Shown piece by piece: positions 1-64,000 of a stretch of DNA of 64,000 nt. This DNA is from Octopus sinensis (Eukaryota). The position numbers and the translations under genes were made by a program. The notes under the pieces are model-generated. The model worked only from the letters and a program-made list of their open reading frames with translations, ran no database searches and was not told the DNA's origin. The stretch lies in contig NC_043009.1 of assembly GCF_006345805.1 (NCBI RefSeq), positions 54,684,001-54,748,000 of the forward strand, written 5' to 3'. Each line of letters opens with the position of its first letter. Position 1 is the stretch's first letter.

Positions 1-796
1 CAAGCAAAACCAAAGACATTATCTTTGGCAGTGCAACAGTGTTGATAAATATAAAATAGAGTTTGATTCTCAGTTGGTATGGTCTCAGTTGATAAGAGCC
101 TGGTGGAATGATGTGGAATTCCTTTTCCATATCAGCAAAATCAAAAAAAATAATTCTTCATACTTTGCCACAACTTATAAAATTCTTGCATCCAGTCAAA
201 TGCAACATTCTTAGTAATTAACCAATTTTCACATAATTACACTTATCTGTTACTTTTGGTCCACTGCATGTTCCTGTAGCTTTGTTAATTAAAATTATAT
301 TCAGCCTTGTGCATAAAATCTGTACTAGTACTACTACCTAGTCCTTTTCAGAATTATGTATAAACTTTACAGACACTTAAATCCTTTCTGGAATTGTGCA
401 TAGTGTGCATGAACTGCAATTCATCTTCAGAATTGTAAATAACCTGCATCAAGAATTTCTTTTATTTGTGCATAACTTGCATGAGCACCAAGATCATTTT
501 GGAATTACTGTGTAAGTCTCACAGAATTGGACATAAGCTACACCAACTGCTTTAGAATTTTGCACACCAAGTCCGTTTTTTCTTTCTTTGATATTGTCAG
601 TAACTTGCACTAAGTCCATTTTGGAATTGTGCATACAACATCAACATTTTTGGATTTGTACATGCAAAACCCTCATTACGTCACTTCAAAAATTTTTTAT
701 ACTAGTAGCAATTTTCTGAATTGTGAATAACCTGCACTAAGTCTTTCTCAGAATTGTGCATATTAATACCAAGTTTCAAGTTCTTTAGTCTTTTGC

Positions 797-3058
797 TTAA
801 TTTGAAAAGTTACCTTCCAATTTTTTCTTCATTCGTTCACGACCCACATCATCATCATGTTTCCGTTTACTCTGCAAGGTACTTACATTGTCAGGATCAT
901 CATCAGTAGTTATGTTACTTTCCGATGGCGCTTGGCTTTCCATTATTCTGGCATTGCCAGCCATTTCCTCTTGGCTCTCTACCACATTTATATTACCCTC
1001 CCACTCTTTCTTGGTCTCCATTATGCTTCTGTCATCACCCCTCTCATCTTGGCTCTCCATTCCTCTCACATCACTATCCATCTCTCCTTGACTCTCCACT
1101 ACATTTGTGTTGCAAGCTGTCCCTTGATTTTCCACCTCATTTGCATCACAGTCAGCCTCTTCCTGACTCTCTACTTCATTTGTGACACAAGCAGTCTCTT
1201 CTTGACTTTCCACCACATTTGTGTCATTAGCTGTCTCTTCTTGATTCTTCATAGCACTCATATCACCTGCCATCTCTTCTTGATTTGTCATTAATATTTT
1301 GCCACAAGTCATCTCTTCCTTGCTCTCCACTACTCCATCAATATCTGTTACCTCTTTGGTCTCCCATATATTTGTATCATCATGTATGTTCTTTTTGCTC
1401 TCCTTAGCATTTGTTCCACAATCCCTCCCTTTACTCTCTCCCATATTTGTGTCATCAGTTATTTCTCCTTTGCTCTTCCTTACATTTGTATCTTCATAAA
1501 TTTCCTCTTTGTTTTCCCCAATATTTTTGTCATCATAAATCTCCTCTTTGCTCTCCTCTACATTTGTATCTCTAGCCAACAGCTTTCTGTTTTCCATTGC
1601 ATCCAAGTTATCTGATGTCTTTTGAAACAACATCTCTCTTTCACTTTCTTGTTTATACAGCACAAATTGAGTATCATCTTCCAAGTTCTGATTTGGTGAC
1701 ACAAGTCTTGAGTCACCCTCAGCTTTTTTATTTTGCCTGAAGGGCACATTACCTTGTTTGCTTTGCAAATTGCTTTCACCACCTTGCTCACTCTTCATAA
1801 GTGACACATCACCCTCAACATTCTGCACAAGAGACACATCATCTTTAGCCTGTTTCACAAGTGACACATCTCCTTCCCGCCCTTGCCTAACTTGAATGAG
1901 TGACACTTCATTTTCAGCTCCCTGCAAGAGTGGTAAATCATCTCCAGCCTCATGTATGCTGTCCCTTTCAGCTTCCTGTTTAGATTGTGCATCATCTTGT
2001 TTACTCTGTGAGAAACACACATCCACAGATTTACTTTGGGAAGAGGCAATACCTTCAGAACAGCTATCTTTACTTTTTCTCTCCAGTTTTACATTGCACT
2101 CTCCATTTTCTATCACATCTGTACATGTCTTATTATTTACAACATCTTGCTTACACTCTGAAAGGTCTACATCTTCTACTATGGCTTTGACTTCACACAA
2201 AGCCAGCTGCACACCACTCTTAGCAGCAAGCAAGCTATCTGAAAGTCCAGTATAGTCTGCTGTAACCTTCATACTATCCGTGAATTCCATATCTTTCTGA
2301 TTTTTGTTAGCATAAGTATTGGTTAAAATATCTTCATTCTCTATTTTCACATCATCAGTATTTCTAACTGAAAGTTTAGAATCAAAACGTGCCTTTTCTC
2401 CAGTTGCATCCAAGCCCCTATTACTTTCCTGGGCATCTAAAACTTTACTTTTACGGTCAATGTTTTCCATTTTCACTTCAGATTGTACTACAGAATCTTC
2501 TCTTCCAAAATTACAAACTTCATTTAAGTATTCTATCGTATTGATGGTATAGTCTTGTACAGAACACTCAGAAGTCACTTCAATGTTTTCATTCAATATA
2601 CATGACCCGGATTCTAACAAACCAGATAATTTAAAAGCTTCACAATCATCTGGATTGGAAACTTGCAGATTTTGTATACTTTTTGCTATCAATTCTTTGG
2701 CCTCAGCAAGTTTTTCTTCAAATTCATTCAATAGTTTGACTGTTTGACACTTTTGCTTCATCATCATCATTCGTAATGTTTCCCGGGCCTGATTTGGTCG
2801 GATTTCATTGATAAGATGATTGAGGTTTATGAATAGTAAACGCAGGTCATTCAGTTTTTCTTGCCTATCTGAAGAGTTGGGGTTCCGAATAAGTATGTCT
2901 ATCAAATCTAGAAAGCACACAAGAATGGAATGGTTCAGTTTCTTCATTTCCTTTTTACGATTATGGTTTTCAGGATATAACTGTGTAAGTCCTAGGGATT
3001 CTAATGTCTGAATGGGATCATTAATGTTGGAAGGTACACCAAATACTGTGTAGTTCTC
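797..3058 (-). CDS. MED7: MED7-like, coding exon 2: MED7 domain plus a long acidic low-complexity tail (753 aa, stop TAA 797-799)
   Basis: Acceptor TTTTTTTGCAG at 3059-3060, phase 0, in frame with exon 1. KKEMKKLNHSILVCFLDLIDILIRNP..RQEKLNDLRLLFINLNHLINEIRPNQARETLRMMM matches the MED7 core (human [61 protein letters not shown], from recall). The frame is open for 2.26 kb. Confidence 0.9.
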   Translation of the reverse strand, partial: ENYTVFGVPSNINDPIQTLESLGLTQLYPENHNRKKEMKKLNHSILVCFLDLIDILIRNPNSSDRQEKLNDLRLLFINLNHLINEIRPNQARETLRMMMMKQKCQTVKLLNEFEEKLAEAKELIAKSIQNLQVSNPDDCEAFKLSGLLESGSCILNENIEVTSECSVQDYTINTIEYLNEVCNFGREDSVVQSEVKMENIDRKSKVLDAQESNRGLDATGEKARFDSKLSVRNTDDVKIENEDILTNTYANKNQKDMEFTDSMKVTADYTGLSDSLLAAKSGVQLALCEVKAIVEDVDLSECKQDVVNNKTCTDVIENGECNVKLERKSKDSCSEGIASSQSKSVDVCFSQSKQDDAQSKQEAERDSIHEAGDDLPLLQGAENEVSLIQVRQGREGDVSLVKQAKDDVSLVQNVEGDVSLMKSEQGGESNLQSKQGNVPFRQNKKAEGDSRLVSPNQNLEDDTQFVLYKQESEREMLFQKTSDNLDAMENRKLLARDTNVEESKEEIYDDKNIGENKEEIYEDTNVRKSKGEITDDTNMGESKGRDCGTNAKESKKNIHDDTNIWETKEVTDIDGVVESKEEMTCGKILMTNQEEMAGDMSAMKNQEETANDTNVVESQEETACVTNEVESQEEADCDANEVENQGTACNTNVVESQGEMDSDVRGMESQDERGDDRSIMETKKEWEGNINVVESQEEMAGNARIMESQAPSESNITTDDDPDNVSTLQSKRKHDDDVGRERMKKKLEGNFSN

Positions 3059-3341
3059 CTGCAAAAAAACAAGAAAAACGCTTGTAAAAATAATTATTTC
3101 TATATAGGTACAGGCATGGCTGTGTGGTTAAGAAGCTCACTTTTGCAACCATGTGGTCTCAGGTTCAATCCCATTGTGCAGAGCCTGCACCATACTTCTG
3201 TATCTGTTTTGGTATGGGTTTTTTATGATTGGATTCCCTTCCAAATACCAACCACTCCACTGAATAGGCTGAGTGCTTTTTACTTGGCATTCCATATTAT
3301 GGAAGTATTACATTCAAGAAAATCATGCATTAACAGAGTTC

Positions 3342-3789
3342 TGTAGAGTGGTACATGTTTTCCGATTTTTATGTTCATTGATTTACATCTAATCTAAAGG
3401 CAATGGTAATGTCGCGGCACAAACATCCAGTACCATATTAGGTGAGATCTCGCGGAAGCCATTGCCATCTCCGAGACTGGAGCGAGACCTCACCTGCATC
3501 CATTTGTCATGCATGAGATCATGAGGCTCGCAATGGAGAAAACTATATAAATGGGAAACTTATTCAGACCAGCCTCTTTTGGCGCCATTAGACAGCAGCA
3601 TTGGCTGAACACCAACACAGGCAGCACTTTCTGCTTGTCTATCTCCAGAGGCAATGTACCCGTACCCTGTCGGAGCTTAAGATGGTAGCTGTGAGCAGCA
3701 CACTTCTCTCTTTCCTGTAAATAAACCAGTTGTAAATAGCATTTATGCTTGAAGTCTTTTTTCTTTGCCTGCCGAAAGCCTGAACTACA
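3342..3789 (+). mobile_element. Putative solo LTR inside the MED7-like coding intron
   Basis: TGTAG...CTACA termini, TATATAAA at 3544-3551, AATAAA at 3720-3725, higher GC than flanks. No clean TSD. Confidence 0.45.
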
Positions 3790-3989
3790 TAAAGAACAAG
3801 AAAAAGATGATGGAAAAAGATGATATTCCTCCCATATCATAAACCCTGCCTTCCTAAAGTAAAATAGGTTTCATGCTACAGAAAACATTACAGCAAGATT
3901 TTTCAGGAGTGCAATGCTTTCATAATATACAGACAATGTCAGTATAAACTTATTTTGTCTATCCACCCATTTATCAGTGCCTGCTATCC

Positions 3990-4205
3990 CTAAGAGGTTT
4001 ATAGGGATTAGAGTCCCCAGGTACCTCCTTGATTGGGTCCTATCAGAAACAACTGTCATTACACATTCTGGCTGAATTCCCAAGAGTGACCAACAAAGAA
4101 TATGGATATCATCCAACCATCTTGCTTTTTCTTTAACCCTAGGCCTCTCCCTGCCAGTCTGCTCGATCCTTCTCATGATCCATCTCTCAAGTATTCTAAT
4201 CACAT
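3990..4205 (-). mobile_element. Decayed RTE-like LINE 3' remnant
   Basis: Translation ILE..I.....GRERPR....RWLDDI.....DRTQSR resembles the RTE ORF C-terminus. Confidence 0.4.
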
Positions 4206-4494
4206 GTCCATAGTATTGAAGCTATGACCTTTTGTGAAAAAAAAGTAGCAGTTCCACCTGAAGTGACTTCAAGCTGTGCACTCTGTCAAGCACTGTTATT
4301 CCAGAGATCCTTTGAAGAAACCCCATTTCAACTGCTTGTACTTGAATTCTACTCTTTTAATCATTACCCAACATTCATAACAATGGGTGAAAATGGGCAC
4401 AGAAACTGAAATGAAGATAGCAAATGTGAATTATTTTTTTTTTTTTTACCAACCTCTTCTGAGGCTGATTTTGCCAATTGGAAATAAATTTTAC

Positions 4495-4605
4495 CTGGGT
4501 TGGTGGTGGTGCTGGTATTCCTTTTGCCATATTTTCATCAGTACAGTACCTCACATATTGCATGGGAGGTAAAGGGAAAGAACTAACACCAAGACGGTCA
4601 GACAT
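4495..4605 (-). CDS. MED7: MED7-like, coding exon 1 (MSDRLGVSSFPLPPMQYVRYCTDENMAKGIPAPPPTQ, 37 aa)
   Basis: Translation matches the MED7 N-terminus (PPMQY..TDEN..P.PPP). Donor CAG|GTAAAA at 4494, phase 0. An acceptor TTTTTTTCAG at 4622-4623 lies 16 nt upstream of the ATG, implying a further non-coding exon. Confidence 0.88.
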
Positions 4606-5289
4606 TTGCAGCAGGATTTTACTGAAAAAAAGATATTTTAAAGATATGAAACAATAACCAGAATCATCCAAATAATGCTAGCACGTGAATATTACCAAAA
4701 CACTTTTTTATTTGATCCTTTAATTAGATCAAAAAGGAGAGGAAAGATAGTGCCTGTAATCTGTTACAACATCCTTGTAACAGATTATGTAAGAGAGAGG
4801 AATCTCAAACTGGAAACCCTGCCCAAATGCTTGCAATAGAGTGGGTTCTGCTATAGGCACCGAGAGAAAAATGCTTCAGGGTTTAATGAAATAACTGATA
4901 AGATCTTGTCAGTCCCAAATTCACAATGCTGAAGGATACCGAAATCTGCACAGATGACTGTGAGGACATAAGGTTCGTCCTGCCCGTTCTGGAAGAACAA
5001 AGTAGCGTTTAGAAGGAACTTGTTTCTTGTTGATCAATCAGCCTACAAGCCAGAGGAAATACAAAGTCATTCTGGGGACTAATAAACTTTATTTATAGGT
5101 AACAAACCTAAAAGGGAATAACTGGTAGAAGTTGCCGCATAGGATCTTTTCACTTTGACCGGCAGATTTTTAAAATAATTTTTTGTAACCGCCAGTCAAA
5201 GTGAAAAGATCCAAAAAAGATGACCAGAGTTATAGTTGGAAAGATGGATGATTTAAATTTCCAATTCTTGTTAATTTATTTTATGCAGT

Positions 5290-5681
5290 GGATCTTTTCA
5301 GGGTCTTACTTCTACTTGTGGCGACATTCACCCTGGGTGGGTTGAGTTGGCTTCTTCTACCGTAGAAGTTTCGTGGGAATATGTGGATTTCACAAGCGGT
5401 CCCCAACAATCCCGCATGTAGAGACATCCTGTTTGCCACAGATTGTCCGCAGACGCAGGGACGGAACGACCGAGGAGCCGCCGGTTGCCGAAACAGACAC
5501 TCCGAGGATTTTCTCCAGAGCCCCGTCTGCTGGGTTGTGGCCCTAATACCACTCGGTGTCAGACCAATCCGCCTTGGGCGGCCCTACCAGGAAACGAAGT
5601 TCCCGACGGCATAGCTCTGACACTACCCATTGCCAGCGTCCCCACCACGGTGAGGAGGGGATGGTCAAAGTGAAAAGATCC
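5290..5681. mobile_element. GGATCTTTTC-TIR element enclosing a CpG-rich RTE-5'UTR-like fragment
   Basis: GGATCTTTTCA at 5290 and TGAAAAGATCC at 5671-5681. A 71-bp mini version of the same TIR pair lies at 5142-5212. Confidence 0.5.
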
Positions 5682-6403
5682 TCTTTTTTTAATTCAGTAC
5701 ACTCAAGGGCATGACTTTTGGAGAATATTATTTCATGCTCAGAATTCTCAAAGCCTAGAAAAAAAAAATACATTAATGATTAATTTCAAAAATTCCAGGT
5801 TTCTGAATCCTTCAAAGTTTCCAGGTTTCTTGAAATTCACCAAAATTACTCCTTAAGTATCTATGCACCCTTTCTTTTTTAAAACTTTTCTTTTTGTATT
5901 TTATTCTATGTAAATTTTAGCTATCATTGCAGTCTTTCTTTGACATACATGTCTGCTTGCAGTTCCCTCTTAACTGAGGAGCTGCAATGCACCTTAACCA
6001 CTGTATACAATAAGTTCAGTATTATAATTCTTGAATGCTCCTATAATTAATGTGTTCCAGTTTATTCAAATATAGGGCAAAAGTGGATTTGAAACATTTA
6101 GACATGGGGCACAAAAATACACTTTCTTTCAGGGATCCCTCAAAGAGCTTCTACTTGAGTTTGTTGTCCATTTCACCTATTACAAAAGAAAAAAAAAAAG
6201 AAAGAAAAAAGTGATGCAATGGATTTATTTTATAATTGGCAGCTGTTGCAAAACGACTCAAGAGCTGGAAGTTTCGTGCATGGCACTTAATCAAAAATGT
6301 CATACACGAAACTTTTGGCCCCAAATCACTTTGCAACTTCTGCCAATTAAAAAAAAATAATTTTATATAATTTCGTTACTTATCCATACAAGTAATAATA
6401 TGG

Positions 6404-6810
6404 GGATCTTTTCGGTTTGAACGGCAGTTTTTTCTAGCGGTGTCATATGAAATTGTCACCCATAATTATGACCCTAGTATCGATCTATTGCATTTCAATC
6501 TGTTTTAGGATTAGCGTTAGGGTATCTTTTTTTCTTCCCAAATGTAAATAAACCCAATCTGTTTCTTAAACGAGGGGCATTTCCATACGGCACAGAATGT
6601 TTTCACCTCAATAGACGTCATTGATTGGTTGAAATTGCAGAAATTGAAAAAAACAAAAAAAAAACAAATATCTTACAAACTATAGAATTTTCTCAATAGA
6701 GCCAAGAGAAAAAGATGTTTTATAAACACATTCTACCAGTATACGAAGTTTAAATTTTTTTTGTTACCTAGAAATTAGGTTAAATACTGCCGTTCAAATT
6801 GAAAAGATCC
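6404..6810. mobile_element. MITE with ~25-bp TIRs and an 8-bp TSD (Merlin-like)
   Basis: TIRs GGATCTTTTCGGTTTGAACGGCAGT / ACTGCCGTTCAAATTGAAAAGATCC. Exact TSD TAATATGG at 6396-6403 and 6811-6818. A partial inverted copy lies at about 9131-9300. Confidence 0.8.
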
Positions 6811-7567
6811 TAATATGGAAAGGAATAAATGAAGCTGAAAACGCACAGAATATATAGAGATTTATTTAAATTTTAAAATAAGTATGGCTGTGCATTTGTA
6901 AGATTTTCAAAAACGTACATTAAAAAAAAAACGTGGAGTTGCATAGCAAACTGAATTGTGTGAATGTGTGCACACACACGCACCGAGTTTTACTTTCCCT
7001 CTTTGTATCACAAAAGTGAATGTACGTAGTAAATTTATCAATATAACCAGGTCGAAAATGTGTCTTCCAACAAACAACAGTCTTGCTGCTGATTATTTGC
7101 AGCTAGCTGAAGTGAGTCATCATATGTTCTATATCTTGACCCTGAACACATTACATCTGTTGTCATTTAGTCTCGTCTCACGGCACCTAAGATCAAACAG
7201 GTCTCTTTGACCAAAACTTATTCAAGCCGAAACCATATTGACTTATACTTAGTACAACGTTAGCCAATGTTTGTTTCTTTTTTACAAAACAATAATGTAT
7301 GGTTTGAGGGATATTTGTCAATTATTTCCAGCTGGTTGGGCAACCATGGAGTGATTCCCTCACTGGCTCATATAACATCATAATATACAGCCAGTAACGA
7401 TATATTACACCATAGTCGATATTCTCTTTTGCAGTCTCTATTCTTTCGCGATTTAACCAGTCAAGTTGTCACTGAATGAAACAATCTTTGTTACTGTATT
7501 TATTTTGAGATGCTCTGTTTCTTTCAACTATTTTAAATATAACAAAGAATTTAGTAAAATAACTTAA

Positions 7568-7965
7568 TCTTTATATATAAAAGTCAAGTTGTGTGTCTGT
7601 CTCCTACGATTTAGATTCCTAACTACTCCCACATTTTGCGGTGCAGTGTAACCAAAAGCGGGTATCTTATAGTCGTGATTCATATCGAGCCCTTCTGCGT
7701 ATTAGCGCGCGTCTACGATGAGTCTACGATTTTAAAAATAATTTACCATCACTTTTTTTCCATTTTAATGCATTTTTTCGCTATTATATAAGGGAAGTAA
7801 CTCTCTAAAAATGTCTACGATGAGTCAATGATTTAAAAAAAAATTTACCATCATTTTTTTCCCATTTTTAATGCATTTTTGTTGCTATTTTCTGGCTATA
7901 GCTCTAAAAATGCTTATATAGTTGTTTCCCTTACAAACCCGAGCAACGCCGGGCGATACTGCTAG
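7568..7965 (+). mobile_element. Non-autonomous Helitron, family 1, copy 1
   Basis: 5' TC, 3' hairpin CCCGAGCAACGCCGGG followed by CTAG, inserted between A and T, no TSD. Confidence 0.85.
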
Positions 7966-8438
7966 TTATCATTAATCTAGAGTTAGGAACGTAAATTGTG
8001 ACTAAGGCTTGGCGGAATATTTTAATTCAAAACTTATGATAACAAGACATTTTACCACAGAGCCAGAGCCGGTTTTGGCCGGGTTAACGAACATTGAACT
8101 GAATTTCCAATTAACAGAACACACGATCAGTTCTACAGTTCCATTTATTTAAAGAAAAAGAATTACTTAAAATCTCTGGTTATAGTATTGTCTTCCGTAA
8201 TCGCATTAACGTTGCCTTATATGTAAATTAAACGGAGGGTAGGCTGTATACATCTACTATAATTATGTACTAGTGTAGAGACCGCTTTCTTTCTCTTTTT
8301 TTGTCTTTCTTTTTGTACTATACAGGCATCATATGCATACGTGTTATATATGTAATAAAATATTTTCTTTGTTGATATAATAAATTACTGATGAATGGAA
8401 AGAGGTGGTCTTGGTTTTATTCCCGTCCGCGATATAAA

Positions 8439-8833
8439 TCTTTATATATAAAAGTGAAGTTGTGTGTCTGTCTCCTACGATTTAGATTCCTAACTACTCC
8501 CACATTTTGCGGTGCAGTTTAACCAAAACCGGGTATCTTATAGTCGTGATTCATATCGAGCCCTTCTGGGTATTAGCGCGCGTCTACGATGGGTCTACGA
8601 TTAAAAAAAAAATTTACCATCATTTTTTTCCATTTTAATGCATTTTTTCGCTATTATATAAGGGAAGTAACTCTCTAAAAATGTCTACGATGAATCAACG
8701 ATTTAAAAAAAAATTAACCATTTTTTTTCCATTTTTAATGCATTTTTTTGCTACTTTTTGGCTATAACTCTCTAAAAATGCTTATATAGTTATTTCCCTT
8801 ACAAACCCGAGCAACGCCGGGCGATACTGCTAG
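8439..8833 (+). mobile_element. Non-autonomous Helitron, family 1, copy 2
   Basis: Near-identical to 7568-7965, with the same TC/CTAG ends and A|T site. Confidence 0.85.
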
Positions 8834-9053
8834 TAAAATATAAAGGTTTTCCTATATAGTAAGAAACGCAAAAAAAACAAGCGACGAAGAGTTTGCATCT
8901 CCTTGTAACTTCTCAGTTTTGACCTTTTGTTTTCGAATATTTATTCAGGTTAACGTAACGCATGTTTTTTGAAGACTCAAGAACTTGAAAAATTCTTCAA
9001 AAATCATAATCCACAATGCTTGAAACATACACTTGGCTTTTGAAGTACTGGAT

Positions 9054-9765
9054 CAGCGGCTCACAACTGGAGGCCATATGATCCTTGGGGGTCCAGATAA
9101 GAATTTATGTGCAGTAAATTGGATCCAATTTGGATCTTTTCGCTTTGACCGGCAGATTTAAGTAATTTCTTTGTAACTAAACACTTTTAAACTTCGTATA
9201 CTGGTAGAATGTGTTACATAAAACATCTTTTTCTCTTGGCTTTGAGAAAATTCTGTAGTTTGTAAGCTATTTGTTGTTTAATTTCTTGCTTTTCGACAAT
9301 TATATTTGTACAATACACAAAGTATTTTAACAATTTTTTTTATACAATTCCGAATAATATTGAATTATAAAGATATAATAGAATATTTTTTTTTAAACAT
9401 TGAACGGATATGAGGGTCCACTCGAGTAAAATAAGAATCAAAGGGGGCGAAAATAAAGAATACGTACACCCAGTGTTTAGGGTTAGGGCTATTGTTACGC
9501 CGAAAACGGGTGGTGTACGTATTATTTACCTTTGCCTCAAAGTGGTCCATAGGCAAAAATTTTTTTTTAAATGGTTGAGAAACGGATATGAGGGTCCACT
9601 CAAATAAAATAGGAATCAAAGGGGGCGAAAATAAAGAATACGTACACCCAGTGTTTAGGGTTAGGGCTATTGTTACGCCGAAAACGGGTGGTGTACGTAT
9701 TATTTACCTTTGCCTCAAAGGGGTCCATAGGCAAAAATTTTTTTTAAAATGGTTGAGAACCGCTG
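9054..9765. mobile_element. hAT-like MITE with a tandemly duplicated 178-bp subterminal unit (9403-9758)
   Basis: CAGCGGCTCACAAC ... GGTTGAGAACCGCTG ends. Two copies of a 178-bp unit. A related element lies at about 55628-56313. Confidence 0.55.
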
Positions 9766-11405
9766 CGCAAGATTACTTCAGGCTGCATTCCAATCACGGG
9801 CAACCTGCGGCCCGTGGACTCTCTGAAATATTAATATTAATATTACATTCAATTTTCTCAATAGTGCGGCTCTCCCGATAATGATTCATGTCTCATGCGA
9901 CCCGCTTCTCCTAAAAGGTTGTCTTTAGGAAAACAGAAATAAATACTGTAATTTGATGGCATATTAGATGCACTTTTTTGTCAAAAATAAATCTGGGTCC
10001 TATATGCCAAGTTACTTTAAATATTTACATGTTTTTATGACTAAAAAAAAATTTTTTATTAAATATGCGCTGTTGAAATTTTTAGGCCATGGAAAAAACG
10101 TATATATTTATGAAAAAAAAATTATCTATAGAAGTAAACAGAAAGAAAATGTGAAATAAATAAATCAAATTCAATTAAAAATATCAGCAAATATGAGATA
10201 TACGTACGAAACTTTTTATGTTTTACAACTCCCAATTTCCAGAAATATACATTAAAACATTTTCCTCTTTTAAAAATCGAAACTTCAAAAAATGAAGCGA
10301 ATGTTTTCTTCTACTTATGTCCCAGGCATCTAATTAGAAACAGAACATTATAAAAGAGGGGTTGCAGGTTTGAATTTAAACAGTATAATTAATTAGCAGG
10401 AAGATATTTAAAAGCGTGGGTAACAGGTTCGATATTAGCTTGCGTAAAAAAAAAAAAAAATGGCATACCTACGCGTATGTACCTCACCACGAATTTACTT
10501 CCTGATAACTCCCAGGAAAGTTTATATTTCTTAATGAAATTTTCTGGAAATATCTTTCAGATGGTGTAGAGTTCATTTGTATTGTAATTTGTGGTGAAAA
10601 ATGTTTTCGGGGCGCGGGAAAGGAGTTTCGGGCAATTCACACGAATTGACTTTATTTCCTCATAACTTTCAGAAAAAAGGGTATTTTTTATTGAAATTTT
10701 CTACATATACCTTTCAGATGTTGTAGATTATGATTAAATCAGAATTTAATGTAATAAAAAAGAAATCATCCATATTGAAGCACATCACATATATCTACAA
10801 AATAAAACTTGCAATTATGGAAAAATTATGTGATATGTCAGTGTGTGTGTGTGTGTGCCAGCACGCATGTGTGCCCAGTAATTATTCTTTTTACATTAAA
10901 TTCCAATATAGATTAATATAAATTCCAATGGGGACAAAAACACAAAACGAATGAGAAAATGAGAAAAATGTTAAATAAAAAGGAAAAAAATGACAAATGA
11001 AATGGCCGCATGAGCCCCACTCTCATGTAATACCATTTGAACGTATTTACTTGTAGTTTATCTTTTTTTTACCGTTTTTTTTTAACAATTTTATTATTTT
11101 TTGAATAAATTATGAATGGCTCTAGATCTCTTAATTCCACTACTGACGGCAGTTCGTCAAACTCCACCTCAAATCCCGGCGGATCAATGTTACACATTTC
11201 CTTCAACCTATTGTATCTGTCTTTATCAATTACAATGATTTTCACATTTTCTTCATATGTATCTGCAGACAACTTAACCCTTTCAACAGTTTCAAACTTC
11301 ATTTTCATTCTTTCAGTTGCCATGCTCTTAGCATATGTAACGAAATTCCATCTGTATTTTCCAATATAATCATACTTTACACCACCTGAAAAGTTTTTGT
11401 AGAAA

Positions 11406-11895
11406 ATTTCACCAAAAATTACATGTTTCTAAAAGCTATGAAGAAACAAATTAAACTCGTGTCAATTATCTGAAACGCCTCCCACCTCCAAAAAATTCTA
11501 TTTTTCCTGCAAATTCTTATACTATCAGAATAGACACAATCTGAAGGACATTTGCAGAAAATTCCATTTAAAAATATCAAATTTTCTTACAGTTACAAGG
11601 AAACAAATTTAGAGGGGTACATTTGTGCAGATATGCCAAAAAAAGAGAATTATTGATACTATTTGACAATATCTAGACAGCTATATCGAATCCAACACCA
11701 CATTTACAACATTTTTTTTTCTTTTTCAAATGTTTTATGATTCCTACTTTCAACAATAAAGTTCTGCAAAAAACATAGTTTTTCAAATTTTTGAAATGTT
11801 TCATTTGTTCTTCACCCACCCAAATTTTTAGCTGCAACATTTTTGAAAATATTTTTTGGAATTTTACATTTAGAAATATGGAGATTGATGATTAC
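11406..11895 (+). repeat. ~480-bp repeat, inverted partner at 16250-16725
   Basis: Direct reading shows co-linear reverse-complement similarity along the whole length. Confidence 0.85.
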
Positions 11896-12109
11896 AATTT
11901 TGAAAAGAAGACTTTTTCAGAATTTCAACTTTCTAATGCCAATTGCTTACAGTAATTTTCCACTTTCATTTTGATGTTCTGTTCAGGGAAAATGCTGGCT
12001 TGCCCACCTAGCCAATATGGTGGCATCATTCAAAAGTTACCACAATGTGAGGAAGTGCATTGTGACCAGTGGTGTATAACAACATACTTTCAACAGTCTG
12101 GTTAATACA

Positions 12110-12140
<31 letters not shown>

Positions 12141-12429
12141 TGCTGACAAGGAGAAAATTCTTATGAATTAACTCTGAAATTGGGACCAATGCAGTAATAA
12201 CGGATTTTTTAGAAATTTCTATCGGCTTGTTTAAAGACGCATTAATTATAATGGTTATTGACAATTTTGTCTTTTTTTCGGCATATTTGGTATTAGAATT
12301 TTTCTTTTGCCCTTATTTTATAAGTTATTTATAAATTTAACCGTTAAAGGTATTTTTTGATATGCTGGCCATTGATAAAATTTTTTTCGAAAAAGAATTT
12401 TATTCTACATTAGTTATATATATATTGGA

Positions 12430-12830
12430 ACACATGGAAGTGGAAGACCCAGGAAGACAAGATGTAGTACTGAAGAAGAACTTCAGGATGCTAAACCTAT
12501 CAGGTGAGATGACAAAAGGCCCAAGATATCTGGCACCTTGTTGTACTCAAGAAGACCTATACTCTGCAGCAGAAATGTTAAGACTGGTCCCTCTGATGGT
12601 GTAAAGCACTTGTGGCAGTGCAACCCATGTGGTGTTACGTAAAAGGCACCCTTGCAGTGCTATGTAAAAGCACCCAGCACCTTCTGTAAAGTTGTTGGTG
12701 TTAGGAAGGACATCCATCTGTAGAAATCAAGCCAAATGAGACTGGAGTCTGGTGCAGCTTGCCAGCTCTGGTCAAATTGTCCAACCCATGCTAACATAGA
12801 CAATAGAGGTTAAATGATAATGATGACGAT
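12430..12830 (+). mobile_element. RTE-type LINE 3' remnant followed by an (ATG)n-tailed SINE
   Basis: GGAAGACCCAGGAAGACA...GAAGACC resembles an RTE 3' end. The tail matches SINE family C. Confidence 0.45.
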
Positions 12831-12879
12831 ATATGTATATATGTGTATGTGTGTATGTATGTATGTATGAATGTATCTA

Positions 12880-12944
<65 letters not shown>

Positions 12945-13066
12945 TTAATAAGGGTGAGAGAATTAGATACTAATTTAATAGCATATCTATTCAACACCAA
13001 GTGGCCCAGTGCCTCGAGAAACCTGGATTATTATAATATTTTATAATATATTATAATATTTTATAC

Positions 13067-13582
13067 AAAAATAAATATAAGAGAATGGTCACTATGTGGC
13101 TCATTCTAGCACTAGAAAATCCAAAAGGTTTCAACCACAAAAATACATGTTTCCTATGAAAGTCAGTACGATTGTTAGCTCACACGAACAGGGCAAATAA
13201 AAAATAACAAAAATACAGATTATTTTGGGACAATTGTTTCGCTAGTTTGGCGCGCTGTTGGTAAGGGCATTTGAATTATAACGTTGGATGTAATCAATTG
13301 AACCACACGTGTATTTATCGTTATGGTAAAATCTGGCGTGTGATTGAGTGGATTTCATCCAGATAGTGGGTTTTTTGTAAGTAAAATTACATTTAATTCA
13401 TTAATAGCGAAACAATTGTCCCAAAATAATCTGTATTTTTGTTATTTTTTATTTGCCCTGTTCGTGTGAGCTAACAATCGTACTGACTTTCATAGGAAAC
13501 ATGTATTTTTGTGGTTGAAACCTTTTGGATTTTCTAGTGCTAGAATGAGTCACATAGTGACCATTCTCTTATATTTATTTTT
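13067..13582. mobile_element. Foldback/MITE with 178-bp TIRs
   Basis: Arms 13067-13244 and 13405-13582 are reverse complements; I saw one mismatch. 160-bp spacer, TA-rich flanks. Confidence 0.85.
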
Positions 13583-13590
13583 ATATATAT

Positions 13591-13736
13591 ATACTTAATA
13601 ATTAGGGTTCAGCAAAGATTTACTTCACCACATACCGAAGTTTAGAAATAGCAGCCAAAAAACGTTTTTTGGCTGCTCTTTCTAAACTTCGGTATGTGGT
13701 AAAGCAAATCTTTACTGAACCCTAATTATTAAGTAT
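13591..13736. repeat. 146-bp near-perfect palindrome with no loop
   Basis: Centre at 13663/13664 (AAAAAAC|GTTTTTT), 4 mismatches between arms. Confidence 0.9.
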
Positions 13737-13834
13737 TACCTAAGTTTACCATGAATTGGTCCTTTTTTCATGCCGAATTCTACTTGGTGAAATTATTGAT
13801 TACTTCTTAATTAATTAATTTTACCCTTTGTTAT

Positions 13835-13874
<40 letters not shown>

Positions 13875-13982
13875 CCATGTCAGGTTATATATATATCTAT
13901 ATATATAAGGCATGATAGAGGCACTGGTTGAACCAAACTTGGACATAAGTGGTACCAACAACAATGACAATATATATATAGA

Positions 13983-14014
<32 letters not shown>

Positions 14015-14819
14015 CTAGCAGCATAGCCCGGCGTTGCCCGGGTATGTAAGAGCCCTAGAAGGCAACGACTAATCCCAATCTAGTCCTTTCCCTCTAGGGG
14101 ACGAAGGCGCATGTGTAGGTTGCAATGTCTTCTCTTCACTCCCAAATAACTATCAAACAGCTATCGATAATTCAACCCAACCAATTCCTACCAGGAAGAA
14201 ATTACATTCAAGACTTTACCCCCAACACCGCCACTTCTGCTAATAGCTGCTGCAGCCGCAAGTTATTCGAATACTTTTTTTGTTTACACTTTCTTTATAA
14301 CTACCACCCCAAACGTTTTACCTTAAATTTTTGACATACCCTAAGGGTCCTCGGACGCTACTTGCAAACTTTTGGTTTATTATAAACCGCTTTTGTCGTG
14401 TGCATCAAAAAACCCTTTCCATTTGTTTGTTCAGTTTGGTCACTTTTGACTTTTTCGTTGTTGTCATTCACATTGCTGCACGCTTTTTTGCCATTTTTGT
14501 ACATTTTTATACATTTTGGGATACTTATCCCACGTGTTTCGAGAGTTAAAAAGGTCGAGTTGCGTCCCCTAGACAGTCTGTAGAAAATGTGTTGCATATA
14601 AAAAGCTTAGATTCTCAACCCATGTCGAATTTATTGATTTTTTTCAGAACTGGGGGAACTTTTCAAAATTTTCGCTGTGTTAGTTTTGAATTATGACATT
14701 GGGCTATGTGTGTGTCAAGTTTCATTAGAATCGGTTGAAAGCAGTGGTCAGGGTGAGGGTACAACCTGACAGACATACAGACACACAGACAGACAAACTG
14801 CCGTTTATATATAGAGAGA
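14015..14819 (-). mobile_element. Non-autonomous Helitron, family 2
   Basis: On the minus strand: TC start (TCTCTCTATATATAAAC), 3' hairpin CCCGGGCAACGCCGGG followed by CTAG. Confidence 0.75.
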
Positions 14820-15117
14820 TATATTGATAGAAATGGTAAGACAACAAAAGAATGAAAGAGACCTTGATATTATATAAATAAAGGAATTTATCTGTAAATA
14901 TAATATGTGACAATCATTCGGTAGCCATGATAAAACTCTGAGTTTCAGAGGTCGGGGCAGAAGCCCACGCCGCCATCTCATCGGAAAAAATGCTATGAAA
15001 ATCCTGTCAAGATGTCAGTGGGTCATCCCGAGTTGAGCGAAAGCCCACCCCGTGGGATTGGTCACGGTCGGGACTGCCCTCGGGTATGAGCTGACCAACA
15101 TATATATATATATATAT

Positions 15118-15149
<32 letters not shown>

Positions 15150-15494
15150 ATATATATTTATTTATATATATATATTGGGTATGACTTGGTGGCGGAAAAA
15201 TAATTTGTGTTCAGTGTGATGATGAGGAATACAAAGTAACCACAATACACACACACACACACAATAGAGTTCCTCCACTTCAATTTTAACAAAAGACAAT
15301 GTAATGACACTTCACTATTAAAATAGCACAACGGATGGCACTTCACTATAACTATAACACACATGACCACCCTCTTACTGCTATGACAGTATACATAATA
15401 ACACTTCAGTGTTACAATAAGTACCATTATATGTACTGTTGTTAAAATGAAGAGTCATATGTGCCATTATATTTGTACGTTCGTATTTGTCACA

Positions 15495-15719
15495 TATGAA
15501 GGGGTGCTGAACAGTTCCAGGTTTTTCCTGGGTAAAAGAAAAGACAAGAGGATCAGTTAATTATGATTTTGTTCAACAAATTCCCCTCTCAGATTCATAC
15601 ATTTATTGCAGCAGTCCTACAGTTTTTCTAAGCCCTGTAAAAGATCTTGGAAGGTTGGGCCTCCAACCAGGCTTTTTGTGATACCCTTAAAACCAGGAAC
15701 TTTTCAACACCCCCTCATA
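15495..15719. mobile_element. Tc1/mariner-derived MITE
   Basis: TA-flanked TIRs GAAGGGGTGCTGAACAGTTCC / GGAACTTTTCAACACCCCTC. A second copy at about 35225-35830 is interrupted by a SINE. Confidence 0.7.
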
Positions 15720-15889
15720 TGATCAACTAGCTGTATGCAATAGGTCTTTTCAGTCAAAACTGACACTGGACTACATAACAACTATGAATTTTGCACTAAA
15801 TTAATTTCACTCATGCTAGCTGGTATGGACAAAACGGATGTTAAAACAGCAATTTTTTTTTTATCATGGCTGTTGTTTAAGAATGTCAA

Positions 15890-16196
15890 GGTACATGGCC
15901 TAGTGGTTAGGGTGTTCAGCCCATAATCGCAAGGTCATGAGTTCAATTCGCAGGAACGTGTCATGTCCTTGAGCAAGACACTTTATTTCACATTGCTCCA
16001 GACCACTCAGCTGCCAAAAATGTTTAGTACCTGTATTTCAAAGGGCCAGCCTTGTCACACTGAATTCCCCTAAGAACTACATTAAGGATACATGTGTCTG
16101 TGGAATACTCAGCCACATGCACGTTAATTTCACAAGCGGGCTGTTCCATTGATCGGATCAACTGGAACCCTTGTCATCATAACTGATGGAGTGCCA
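15890..16196 (+). mobile_element. tRNA-headed SINE family E (other copies about 19070-19230 -, 21000-21312 -, 26730-27010 -, 53715-54036 -)
   Basis: A-box-like TGGCCTAGTGGTTAGG, B-box-like GAGTTCAATTC, shared CTTGAGCAAGACACTTTATTTCAC core. Confidence 0.7.
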
Positions 16197-16249
16197 TTTA
16201 TTAATAATTCACATAGAATATGTCAGTAAGTATATTTATGTGTGTCCAT

Positions 16250-16725
16250 GTAATCTTCAGTCTCCATATTTCTAAATGTAGAATTCCAAAAAATGTTGCA
16301 GCTAAAAATTTGAGTGGGTGAAGAACAAATCAAAAATTTGAAAAATTTGAAAAACTATGTTTTTTGCAGAACTTTGTTGTTGAAAGTAGGAATCATAAAA
16401 CATTTTAAAAAGAGAAAAATGTTGTAAATGTGGTGCTGGATTCGATATAGCTGTCTAGATATTGTCAAATAGTATCAATAATTCTCTTTTTTTTGGCATA
16501 TCTGCACAAGTGTACCCCTCTGAATTTGTTTCCTTGTAACTGTAAGAAAATCAGATATTTTTAATGGAATTTTCTGCAAATATCCTTCAGATTGTGTCTA
16601 TTCTGATTATACAGAAATTTGCAGGAAAAGTAGAATTTTTTGGAGGTTGGAGGAGTTTCAGATAATTGACATGAGTTTAATTTGTTTCTTCATAGCTTTT
16701 AGAAACGTGTAATTTTTTATGAAAT
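16250..16725 (-). repeat. ~480-bp repeat, inverted partner of 11406-11895
   Basis: Reverse complement of 11406-11895. Confidence 0.85.
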
Positions 16726-17211
16726 ATCTGTGTGTCCATGTGTGAATGTTTTCGTCTCCTTATCTTGACATTGCATGATAGTTGTAAATGAGTTTCACTG
16801 TCATGCGAGCAGTGTCATTGATTAAATAAATTTCACTCATTCTAGCTTGTATGGATAATACAGATGATAAGAGAGCAATGTTTTATCATGGCTGTTGTTT
16901 TGATAATTTACAACAGGACACTTCAGTATACATGAATGTATGTATATCTGCATGCATGTGTGTATCAGTTTGTGTATGTTTGTATCTCTTTGTCTTGGAC
17001 ATTGCACAATAGTTGTAAACGAATGTCACTGCCATACAAGCAGTGTCGTTGATTTCCAGTGTTCAGCAAGAACACATCTGGCCACAGGGAAATATTATCT
17101 CACTTGGAAACAGGTGAGGGTTGGCATCAGGAAGAGCATCTGGCTGTAAAAAAAATCCGCCTTAGTAAACTCCATCTGCCCCATGCAAACATGGAAAAGA
17201 GGACATTAAAT

Positions 17212-17242
<31 letters not shown>

Positions 17243-17380
17243 CTTCACTCAGACTTCCTAAAATTCAACATTCACGACAATTGCTATTTAGCTCTACAAG
17301 CCACATTGCAGCAGATTCAACACTAGTCTATTTGACATCAGACATTTTAATGTTTCTCTCATTCTCTTTCTCCCCACCTT

Positions 17381-17421
<41 letters not shown>

Positions 17422-17452
17422 TATATACTACTACTACTACTACTACTACTAC

Positions 17453-17477
<25 letters not shown>

Positions 17478-17483
<6 letters not shown>

Positions 17484-17720
17484 GCACCAACAGTAACCCT
17501 GTTAGTTTGAAATTATTCCTAAGAGAAAGCAGTTATTTCGTTTACTGTGTCATGGGTTTTTATTCTAAATCAAATGCGTAGTTGAACAACAGAATGTAGT
17601 GTGTGTACGTGGGGAAATAGAGAGAGATGGAGAGAGAGAGAGAGAGAGAGAGAGTAACTGTTTGGTCATTTTCCAGGTCAGTCCTTAATGAGTTTCCCAA
17701 TTTAGTAAACAATTCTCTCT
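17478..17720 (+). repeat. ~250-bp segment with an inverted copy at 50069-50321
   Basis: Near-identical reverse complement outside the internal (GA)n tract. Confidence 0.88.
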
Positions 17721-17722
17721 TT

Positions 17723-17761
<39 letters not shown>

Positions 17762-17970
17762 TTTGTATGTGTACATTTCTGTAAGCACAAGCAAGTATGT
17801 ACGTATGTTTGCCTCTAGTGCCAAAAAAAGTAACTAAAAGTAACTAAAAGAGGCTCAATGTCCATTCAACCATGCCAAATAACCAGCATGCGAAACAGTG
17901 GTGATCAATCATCTCATTCCTTATTCCAGAGGGCAGTAATTTAAAATAAGGACACAGACTACTGGAGAAT

Positions 17971-18200
17971 TCTTATTTCTCTATTGCCCATGAGGGGCTA
18001 AGCATAGAGGGGACAAACAAGGACAGACAAAGGGATTAAGTCGATTACATCGACCCCAATGCATAAATGGTACTTAATTTATCGACCCTGAATAGATGAA
18101 AGGCAAAGTCGACCTTGGTGGAATTTGAACTCAGAACGTAACGGCAGACAAAATACCGCTAAGCATTTCGCCCAGTGTGCTAACGTTTCTGCCAGCTCAC
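17971..18200 (-). mobile_element. SINE family B (Meta-domain-like; other copies about 19318-19650 +, 29111-29370 +, 43007-43190 -, 47785-47960 +, 51830-52046 +, 54241-54478 -, 60408-60637 -, 62035-62261 +)
   Basis: GAGCTGGCAGAAACGTTAGCAC head, GAGTTCAAATTCC B-box, GCCTTTCATCCTTTCGGGGTCGATAAATTAAGTACCAG core. The Meta-domain assignment is from recall. Confidence 0.8.
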
Positions 18201-18294
18201 TGGGGGAATTCTGTAGCCCACCTCCTATATAGTGTAGTTCCTATAGTGATATTGGTTCTATAATATGTACTCAGAACGCCAGCCTCGTCTGGTA

Positions 18295-18498
18295 CCTGTG
18301 TCGGTGGCACATAAAAAGCACCCACTACACTCACGGAGTGGTTGGCATTAGGAAGGGCATCCAGCTGTAGAAACACCGCCAGATCTGACTGGCCTGGTGC
18401 AGCTTTCGGGTTTCCCAGACCCCAGTTGAACCGTCCAACCCATGCTAGCATGGAAAGCGGATGTTAAACGATGATGATGATGATGATGATGATGATGT
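18295..18498 (+). mobile_element. SINE family C with an (ATG)n tail (others about 34278-34483 +, 58060-58283 -, 47290-47570 -, 28100-28300 -)
   Basis: Shared GGCATTAGGAAGGGCATCCAGCTGTAGAAAC...CCAACCCATGCTAGCATGGAAAGCGGAC...(GAT)n. Confidence 0.8.
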
Positions 18499-18559
18499 TG
18501 GTGATAGAAAGAGCATCCAACTATTGTAGCCATGCCAAAAGATGGTGTGTACCAATTAG

Positions 18560-18955
18560 ACACTAGACTCTACAAACTACAATGCAACGCCGCCGCCGTG
18601 GTGATCTCATTCTTGCTCACAACATCATAAGTGGAAAGTGTAACCTCTCAAAAAGAGCTGTTCTTCACTCCTGCTCCAGAGCATCAGCTGCGGGGTCACT
18701 GCGAAAAGCTCTATCTGCGACAATTTCATCTCAATCGAAGGAGAGGGCCTTTCTCCATCCAGGTTGTGGATCCATGGAATAAGCTGCTGGACGAGATAGT
18801 GAAGATGCCGACGACCGCTCGGTTCAAAGTCTCTCTTGACCAGAAATGGCCTGAACTCTTTGCATGAACACCCTCCCTGTACATAACTCTATGTCCCCCT
18901 ACATGGCCTTGCTTTTTGCTTTTTGAGCCAAAAAATTAACTTAACTTAACTTACC
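18560..18955 (+). mobile_element. CR1-type LINE 3' end (frameshifted ORF2 C-terminus)
   Basis: RRRRGDLILAHNII.G...FF....LRGH..KL....LN.RR..FS..VV..WNKL......FK..LD..W is the CR1 ORF2 tail. Ends in (TTAAC)n. Confidence 0.8.
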
Positions 18956-21900
18956 CACCAAAGCGGGTAGTAATTCCAAATGAGAAATTGATACAGAGTA
19001 GAGGATTCTTTTGGTTTTATTGTTTAATGCTGGTAGTATGATAAAAGGTACTGTGTCTGCATTCTTACACATAACTGGCATTCCGTCAGCTTTGATGACA
19101 AGGGTTCCAGTTGATCCGATCAATGGAACATCCTGCTCATGAAATTAGTGTGCATGTGGCTGAGTACTCCACAGACACATGTACCCTTAACATAGTTCTC
19201 AGGGAGATTCAGCATGACACAGAGTGATTTTTTTATTTCCCACAAGGGGACAACATAGTTAAGGGACAATACAATCTGATTGGGGTCAGATGGACGGATG
19301 GATATAACATAAAGGCAGCAAGCTGGCAGAAACGTTAGCACGCCGGGTGAAATGCTTAGTGGTATTTCGTCTGCCATTACGTTCTGAGTTCAAATTCCGC
19401 TGAGGTCGACTTTGCCTTTCATCTTTTCGGGGTCAATTAAATAAGTACCAGTTATGCACTGGGTTGATATAATCGACTTTATCTGTTTTTCTGTCCTTGT
19501 TTGTCCCCTCTATGTTTAGCCCCTTGTGGGCAATAAAGAAATAAGAATGGTCGTTTAAATAAGTACCAGTTACGCACTGGGGTTGATATAATCGACTTAA
19601 TCCGTTTGTCCCCTTTGTGTTTAGCCCCTTGGGGGCAGTAAAGAAATAGGATGGATATAACATAAAGATGACATTAAAAATTCACAAAAAATGATACTAA
19701 GGGTGACTTTGTCTTTCATCCTTTCAGGGTTGATAAAATAAGCAACGGTTGAGCACTGGGATCAATGTAATTGACTAGTCCCTTCTCCCAAAATTTCAGG
19801 CCTTGTATGTTTACAGGATTATTATCATTATTATATTAAGGCAGTGATTTGGTAGAATTATAAGCACACTAGAGAAAATGCTTAACAGCTTTCCTTCCAG
19901 CTCTTTTACATTCTGAGTTCAAATTCTTCCAAGGCCAGTTTTACCTTTCATCTTTTCAGAGTTGATGAATTGAAGTACCAGTTGAGCATTTGAGTTGAAG
20001 TAACTGGCTAACCTCCTTCCATTAAAATTGCTGGCTTTGTGCCAAACTTAGAAAGGATTATTATTATTATAAAGGTTGCAAGCTGGCAATCATTTGCATA
20101 TTAGATAAAATATTTAGTGGCAGTTCCAAGTTCATATCCTGCCAAGGTAGTGTTTTCCTTTCATCTTTTTGGGGCCATTAAAGTAAGCACAGTCAAACAC
20201 TTGGGTTGATGTAACTGATTTGTCCCTTCTCCTCAAAATTGCTAGCTTTGTGCCAGAAGCAGCAAAAAAAATTATTACTAGGCACAGGAATGGCTGTGTG
20301 GTAAGAAGCTTGCTTCCCAACCAGAGGGTTCCGGGTTCAGTTCCACTACATAACACCTCGGGCAAGTGTCTTCTACAACAGCCTTGGGCCGACCAAAGCC
20401 TTGTGAGAGGATTTAGTAGATGGAAACTGAAAGGAGCCCATCATGTATATATTTATGTGTGTGTCTTTGTTTGTCCCCAACCATCTCTTGACAACCGATG
20501 TTGGTGTGTTTATGTCCTCGAAAATTAACAGTTCAGCAAAAAAGACTGATAGAATAGGTACTAGGCTTACAAAGACTAAATTCTGAAGTTGATTTCTTTG
20601 ACAAAAGGTGGTGCTCCAGCATGGTAGCAGTCAAATGACTGAAACATATAAAAGAGCTTTATTATAAGTTATTGTTGTTGGCTTTGTCCCAAATTTTGAA
20701 AACATTATTATAAGTTACTGAGAGACCCATCGAACTCAAACCACCATGGAAGAAACAGACAGAATGACAATGATGATGATATACAGAATTCATCCTCCTT
20801 CTCATTATCATTCAACATTCATTTTACCACCCTGGCATGGGTTGAACAGTTTGACAAGAGCTGGTAAAGCGGGGGGGGGGGGGGGGGGCAGTGTTTATGC
20901 CAGGTTCCAATGTCTGTTCTGGCATGGTTTCTATGGCTGAATGCCCTTCTTAACACCAACCATTTTACAGATTGTTGAATATGCTGAGACCCCCTTTGGT
21001 CATGAATGACCATGGGATTGCACCTAGAAAGTTACCCTCCCAGACACAAGTCCAGGCAAGGTTGTTTATGGAAGACCAACAGTCGCCCATGCATATCAGC
21101 CTCCCCTCTCTACGCCACTGATGTTATCCAAAGGAAAGGCAAAGGCCAATACAGGTTGGCACTTGTGACGTCGCAACTCATTCCTACAACTGAGTGAACT
21201 GGAGCAACATGAAATAAAGTGTCTTGCTCAAGAACACAACATGTAGTCTTGTCCAGGATTCGAATTCACAACCTCATGATCGTAAGCTTGATGCTCTGAC
21301 CACTGAGCCATACTGCATGCTTTTTAAATAAGAACCTGTTGAGCACCGGGGTCAATGTAATTGACTGACCCCTTCTCCCAAAATTTCAGGCCTTCTACCA
21401 ACCCACTCCCCCACAAAAGCAATAAACAAATCATTTCTTTTATAGAAGCAATTTATTTCCAGACAATCATTACATTTTCAATGAAATCATTAATATTTCA
21501 TCATTAATACCATTATTATTGTCATAAAATATTGAACTAAATGAATATTTATTCTAAGGCACCAATTTATCACAAACATTTCAGATAAAACTGAAGTTTT
21601 CCATTATTAATATGAGGAAAACCTGGACACAGGTAGGGAGTAGCATATATATATCTTAATATTACTTTGTTTTTTTTTTTGATATTTTTTTTCTTTTGCT
21701 GTTTTACAATTAATTCTTGGTAATTATGTGGTCATTTCACCATTTAGATATATTTTGAAATATTCAAACTGTTTCTTCTAAACTCTCAGTTCTGCTCATC
21801 TTTTTCCTTTTTCATTGTTCCTTTCCTTTTTTTTTCGTTACAAATAATAATCGACGTTATTTGAGTCTTATACCACTGGAATATCCTCTTTCATCTGCTG

Positions 21901-24900
21901 CTTTATTGAAACAGTCGATTTTCTTCTTCATTTTTTTTTTGTTTGTATTTTCTTTTGTTTTTTTTTAGTGTGGATAGCATGTATTTATTAAATAACATTT
22001 ATAATATATAAAATAAAATAGTTTCAGCAAAGGTAAAAATAAAACATCATTATAGTAGTTTATGGTAAAATAACATTGTTATCAATTTAATATTATTCTG
22101 ACAAACTGAAATTACTCTGACACCATTTCATAACTTATTTTACGTGTGAACTTTTCATATTCTTAATCCTCAACAATTAGTTCAATTCACTTATTAACAT
22201 TCCTAATTAACATAGATTTAAGAGTATGGAAAAATTATATGTGATATTAGCTGGCCTTTATTTTTTTTTTTATAAGCAAGGAGTAGACTCCTTAACTCTA
22301 TGGTACTTGTACCTGAACATCAAAAATAGTCAATGAAATTATCAATATAATGTTCTGATAACCACATCTTTCCCTAGGGAACTGGTAATATAAATGAAGT
22401 AAAATAGCTAAAAATCAAAAATCAAAACAGGAACACATGTTATGGTCACCAAAATATTTTCAGTTCTAAAGTTGCTAAGACTGTTTGCCGCTAAAAGATA
22501 GCAATTGTCATAAATTATTTCTATAATCTATTTTTTCGGTAATCTTCTATTTCAAGAATGTTTAAAACATAACAGTCATAAAAATCAAATAAACCACTGA
22601 AAGTCTCTGGTTGGTCTCTATAAAACGAAAACGTTCTGGTAAAGCTTTATATTTCAAGGATTATGGAGTGACTATTATAATAATAATAATAATAATAATA
22701 ATGATAGTTCTTTCTAGTATAAGCACAAGGCCTGGAATTTTAGTGGAGGGTTGCTAGTCAAATTACATTGACCCATTGCACAACTGGTACTTATTTCATC
22801 AACCCCAAAAGGATGAAAGACAAAGATGACCTCAACAGAATTTGAACTCAGAACACATAGTGGGACAAAATACTACTAAGCATTTTGTCCAGCATGCTAC
22901 AATTCAGCCAGCTTACCACCTGAATAATAATAATTTCTAACAGGTATAAGACCAGTAATTTGGAGGAAGAACAGTTGAAGTGTATCAACCCCAGTACTCA
23001 GCTGGTACTTTATTTTATCAACCCATGGGAGGATGAGCAGTAAAGTTGATTTTGGTAAGGTCTGAGCAGAGAAAGCAAAGGGTCCACGACTAATTGCCAA
23101 AACGCATTATATGCAATAATATGCTCAATTCTGCCAATCCACCAATAATATTAATAATCAAGGTTGTTAATATCCACAATGTTTTATATTTAATTGTATT
23201 GATATTGGTGATACTGGATATATGTGTGTATGAATAAATAAGTAAGACTATCTACTTTTTAACTGTTATTAAAGTAGGGTTTTCTGTGGGTGGGCAGGGG
23301 TTTGGATTATGAATACACTAAACAGGTAAATATGTTATAAATCTTATTTTATATAACTTCATAATAATCTTAACACAAAGATATAGTTGTTGTAACGCTA
23401 AAGATGACTAGATATCTACTAATATATTCTATGGTTAAATATTTTTTAATATAGCTCCAAGATGGAAATAGCTCACTGGCTGAAATGAGGTAAAAAATGT
23501 ATGTAATTGATAGTTATGGAGTTAAAATTTTCTATGTTTTCTATATTTTTTAATAACATATTTTTAATTGCATAATAATTTGCATGTTCAACTTAAACTG
23601 AATGTGTTGTTTAGATCACCTTAACATGTTAACCACCCTGGAACTTAGCAGTGACACTTTTATATTTCCAGTCACCCAGCATACTGTTTAATTACAAATT
23701 TTTTCTTTGCATTTTTACAATATTTCATAATTAAACTTTAATATCTAGCACTCATGTTATTTAAATATCCTTGAAACCCTGTCAAAGATAGAGAATAAAA
23801 TATTTTCTCAAGTTATGAAAATGTACCCCCAGTGGTGCTTATAGTGATTGTGTGAAGTTTGTGATGAACCACCGGTGGTACATGTGGCTGTTAACATCCA
23901 GAGATACTACCACATGTTTATGAACACATGCTCAAAATGAGATAGTATCTCTGAACATTCACAGCAGGTTAAGCCAGTCTAAATAACACATTCCAATTTA
24001 AGTTGGACACGCTAATTATTACTCATTACAAACATGGCTACTGTTGCTAATAGCTAATTTATATTTCTAATCAAAACACTAAATGTCTTTTTTTTCTTTT
24101 GTTTCTCATACTATTTTTATAGCTAATTATTTCTAATTTAGGCACAAAGCCTGCAAATTTGAGAAGAGGGGATAATCAATTACAATGACCCCAGTTCTCG
24201 ACTGATGATTTACATTTAGTTTATTGAGCCTGGAAGGATGAAAATCAAAGTTGGTTACAGTGAGATTTGAACTCAGTACCTAAAGAGCCAGAAGAAATAC
24301 AAGACATTAATTATTCTGCCAATATACTGCTCTAATTACTATTTTATAATTAATGACATCTTATGACAAGAATCAGGATCAATTATCTATAAAGGGATGA
24401 GGTATTGTTAATCAAACTGACCCCAGCATATTCTTCATGTTAAACAACTTTGTAAAACCAAAAACAATGAGAACTTTAATAGGGGTTTAAACTCAGAATA
24501 TAGACAGATGAAACCAAATATTATAATGTAACTTCTAGTTCAGCAATCCATAATTTTAACCAACACGCCATCCTAGAATTCTTCATACATAATGGAAGAA
24601 TTTAATTTCCATTTTAAAAAAATACCATAATTTTGTTTTTGTGGTACATTTTTTTTTTATCCTATGGAAGACTGTTTCTTTTAAAGTTAGATGAACTACC
24701 TAGGTGTGTGTCATTCTTTGCAATGGCACGGACAAACAATACTAAATCATTTATTACTAAAACTTTAATTAAATTATCAAGACCTACATTACTGTAATAA
24801 TAATTATTATTTTTTTAAAGGGTTTGATGTTTAATTAATAGAAGGTAAAACAAAGATACTTTTGTTTTTTAAAACGAAACATTGCCTCCCACCTCATACA

Positions 24901-25381
24901 AAGCCAATAGATATATATCTAAAATATCACGAGATAATAAATCAAATATATTTAGTCAATTTCATGAAGCATAAATATAAATTTCTTTTGTTTTTAAAGT
25001 ACAAAGCCAGTTGAGGTGGGTGGGAAAGTTTCATCGACAGATATGACACCAGTGTATAACTGGTATTGTTATCAATCTGAGCAATGCCTGGGTCAGGATC
25101 TAAGTGACACAAAAACTGAATAGTATTATGCATTTAGTTTGGTCACTCTCTTTAGTTCCATATCCACTGCTAGTTTTTTATTTTTTATCATGGAAAAGAG
25201 ATTCCAAGAATCTCAGAAAGATAACCATCCTTCATGAAACAAAGATCTTCCAAGAATCAAAAAACACAATAATGATGGCATATATATATGTATATATATA
25301 TAAATTTTTTCTTTGAAAGCAGGGGCATGGTGAAGGTTCACAAATTTGTTCAATAACTAAATATCACATATAGGGATTTAT

Positions 25382-25494
<113 letters not shown>

Positions 25495-25722
25495 GATAAT
25501 GACTGGTGGCAGGAGCTAGCAATGCCTTTTTTTGTTTTTTAATGGAGTGTGCTGGGACACATTTTAAGAGGAATAGAGAAAGCAAGATTTAACAATAATA
25601 TAATTGGTCTTCTAGACTCCTGGGATTATTTTTTCATTAAGTTTTTAGCTTTCTCTTTGTGTTTTCATTTTCATTTGGTTCTTTTATTTGTGTTTTTTTA
25701 ATTAATCAATTAATTAATTTAT

Positions 25723-25903
25723 TTATTCAGTTTTCTCTTCATTCTTGGTTGATTTCTTAGGTGAAGAATCGGGGTACTGCACAGACATGGGTACTCTAGA
25801 AAGCAAAAGAATGTGACGCTCATATGCAGGACTGGCACGGAACAGATTATCGGTGCCATGAAGACGATCAAGGACTCCGAGAATGCCATAGTTTTGGTTG
25901 AAC
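25723..25903 (-). CDS. FAXDC2: FAXDC2 coding exon 6 (K-FNQNYGILGVLDRLHGTDNLF...AYERHILLL...EKTE*)
   Basis: TATTAG acceptor. 181 nt, stop TAA at 25723-25725. NYG....LD.LHGT motif. Total CDS 1056 nt = 351 aa plus stop. Confidence 0.95.
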
Positions 25904-27215
25904 CTAATAAGAATTGAAAAAAAAAAAGCTGATTAGAATTATTGGTTTTGATGGAATGCAAATAGATTTTGGGTAAGGGAGAAGAATAACTAGATTAGAT
26001 AAATGTTTTCTACTTTAGGCACAAGGCCTGAAATTTTGTGGGAGGAAGCCAGTCAATTAGATCGACCCCAGTACTTCACTGGTACTTAATTTATCGACCC
26101 CTAAGAGGATGAAAGGCAAAGTTGACTTTGGTGGAATTTGAACTCAGAACCACTAAGCATTTCGCCCGGCATGCTAACGTTTCTGCCAGCTCACCGCCTT
26201 CTAGATTAGATAAATGTCTGTATCATACAGACATTTATTCAATTGGGATAGCTTCACTTATATACACTATTTACATCTGGCGGATATTTGTCCTCATCTT
26301 GTCTGTTGTTAAAACAACGTTTTGGCTGATATACCCTCCAGCCTTCATCGGGTGTCTTGGGGAAATTTCGAACCCAGATTCTCATTCCTAAGGTATTTTT
26401 TGATGATGATGATGTTGTTGTTGGTATTATTATTATTCAGGTCACTGCCTGGAATCAAACTCGGAATCTTTGGGTTAGTAGCCCACGCTCTTAACCACTA
26501 CGCCATATGCCCGTGTTAACGACAAACAAGATGAGGACAAACATCTGTCAAATGTAAATAATGTAAATAATGTACATAATTCCTCATCTCTTAAATATAG
26601 AACTGAACTCCAATGTCTTTCATATTTGATGGCATAAAAGACACACAGAAATATTAGACTTACCTCTATTTCAGCAAAAAGAAGTTTTTAGTGCATTAAA
26701 CTGGCACTCCAGGGGTTACAACAATGAGGGTTGTAGTTAATCTGATCAACAGAACAGCCTTCTTGTGAAATTAATGTGCAAGTGGCTGAGCACTCCACAG
26801 ACATGTGTACCCTTAATGTAGTTCTCAGAGGAAATTCAGTGTGACACAGAATGTGACAAAGCTGGTTTTTTGATTTACAGGTACAACTCATTTTTGCCAG
26901 CTGAGTAGACTGGAGCAACATGAAATAAAGTGTCTTGCTTAAGGACACATTGCACCATCAGGTTTTGAACTCATGACCTATTGCTAGTGAGCCAAATAAC
27001 CTAACCACTAAGTGACGACAAACCTTCACATGGTTAGTGCATTAAAGCATGTAAAAAAGGCCCAACTTCACATATAGGACCCAGGGTGGTTTTTTGAGAT
27101 TATCTTTGTGGGAAAATGTGGGTCTTATACACCATCAAATATGGTACTTGATTTCAACCAAAGAAATATTTTTGGGGTTAATTGCTAGAGCTTATGACGA
27201 AATTACTTTACTCAC

Positions 27216-27488
27216 TTGAGGTGATGAAAATCATGAGCTTCAGGTGATGGGAGAAAGGGGAAATGATAACCACTGTGTGCTACTGTGGTGGACAGCAAAA
27301 CCAGAGCGAACCACAGCCAAGATGTTGCCAGATGAGATCCCATAATGATGGGTCCAAGAACTGGTGGCAGCATGTTACTCATGACGTGTTCAAGTGGGTG
27401 AGCATAGACAGATACAAGGCCAACTGGAGCAGTCCATTCATGATGTATCTTGTGAACGTATTTGTATAAGGCTGGGTGATGCAGAAGT
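27216..27488 (-). CDS. FAXDC2: FAXDC2 coding exon 5 (R-LLHHPALYKYVHKIHHEWTAP...HPLEH...HSGYHFPFLPSPEAHDFHHL-K)
   Basis: TTTTCAG acceptor and AA|GTGAGT donor. 273 nt. Contains the HRLLH, HKIHH and HDFHH histidine boxes of the sterol desaturase/fatty acid hydroxylase family. Confidence 0.96.
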
Positions 27489-29606
27489 CTGAAAATAAAA
27501 ATGAAATACAATTAAATAGATTTGATTTAGAAGTTAATTATAAAAATAGATAATAGAAATTAGTTTTAAAAGTATATCATACATTTATAATATAGGATAA
27601 CACCCACCCCACTGAAAATAGGGCGATAGACACATCTCTTCTTTTTACATTATTGTTATCATCATCATTATCATTATTTTAACATCCACTTTTCCATGCT
27701 AGTATCGGTCAGAAGGAATGCGTCAAGGTAGATTTTCCATGTGCCAATGCCTTTGTTTCCAAGCCTGCTAATATTTTTACACAGCTGAATACATTTTCAT
27801 AGAAGACTGGAAATAAGGGACACTACTGATAGATGGAAATGCTCCTTTAATCCATGATATCAAGACAAAAGGCAACACACACATAGATACATAGGTACGT
27901 ATGTATGTATGTATGTATCTATGGATGGATGAATGCATATGATGGACTTCTTTCAGTTTCCATAAGCCAAATTCACTCCCAAGACTCTGATCAGCCTGGA
28001 GATATATTAGAAGACACTTGCTCTGGGCACTGAACCTGATCTCATGGTTGGAAAGCAAGCTTGTTAACCACACAGCAATACCTGCACATACGTACATATC
28101 ATCATCATCATCATGCTGGCATGGGTTGGACGGTTTGACAGGCGCTGGCCAGGCAGAAGACTGCACCAGATTTCTGTGTCTGTTTTGGCAGTTTTTAAAG
28201 CTGGATGCCCTTCCTAACACCAACCACACAGCAGAGTGGACAGAGTACTTTTTATGTTGCACAAGCACAGGAAAGGTCAGTTTTGGCATGGTTTTTACAG
28301 CTTGATGCCCTTCCAAATGCCATCCATTATACAGTGAGGACTGAATGCTTTTTAAGTGCTGTTCAAAACTATAGTCACCCAAAATATAATTTCAATTTGT
28401 CAGAATAATACCAAATTGAGAACAATGTTATTTTACTCTAAACTACTATAATGAAGTTTATTTTTGTCTTTTCTGAAACTAAATTTATTTTATATATTAT
28501 AAATGTTATTTAATAAATAAATGCTATCCAACACTAAAAAATAGGTGAAAAGAAAAAAACTGTTTCAATAAAGCAGCAGACAAAAGACTTTGGGATAAAT
28601 TCAAGTAGTATAAAATGTCTATTAAGATATGTAAAAAAATTAAATAAAATAAAGAGAAAAACTGTGAGTTTAGAAAAAAAAACAGTTTGAATATTTCAGC
28701 ACTTTGTGAGATATTTTTTTAATAGAGAAAAGAAACCTCAACTTCAAGTACATAAAGTTCATTAAAATGTCAATTTGGAACATTCTTCATCAAAAGAAGT
28801 AAAAAATAAATTGCTTAAATTCAAAATTATTTCATTTTTATGATGGGCAGTTATAAAATGTAAGAGATTCAAGTCTAGAGTCTATTAAACTTTCATGTCA
28901 GTCTTAAAGTATATAAATTCAAAGCATAAACACTTACAGGCAGGGCTGTGTGGTTAAGATGCTTGCTTTGTAACCATGTGGTTTCAGGTTCAGACCTGCA
29001 GTGCAACACTTTGGGCGAGTGCCTTCTACCACAACCCTAAACTGACCAATGCTCCGTGAGTGATTTGGTAGGCAGAAACTGTGTGGACACCACACAGAAA
29101 TTGTGTGGCAAGCTGGCAGAAACAAGGCGAAATAAGGCAGCGAGCTGGCAGAAATGTTAGCACGCCAGGTGAAATGCTTAGCAGTATTTCATCTGCCGTT
29201 ATGTTCTGAGTTCAAATTCTGCCGAGGTCGACTTTGCCTTCCATCCTTTCGGGGTCGATAAATTAAGTACCAATTATGCACCGGGGTCGATGTAATCCAC
29301 TTAATCCCTTTGTCTGTCCTTATTTGCCCCCTCTTTGTTTAGTCCCTTGTGGGCAATAAAGAAATAAGAAACTGAGTGGAAGCCCATTGCATGTGTGTGT
29401 GTGCACCTTTGTGTTTGTTGTCCATCACCACTAGACAGCCGGTGTTGGTTTGTTTATGCCCCTGTCACTTAGCAGTTTGACAAAGAGACCAACAGAATAA
29501 ATACCAAAGTACTGGGAGCAATTTGTTCAACTAAATCCTTCAAGGCAGTGCCCCAGCTTGACCAAAATCCAGTGACTGAAACGAGTACAAGGTAACAGGC
29601 ACTTAC

Positions 29607-29812
29607 CTGTGGGAGTAGTAAAATCCCAGTTCTTCAATAAGAGTGAATACGGCAATTTCCAAGAGAACCCACTGAAAGGTTGGCAGGTCTCCACTAACAG
29701 GACATCCTCTCCATTTCATAACTAAGCAAGTACAAAAGCTCATTGGCAGGGCAACAACTGTTTGGTTAAACAAAGCTCTCAGACAAATTTTCTTCAAATC
29801 CTTCATTGCAAG
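29607..29812 (-). CDS. FAXDC2: FAXDC2 coding exon 4 (LAMKDLKK...LIEELGFYYSH-R)
   Basis: TTTTCAG acceptor and AG|GTAAGT donor. 206 nt. LFNQ, LPTF, IEE..FYYSHR motifs leading into His box 1. Confidence 0.95.
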
Positions 29813-29858
29813 CTGAAAAGAGAATAAAGACATTTGAAAATAAATAGTTTATATCTAA

Positions 29859-30154
29859 CTAGCAGTATCGGCTGGCGTTGCTCGGGTTTGTAAGGGAAAT
29901 AACTATAAAGCATTTTTAGAGAGTTATAGCCAAAAAATAGCAAAAAAATGCATTAAAAATGGGAAAAAAATTATGGTAAATTTTTTTTTAAATCGTAGAC
30001 TCATCGTAGATGTGCGCTAATACCCAGAAGGGCTTGATATGAATCACAACTATAAGATACCAGGTTTTGGTTAAACTGCACCGCAAAATGTGGGAGTAGT
30101 TAGGAATCTAAATCGTAGGAGACAGACACACAACCTCTCTTTTATATATAAAGA
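29859..30154 (-). mobile_element. Non-autonomous Helitron, family 1, internally deleted copy in FAXDC2 intron 3
   Basis: Reverse complement of the 7568 element with both termini retained. Confidence 0.82.
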
Positions 30155-31280
30155 TAACAGTATGAAATTTTTCAAAATTTAAGAAATTAGTTTCCATGCA
30201 TTGTGGGGACATTTAATGTTTTAAACAAAGGTTTCTTGTCCGAGTATGAGCGATAAAGTTTTGTTGTTGTTGTTGTTGTTGTTTTGTGTGTGAATGAATG
30301 CCAATATTGCATATTCTAAAACAAATTGCAAGAAGCAAGTTAATTCTAAAAATGTTTCCTCAGTGCGGTATATCAAGTATAATAGTTATTGCACATCAAT
30401 GATGACAAATTTATTTTAGTATGTAGGGACAACAAAATTTATAATTCCTGGGTTTCGTTTAATGTTCTATTCTTCTATGCAAGCACATGTTGGATGAGGC
30501 CTTATTCATGAGGCATTATTTTACAGCTGGATGTTCTTTCTGTCACTAATCCTTCAAAATTTTTCATGCAAGGGATATTTATTCCACTTCTCTTCAAGAG
30601 CAAGAAGCTGCAGGACAATTTGTTGACAGGAGAAGTCAAAATGAAGTTGTTGCTTATAAAATTTCATGAGAACATCATAGAATGTAAGCACATACACAAA
30701 GGTAGACACACACACACAGGTTTAATATCAACATATAACTTTCACTTAAGTATTCATAGAATGTAAGCAAGCGCACAGATCATACACAGAATGGGCTTTC
30801 ATACAGATTCAATCTACTAATTTCATTCACAGAGCATTAGTCAACCTGGGGCCATATTGTCCGAGGTGTTGCACAGTGGGATTGAACCCAAAATCACATT
30901 CTTGCAAAGCAGACTTCTTAACCACATAGCTATGTCTGCATCTGTGGTATTCAATAATCACAAGAAGGATACATGTATCTAAGAGAGAAGAAGATGGTGG
31001 GGAAAAAATCTGTAACTCTGCTTGAAGTATTCAAACACAGCTGTAAACCATAAAGTGGTTTGTATCTATAAACAATGAGGCATATTTTGGCAAGTTTCAC
31101 AAATTTCCCTGTATCACCCCATCCATCCCATCACACACACACACACACACTCTCTCACTCTCTCTTTCTCCCTTACACTTCACATCAAGGGTAGAGTAGC
31201 CAGGAATATACAGAGTATTAAATCCTATTCAACTAGAAAAAGTATTTGACTAGCAATGTCATTAATTCTTTAGCGTTTAA

Positions 31281-32000
31281 ACCGGCCAGATCTGGCTCAA
31301 ATATTCTACCTGTTTTATGTTCAAACTGGCCAGACCTGGCTCAAATAGTCTACCTGTTTTATGTCCAAACTGACCAGATCTGGCTCAAATATTCTACCTG
31401 TTTTATGTTCAAACTGGCCAGACCTGGCTCAAATAGTCTACCTGTTTTATGTTCAAACTGGCCAGACCTGGCTCAAATAGTCTACCTGTTTTATGTTCAA
31501 ACTGGCCAGACCTGGCTCAAATAGTCTACCTGTTTTATGTTCAAACTGACCAGATCTGGCTCAAATAGTCTACCTGTTTTATGTTCAAACTGACCAGATC
31601 TGGCTCAAATAGTCTACCTGTTTTATGTTCAAACTGACCAGATCTGGCTCAAATAGTCTACCTGTTTTATGTTCAAACTGGCCAGACCTGGCTCAAATAG
31701 TCTACCTGTTTTATGTTCAAACTGACCAGATCTGGCTCAAATAGTCTACCTGTTTTATGTTCAAACTGGCCAGACCTGGCTCAAATAGTCTACCTGTTTT
31801 ATGTTCAAACTGACCAGACCTGGCTCAAATAGTCTACCTGTTTTATGTTCAAACTGGCCAGACCTGGCTCAAATATTCTACCTGTTTTATGTTCAAACTG
31901 GCCAGACCTGGCTCAAATAGTCTACCTGTTTTATGTTCAAACTGGCCAGACCTGGCTCAAATATTCTCCCCTGTTTTATGTCCAAACTGACCAGATCTGG
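31281..32000. repeat. 44-bp minisatellite, about 16 copies, in FAXDC2 intron 3
   Basis: Unit CCTGTTTTATGTTCAAACTGGCCAGACCTGGCTCAAATAGTCTA, contiguous, no spacers. Confidence 0.95.
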
Positions 32001-32018
32001 CCCCTCACACCACTTACC

Positions 32019-32420
32019 TACTCTTTTACTCATTTTACTTGTTTCAGTCATTTGACTGCGGCCATGCTGGAGCACCGCCTTTAGTCGAGCAAATCGACCC
32101 CGGGACTTATTCTTTGTAAGCCCAGTACTTATTCTATCGGTCTCTTTTGCCGAACCACTAAGTGACGGGGACGTAAAACACCAGCATCGGTTGTCAAGCA
32201 ATGCTAGAGGGACAAACAAAGACACACAAACATACACATACATACATATATATACATATATACGACAGGCTTCTTTCAGTTTCCGTCTACCAAATCCACT
32301 CACAAGGCATTGGTTGGCCCGAGGCTATAGCAGAAGACACTTGCCCAAGATGCCATGCAGTGGGACTGAACCCAGAACCATGTGGTTGGTAGGCAAGCTA
32401 CTTACAACACAGCCACTCCT
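32019..32420 (-). mobile_element. SINE family A, full length (CORE-like, (AAAAGAGT)n tail)
   Basis: GGCTGTGTGGTAAG head, GGTTCAGTCCC B-box-like, CTTGGGCAAGTGTCTT core. Other copies about 20285-20655 +, 40480-40840 -, 48080-48460 -, 51175-51510 -, 52651-53045 +, 54910-55280 -, 55718-56140 -, 57555-57790 +, 59447-59870 +. Confidence 0.85.
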
Positions 32421-32636
32421 ACAATATTATTCTAAAAATAAACACATCATTGAAATTTCAAAGCTACAAGATAATGCACAACTAATTAAAACTGATGTGA
32501 ATAAATAAGCATTACACTAGGCAAAGTAATTTGAATACTAAAGGGCTAAACCAGAACGTTTCAGGGTGCAAATAATATACGGGATTAAGTTTGGATACTA
32601 AACAAGGGCATTTAAGTTCATTTGCATAATACTTAC

Positions 32637-32758
32637 CGGGGTATTTTTATCAGGCTGGACTTTGTAGCGCAACAATGACGAAGGCATACCAGTGACATCC
32701 AAAAATATAAGAAAACTGTTTGCCAACCAAAATACCGTAAATGTAAACATAGTTGTTC
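32637..32758 (-). CDS. FAXDC2: FAXDC2 coding exon 3 (G-TTMFTFTVFWLANSFLIFLDVTGMPSSLLRYKVQPDKNTP)
   Basis: TATTTCAG acceptor and CCG|GTAAGT donor. 122 nt with phases 1/0. D.TG.P....RYKVQ..KN.P motif. Confidence 0.93.
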
Positions 32759-32941
32759 CTGAAATAACGAAGGTGGTTAGAGAAATAAATAAATATATAA
32801 CTCATCATGGCATATATTATTTGCTTAGGAGGGTGCAAACCCAGGTCTGAAATTTTTTACAATTTTTCTTTTTATACCCTCTAGTTTCAGCTCAGAGCTG
32901 TGGCCATGCTGATGCACTGCCGTTTTGCTATACTGTTATTA

Positions 32942-33290
32942 CTAAGAGCCTCCTCTAATATGTGGCACTTGGTGAAGCATGGAGTTTGATATAGCTACCC
33001 TCATTTGCACCTCTTGCCGTGAGGTAGGTTCATCTGGGACTCTCGACAGGAAGAGGTCCAGCTTTGATTTAAAAACCCCTACATCTACTTTGTGAAAGTT
33101 CCTCAGACTCTTTGGAAGAATATTAAAAAGCTGTGGGCCCTTGAAACCCAGGCTGTTGCAGTAACTGGTCCTGAAGCATGATGGCATTACTGGGACCTTT
33201 GGCACTATGCAGTGTTGTCCCACTCTGGCATTGGTATAGCTTTCAATGCCAAAATTTGGCACAATTCCTTCCAGTATCTTCCAAATATAT
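32942..33290 (-). mobile_element. CR1/L2-clade LINE 3' end in FAXDC2 intron 2
   Basis: NSLGFKGPQLFNILPKSLRN......FKSKLDLFLSRVPDEP....SNS is a typical ORF2 C-terminus. Confidence 0.75.
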
Positions 33291-34899
33291 ATTACTGCAT
33301 ACCCGTAAAAAATCTGTAAAATTTAAGAGTGTGTGCTTACACCCCCATGCAACCCCTGTTCCCAGGCTTTTGTTTCATAGATTTCTAAGAACAGAATTCT
33401 CACCAATAGAAGTTATAGCAGTCACAAAAATTAAAAAAAAAAGTAAAGATAGTCATTAAAAAACACTGATTAATTTTTAAATTGTTACTAACATCTATAC
33501 CTGTTGACAACCTCCACCATATACGTGTGTGTGTGTGTGTACACACTCATACAACAAAACCTCTATACACTAGAAACCCCTAAATAAGTATTATTCTTAC
33601 CAGAATTATCCTAGCTCAATCTTGTAAATATATACAGTCTGACTCTCACCAAGCCTATATTTATCTGTAAATATATACACTGACCCTAACCCGGTCTATA
33701 CACACACACACACACATATATATATATATCCGTAAATATATACATTTCGACTTTAGCCCAGTCTATATGTAACCTTAAATACCTGAAATTTGACTCTAGT
33801 CTAGTCTATAATATAACTGTAAATATATGCAGTCTGACTCTAACCAAGCTTATTGAAACACAGCCACCACATGAACGCAAGTATCACTTAGCACAGGTAC
33901 CATATTTTAACTAATTGTTATAAGTACCCATGTAGGCAAAAAGCAGACATAGATACATACTTCGTCTCACCATCCATGTCTCAGCAGAACAGCCAAGATG
34001 TGACAGCTGAAGGGAAAGAAGTTGCTGGGCCTTCATTTCATGAAACCAATATCAAGTTGTTTTTTAAACTTTTTTTAATGATAGAACTTAAAGTAGATAA
34101 AACTATGTGGTAAGAAGCTTGTTTCTCAACCACACAGTTCTGCATTCAGCCCCGCTGCATGGCAGCACCTTGGGCAAGTGTCCTCAGCTGTAATAACCTT
34201 GAGCCAACCAAAATTTTGAAAGAGGATTTGGTAGACAGAAACTGAAAGAAGCCCGTCATATATATATATATTTGCCAGACCCGTCTGGCACCTGTACCAG
34301 TGGCACGTAAAAAGCACCCACTACACTCACGGAGTGGTTGGCGTTAGGAAGAGCATCCAGCCGTAGAAACATTGCCAGATCAGACTGGGCCTGGTGCAGC
34401 CTTCTGGCTTCCCAGACCCCAGTTGAACCGTCCAACCCATGCTAGCATGGAAAGCGGACGCTAAATGATGATGATGATGATGATTTATTCCATGTACAAA
34501 GCAACCATGCTGGTGACATGTATAAAGCACTCTCTGCATTCTGTAAAGTGGTTGGCATTAGGAAGGGCATCCAGTCACAGAAACCATGCCAAAACAGACA
34601 ATTGAAACCTGGTGCTGTTCTCCGGCTTGCCAGCTCCTGTCAAAACTGGCCAACCCATGAGAGCATGGAAAAACAGACTTTAAATAATAATGATGATGAT
34701 TTACATGTTGTTATAGCTTTAGCCATTTCAAGTTCCATCATTGAAAAAGAAACCATTTCATGTCTCTTGAAGTTTCTACCTTCTTATCTAGTTTATTGTT
34801 TCATAACAGAAAGAAAAAAGAAATAAGCTTTTGAGCCCTATAAAGATTTGCCCAGCCCCACCCACCACCATCTGTCAAAATTCACATCAATGAACTTAC

Positions 34900-35003
34900 C
34901 TACAACACCAACTAACATTTCATCTTCATTGAACAAACTATAGATGTTGTTCCATGTTGTTTGCCAAAAGTCTCCAGAAGCACCCCAAAATCTTTGCATG
35001 TGC
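34900..35003 (-). CDS. FAXDC2: FAXDC2 coding exon 2 (W-HMQRFWGASGDFWQTTWNNIYSLFNEDEMLVGVV-G)
   Basis: TTTTCAG acceptor and G|GTAAGT donor. 104 nt with phases 2/1 consistent. The HxQRFWGASGxFWQ motif is characteristic of FAXDC2. Not in the ORF track. Confidence 0.93.
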
Positions 35004-35299
35004 CTGAAAAGTGTTTCACAGTTTCATAAGTCAGAGAATGAAGAGAAAACAGAAAAGCAAAAACATACATAAAGTGATATCAAGAATAACTAGAATAAGA
35101 GTGTGTGTGGATAGACTAACATACATTCAGCCTTGCTGCATAGATGAAAAAAAAAAAACCTTGTGATTAAAGCACAGGGCTTTCTCTGTAGAATGAACCA
35201 AATTTGGCTTATTTTGTTTAGTTAGAAGGGAGTGTCGAAAAGTTCCTGGTTTTGGGTAAATAAAATACAGGCGGATCAGTTAATTGTGATTTTATTCAA

Positions 35300-35688
35300 T
35301 GGCTGTGTGGTAAGTAGCTTGCTAACCAACCACATGGTTCCGGCTTCAGTCCCACTGTATGGCATCTTGGGCAAGTGTCTTCTGCTATAGCCCCGGGCCG
35401 ACCAATGCCTTGTGAGTGGATTTGGTAGGCGGAAACTGAAAGAAGCCTGTCGTATAAATGTATATATATATATGTATGTGTGTGTCTGTGTTTGTCCCCC
35501 TAGCATTACTTGACAACCGATGCTAGTGTGTTTATGTCCCTGTCACTTAGTGGTTCGGCAAAAGAGACCGATAGAATAAGTACTGGGCTTACAAAGAATA
35601 AGTCCCGGGGTCGATTTACTCGACTAAACGCAGTGCTCCAGCATGGTCGCAGTCAAATGACTGAAACAAGTAAAAGAGTAAAAGAGTA
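35300..35688 (+). mobile_element. SINE family A, full length, inserted into a mariner MITE in FAXDC2 intron 1
   Basis: Same family as 32019-32420, opposite orientation. It splits the MITE whose intact form is at 15495-15719. Confidence 0.85.
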
Positions 35689-35981
35689 TTCCCCTCTCAG
35701 ATTCACACACTTATTGCAGCAGTCCTTCAGTTACTCTAACCCCTCTAAAAGATCTTGGAATGTTGGGCCTCCAACAAGGGCCTTTTGCAATACCCTAAAA
35801 GCCAGGAACTTTTCAGCAGCCCCTCGTATTGCTGCTTTACTTTGTAGAGTTACTTGTAAAAAATTCTACAAATGATAGACTCTTATTTTAGTCGGTTTCA
35901 TATCAGTATATTGGCTAGCAATGCATGAATTGTAAATGTGATTTTATGTTCCATTTGCATCAATTTTTATCTAGACTGCAG

Positions 35982-36612
35982 CTGTTCTGAAGGGTTCTGT
36001 TTAATGTGTCGAAGGCTCCCTTGTGGGCCATAGTACACTCGTCCCACGCAATAAGCTGACAGTGTTTCAGCATTTGGACCTGGTCAGAGTTCTTGCTTAT
36101 ATTGCAGGTAGGTGTTTTGACTTAGTTAAATTGAGGGGCAACTTAAAGGTGGAGAGTGAAGTTCTGTTGCCAGGCAGCAAAGTTACAGCAATCCCCAAAG
36201 ATGCGACCGCAACTGCAAAGCTCTTTTGCATCAAAGCTCTTCGCTAGGATGAGCTCCATTAGAAAGGTTTTGCCTGTACCTCCTGGAGGATCAAGAAAAA
36301 AACAAACCACCTTTCAGTCACAATAGTATAAACATGCCATTGAGTCAGAAGAAGCTTTGGTTCGGTTTCTAGGACGAAACTGGCAAGGGCATCTGTGTCG
36401 TAGGACGTCTCTCGCAAAAGAGCTGTACAAAGTAAATTTGACTCTGAATGCAGCGGTTTATGCAAACCGCATGAGGGCAATTCATTCCCACTGAGTAATG
36501 CAGCTGTATTTTCAATGTCGATCGAGGCTTGATTGTATACCTCATCGCTTATACTTTCTATCCCAGGAAAAAGCAACTTTGCCTGATGTATGAAGTCCTC
36601 CGATAAGTCACC
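35982..36612 (-). pseudogene. Helitron Rep/Hel PIF1-helicase fragment, frameshifted
   Basis: LSEDF..VYNQA.IDIE; FFLDPPGGTGKTFL (Walker A, about 36263-36289); AVASLGIAVTLLPG-like motif; TPTCNISKNS..LIAWDECTMAHKGAFDTLNRTL (Walker B). Confidence 0.85.
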
Positions 36613-36787
36613 TTTAAATTTGAACCAAAAAGACTAAGGGTTGTTCAGTTCACAAATTTGCAGCATAAAAGCAAATAGAACTGGTGGTGCCCCAGTATGA
36701 CCACAGTCCAATGACTGAAACAAGTAAAAAAATTTTTTTTAAAGATAACGAAAAAGGAAGGAAAGAATCAAAAAATGATAAACCCAC

Positions 36788-36957
36788 CATGTAATAGTGT
36801 TTCTAGCTGCAGCAAATACAAGCAAAGCAGTGCCAACAACAAAAGCGGCTTTCTTTACAGACTCAAAAAGTTGTGAATAATTCATTTTCTCTGCTGGCTG
36901 ACCCCCAGGAGTTTTCTTTGCGATACAGGGTCCAGGTTTTGTGTTACAATCAGCCAT
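36788..36957 (-). CDS. FAXDC2: FAXDC2 coding exon 1 (MADCNT...AARNTIT-W)
   Basis: ATG at 36957, preceded by an acceptor TTTACAG (36962) and 4 nt of UTR. KKAAFVVGTALLVFAAARNTITW resembles the FAXDC2 N-terminal TM segment. Donor TG|GTGGGT, phase 2. Confidence 0.9.
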
Positions 36958-39900
36958 TATTCTGTAAAGATAAAAATGTGAAAATATAACTAAAATTTTC
37001 TGGCATACAAGTCATCAGAGAATATAGTGTAAACGTTCAAACATCATCACTATCATTCTAAAGACATCTAGGTGTACAAGTCAACCTACCTTTTTTTGGC
37101 TGTAAATTTTGGTCAGAAAAATTCAAATTATGTGCCTGAAAATACAGTAAATCTCATTTTTAATCTTGCTTATTTCTTTTTGTTTTGTGCTCAAAAAGGG
37201 AATGCTTAGTTGCATACAAATTACAAAATCTTCAATGATGTTTTCATTAAATTATAAAACCTTTGGTGTTCTTTTGTAAATGACAGCAAACCCAGAGTAG
37301 AGAAAGTGTATCATTGACGAGGCTGGGAATGGTAACACAAGATCTTTGACAAACCTAGTTGATTGAGTGAGTGACTGAACAATCAATCAAGCAATTGATT
37401 AGTTAATTGGTTAATCAATTGTCTAATGAAAATAAAGAAGTGAAACAGAACCAGTGTGTTTGTTGTTGGCATATATGTTTGTTTGTTGTTGATGGTGATA
37501 TATGTATACACACACAATTTCCATGCTACATTACTCAGGGCAAAATTCTTAATTTAGGGGTTATCTTAATGTAAGATAATTTACAGGCTATATTATCCTA
37601 AGATAAAATGTGACTTAGAGTTACATTTTCTCAGGGGAAACATTGATCTCAACATAACTCAGCTTACTTAGCAGAAGAATATGTCTTCCTTTCTCAAAGA
37701 AGTTATCTGTAAGAGCAATTTCTTTCTCAACCAGTTAATGTTACATTAAATATTTTGACCTTTATGATTTATAAACAGATTAAACTTTGTTTTTTTAATT
37801 AACAAGCTATGGGTGGGATGAGGTACTCTATCAATGTGAGATCACATTTTCAAATCACACTACAAAATTGCATACATCTTTGACAAGAAACAAATAAAAC
37901 GCATTACTTGTGTTGTTGTTTAACCCAGCCCTGTTTGAGCAAACCTATGATCAAAAACAATCCTGTCAAGGCTATCCAGTCTTTTTAAGGCTATTTTGAA
38001 CAACATTATCCAATGTGACCTTCCTTTTTACATATCATTAATGTGCTATTTCAGGAAGATTTGGCTGTTGTTTCTAGCAAGTTGAGCAACCATGTAAAGA
38101 TTCTTTTTGCTTGCTCTGAGAGGGAAATTAATATTAATCTACTCTCACTTTATGTTTTTTTCTTTTTTATGGGTTTACTTTTGATCTTGCTTTTTGTTTT
38201 GTTATATTTTAAATATGATATTACTTTTTTTTTTTTATCTATTAGGAAAAGGAAAAAAAATTGCTGATGTTTTTAGATGAAAGATAAAAGAAAACACAGG
38301 TGTAAGGTTTGGATTTAGCAGAATACTACTTACAATCTAGAAAAGCTTCTAAACTCCGTATAAGATTACAAAAAACATTGGGAAAATATTGCTCTTATAT
38401 ATGTATATAATGTGTATGTGTGTATAAAAACACAAACACACACACATAAATCATGGAAAACAGATGTTAAATGATGATATACACACATATATGTATATAC
38501 ACACACACACAAATATAAACGTATACACACACACAAATATAAACGTATACACACATATAAACATACACACCCAACATTGTACCCATTTTATTCACACACT
38601 TTCTCCACACTACATTTTTTCCTCCCAAACCATCACAATATCTTTTTGAGCTAAATATAGAACATTGCATTGACTTCAGTTAACAAAACACTTTTCAACC
38701 AATTTTCTCTGGAAAATTATTTCTTAGTTTCCTTGAATTCATAATGCTGAGTAATGCCATGTTTTCACTTGTTGCATTTATACTATTGCAAAAAGTTATT
38801 TGTTTGTTTAGTTGTTGTTTTTAACCTAGGTTTATACAGAGCCCAACACACTGATTTGGGATACTAATTTTATTGAGTACATTCCCAAACAAAAGTTATT
38901 AAAATAATTTTTAATAACTTACTTAGAAAAGCAAAAAAGTTACCCTGGACATTTTTTTTTTCAATAACAAAACTATGTGTTTCGTTTTTGGATTTGGTTT
39001 GCAAGATTCTTTATATGAGTTCGTGTGTTGAAGCATATTCTGTTGTGTCTGGGGAGAGTCATTCTCTTTTAGGGCCTTATTATTTAACACACTCACCGGT
39101 AAAATTTCCACTTTTTTTTTTTTTTTTCTTAAATGGCTTATAAACACCTTAAATGGCTTATAAACACCTTCCACACTGCAATTGTTTTCGTTCCAGCACA
39201 CGATCTCAGATCAGGCCACTTGCTATGCAAGTACATCTCCGTAAAACTATAAGAGAGTACCATAAACATTTAAGATAATTATTTCATTTGTTTTTTGAGA
39301 AGGTCATCATGTCAATAATAAACACACAATCTGATTCTATTTCACTTTTTTATTATCTATTTTGTCAGTTGGTTAACTATGTAACCAACTAGCTAAATGA
39401 TTAATTCATTAATCATTTTGTCAATCAAAGAATCAGTGATGTTTGCCAGAATCATTTTGTCACTATTTGTGACCTCATTAATGACATGCTCTCTCTACTC
39501 CCGGTCTTCATCATGGCATAATCACCCTCCTCAGATACAACAAAATATGCCTTAATGCATGTGTTGGCACCAAGGATTTTACAAAAACCAAATACAATAA
39601 TGAAATAATTTAAGAGAAGATTTAGTGAAAATATCATGGGAATCTTCTTCCTATTATAATTCCACTCCCATCTATGATACATTAATGAAATATTTGTTTC
39701 AATTTTTGGCACAAGGCCAGGAATTTCGGGTTAGGAAGTAAAGTCAATTACATCAACCACAGCACTTAAATGGTACTTATTTTCTCAACCCTGGAGGGAT
39801 GACAGGCAAAACCGACTTCAGCAGAATTTGAACTTGGAATGCCAAGCATTTTACCTGATGTGCTAACGACTCTGCCAGCTTACCGCCTTGTATTAATGAA

Positions 39901-42900
39901 ACATTTGTTTCAAATTTTGGTACAAGGCCAGCAATTTTGGGTGAAGGAATAAGTCGATTACATCAGCCCCAGGGCTCAACTGGTACTTATTTCATCTACC
40001 CCAAAAGGATGAAAAGCAAAGCCAACCTTGGTTACATTTGAACTCAGAGTGTGAAGACAGACAAAATGTTAAGCATTTTGCCCGATGTAGTAATGATTCT
40101 GCTAGCTCACCATTTTGTATTAATGAAGTATTAAATGGATCCTAGTTCTTGACTTGTACTTTAATTTACTGACCTTAGAAGGAAAGATAAAAAGCAAAGC
40201 TGATTCCGGTGGGATTTGAACACAAAATGTAAAGAGCCTAATTAGATATTTCAAAAATTTTGTGTAACGCTCTAATGGTTCCACTAATCTATCACCTAAT
40301 TGGTTATAAATTAGAAAGTTATTTTTAAACTTAGAGCCAGAGTATGAGTAACAGTGTGAAATTTAACCATTAATTGTATAATCCTATGATGTAGTCTTTT
40401 ATTCATTTACTTCTTTCAGTCTTTGGACAGAGGCCATGCTAGGGCATTCCCTTGAAAAACTAGCCATTCTTTTATTCATTAAATGTTTCAGTCATTTGAC
40501 TGCAGCCATGCTGGAGCACTGCCTTAAAGGTTTTTTTTATCCAAGAAATTGACCCCAGGACTTATTCTTTGTAAACCTAGTACTTGTTCCATCAGTTTCT
40601 TTTGCCGAACTGCTAAGTTACAGGATTGTAAACACACCAATATCAGTTGTTTAGCAATGGTGGTGGGGACAAACAGACACAAACACACACACACACATAT
40701 ATATATATATGACGGGCTTCTTTCAGTTTCCGTCTATCAAATCCACTCACAAGGCTTTGGTCAGCACATAGTTACAGTAGAAGACACTTGCCCAAGGTGC
40801 CATGGGAAACAAGCTTCTTACCACACAGCCATACCTGCACCTTCAGTTCCCATTGTACAGCATCTTGGACAACTGTCTTCCACAATAGCCCCAGATTGAC
40901 CAATACCTTGTGAGAAGTGAATTTGGTAGACAGAAACTGTGTGGAAGCCCATTGTAAATGTGTGTATGTGTGTTGTCTTTGTGTTTGTCCCCCACCACTT
41001 AGCAACTGGCATTGGTTTGTTTACATCCCCCATAACTTAACAGTTCAGCAAAAGGGGCCGATAGGCTAAGTACCAGTACTGGGGCTGATTTGTCTGACTT
41101 AACCCTTGAAGCGGTACCCTGCCATGGCAGCAGACTGTAACATCTAAAATACATGAAATGACTGTTTTGTTTTTTGGATGTTGGTGAGCTCCAGGTTGGC
41201 CTTCAGTAAACAGACCTATAACCAAAGGCATTCAAGCAATGACCATCCATTATTTATTTTTAGGTATTGTATACCACAGACTACTTTATCTTATGTCTTC
41301 TTCCTTGTTTACGATAGTAGGGTATCATCCGAGTGAAACTTTGCTGCTATTTTTAGCATGAAGAGGTTCACTTGGTAGCTTGTTTCAAAGCTTAATGTGC
41401 TGGTTACCTAACATGTATGTACACACACACAAACATGAACAGAAATATGCCTCCAACAGAAAGCTATCAATTTCATCTCCATCAAACCACAGCACCTGGA
41501 TTATATAGTCACTTACTCACTCCCTCTCTCTCTTCATCCCACCATTACCAACACACACACATACACACACACATTATGTCTCATTTTCCACAACTCACAC
41601 TAAACATATTTTTCTTTATCCTTCTTTCCCAGACTTGCTATCCCTTCTAATTCCCTTCATACACATGATTTACCTGCACCCATTAGGGCCCACTCAAAAA
41701 TCTGGAAGAGCCTGCAAAAAAAGCCATAGACACTATCAATCCTACTTGGATTTAGCTTAATTCAAAAATAAATTCCTGATGTTAATTACTCAGACATGCC
41801 ATCTGCATGAGCCTCAGTGACATTTTTTTCTTCTAAATATATAATTTTTCACACCTACTCATGTACAGTAATTGTACATATACTTAATGATGTTGTCATT
41901 ACCATTTACACTATTCAGCAAAGAAGGCTAATAAGACTGAACTATGTCTGAACTTCTCTCCCTTGCTCACTGAAATAATTAAAATAATATTAGTCATTGA
42001 ACTTCGTGTTTTCTTTTTCTCTCAGTATTTAAAATTAGGTAATTAATGCTCACTAAATTCAATTAATTGATTCACTGCAAACTGAAAAGAGCTATCATAA
42101 ATATTATGAATAGAATAAATTATTTTGTATTGTAAATAAAATCTGTTCTTAATGGCTTGATGTTCGTTTATTGTTAGCTGTGACATTTACTACATTTTTA
42201 ATGTAATAATAGCAAATTATCCTCAACATGGTTGTTTAATCTGCTAGAAATAGGAGCCAAATCTTCCTCAAACCACACTCCACTATATGAATAAAAGAGG
42301 AATTAGACAAGAGAGGAAGTAAGGTAAGAGAGTTAAGAGTACCTCTAGAAGGAAAATATCACACAAATCAAATAATTAACAAGATGTGTATGTGGTGTAT
42401 TTGACATCATGCCCAGTACAAGTTGACAGAAGAATAGCTAGTGGTGGTCTAGAATCTGTATGTCAATGGGAGCAGCAACCATTGAAATGTGCTTGAGAGT
42501 GACTGAGGGATGACCACAATTTGCCTGAGAGCTGAAGATTCCCAAAGTGTTGGCAACTGATTCGGTGCAACACAGAATGTATGTGTTTGCATATGTTGCA
42601 CGCAGCTCTCAAGGAAAGTAAGCTGCAGTTTAGTGACCTTTGTATACAGCTAAAAGACCTTTAGGACTGAAATATTTTCATGCTCCAAGGAAGAAATCTG
42701 ACTTATCGATTTGCTAACCTATGAGAAAACATGCAGTCGTTTTGAAAGATTATCAAATACTGTAAAACTATAGAAGTAGGTGTAAACATACTTGGTGTAT
42801 GTCGTAAACCTGAATATTTCAATTAAAAGAAACACACGCCCTTAATGTCAATAACGATTATTACCTAAATGGTTAGCTCTGGTCAAAATGGGAAGGGAAA

Positions 42901-43518
42901 AACAATTTAATATGGGGAGTGACAAGCAAGTTGTACAATAATATTGTTTCTAATTTTGTCACAAGGCTAGCAATTTTGAAGCAGCGGGGGGGGGGGAGTC
43001 AATACCTATTTCTTTACTACCCACAGGGGGCTAAACACAAAGGGGACAAACAAGGACAGACACACGGATTAAGTTGATCACATCGACCCAGTGCGTAACT
43101 GGTACTTATTTAATCGACCCCAAAAGGATGAAAGGCAAAGTCGACCTCGGCGGAATTTGAACTCAGAACGTAGCGGCAGATGAAATACTTAGCTGGTGCT
43201 TTATTTTATTGCAGCCTAGTGGTTAGATCGCTGCGCTTACGATATAACAAGGTCATGGTTTTGATTTTCAGACTGAGCAGTGTGTTGTGTGCATTCCATG
43301 TTGCTCCAGCCATGTTACTCAGCTGTAAATAGTTAACCCTGCAACAAACTGTTGTCCCATTCATGGGAAATGTTGGGATCTCAGCTACTTACATGCCATA
43401 AAACCCAGATACCCGACCTTATGAGTTGTAGGACTGGAGATAGTAATGTCCAAGGATTGATGATGAAGATGCTGATGATGACAACAAGGATGAACAGAAA
43501 GATAAAGTTGACCTGTGT

Positions 43519-43829
43519 GGAGGCACATGGCCTAGTGGTGAGAGAAGCGGACTTGCGATCGAAGGATCGCGGGTTCAAATCTCAATCTCAGACCGGGCAA
43601 TGTGTGTGTTTATGAGTGAAACACCTAAGCTCCATGCGGCTCCGGCAGAAGGTAATGGCGAACTTCTGCTGACTCTTTCGCCACAACTTTCTCTCATTCT
43701 TTCTTCCTGCATCTTGCAGCTCACCTGCAACGGACCGGCGTCCCGTCCAGGTGCGGAATCTATACGCCAAGGAAACTGGGAAACCGGCCCTTATGAGCCA
43801 GGCATGGCTCGAGAAGGAACAAACAACAT
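43519..43829 (+). mobile_element. tRNA-derived SINE family D (others 48895-49197 +, 56967-57250 +, 58612-58883 -)
   Basis: GGCGCAATGGCCCAGTGGTTAGGGCAGCG tRNA-like head with GGTTTCGATTCC B-box and GAAACACCTAAGCTCCAC core. The body is too long for a tRNA gene. Confidence 0.75.
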
Positions 43830-44718
43830 AAAGTTGACCTTAGCAGTAATTGAACCCAGAATCTAAAGAGCTGGAAGAGATACCACAAGGTGATTTTTTC
43901 CCAATGCTTTAGCCATTCTGCCAGTTGTTTACTAACACTGAGTTCTAATTTAGTCCAAGTTAACATGACCTTTTATACATATTTACACTTCCCAGATCAG
44001 GAAGATAAGCAGTAGATACATTATGTGATAAGTGGTCAATAAGTAGATATAACACTTGACATGTGATGTTTAAAGGCCACTTGTAAACTTGATCCCGTGT
44101 TTTCAAATAAATCACTCCCCTAATTGCTTCATTATGGTTTACTAGATCTATCCATCATGAGTAACAATAACAAGTTGTTATCTTTGTAATTTATTGCCAT
44201 TAAAGCTCAAAAATCAATTAGGTTAGCTATTATTATACTGAAATATAGATAATTGTGTGTCAATCATTCAAACTTAATTATCTATAGAAGAAGCTGGTGC
44301 TTGTCTACTGTTTTTAGCATGTAGAAAATAATTAAAAACAGAAATTAGTTACAATTAAGTATGACTAAACATTGTCATATGATTGTAGGGTAAACAGATA
44401 ATTTAGTTATACATCAGAATAGGGTAAAAACCCTGCATTAACATTCCATGGGCAAGGTTGTGGGATTAACTAACAAGTTCACTTTATATCCATCCGGTTT
44501 GTGGTTTAGTTCTATTGGACGGTACCTAGGACAAGCGCTTTCGGCCAACCACTGCAGAGTGAGTGAATTTCATAGACAGAAACTTTGTGGCAGCCTGTAG
44601 TACGTATGAGAGAAAGAAAGGGGTGGCCTATGGGACCGTCAGACAAGTTGTTTTGAGAAAATTTGGTTTAGATGTTTGACAACTCAGCACCGTCCATTGG
44701 ACGGGGAGCGTTTTGCTC

Positions 44719-44755
<37 letters not shown>

Positions 44756-44769
44756 TATATATATACATG

Positions 44770-44803
<34 letters not shown>

Positions 44804-45180
44804 ATATATAGTACGTTTTATTGGCTAAACTGGCAAAATGACCATTCCTAAATACAACAATATATATATATATACACACACACACATATATATATATATA
44901 TACTTTATTTGCTAGCAAAAACTGTCCGATGAACGGCAATGGGAAACTCAGAGTAACAGGTTTTGTTGAATTTTCTGCTGCTTTAAATAAAGCATATTAC
45001 TCTACCACTGGTATTTGAGTACTCTTTTTTCCACCTTGTTTCACATTTATGTGTTTACTCCGGTACATATATATATATAACATTTTCTGTTTTAGAGGAA
45101 TACAAAAACTACCTAATTCTGCAATGGTATTTGATTTTGAAGTACACTTCCACATATATATACTTACATGCAGTTAAATA

Positions 45181-46386
45181 CAGGGTGCATAAGGTATTTG
45201 AGGGCAGATTTAGGTTTATAAAAAACATGTATAATAACAGATAACTTTATTTATCAAAAAATGCTATGAGGATAAAAATAAACCTTCTTTTGTATAATGT
45301 TATTCAATAAGCTACCTTCAGCTTCAACAACTGCTTCTATACGAGATCTAAATCATCTACATGCTCGAATCAAGTGGTTCTGGTTCATTTTGGACATTAC
45401 TCTGACTATGGCAGCTTTCAAAGGATCTTTAGTGTGATGGGTGTTTTCATTGACCTCTCTCAACAACGCTCCACATGTAATAGTCCAATGGATTGAGATC
45501 TGGGGAATTAGGAGGCCAAATGTTAAGGGTTATGTGATCATGAAAAGTTTCAGCTATCCAATCCTATATTATTAGAGCCATGTATGATAGTACAAAGTCT
45601 TACTTAAATACATATGGCCTTACATACACTGTCTACCCAGAGCTTAATTATTTCCAGGACCTCAATGTAGGTGGCAGAGTTAACCCTAAGGCCTTGTGGA
45701 AAGAAGTAAGGAGGCATCACATATCCTTCATTGCTGACAACCCTAAAATCATGACAGTTGCAGGAAATTTTGTATGCATAATATCTGGAACTTCAGAAGG
45801 GTCTAAACATAACCATCTGTCATTTCTGTTAACTTTTTGATCTTGGTCGAAGTGTTTCTCGTTTTTTAGAAAGACCAAATCAAATCTTCTGCTGGATTTT
45901 TCAGTTTGTTTAAGAGCCTTTTAAATCTGATGTAGTGATTTTCTTTTGTTTTTTTCTGACAAATTGACTTTTCCTCATCATATAAGACATATCTGATGTC
46001 TCTGTGGACATCATTTCCAACTGTTCCTTCTGACACATGGAGATCTTTTGCAACTGACCTCATGGACTTTCTGAGTTTGTAATCAATGGTCAGATGTTCT
46101 CATGATTTCAGAGCATTTGGAATGCTTTTTATGCTTTGATACATTTTCATCTTCAGTCTCTAGCTCCTTACAAACGTTGTAGATGAAAGCTCTGGCAACT
46201 TTTAAAAATCGAGATATTTCTAAATTGCTATGCTCAGCCTTTATAATCACAATAACAGCATGCCTCTTTATTTCTTGTACAGTAATATTGCCATAATTAT
46301 TTTCTAAAACAGAGATTATACCGAGTTAGCAAAAAATGCAGCAATGGCCCAAAAAAGGTATGTCCTCAAATACCTTATGCATCCTG
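45181..46386 (-). mobile_element. Decayed Tc1/mariner transposon, maT/DD37D (Bmmar1-like) type
   Basis: TA-flanked TIRs CAGGGTGCATAAGGTATTTGAGG / CCTCAAATACCTTATGCATCCTG. Transposase remnants EKHFDQDQKVNRNDRW, KFPATVMI.G, VMPPYFFPQGLRVN and WPPNSPDLNPLDY, with stops and frameshifts. Confidence 0.88.
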
Positions 46387-46438
46387 TATATGTCCAATCA
46401 TAAAACAGACATTAAATGATTTTTTATATATGTGTATA

Positions 46439-46476
<38 letters not shown>

Positions 46477-48294
46477 TACATATCCTGTTCTCTCTTATAG
46501 TTTATTAGCATCACAACAGTTTTGAGGCTCTATCATATATCAGAGCAACAGACACTACATGTCTCTTATAACCACCACCATCACCACCACAAACCCCACA
46601 TCATGCTGCATCCAATGATTTATTTTGACAGGCACAAAGCCAAGCCAACATTTTCTGTTTTAGAGGAATGCAAAAACTGCCTAATTCTGCAACGGTATTC
46701 AATTTTGAAGTACACTTCCACATTTCAGGGTCTTCTATTTCAATTCCATTCACATTTAAGAAGCATTATAAAGAGGGATATAAATCAACCCCAGAACCTG
46801 GCTGCCACTATATTTTAACAATCCCGGAAGTAGTAAAAGGCAAAGCTGACTTTGGCAGTTTTTGACCTAAGAAACTAAACTTTTGGGGCTGCAAATAAAT
46901 GCAGTTAGACATTTTTCTGATACCCTAATACCCTACAGACTCATCTCATAAGTGTGAACCTCCAGAATTATAAGAGAATTAAAAAAAAAAAATCAACACT
47001 CACTTAAAACACAAAGAAAAGATCTTAAATATGTCTTCCAATATAATATGCTATAATTTAAGAAAAATTGTGTTGGTCTGTATCAGCAACAGTGAATATA
47101 GTAGCAAGGTTAAGAGAAGAGAATTGTTTACAGTGCTGTGAGAAGATATATCTTACATAGAACGGGCTGCGCCCAACTTTGTTTTACACTAACTTAATAG
47201 CTTCAGTACTGTTCACCTCATTTTATCTCAAGTTGCTTATGAGACAAAATTCAAAATAAGTTCTGGTAGGATATCATCAACATCAGTTAATGTTCGTTTT
47301 CCCATACTGGCATGGGTTGGATGGTTTGACAGGAGCTGGCAAGCAAGAAGACTGCACCAGGCTTCACTGTCTTGTTTTGGCAAGGGTTTTATGGCTGGAT
47401 GCCCTTCCTAGAATTAAAACAAAATTCATCATCATCGTTTAACGTCTGTTTTCCATGCTGGCATGGGTTGGACAGTTTGACCGGGATCTGGGAAGCCAGG
47501 AGGCTGCACCAGGCTCGAGTCTGATCTGGTAGTGTTTCTACAGCTGGATGCCCTTCCTAACGCCAACAACTTTCTTATTAATATCTCAATTCCCAGTTAC
47601 CTGAAAAGCAAAATAAAGACAAACTGGTTTCCAAGCTAAAATACGACATTATAAATTACAAAAACTTCAGAAAACAAAGAATATAAGAAGTCAATGGTCT
47701 ATTTGACTTGTGTAACAGATGGGCCTAGCATCAATAACAACTTCGCAGTTAGTATTCATGACATTGTTAAGTCACTAAAGAGGTAAGCTGGCAGAAATGT
47801 TAGCACACTGCGCGAAATGCTTAGCAGTATTTCGTCTGTCTTTGCATTCAAAGTTCAAATTCCACCGAGGTTGACTTCTTCTGTCATTCTTTCAGGGTTG
47901 ATAAATTAAGTACCAGTTGCGTACTAGAGTTGATCTAATCGACTGGCTCTCTCTCCAAAAATTTTCCCGGAGTAGAAAAGAATATTGTTAAGTCACTGAA
48001 GATTTAGTCTAAGTGGCTTGGAGTTGCTTGTATTTTGTAATTAACAATAGCCTCCATGAATTCCCCTCTCAATCTACAATCACTATTTTGTTACTTGTTT
48101 TAGTCACTAGACTGCAGCCATGCTGGAGCACTGCCTTAAAAAGTTTTAGTCGAAGAAATCGACCCCAGGACTTATTCTTTGTAAGCCAAGTACTTATTTT
48201 ACCAATCTGTTTTGCCGAACCGCTAGGTTATGGGAATGTAAATACCCCTACATTGGTTGTCAAGCGAGGGTGGGGGAACAAACACACACATAGA

Positions 48295-48332
<38 letters not shown>

Positions 48333-50068
48333 TTCTTTTGGTTTCTATCTACCAAATCCACTCACAAGGTTTTGATTGGCCCAAGGCTATAGTAGAAATC
48401 ATTTGTCCAAGGTGCCACAAAGTGGAACTGAACCTGGAACCATATAGTTGGGAAGTCGCACTTGTGTCATACCTTATCTTTTATCTTCTACAAGTTCCAG
48501 TCATTGGATTGTTGTCCTTGATTAACATATAAAACTACCTAATTACATTAAATATGAAATCAATTCAAACAGAAATTGAAGAGATTGAAAATTGGTGGCC
48601 AAACAGAAAAGATCCCAACAAGACACAAACAAACGTGTATGCATACATATGCACATATGATGGATCTCTTTCAGTTGTTATCTACCCAAAACTATTCACA
48701 AGGCTTTGGTTAGCTGGGGCTATAGTGAAAAACACTTGCCCAAGATGTCCAGTGTAGCTGAAACTATGCAGCTGAGAAGCAAACCTTTATTAACTACACA
48801 TGTATGCTAGCAACAAAATTATAAATTTACAATTTGCATAATTATAAATTTACAATTTAGGGACAGGAATAACAGCACCTATATAATAACTAGTGGAGAC
48901 ACATGGCCTAGTGGTTAGAGCAGCGGACTCGCGGTCGAGGAATCATGAGTTTGAATCTCAGACCGGGTGATGTGTGTGTTTATGAGCGAAACACCTCAGC
49001 TCCACGCGGCTCCGACAGAAGGTAATGGCAAATTTCTGCTGACTCTTTCGCCACAACTTTCTCTCACTCTTTCCTCCTGCATCTTGCAGCTCACCTGCGA
49101 CAGACTGGCGTCCCATCCAGGTGGAGAACCTATATGCCAAGGAAATCGGGAAACTGGCCCTTATGAGCCAGGCATGGTTCAAGAAGGAACAAACAATATT
49201 ATAACTATTTTAATAATTTGTGCCCATAACTACTGGCTCATTCAGCATTAAAGTAACAGTCTGAAATGGCTGGGTTTTCAAACAAAGAGATCCTATAACT
49301 GGTATCCTGCAAAATCAGTCTACCCATGGAACTCTGAAAATAGGCAAGTTTTTTTTGAACAGTGAGACATGATTATATTTTTGTTTCCATTAAATTTTTG
49401 TAGTGAGGTTTTGTTTCTTTGTTAGAAACTAGCCACCCCACCCATTTTAGACTGGTATTTTGTTTTACAGACCATCTTCGCTGAAGAGGGTCAAAGGGCA
49501 AAGTTGACTTCAGCAGGATTTGAACTCAGAACATAGAGAGCACTTGTTTATGGGAATAGCTTAGAGAAGAAAAGCAAACAAGCATGCATGCATATATACA
49601 TACAATGTATGTATGTATGTATGTATGTATGTATGTATGTACGGATGTGTTTAGGGAGGTATGAAATATGCTTATAGCATAAAGAATTAAATTTTAAATG
49701 CTGGAATTTCCTGTTATCAAATTGTTTAAATTAATTATCTAAATATATATGTTATGTGTGTATATGGATATTATGTGTGTGTGTGTATGTTATGTATGTA
49801 TAGAAAGGAAAAAGAATTATTACTCCAATCACGGTGGGGGAGACTTGACATTTATTTTTTTATATACTTTTTAGTTTCCATTGACAGCCACTAAGAATGA
49901 TCAATCACGTGCCTCTAGGAGAGGAAGAGAACACAGAGAGATTAATAATAGCGGAGAGGAGAAAGGGAGAGAGAGAGAGAGAGAGAGAGTAAAGGAATGA
50001 ACAGAGAGGGAAAGTATGCCGAGAGAGAAAAAAGGTGACGAGAGATAAGGAGTATATAAACGGGAGAG

Positions 50069-50321
50069 AGAGAGAATTGTTTACTAAATCGGGTATCTCA
50101 TTAAGGAGTGACCTGGAAAATGACCAAGCAGTTACTCTCTCTCTCTCTCTCCCTCTCTCTCTCTTTCTCCATCTCTCTTTATTTCCCCACGTACACACAC
50201 TACATTTAGTTGTTCAACTACGCATTTGATTTAGAATAAAAACCCATGACACAGTAAACGAAATAACTGCTTTCTCTTAGGAATAATTTCAAACCAACAG
50301 GGTTACTGTTGGTGCTTTATT
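50069..50321 (-). repeat. ~250-bp segment, inverted copy of 17478-17720
   Basis: As above. Confidence 0.88.
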
Positions 50322-50328
50322 CGTCAGC

Positions 50329-50329
<1 letters not shown>

Positions 50330-50376
<47 letters not shown>

Positions 50377-50595
50377 TGTGTGTGAGAGTGAGTGAGTGTG
50401 TGTGTGTGAGTGAGTGTGTGTGTGTGTGAGAGTGAGTGAGTGTGTGTGTGAGTGAGTGAGTGAGCGAGTGTGTGTGTGTGTGTGTGTGTGTGTGAGTGAG
50501 TGAGTGAGTGTGTGTGTGTGAGTGAGTAAGCGAGTGTGTGTGTGTGTGAGTGAGTGAGTGAGAGTGTGTGAGTGAGTGTGTGTGTGCGTGTGAGA
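50330..50595. repeat. Compound (GT)n/(GAGT)n microsatellite
   Basis: Direct reading. Other long SSRs: (TA)n 25380-25490, (CAGA)n-like 60140-60335, (GA)n 60985-61052. Confidence 0.95.
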
Positions 50596-51401
50596 GAGAA
50601 CTTTCCGTGCCAGCTTGTGTCGTAAGATTTCTATATTATGCTCCAAGGAAAGGCCATGCTGAAGACGTTGGCAACCGAGGACACCGTTATGTGGTCGTTC
50701 GGTTTACTAGAAACAGCAGCAAAACCTTTTCCAAATAACATCTGCGGTATCACAAAAGGGAAGGGCTCCTGAAATAATTTAGTTCTATATAATCTTTAAA
50801 AAAACCGAGACTGTCACACAGCTGGAATAAACTAGAGCCAGAAAATGAAATCATTGACCCCGAAAGTTATCGTCTGCTAAGGAAATGCAAAATAAGATTA
50901 AGTGTCCATTTATATTATAAGCAAGACAAAGACGGCGACTTAGAATCGTTATTTCGTCGGAATAAATGCCTTGCAGTATGTCTTGCGGAACTTTATATTC
51001 TGAGTTCAAATTCAGCTGAGATCAACTTCGCTTTACATCGCTTTAAAGTAGTGTTACTCAACCAGAGTCCATCATAAGTTTTTTGGGGTCTATGTAGCAA
51101 AATAGTAAATTAGGGGGCCCACAATAGTACTTTAAGGGCCTCCGAAAAAAAACTTTGCTTTAGATGTATATACTCTTTCTCTTTTACTCTTTTACTTGGT
51201 TCAGTCATTTGACTGCGGCCATGCTGGAGCACCGCCTTTAATCGAGCAACTCGACCCCCCCGGGACTTATTCTTTTGTAAGCCCAGTATTTATTCTATCG
51301 GTCTCTTTTTGCCGAACCGCTAAGTAACGGGGGCATAAACACACCAGCATCGGTTGTCAAGCAATGCTAGGGGGACAAACACAGACACACAAATATACAC
51401 G

Positions 51402-51457
<56 letters not shown>

Positions 51458-53098
51458 TACGACAGGCTTCTTTCAGTTTCCGTCTACCAAATCCACTCAC
51501 AAGGCATTGGTAAGTATTTCAAGAAATAGCTAGGTTTCATTGTCAAATGTTTTACATAATTCAGTCTACACAAGTTAATGTGCAGAAAATAAAATAGGAA
51601 TGTTGAAAGGAGTTTCTATAAAACTAGTGTTTAAAAATCGAATGGCTATGGGGGTTCACCAGACAAATCAAAGGGGTCCATAGGTAAAAGAAATGGTTGA
51701 GAACCCCTGCTCTAAAGGGTGGAATTGGCATAAGCCCTCCACCAAAAACTGCTGATATTATTACTATATCAGAAAGTATATAAACAGGACAAGTGTGCCC
51801 ACCAAGATATTTAATAATGAAATATCGTTACAGCTGGCAGAAACGTTAGCACGCCGGGCGAAATGCTTAGCGATATTTCGTCCGCCGCTACGTTCTGAGT
51901 TCAAATTCCGCCGAGGTCGACTTTGCCTTTCATCCTTTCAGGGTCGATAAATTAAGTACCAGTTACGCACTGGGGTCGATATAATCGACTTAATCCGTTT
52001 GTCTGTCCTTGTTTGTCCTCTCTTGTGGGTAGTAAAGAAATAGGTATTTAATGTAAAAAATACCCCCCCCCAAAAAAAAAACATGGTGGGCACGTACAAA
52101 TGCATTGAAAATTTCCCAAAACTATGTGATGTGTGGCAGTATAAATACGTGTGCGCGCTCGCCAATTTTCTTTTTCACATTAAATCCCAATAAAATCGTA
52201 ATGTACACCACCTGAAAGGCATCAGTATAAAATTTCATTAAAAAATACCCATTTCCTTAGTTATGAGAACACAAAATTAGTGAGGCAAAATCGGTGAAGG
52301 TATCCCCAAAGCAAAACAAACCTGTGTTGGAGGAACGTAGAAAAAAGATGTTGTGATGTTCATGCTTCTCCAAGAGTATTACTGTTTTGATAGATGTGTA
52401 TTTAACGTCAATCGAAAATCATAACTATGAATGAACAAGCCTCAATTGGTCTTGTTTCTTACGTATTTCTTTATTTGCATATTACCTTACGGCGCACGAC
52501 ATACATTCCCAATAAAACACACACAAAAGAAAAAGGAAAATTAAAATAAAATATGCAATAAGTTTTGAGTGTGCCGAGATCTGTGTATATAAAAAGGACT
52601 AAATTCAAAGATGCAGTTTCCATTCTTTGGAAAACAAAAAACAAGTAACAGGAGTGGCTGTGTGGTAAGTAGCTTGCTTACCAGCCACATGGTTCCGGGT
52701 TCAGTCCCACTGCTTGGTACCTTGGACAAGTGTCTTCCACTATAGCCTCGGGCCGACCAAAGCCTTGTGAGTGGATTTGATAGACGGAAACTGGAAGAAG
52801 CCCGTCATATATATGTATATATATATATTTGTGTGTGTGTTTGTCCCCACAACATCGCTTGACAACAGATGCTGGTGTGTTTACATCCACGTAACTTAGC
52901 GGTTCGGCAAAAGAAACTGATAGAATAAGTACTAGGCTTACAAAGAATAAGTCCTGGGGTCAATTTGCTTGACTAAAAGCGGTGCTCCAGTTGGCTGCAG
53001 TCAAATGACTGAAACAAGTAAGAGAGAGAGAGTAAAAAGAGTAACACAGTTTGTAACAAAAACACCATATACACGTACATAAATGTGTATGAATGTAC

Positions 53099-53129
<31 letters not shown>

Positions 53130-55935
53130 CATGTGTGTAACTCTTTTTGAAGTTGAAAGGATTTCACAAACTGTTACTCAGAGTTTCACATAAACAATCA
53201 TCAGACAGTTGTGGTTACGCAAAATTCTGAGTAACAGTTATTGAAATTTTGTGAGATTCAATAAATTACTATTTTGCTCTACCTTTCGTATTCGAGCACT
53301 ATTTTTCTTTTCGCCTTGTCTTGCACAAATGTGCCTGTGTGCGTATGCATGCACATGCAGTATGGTCCACTGGTTAAAAAGGTTACTTCTAAACTACATT
53401 GTCCAAAGTTTGAATCCACTGCATGGCACCTTGGACAGATGTCATTTAGCCTTGAGTTGGCTCAAACTTTTGAATGAAATTGAGTTGAGGGGAAACTGTA
53501 GAGAAGTCCATCAGTAAAGCTGACTCTGCCTGAGAATACGTGTATCTATGGAATGCCTACGGTGCTCTCTGTGTCTCTTACCAGCTAACATTACTTTTTT
53601 ATACTTCAAGCCACCGCTTTCTCTCCTCCAAGTGACATTTTACTGACAGTCATCATACACCAGCAAAAATATAGCTGTCATCAGTATAAAAAAATGGGGG
53701 TAAAAGACTCCCTTCAGTCATGAATGACTGTGGGATTGCACCTAGAAAGTTCCCCTCTGAGGCATAAGTCTGGGCAAGGTTGTTTATGGAAGACCAGCAG
53801 TCGCCCACGCATACCAGCCTCCCCTCTCCATGCTACTGATGTTATCCAAGGGAAAAGCAAAGGCCAATACAGCTTGGCACCAGAGATGTCGGAACTCATT
53901 TCTACAGATGGGTGAACTGGAGCAATGTGAAATAAAGTGTCTTGCTCAAGAACACAACACACAGCCCAGTCCGGAAATCGAACTCACTACCACATGATTG
54001 CAAGCCTGATGCTCTAACCACTGAGCCATGTGCCTTCACTATGCCATCAGTTATATCTCTCCCACTACCCATGCCATACCTCTGTCTTTAAATCTTGTCT
54101 TTATTTCATTACCTCTAGTACTGTCCCCCCCTCCTCCATGTACATAGTCACTTCAACTATTCTGTGTCTCCACCCTTATTACGCTCTCCATTTTCCCCTC
54201 ACTCTAGGTCACCTTTTATAATTATCTTCTCTCCTACCCATTCTCATTTCTTTACTACCCACAAGGGGCTAAACATAGAGGGGACAAACAAGGACAGACA
54301 AAGGTATTAAGTCGATTAGATTGACCCCAGTGCGTAACTGGTACTTAATTTATCGACCCCGAAAGGATGAAAGGCAAAGTCGATCTAGGCGGAATTTGAA
54401 CTCAGAACGTAACGGCAGACAAAATACCGCTCGGCATTTCGCCCAGCGTGCTAACGTTTCTGCCAGCTTGCCGCCTTTCTCCTACCCATTCTGTTGATGA
54501 TGCTGCCCTGACCAAATGGAAGCAATGTAGAATAGTGAAGACTGCTATCTTATGAAGTACAAGGTAACCTCACCAGTGGTGCCACGATGAAATGTATACA
54601 GCGCACTCTATAGACTTCTTGATGAATTAGTGGAAACAATGCAAGGTCAGGAAGCTTTTAGTCTTGTCTTCTTGAGGGCATAACGACCTCACTAATACTG
54701 ATGCCATAAAATGCACCTAGTACACTTTGTAAACTAGAGTTGGCAATAGACTTAGAAAGGACAGCAATCACAGGCACAAAATCATTATACCAACTGCTGC
54801 TGAATTGTTGTGCAATATCATTGATTAAATACCTCATCATCATCATCATCATCATCATCATGTAATGTCCACTATATCATGCTTGCATAGGTCAGAAGGA
54901 ATTTGCTAACTCTTTACTCTTTTACTTGTTTCAGTCATTTGACTGCGGCCATGCTGGAGCACCGCCTTTAGTCGAGCAAATCGACCCCGGGACTTATTCT
55001 TTGGAAGCCTAGTACTTATTCAATCAGTCTCTTTTGCCGAACCGCTAAGTTACGTGGACATAAACACACCAGCATCAGTTGTCAAGCAATGTTGGGGAGA
55101 CAAACACAGACACACAAACATACACACACACATACATATATACATATATACAACAGGCTTCTTTCAGTTTCCGTCTACCAAATCCACTCACAAGGCTTTG
55201 TGTCGGCCCGAGGCTATAGCAGAAGACACTTGCCCAAGGTGCCACGCAGTGGGACTGAACCCAGAACCACTCCTACGCCTATTAAGGAAAATTTCTTTCT
55301 ACAGCAAGATGTCCTTTCCTGTCACTAACCCTCACCTGTTTCCCCATCAAGGTAATATTTTCCCCTAAGTAGGTAGGCATGATTTTCATGGAAGATTAGA
55401 AACAAACTACCTTACTTGTATGATGATGATGATGATGCTCATTTACAATCACCATGCAATGTCTGGGGAAGGAAACACACAAACAAAAACAAAACAGGCT
55501 TCTTTTGGTTTCTTTTATCTGAATTCAAGACCACATGGTTGGGAAGCAAGCTTTTTGACCACACAGCAACACCAGCACCTCAATACAATGTGTACCATCG
55601 AGATTTCTGTACACTTATCTACAATATCAGTGGTTTTCAACTGGGGTCCATCTGGCCCTTGGTAGTCAACATAAGATTTTGCTGTTAAAATTTATGCGCA
55701 ATAAATTGGTTATACTTACTCTTTTACTTGTTTCAGTCATTTGACTGTGGCCGTGCTGGAGCACCGCATTTAAGTCAAGCAAATCGACCCCAGGACTTAT
55801 TCTTTGTTAGCCTAGTACTTATTCTATCATTCCCTTTTGCCGAACCGCTAAGTTACGGGGACATAAACACACCAGCATTGGTTGTCAAGTGATGTTGGGG
55901 GAGACAAACACAGACACACAAACATATACACATAC

Positions 55936-55976
<41 letters not shown>

Positions 55977-56898
55977 TACGACGGGCTTCTTTCAGTTTCC
56001 ATCTACCAAATCCACTCACAAGGCTTTGGTCGGCCTGACGCTATAGCAGAAGACACTTGCCCAATGTGCCACGCAGTGGGACTGAACCCGGAACCATGTG
56101 GTTGGTAAGCAAGCTACTTACCACACAGCCACTCCTACGCATATACTTCTACAAAACACAAACTATTTAACAATTTATTTTTATACAATTCCTAATAATA
56201 TTTAACTATAAAAATATAAAGGGGCCCTTTGAAACATTGAATGCTTATTATCCTGTACAGTAAGATAGGAAACAAAGGAGTCCCTTGACCAAAAACATGG
56301 TTGAGAACCAATGTACTTATATATTTGTTGTATGGTATTTAAATATCCCAACTTACATTCCTTCTCTCTCTCTCTCTCTCTCTCTCTCAACATCAGGGCA
56401 CATTGAAGGTATTTTTCACAACCATTCTAGGACACCTATTATATTTCATTCATATAAAGTGACTGCTTTGTTCCTTTGTCCTTTTCTTATTGATTTATGT
56501 AACAACCCACCCAACCCATGATATCAGCAACAGTTATATATCATGTGTATATCAAGGTGTACTTATGGTGCAAATTTCCTGTTTGGCTAAGTCACGTAGT
56601 CATAAAGTCATAGCACCCACTACCAATTGTGAGCTGAGATTTGCAGATCTTTCTTACCTTTCAGTTACTGAGATCAATAAAATAAGTAATTGTCTATAGA
56701 CTGAAGGGTTTAATATTATCCATAAAGGCGCAGACATGGCTGTGTGGTAAGAAGTTTGCTTCCTAACCACGAGTCTCTGGGTTCAATCCCACAGCATGGG
56801 GTTGGAGTTAAGTTTCAGATTTAAGGATTTAACTGAGCACTAACTGGTGGTTACCCATACTGCACTTACTTTAGCATTGTGTGCATGTGTATACATAT

Positions 56899-56966
<68 letters not shown>

Positions 56967-57422
56967 GGAGGCGCAATGGCCCAGTGGTTAGGGCAGCGAG
57001 GTTTCGATTCCCAGACCGGGCGTTGTGAGTGTTTATTGAGCGAAAACACCTAAAAACTCCACGAGGCTCCGGCAGTGGGTGGTGGCGATCTCTGCTGTAC
57101 TCTTTTGCCACAACTTTCTCTCACTCTTTCTTCTGTTGGCCTGCTTGCTTAGCCAGCGGGGTGGTGTCATTTGAAGGCTAAAACAATGTGAAGCACATTG
57201 TGACCAGCGATGTGTAGCAACATCTGATAGCCTGGTCGATCACGGTGACATATCTAAGGATAAGATTGTTATTTAAAATACTGATCAAATCAAGTGGCTA
57301 GCATGGGAATAAAAACCTCATAGGTAATAACTATTATTAGAATTATAATTAAGGGTATCTAATAGATACCACATGCTAGCATGGAGAACGGACGCTAAAT
57401 GATGATGATGATGATGATGATG

Positions 57423-57540
57423 ATGCTAGATATAGCAGTCAAAACTTGACTCTAAAACCACATCAAATATTCATACATTCATTGCTGTATGAATATTTGA
57501 TGTGGTTTTAGAATCAAGTTTTGACTGCTCTATCTAGCAT
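57423..57540. repeat. Hairpin with 55-bp arms and an 8-nt loop
   Basis: 57423-57477 pairs with 57486-57540, 2 mismatches. Confidence 0.9.
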
Positions 57541-58027
57541 GGTGGTATCTTTTCGATATATATGTATGTGTGTGTCTGTGTTTGTTCCCACAACATCGCT
57601 TGACAACCGATGGTGGTGTGTTTACGTCCCGTAACTTAGCGGTTCGGCAAAAGAGACCGATAGAATAAGTACTAGGCTTCCAAAGAATAAGTCCTGGGGT
57701 CGATTTGCTCGACTAAAAGGTGTTGCTCCAGCATGGCTGCAGTCAAATGACTGAAACAAGTAAAAGAGTAAAAAGAGAGTAAAGAGTTGTTTGCTTAGAA
57801 GAAGCTTTTTTTCACTCTCTATAAATTTCTCAGTAACAAGCAGAAGCATTTGTTCAGATAGTAGAAAGTTTTGAACTTTGTTTCAAAATTTGGATCTTGT
57901 GCTTGAAAAATAAAACTCATAAACCTGGGGTCTCATAAAGTGAAGTATTACTTGTACATGTAATTTTAATAAGTACCAATGCACAAAACTGTCAGACCAT
58001 GAGTCACTCTGTAACTTCTGCTAAATA

Positions 58028-58058
<31 letters not shown>

Positions 58059-58580
58059 TCATCATCATTTAGCGTCCGCTCTCCATGCTAGCATGGGATG
58101 GACGGTTCAACTGGGGTCTGGGAAGCCAGAAGGCTGCACCAGGCCCAGTCTGATCTGGCAGTGTTTCTACAGCTGGATGCCCTTCCTAACGCCAACCACT
58201 CCGTGAGTGTAGTGGGTGCTTTTTACGTGCCACCGGCACAGTTGCCAGACAGGGCTGGCAAACGGCCACGGTCGGATGGTGCTTTTTACATGCCACCGGC
58301 AATATATATATATATATATATATATATACATGCGTACGCACACTTGTGTGTGAAATAGATCATCATTTAATGTCCCTTTTTTCATGTTGGCACAGGTTGG
58401 ATGGTTCGTCATCAACAGATGAGCCAAAGGAGTGCACCAGGCTAAAGTATCTGCTTTCGTATGGTTTCTACACCTTGATGCATGCTCATTCTAATCTCAG
58501 CCACATCGCATACACTTTCTCTATGACTTCTTGAGATGCATGCCCTTCCTGATGCCAGCCCTTCTTTCCAAGTAAGGTGC

Positions 58581-58614
<34 letters not shown>

Positions 58615-59606
58615 CACTTGACTGACCAGACCATCAGATTTTGCTACACATCGCTGGTCACAATGCGTTTGCATTGTTTTAGCCTTCGAACAATGCCACC
58701 CCGCTGGCTATGCGAGCAGGCCAACAGAAGAAAGAGTGGTGAAAGAGTACAGCAGGGATCACCACCCCCTGCCGGAGCCTCGTGGAGCTTTTAGGTGTTT
58801 TCACTCAATAAACACACACAACGCCCGGTCTGGGAATCGAAACCGCGAGTCCGCTGCCCTAACCACTGGGCCACTGCGCCTCCACATATATGTATATATA
58901 TATTGTCGGACATGAACAAACAATACAAATATGTGTTAACAAAAACACGCACACACACACACACACACACACATCATCATTTTAACACCCACTTTTTCTG
59001 CTCACATGGGCCAGATGGAATTTGTCAAAGCAGATTTTCCACTACTGGGTGCCTTTCCTGTCACCAACCCATACCAGTTTCCAAGTAAGGTAATGTTTCT
59101 CTGTGGCCAGACATGTTTATCACAGGAGAGAGATTGGAATATGAACAAGGCCTGTTCACATGCATCCAGTGTAGAAACCATACCACTGCTGGTTCCATAT
59201 AAAAAGTGCCATTGCTGGTTCCACGTAAAAAGTGCCCACGCTGGTGTCACATATAAAACACTGAGGATTGTGCCATACAAAAAGTATCCATTAAACTCTG
59301 TAAAGTGGTTGGTGTTAGGAAGAACATCCAGCTGTAGAAACCAAACCGAAACGGACACCTGGAACCTGATGCAGCTCTCTGGCTTGCCAGCTCCTGTCAA
59401 ACCATCCAACCCATGCCAGTGTGGAAAACAAACATTAAATTGTGGCAGGAGTGGCTGTGTGGTAAGTAGCTTGCTAACCAACCACATGGTTCCGGGTTCA
59501 GTCCCACTGCGTGGCATCTTGGGCAAGTGTCTTCTTCTATAGCCCCGGGCCGACCAATGCCTTGTGAGTGGATTTGGTAGACGGAAACTGAAAGAAGCCT
59601 GTCGTA

Positions 59607-59653
<47 letters not shown>

Positions 59654-60982
59654 TTGTGTGTCTGTGTTTGTCCCCCTAGCATTGCTTGACAACCGATGCT
59701 GGTGTGTTTACGTCCCCGTCACTTAGCGGTTCGGCAAAAGAGACCGATAGAATAAGTACTGCGCTTACAAAGAATAAGTCCCGGGGTCGATTTGCTTGAC
59801 TAAAGGCGGTGCTCCAGCATGGCCACAGACAAATAACTGAAACGAGTAAAAGAGTAAAAGAGAAAAAGAGTATGATGACACACACACACACACACACACA
59901 CACAGGTTTCTACACAGATTCCGCCTACTAGACATTGGTTGGCCTAGGGTTATAGGAGAAGACACTTGCCCAAGGTGCCATGCAGTGAAACTGAACCTGA
60001 AACTATGTGGTTGTAAAACGAGCTTCCTGGCTACACAGCCATGCCTGCACCTATGTATGTATGCATGTGTGTGTGTGTTTTGATGGATTGTAAACCAAAT
60101 GGATATTAATATGTAGAAGTAGAAAGATTCATGAGGCAGAACTGAGACACAGACAAGCGGGCAGGCAGACACACAGACTGAAAGACAGACAGACTGACTG
60201 ACTGACTGACAGAGACAGACAGATACACGAACAGGCAGACACAGTGTCAGACACAGAGACAGACAAAAACAGACAGGCAAACACAGATACACACACACAG
60301 ACAGACTCAAACAGACACACTGACAGACAGACAGGCAACGATGGAACTGGATATTAATAACTTATAAGCACATGGTATTTCATTATGCAATGTTTTATAA
60401 GTCAATACCTATTTCTTTACTACCCACAAGGGGCTAAACACAGAGGGGACAAACAAGGACAGACATTAAGGTATTAAGTCGATTATATCGACCCCAGTGC
60501 ATAACTGGTACTTAATTTATCGACCCCGAAAGGATGAAAGGCAAAGTCGACCTCGGCGGAATTTGAACTCACGTAACGCAGACGAAATACCGCTAAGCAT
60601 TTCGCCCGGCGTGCTAACGTTTCTGCCAGCTCGCCGATAAGTCAATACCATGTACTACTGTGTTAGCAGTGCACTTAAATCACGTGTTAAGGTCATCCCT
60701 ACAGATTTTCTATGGAAATTATAGCCTTCAAAACATTAAAACAAAATCAGTGCTAGCCATAATTTCTATAAAAATTTTGTAGAGATGACCGTAACACCTG
60801 ATGGAACTGGGTATTAGGGACTACGAGTTACATTAAGGTTCATGAGGTGAGATTTGGGGAAGGTGGGACTAGATGCTATACGGAAAAAAAAAGTTTTAAA
60901 CAATTTTATTCTCTATCACTCATTCTCTGTCATTTGACGCTATCAGAAATTACATAGTCTGTGAACCTCTGTGTGTGTGTGT

Positions 60983-61055
<73 letters not shown>

Positions 61056-62649
61056 TTGCTTGTTCGTTTATTGGAAATGACAAAAATTTGCTGGGTTTTT
61101 TCCCCGTCAAAATTTATCAGCTGCGCCAACAGTTGGGATACTGCTCATTCATTCACTCTTTCTATATTTCTATACTTCCCAATTCTACCAATTAACCCAC
61201 TCCTTTTGTCATTTTACTTTCCTTTTACCAGTGTGACGGAAGTGTAAACTGCATTTTATTGTAAGATGTGTGACTGTGAATGCTTGTGTGTGAAACTGAT
61301 AGGTATATTGTATAATTTATGATAAAAATTTAGTTTCATTTTGGTTAAAGTAGCAGCAACTACAGAGCTCACTCCTATTCTCCTGTCAATTTAGTGTCTA
61401 TGACTGTCACTCACTCCCACTCCGTTTGCTGTTTTAGTTTCCCTTTGCCAGCGTGACCGACCAGATACACATTGCGTTTTATTATGCGTAAGATATTTTT
61501 CTGTCTTTCATAATTATACTCCTAGATAGACAACGACGGAAAAACAAATAACAAAATCTCCCTCAAAAGTCATCGTATTGTCTATGGTCCATTCGATCAG
61601 AGCTGACCAAGAGCTAAATATCAATATGAAGATGCTTCTGTGTGGTCACTGGACAATGTTAGAAATAGCAGCTGTGACTTCTTTAAATCACATCCAACCA
61701 TCTTAAAAAAAAGTGAGAGGGTGAATATATTGGATAATAGTCAGGTGGTCGAGTGTACTCTAGACTTAGAATTAGAAAAAAAAATCATCGTTGAAAACTT
61801 TCGATCACCGATAGGTTTGCTCGATGAAAACCGACTCAATGCAAAACCATAACAACTACAGCATCAATAGTGCTTTCGTTTTGCTGCTAATGTCACTTCG
61901 ACATTTCAGGTTTAGTCATAATGAAAACTTGGTTTCCTTTATTATTATTATTTACTTACATTATTTTTTTCAGTTGGTTGGCAACACAAACATACCGAAT
62001 ATTAACAGAAGTACAGTTGTCCGGTTGTATAGCTAAGCTGGCAGAAACGTTAGCACGCCGGGCGAAATGCTTAGCGATATTTCGTCTGCCGTTACGTTCT
62101 GAGTTCAAATTCCGCCGAGGTCGACTTTGCCTTTCAACCTTTCGGGGTCGATTATATAAGTACCAGTTACGCACTGGGGTCAATATAATCGACTTAATCC
62201 GTTTGTCTGTCCTTGTTTGAACTTTCTGTGTTTAGCCCCTTGTGGGTAGTAAAGAAATATGTATAGCTAAGAAGCGGCAGACCTTGGGCTAGTGTCTTTC
62301 CACAATATATAACCCCAGTGCCCTCAGGCTACGAAAGTGAAAAGATCCGACCAATGTCTTGTGAGTGAATTTGACAGACGAAAACTCTGTGTGTGTGTGT
62401 GTGTGTGTGTGAACCGCCACTTGACAACTAGCAATGGTTTGTTTACATCCCAGTAACGTAGCGGTTCGAAAAAAAATATATATATATAAAGTAAGTAACG
62501 GACTTTAAAAATCAGTACAGTGGTTATTTTGTTCGACTAACCCAACAATGCGGTGCTCCGGCGTGGCCGCAATCAAAGGGCTGAAACAAAAGATTTTTAA
62601 AAAAAACAAACAAACAAACAAGTAAAAGAGTAAACAACCTTTAGCATCA

Positions 62650-63130
62650 ACAAAAACGACAAAATCAAACACAAATAATAACGATGACGAATCACTGTCG
62701 TCACCGATATTGTCAGCATCGATGTCAACAACATAAAACGTAAAAAGGGCGAAAGAGCCAACCGACCGAAGCTATTGCGTAGTAGTCATTCGAAATAACA
62801 GCCAAATAGCCTCCAAAACAAGAGCGCGCGCACAAACGCACCGAAGGACATTACCCACAGCGACAACACGCATAAACAGTTATGTGGTCGTCCAGCCTGC
62901 TTAAAATAGCAGCCAAACACATTGTAGTGCGTTGGTTGATACGAGAAAGTAACATCAAATAATGAATGAGGTCTTAGATCTATGTTTACGTCTTCAAAAG
63001 GAGGGGCGGCCACAGCCGGATTGCAGTTGGTCATAGACCTGTTCCGCCAGAGCAGACCTGGCAAAACTGGCTCTTCGCGCCTACACACACACAAATTATG
63101 GCCGTCTATTCTACGTCGCAATTGTTCAAA
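62650..63130. promoter_or_regulatory. CpG-rich segment, candidate promoter or first exon
   Basis: Visibly higher CpG density than the window, GGGGCGG box at about 63002, GCGCGCGC run, not matching the SINE families seen here. Confidence 0.3.
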
Positions 63131-64000
63131 CTGGTCAACCTGCTAGATATAGAAGTCAAATCTCACTCAATTCCCACCTAAGGAAGGACGCGTTGGATAA
63201 TGCAGTCCTGGGTATATAATATTTATACAAAAAACCGGGATGGTCACATCTGGAATGGTTTTAATCATAGGTCTGCTCCATCAGAACTGACTTGGTGTAT
63301 GTGTGCATGGCCGCAGTCTAATGACTGAAGCAAGTAACAGCCAAAAAATACATGTAGCGTATGTGCACAGACACACACACACACATGTTTGGACTCCATG
63401 TCAGCCCTGACTGAACAAGGTATGACCAAAGCGATCTAGCCAAGACGGTCGATGAAGGAAATGGATACTAGGAACTGCAGGTACACTAACGTCCAAGAAG
63501 ATGCTATAAGTCACAACTAACGCCACTTCGTGAGCTGAGGGAAATACCATCCCTAGCGTACCTCCTTATTTCCATGATTGCATCACATCTTTTGAAACAC
63601 CAAGGGCTAATTTACCCAATGCATCCATTTAAAAGATGTACAGGGGAGATTTCAGGGAGATTTGGTGGCTATTTCTGTCAAGTCAGACGATCGTGTTGAT
63701 GCTCTCTCATTAAAAGTTCTCGGCAATCCGATTTTGACAAAGTTTCGGTTCTCATTTCCAGCTGCTTCACTTAAACGTTACCTGGATCCTTGGAACTAGG
63801 GATAGGAAGGATCTTTACTTTATGCTAAGATTCGTGAGACCGAGGGAAGGTCAGATGTTATAAGCACATACACGCACGCGATTAGATGCATAGAGAAACA
63901 CTGTTCCTCTGGTCCCCGCTACTTCCACTACTGGAGTGATAAAAATCTAAATAATTTACGGCATATCTACACAACTGCGCTCACCATCCACCCAGCTTTT

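Follow-up and report, generated by a model that had tools for sequence, protein, structure and literature searches.

A long paralogue of the Mediator subunit MED7 in octopods, with an acidic tail and a putative role in an alternative Mediator

The window analysed here, i.e., a stretch of 64,000 nucleotides of Octopus sinensis DNA, contains the gene of a long MED7 paralogue, for which the name MED7L is coined. MED7 is an essential hinge subunit of Mediator and belongs to the core of the transcription machinery. It is very probable that MED7L is a selected paralogue born by DNA-level duplication of canonical MED7. The data as a whole are best explained by a selected MED7 paralogue of the cephalopod lineage that would act in Mediator or titrate MED21/MED31, and this fuller reading is favoured with moderate confidence. 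Its retention across an old split, the relaxation of its most conserved motif and its acidic arm suggest that octopods have a Mediator variant, specialised or competing.

MED7L lies on the minus strand in two coding exons (spliced coding sequence of 2373 nt, 790 aa). The sequence-only reading had described a two-exon open reading frame of about 790 aa at positions 797-4605; its coordinates are confirmed to the base, splice sites and stop included. The start ATG is at 4605-4603 and the stop TAA at 799-797 (minus strand). Coding exon 1 (4495..4605, minus strand; 37 codons, aa 1-37), delimited by reading of the splice sites, is supported by tblastn with the O. vulgaris and canonical proteins and bears two proline-rich stretches, FPLPPMQY and PAPPPTQ. 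The intron (3059..4494, minus strand; 1436 nt, GT...AG, phase 0) has its GT donor at 4494-4493 and its AG acceptor at 3060-3059, and contains repeat-derived sequence; the corresponding intron of O. bimaculoides is 1743 nt long. Exon 2 is coding from 3058 to 800 (3058-797 with the stop). With 776 codons, MED7L provides by far the longest open frame of the window, the second one having 238.

A polypyrimidine tract followed by an AG acceptor (ttttttcag, 4622..4630, minus strand) is found 16 nt 5' of the ATG, and an upstream non-coding exon is thus implied. This acceptor is conserved in O. bimaculoides and is used by the fused O. vulgaris gene model; an acceptor at or just before the ATG is also present in the Argonauta orthologue and in three canonical MED7 genes. 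The product is identical to RefSeq XP_036364255.1, labelled "uncharacterized protein"; the other gene models are ENA CAI9732019.1 and the fused model CAI9732018.1. MED7L is already present in RefSeq, UniProt and ENA, yet uncharacterised and sometimes automatically named MED7. The neighbouring gene FAXDC2 (25726..36957, minus strand; six coding exons located by tblastn), which shares the strand of MED7L and lies 21 kb upstream of it, serves as a synteny anchor and is not part of MED7L. The Rfam scan of the window gave no match.

MED7L is not the only MED7 gene of this genome. A canonical MED7 of 219 aa coexists with it on the same chromosome (CM016871.1), the former at 56.27 Mb and the latter at 54.68 Mb, i.e., 1.6 Mb apart. 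The canonical protein is identical in O. sinensis (XP_029644127.1) and O. bimaculoides (XP_014782169.1). Canonical orthologues have about 215-235 aa and end with LDxMMCxIVD, which does not describe the 790-aa MED7L, and the other mollusc MED7s have 217-222 aa and no tail. The proposal of a lineage-specific MED7 duplicate, made from the sequence, is thus upheld, and neither a single MED7 locus nor a tail common among molluscs, which would have spoken against it, was found. Both copies have the same intron position with phase 0, the acceptor near the ATG and the same chromosome, and therefore a DNA-level duplication is indicated. In the gene tree, the long copies form a clade of their own (support 100/100; stem length 1.17 substitutions per site), sister to the cephalopod canonical MED7 (80/91). 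The best tree places this clade outside all four cephalopod canonical sequences; a duplication confined to octopods is not rejected by the AU test (p-AU 0.105), and the topology with the long clade outside mollusc MED7 has a p-AU of 0.039. The neighbours of MED7 elsewhere are a Tec-family kinase and CCDC22 in Lineus and ANKLE2 in Argopecten, and neither FAXDC2 nor BBS7.

Orthologues of MED7L were found in O. vulgaris (790 aa, 96% identical to the O. sinensis copy), O. bimaculoides (863 aa), a fourth octopod (from Logan SRR11869384, the only Logan contig found, genomic) and Argonauta hians. The Argonauta gene, unannotated, is located 2 kb from FAXDC2; both haplotigs have an intact copy, one with a 49-aa repeat more than the other. 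As the Argonauta orthologue stands beside FAXDC2, the duplicate is older than the divergence of Octopus and Argonauta, over which synonymous sites have reached saturation. By its sequence, MED7L is present in at least Octopodidae and Argonautidae. Protein searches (with the full-length protein, its N-terminal 225 aa and a four-copy profile) and a full HMMER scan of 1.84 billion representatives gave no MED7L beyond Octopus-type sequences; the same databases also missed the Argonauta gene, and their blank for squids is therefore no proof of absence. The protein searches gave no transcript-like Logan fragment of MED7L, while canonical MED7 has many. In the literature searched, no paper mentions the MED7L locus or protein accessions or pairs "MED7" with "octopus".

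The first ~190 aa had been assigned to MED7. The assignment stands, and the limit is to be moved: homology ends at about aa 186, possibly 219. Pfam Med7 (PF05983) matches aa 7-161 (E = 5.5e-40, 137.9 bits for a cutoff of 25.8) and its profile is fully covered (positions 1-189 of 189), which places MED7L in the MED7 family. Human MED7 chains of the PDB match it at E = 5.6e-45, and hhalign aligns aa 1-186 with positions 3-191 of the canonical MED7 alignment (probability 100%). The MED7-homologous part of exon 2 (2612..3058, minus strand; aa 38-186) was characterised with Pfam, PDB, hhalign, AlphaFold and Foldseek. In the AlphaFold model, predicted helices span aa 71-95, 102-123, 125-167 and 177-182 (pLDDT 65-93), and the predicted structure has the MED7 fold, i.e., an N-terminal proline-rich segment and a long helical hairpin. 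The best six PDB matches of the AlphaFold monomer in Foldseek are MED7 chains (probability 1.00), the isolated monomer superposing poorly on MED7 chains taken in complexes (TM 0.24-0.38). The Pfam search for domains in the tail gave a single match, to FAM24 at aa 147-194, which is below the threshold and was disregarded.

The N-terminal proline-rich stretches of MED7 are the MED31-binding region in yeast. The residues V7, S8, P11, P13, P14, Y17, P31 and P33 of this region are found in all long copies. Among 74 MED7 positions conserved at 90% or more in canonical sequences, every long copy retains 48, 13 are changed in all of them and 13 in some; about one third of otherwise near-invariant positions is thus altered in some or all long copies. 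Substitutions in the conserved MED7 motif, pointed out in the sequence-only reading, are indeed present: the motif (2780..2821, minus strand; aa 117-130), where the predicted helix 102-123 gives way to the predicted helix 125-167, reads NHLINEIRPNQARE for a canonical HHLINEFRPHQARE. The near-invariant HHLINE[FY]RPHQARE is replaced by NHLINEIRPNQARETLR in Octopus MED7L and by HHLINGQRSHQANETLR in Argonauta, with 3-4 substitutions per lineage at positions conserved at 90% or more in 34 canonical sequences; the set of positions substituted in Argonauta (HHLINGQRSHQANE) differs from that in Octopus. What may remain of the canonical C-terminal helix with LDxMMCxIVD, SVQDYTINTIEYLNEVC, is located at 2513..2563 (minus strand; aa 203-219). 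MAFFT aligns it with the canonical C-terminus, Argonauta retains "D..MC" and AlphaFold gives a helix there with a pLDDT of about 60. The hhalign match stops at aa 186, and this motif is thus kept as tentative and is at best vestigial. Since the most conserved motif is degraded differently in Octopus and Argonauta and the C-terminal one is at best vestigial, the canonical contacts within Mediator may be weakened or lost.

The dN/dS comparison of domain and tail was made between species. For O. sinensis vs. O. bimaculoides, omega is 0.25 (0.10-0.58) in the domain and 0.58 (0.39-0.92) in the tail; for O. sinensis vs. the fourth octopod, it is 0.48 and 0.63, respectively. Domain dN/dS is about 0.2 across the Octopus-Argonauta span, where dN is 0.287 for MED7L vs. 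0.031 for canonical MED7 (pS 0.64-0.79). Between O. sinensis and O. bimaculoides, canonical MED7 has dN = 0 and dS = 0.088. These values (omega about 0.2-0.5) indicate purifying selection on the MED7 part, which nevertheless evolves about 9-fold faster than canonical MED7. With omega about 0.6, the tail appears weakly constrained, the upper confidence limits (0.92-0.96) being near neutrality.

The retained elements suggest how MED7L might work. The tail would have begun by extension beyond the ancestral stop codon. MED7L would still pair with MED21 via the retained helices (KKLNHS.L..FLDL.DIL and LLF.N..HLIN..R..QA.E.LR) and would still bind MED31 via its N-terminal proline stretches; with both of these kept, it might occupy the place of MED7 in some Mediator complexes or titrate MED21/MED31. 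In the former case the hinge of the middle module would bear its large acidic, disordered arm. The tail might serve in activation, in condensates or as a histone chaperone, as proposed in the sequence-only reading. That MED7L builds an alternative Mediator is plausible; the chance that it works inside Mediator is put at slightly below even. A more specific form of this proposal is only tentatively held: octopods, possibly all coleoids, would have an alternative middle module in which MED7L, with an acidic disordered arm of 240-650 aa, replaces MED7 in certain tissues (nervous system or germline).

MED7L could also have left Mediator, its helical module now serving another process, for dimerisation or as a scaffold, and the function residing in the acidic repeat tail, e.g., binding of chromatin or histones, mimicry of nucleic acids, or a role as a reproductive or fast-evolving protein. 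The 26 changed positions out of 74, which include the hinge motif and differ between Octopus and Argonauta, point this way, as do the loss of the canonical C-terminal motif, an amino-acid rate 9-18 times that of the canonical copy and the 4% of residues and 5 indels that already separate O. sinensis from O. vulgaris. However, the 48 positions that every orthologue keeps include the MED31-binding prolines and the MED21-pairing helix residues, and a domain omega of 0.2-0.5 means a continued constraint on the MED7 fold; a departure from Mediator is thus considered unlikely.

The acidic low-complexity tail (800..2512, minus strand; aa 220-790) is predicted to be disordered. The description of the rest of the protein as an acidic, probably disordered extension agrees with its composition: aa 219-790 (572 aa) contain 23% D+E, for a net charge of −61, and only 0.9% proline. 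AlphaFold gives pLDDT values below 50 and no secondary structure over nearly all of aa 221-790. CK2-type [ST]xx[DE] sites are not enriched in the tail (22 observed vs. 19.2 +/- 3.5 in shuffles), and the HMMER scan of 1.84 billion representatives gave no homologue of the tail outside its own cluster. A repeat block (926..1567, minus strand) consists of degenerate tandem repeats of 13 aa (39 nt), about 16 in number, as found by TRF (arrays 1081-1248 and 1351-1567), with the approximate unit E-S-Q/K-E-E-x5-N-V-V (repeat family D1). Its copy number varies between species, with 69 additional residues in O. bimaculoides. The Argonauta tail uses another unit, of 49 aa, and has 240-290 aa vs. about 570 aa in Octopus. 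Across octopods the tail sequence is not conserved; the tail has been rebuilt from differing tandem repeats in Octopus and Argonauta, and it expands and contracts via in-frame repeat changes.

A short MED7-like product might be the only one made, the tail being 3' UTR or spliced out and its frame being open through stop-free repeats. The 13-aa repeats (aa 541-748, about 40% of the tail) can indeed multiply a stop-free unit, and the tail omega intervals extend to 0.92-0.96. Against this, the non-repetitive 320 aa (aa 220-540) are likewise free of stops, the chance of 572 stop-free codons at the base composition of the tail is ~2e-21, and the five remaining frames contain 15-83 stops each. Between O. 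sinensis and O. bimaculoides, all six indels of exon 2 are multiples of 3, vs. 9 of 27 in the neighbouring non-coding sequence (5/18 in the intron, 4/9 in the 3' flank). The tail frame is kept in O. sinensis, O. vulgaris, O. bimaculoides, the fourth octopod and both Argonauta haplotigs, where the repeat is different. The contig of the fourth octopod lacks one nucleotide of an A-run at codon 624 (an apparent frameshift), and the homologous frame is open downstream of it, with an omega of 0.47. A short product is thus improbable, and the argument that the stop-free tail reflects selection on the frame is sustained by its openness across octopods, the in-frame indels and the omega of about 0.6. 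That MED7L is a slowly decaying non-functional duplicate caught by gene predictors is suggested by its rapid evolution, its degraded motif, the deletion in one contig and the lack of annotation in Argonauta, but this is already disfavoured and very improbable, as O. sinensis, O. bimaculoides and both Argonauta haplotigs all have the complete two-exon frame with conserved splice sites, over a span in which synonymous sites are saturated and the domain has a dN/dS of about 0.2, and the O. vulgaris protein model is intact too.

With canonical metazoan MED7 (human PDB 7EMF chain G; Octopus XP_029644127.1), MED7L shares the Pfam Med7 domain in full and about 47-54% identity across aa 1-186; the proline stretches at the N-terminus and the three long helices are common to both, and the intron sits where it does in the octopus canonical gene. 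MED7L differs by being a paralogue rather than an orthologue, by its length (790 aa vs. 219 aa), by its degraded HHLINE[FY]RPHQARE and LDxMMCxIVD motifs, by a dN about 9 times higher and by an acidic repeat tail that matches no other protein.

Arabidopsis has a MED7a/MED7b pair. In animals, the Mediator paralogue pairs listed in a survey (Bourbon 2008, PMC2475620) are MED12/MED12L, MED13/MED13L and CDK8/CDK19, and some lineages have two MED1, MED27 or MED30; the same survey contains no animal MED7 paralogue, and MED7 is therefore taken as normally single-copy in animals. Like these pairs, MED7L is a duplicated subunit that one lineage has kept, a pattern suggestive of alternative complexes. 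Unlike them, it duplicates an essential hinge subunit of the middle module and is highly asymmetric, one copy being frozen and the other fast and extended. Testis TAFs are tissue-specific paralogues of the general transcription machinery. Ctr9t of Drosophila is a testis paralogue of Paf1C (PMC12324932). MED7L resembles both in the association of a conserved housekeeping copy with a fast lineage-specific one. MED1, with its IDR, and MED15 are Mediator subunits with large disordered regions. MED7L similarly joins a long low-complexity region to a structured anchoring domain; unlike theirs, its tail is strongly acidic, proline-poor, repeat-based, restricted to one lineage and carried by the hinge subunit.

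If MED7L enters Mediator, it would be a natural experiment on an acidic disordered region at the hinge of the middle module and might contribute to gene regulation peculiar to cephalopods; were it to stay outside, the fold of a core transcription factor would have been reused elsewhere. An alternative octopod middle module, if real, would mean that the core transcription machinery was rewired in a lineage known for regulatory novelty and, to our knowledge and within the literature searched, would involve the first animal MED7 paralogue described. MED7L is a new form within the known MED7 family, and its Argonauta copy, unannotated, is newly found here.

The long copy of MED7 (MED7L) is a selected, fast-evolving paralogue whose tail is acidic, repeat-driven and predicted to be disordered. 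In O. sinensis it lies on the minus strand of chromosome CM016871.1 (~54.68 Mb) and has two exons: exon 1 (4605-4495, 111 nt, ATG at 4605), directly followed by a GTAAAA donor, and exon 2 (3058-797, 2262 nt including the TAA stop), whose AG acceptor (3060-3059) is preceded by a polypyrimidine tract. The spliced product (790 aa) is identical to RefSeq XP_036364255.1, "uncharacterized protein LOC118765816". The Pfam Med7 match spans the entire model (aa 7-161, E=5.5e-40), a PDB search returns human MED7 chains (E=5.6e-45), MED7 chains from human or yeast Mediator account for each of the top six Foldseek matches in PDB, and profile-profile comparison (hhalign) aligns residues 1-186 to canonical positions 3-191. 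The AlphaFold2 model, obtained with a 39-sequence alignment, has pLDDT 65-93 over residues 10-185, helices at 71-95, 102-123, 125-167 and 177-182 and a weaker one at 203-219; nearly all of 221-790 has pLDDT <50 and no secondary structure. The two-exon ORF of about 790 aa, i.e., MED7 plus an acidic tail, described by a sequence-only reading is thus confirmed in full by exons, Pfam, PDB, open frame and AlphaFold2, as is its hinge motif, NHLINEIRPNQARE. Domain and fold place the long copy in the MED7 family. It is a paralogue and not the MED7 orthologue, and it fails both hallmark motifs (hinge and C-terminal LDxMMCxIVD).

A canonical MED7 of 219 aa (P0281) is present in the same genomes, one protein sequence being found in both O. 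sinensis (XP_029644127.1) and O. bimaculoides (XP_014782169.1), with canonical motifs (HHLINEFRPHQARE and the C-terminal LDKIMCDIVD). The paralogue claim of the sequence-only reading, for which a second, short MED7 was to be looked for, is therefore borne out; moreover, MED7 proteins of other molluscs, as of nemerteans, arthropods and chordates, have 215-230 aa, so that the long tail is not common in mollusc MED7. The two genes share a chromosome in both species, at a distance of 1.6 Mb in O. sinensis, where the canonical gene adjoins BBS7 at 56.27 Mb, and of 7.9 Mb in O. bimaculoides. Both genes have a phase-0 intron at a homologous place (PPPPIQ/DSYMMFG in the canonical vs. PPPTQ/ENYTVFG in the long gene) and, at the ATG or immediately upstream of it, a 3' splice acceptor, which implies an upstream non-coding exon. 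The common intron, the acceptor and the common chromosome indicate that the gene arose by DNA-level duplication and not as a retrocopy.

Long orthologues are found in O. vulgaris (CAI9732019.1, 790 aa, 96% identical, five in-frame indels), in O. bimaculoides (XP_052828417.1, 863 aa, same two-exon structure) and on a genomic contig of a fourth octopod (Logan run SRR11869384). With FAXDC2 as anchor, an unannotated orthologue was located 2 kb from that gene in both Argonauta hians haplotigs, L006 (BAAFZT010000020.1, 20343-22706) and L007 (BAAFZT010000071.1, 19997-22652). In exon 1 it shares 75% identity with the long copy vs. only 50% with the canonical one, the intron position is that of the Octopus long copy, and the exon 2 ORF has 420 or 469 codons, the haplotigs differing by one 49-aa repeat. 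Because the acceptor stands directly before 'TG', either the 5' intron seems to interrupt the ATG or translation starts elsewhere. Argonauta canonical MED7 adjoins BBS7, as in Octopus. Synonymous sites between Octopus and Argonauta are saturated (pS 0.64-0.79), which shows long retention of the gene. Searches of the protein databases gave no further long-type sequence, but these databases also lack the Argonauta gene. In the maximum-likelihood gene tree, a check proposed with the paralogue claim (~200 columns, one very long branch included), the long copies form one clade (100/100), sister to cephalopod canonical MED7 (80/91) within molluscs, with a stem of 1.17 substitutions/site. The AU test marginally rejects a position outside mollusc MED7 (p-AU 0.039) and does not reject an origin within octopods only (p-AU 0.105).

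At 74 positions conserved in ≥90% of 34 canonical MED7s, every long copy retains 48, while 13 are altered in all and 13 in some. Those retained include the N-terminal prolines, KKLNHS, FLDL and the helix residues L(L)F/H-L-N/R-Q-A/L-R. The hinge motif is changed at H117N and H126N in Octopus and at E122G, P125S and R129N in Argonauta; since the changes differ, this comparison points to relaxed constraint rather than a single shift. According to Baumli 2005, cited in PMC2475620, MED7N binds MED31 via proline stretches and MED7C forms the hinge heterodimer with MED21. The elements contacting these two partners being the best kept, the long copy most likely still pairs with both, by analogy with canonical MED7. 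It would then either stand in for MED7 in part of the Mediator complexes or titrate MED7 partners; its acidic arm would thereby be placed at the Mediator hinge. The rival explanation that best survives is a function outside Mediator, to be weighed between the changed hinge motif and these retained elements.

A second, less likely rival, an untranslated tail, has to be considered with the properties of the tail itself. Its ~570 residues contain 23% D+E and 0.9% proline (net charge −61). At this base composition, a frame this long would be free of stops with a probability of ~2e-21, and the frame is three times as long as the next-longest open one in the window. A full HMMER scan gave no tail homologues outside the gene's own cluster, the 149 other matches listed being aligned to the MED7 part only. 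The Octopus tail comprises ~16 degenerate 13-aa repeats (aa 541-748; 39-nt TRF arrays at 1081-1248 and 1351-1567), a region where O. bimaculoides has 69 additional residues. The Argonauta tail can be aligned with it only over the first ~85 residues; the rest is a 49-aa unit repeated 4-5 times, present once in Octopus (aa ~255-300). The Argonauta tail is acidic too (net charge −22 over 242 aa). Composition and openness of the tail are thus conserved, sequence and length not. MAFFT sets residues 186-219 against the canonical C-terminus, where Argonauta retains "D..MC"; with the AlphaFold2 helix 203-219, the tail would begin exactly at the canonical stop. Since hhalign did not confirm this match, we only infer that the tail may be a stop-loss extension of canonical MED7.

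Nei-Gojobori pairwise estimates, based on few substitutions, give for domain vs. tail, the comparison also suggested by the sequence-only reading, omega 0.25 (aa 1-165, bootstrap 0.10-0.58) vs. 0.58 (0.39-0.92) between O. sinensis and O. bimaculoides, and 0.48 vs. 0.63 between O. sinensis and the fourth octopod. Canonical MED7 has dN=0 and dS=0.088 in the former pair; between Octopus and Argonauta, dN of the MED7 part is 0.287 in the long and 0.031 in the canonical copy. Indels in an unguided nucleotide alignment are multiples of 3 in 6/6 cases in exon 2, 5/18 in the intron and 4/9 in the 3' flank. The weakest rival, a decaying duplicate, has on its side the SRR11869384 contig L002, where an A-run at codon 624 (~nt 2005) is one nucleotide short and the reading frame of the tail is broken. 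The same 551-aa product is on three contigs. Downstream, the homologous frame is open with omega 0.47, so that the loss must be recent or else due to an assembly error.

A comparative survey lists animal paralogues of MED1, MED12, MED13, CDK8, MED27 and MED30, but none of MED7 (PMC2475620). The literature search returned no paper with the locus or protein accessions, nor 'MED7' together with 'octopus'. Public databases already contain the gene model, under "uncharacterized protein" or the automatic name MED7; the Argonauta annotation lacks it. The long copy is real and old; such a copy is unusual for a single-copy subunit of the core, and it can easily be tested.

FAXDC2 (25726-36957, minus strand) lies 21 kb upstream of MED7L on the same strand; in Argonauta the two are convergent, 2 kb apart. 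An O. vulgaris model (CAI9732018.1, 1126 aa) fuses them by a weak GTCTGT donor in the last FAXDC2 exon and an acceptor (4622-4630) 16 nt before the MED7L ATG; the fusion reflects a read-through transcript or else an artefact of annotation. In the nemertean Lineus longissimus (OU343000.1), MED7 adjoins a Tec-family tyrosine kinase (PH-BTK-SH3-SH2-kinase), unlike the BBS7 neighbour of canonical MED7 in Octopus. Human MED7 lies beside ITK, so this neighbourhood may be an old microsynteny.

Intergenic tandem duplications (7566-8834 and 9403-9758) comprise an 870-bp unit x2 (88-98% identical) and a 178-bp unit x2 (97% identical). ORFs at 27777-28382 and 59002-59682 contain recurring peptide strings (e.g., WLVLGR, PAPVKPSNPCQ), to which those at 3116-3346 are related; the three show no coding signal, and their strings suggest that they are copies of a single interspersed repeat; one of them lies in the MED7L intron, another in a FAXDC2 intron. 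TTCGGCCCTTGTGACTAATAGAGAA is common to the Argonauta introns just upstream of the long (L006, ~22740-22770) and canonical (locus L008, ~4950-4975) start codons; it probably represents the end of a repeat element present in both, not retained paralogy. In the HMMER scan, a few more long representatives (367-589 aa) contain MED7; none has the octopus tail. A fused gene model is the probable explanation of P0004 of Trichogramma pretiosum (572 aa, named HDGF-related protein 2), in which 350 low-complexity residues precede a complete canonical MED7 at the C-terminus.
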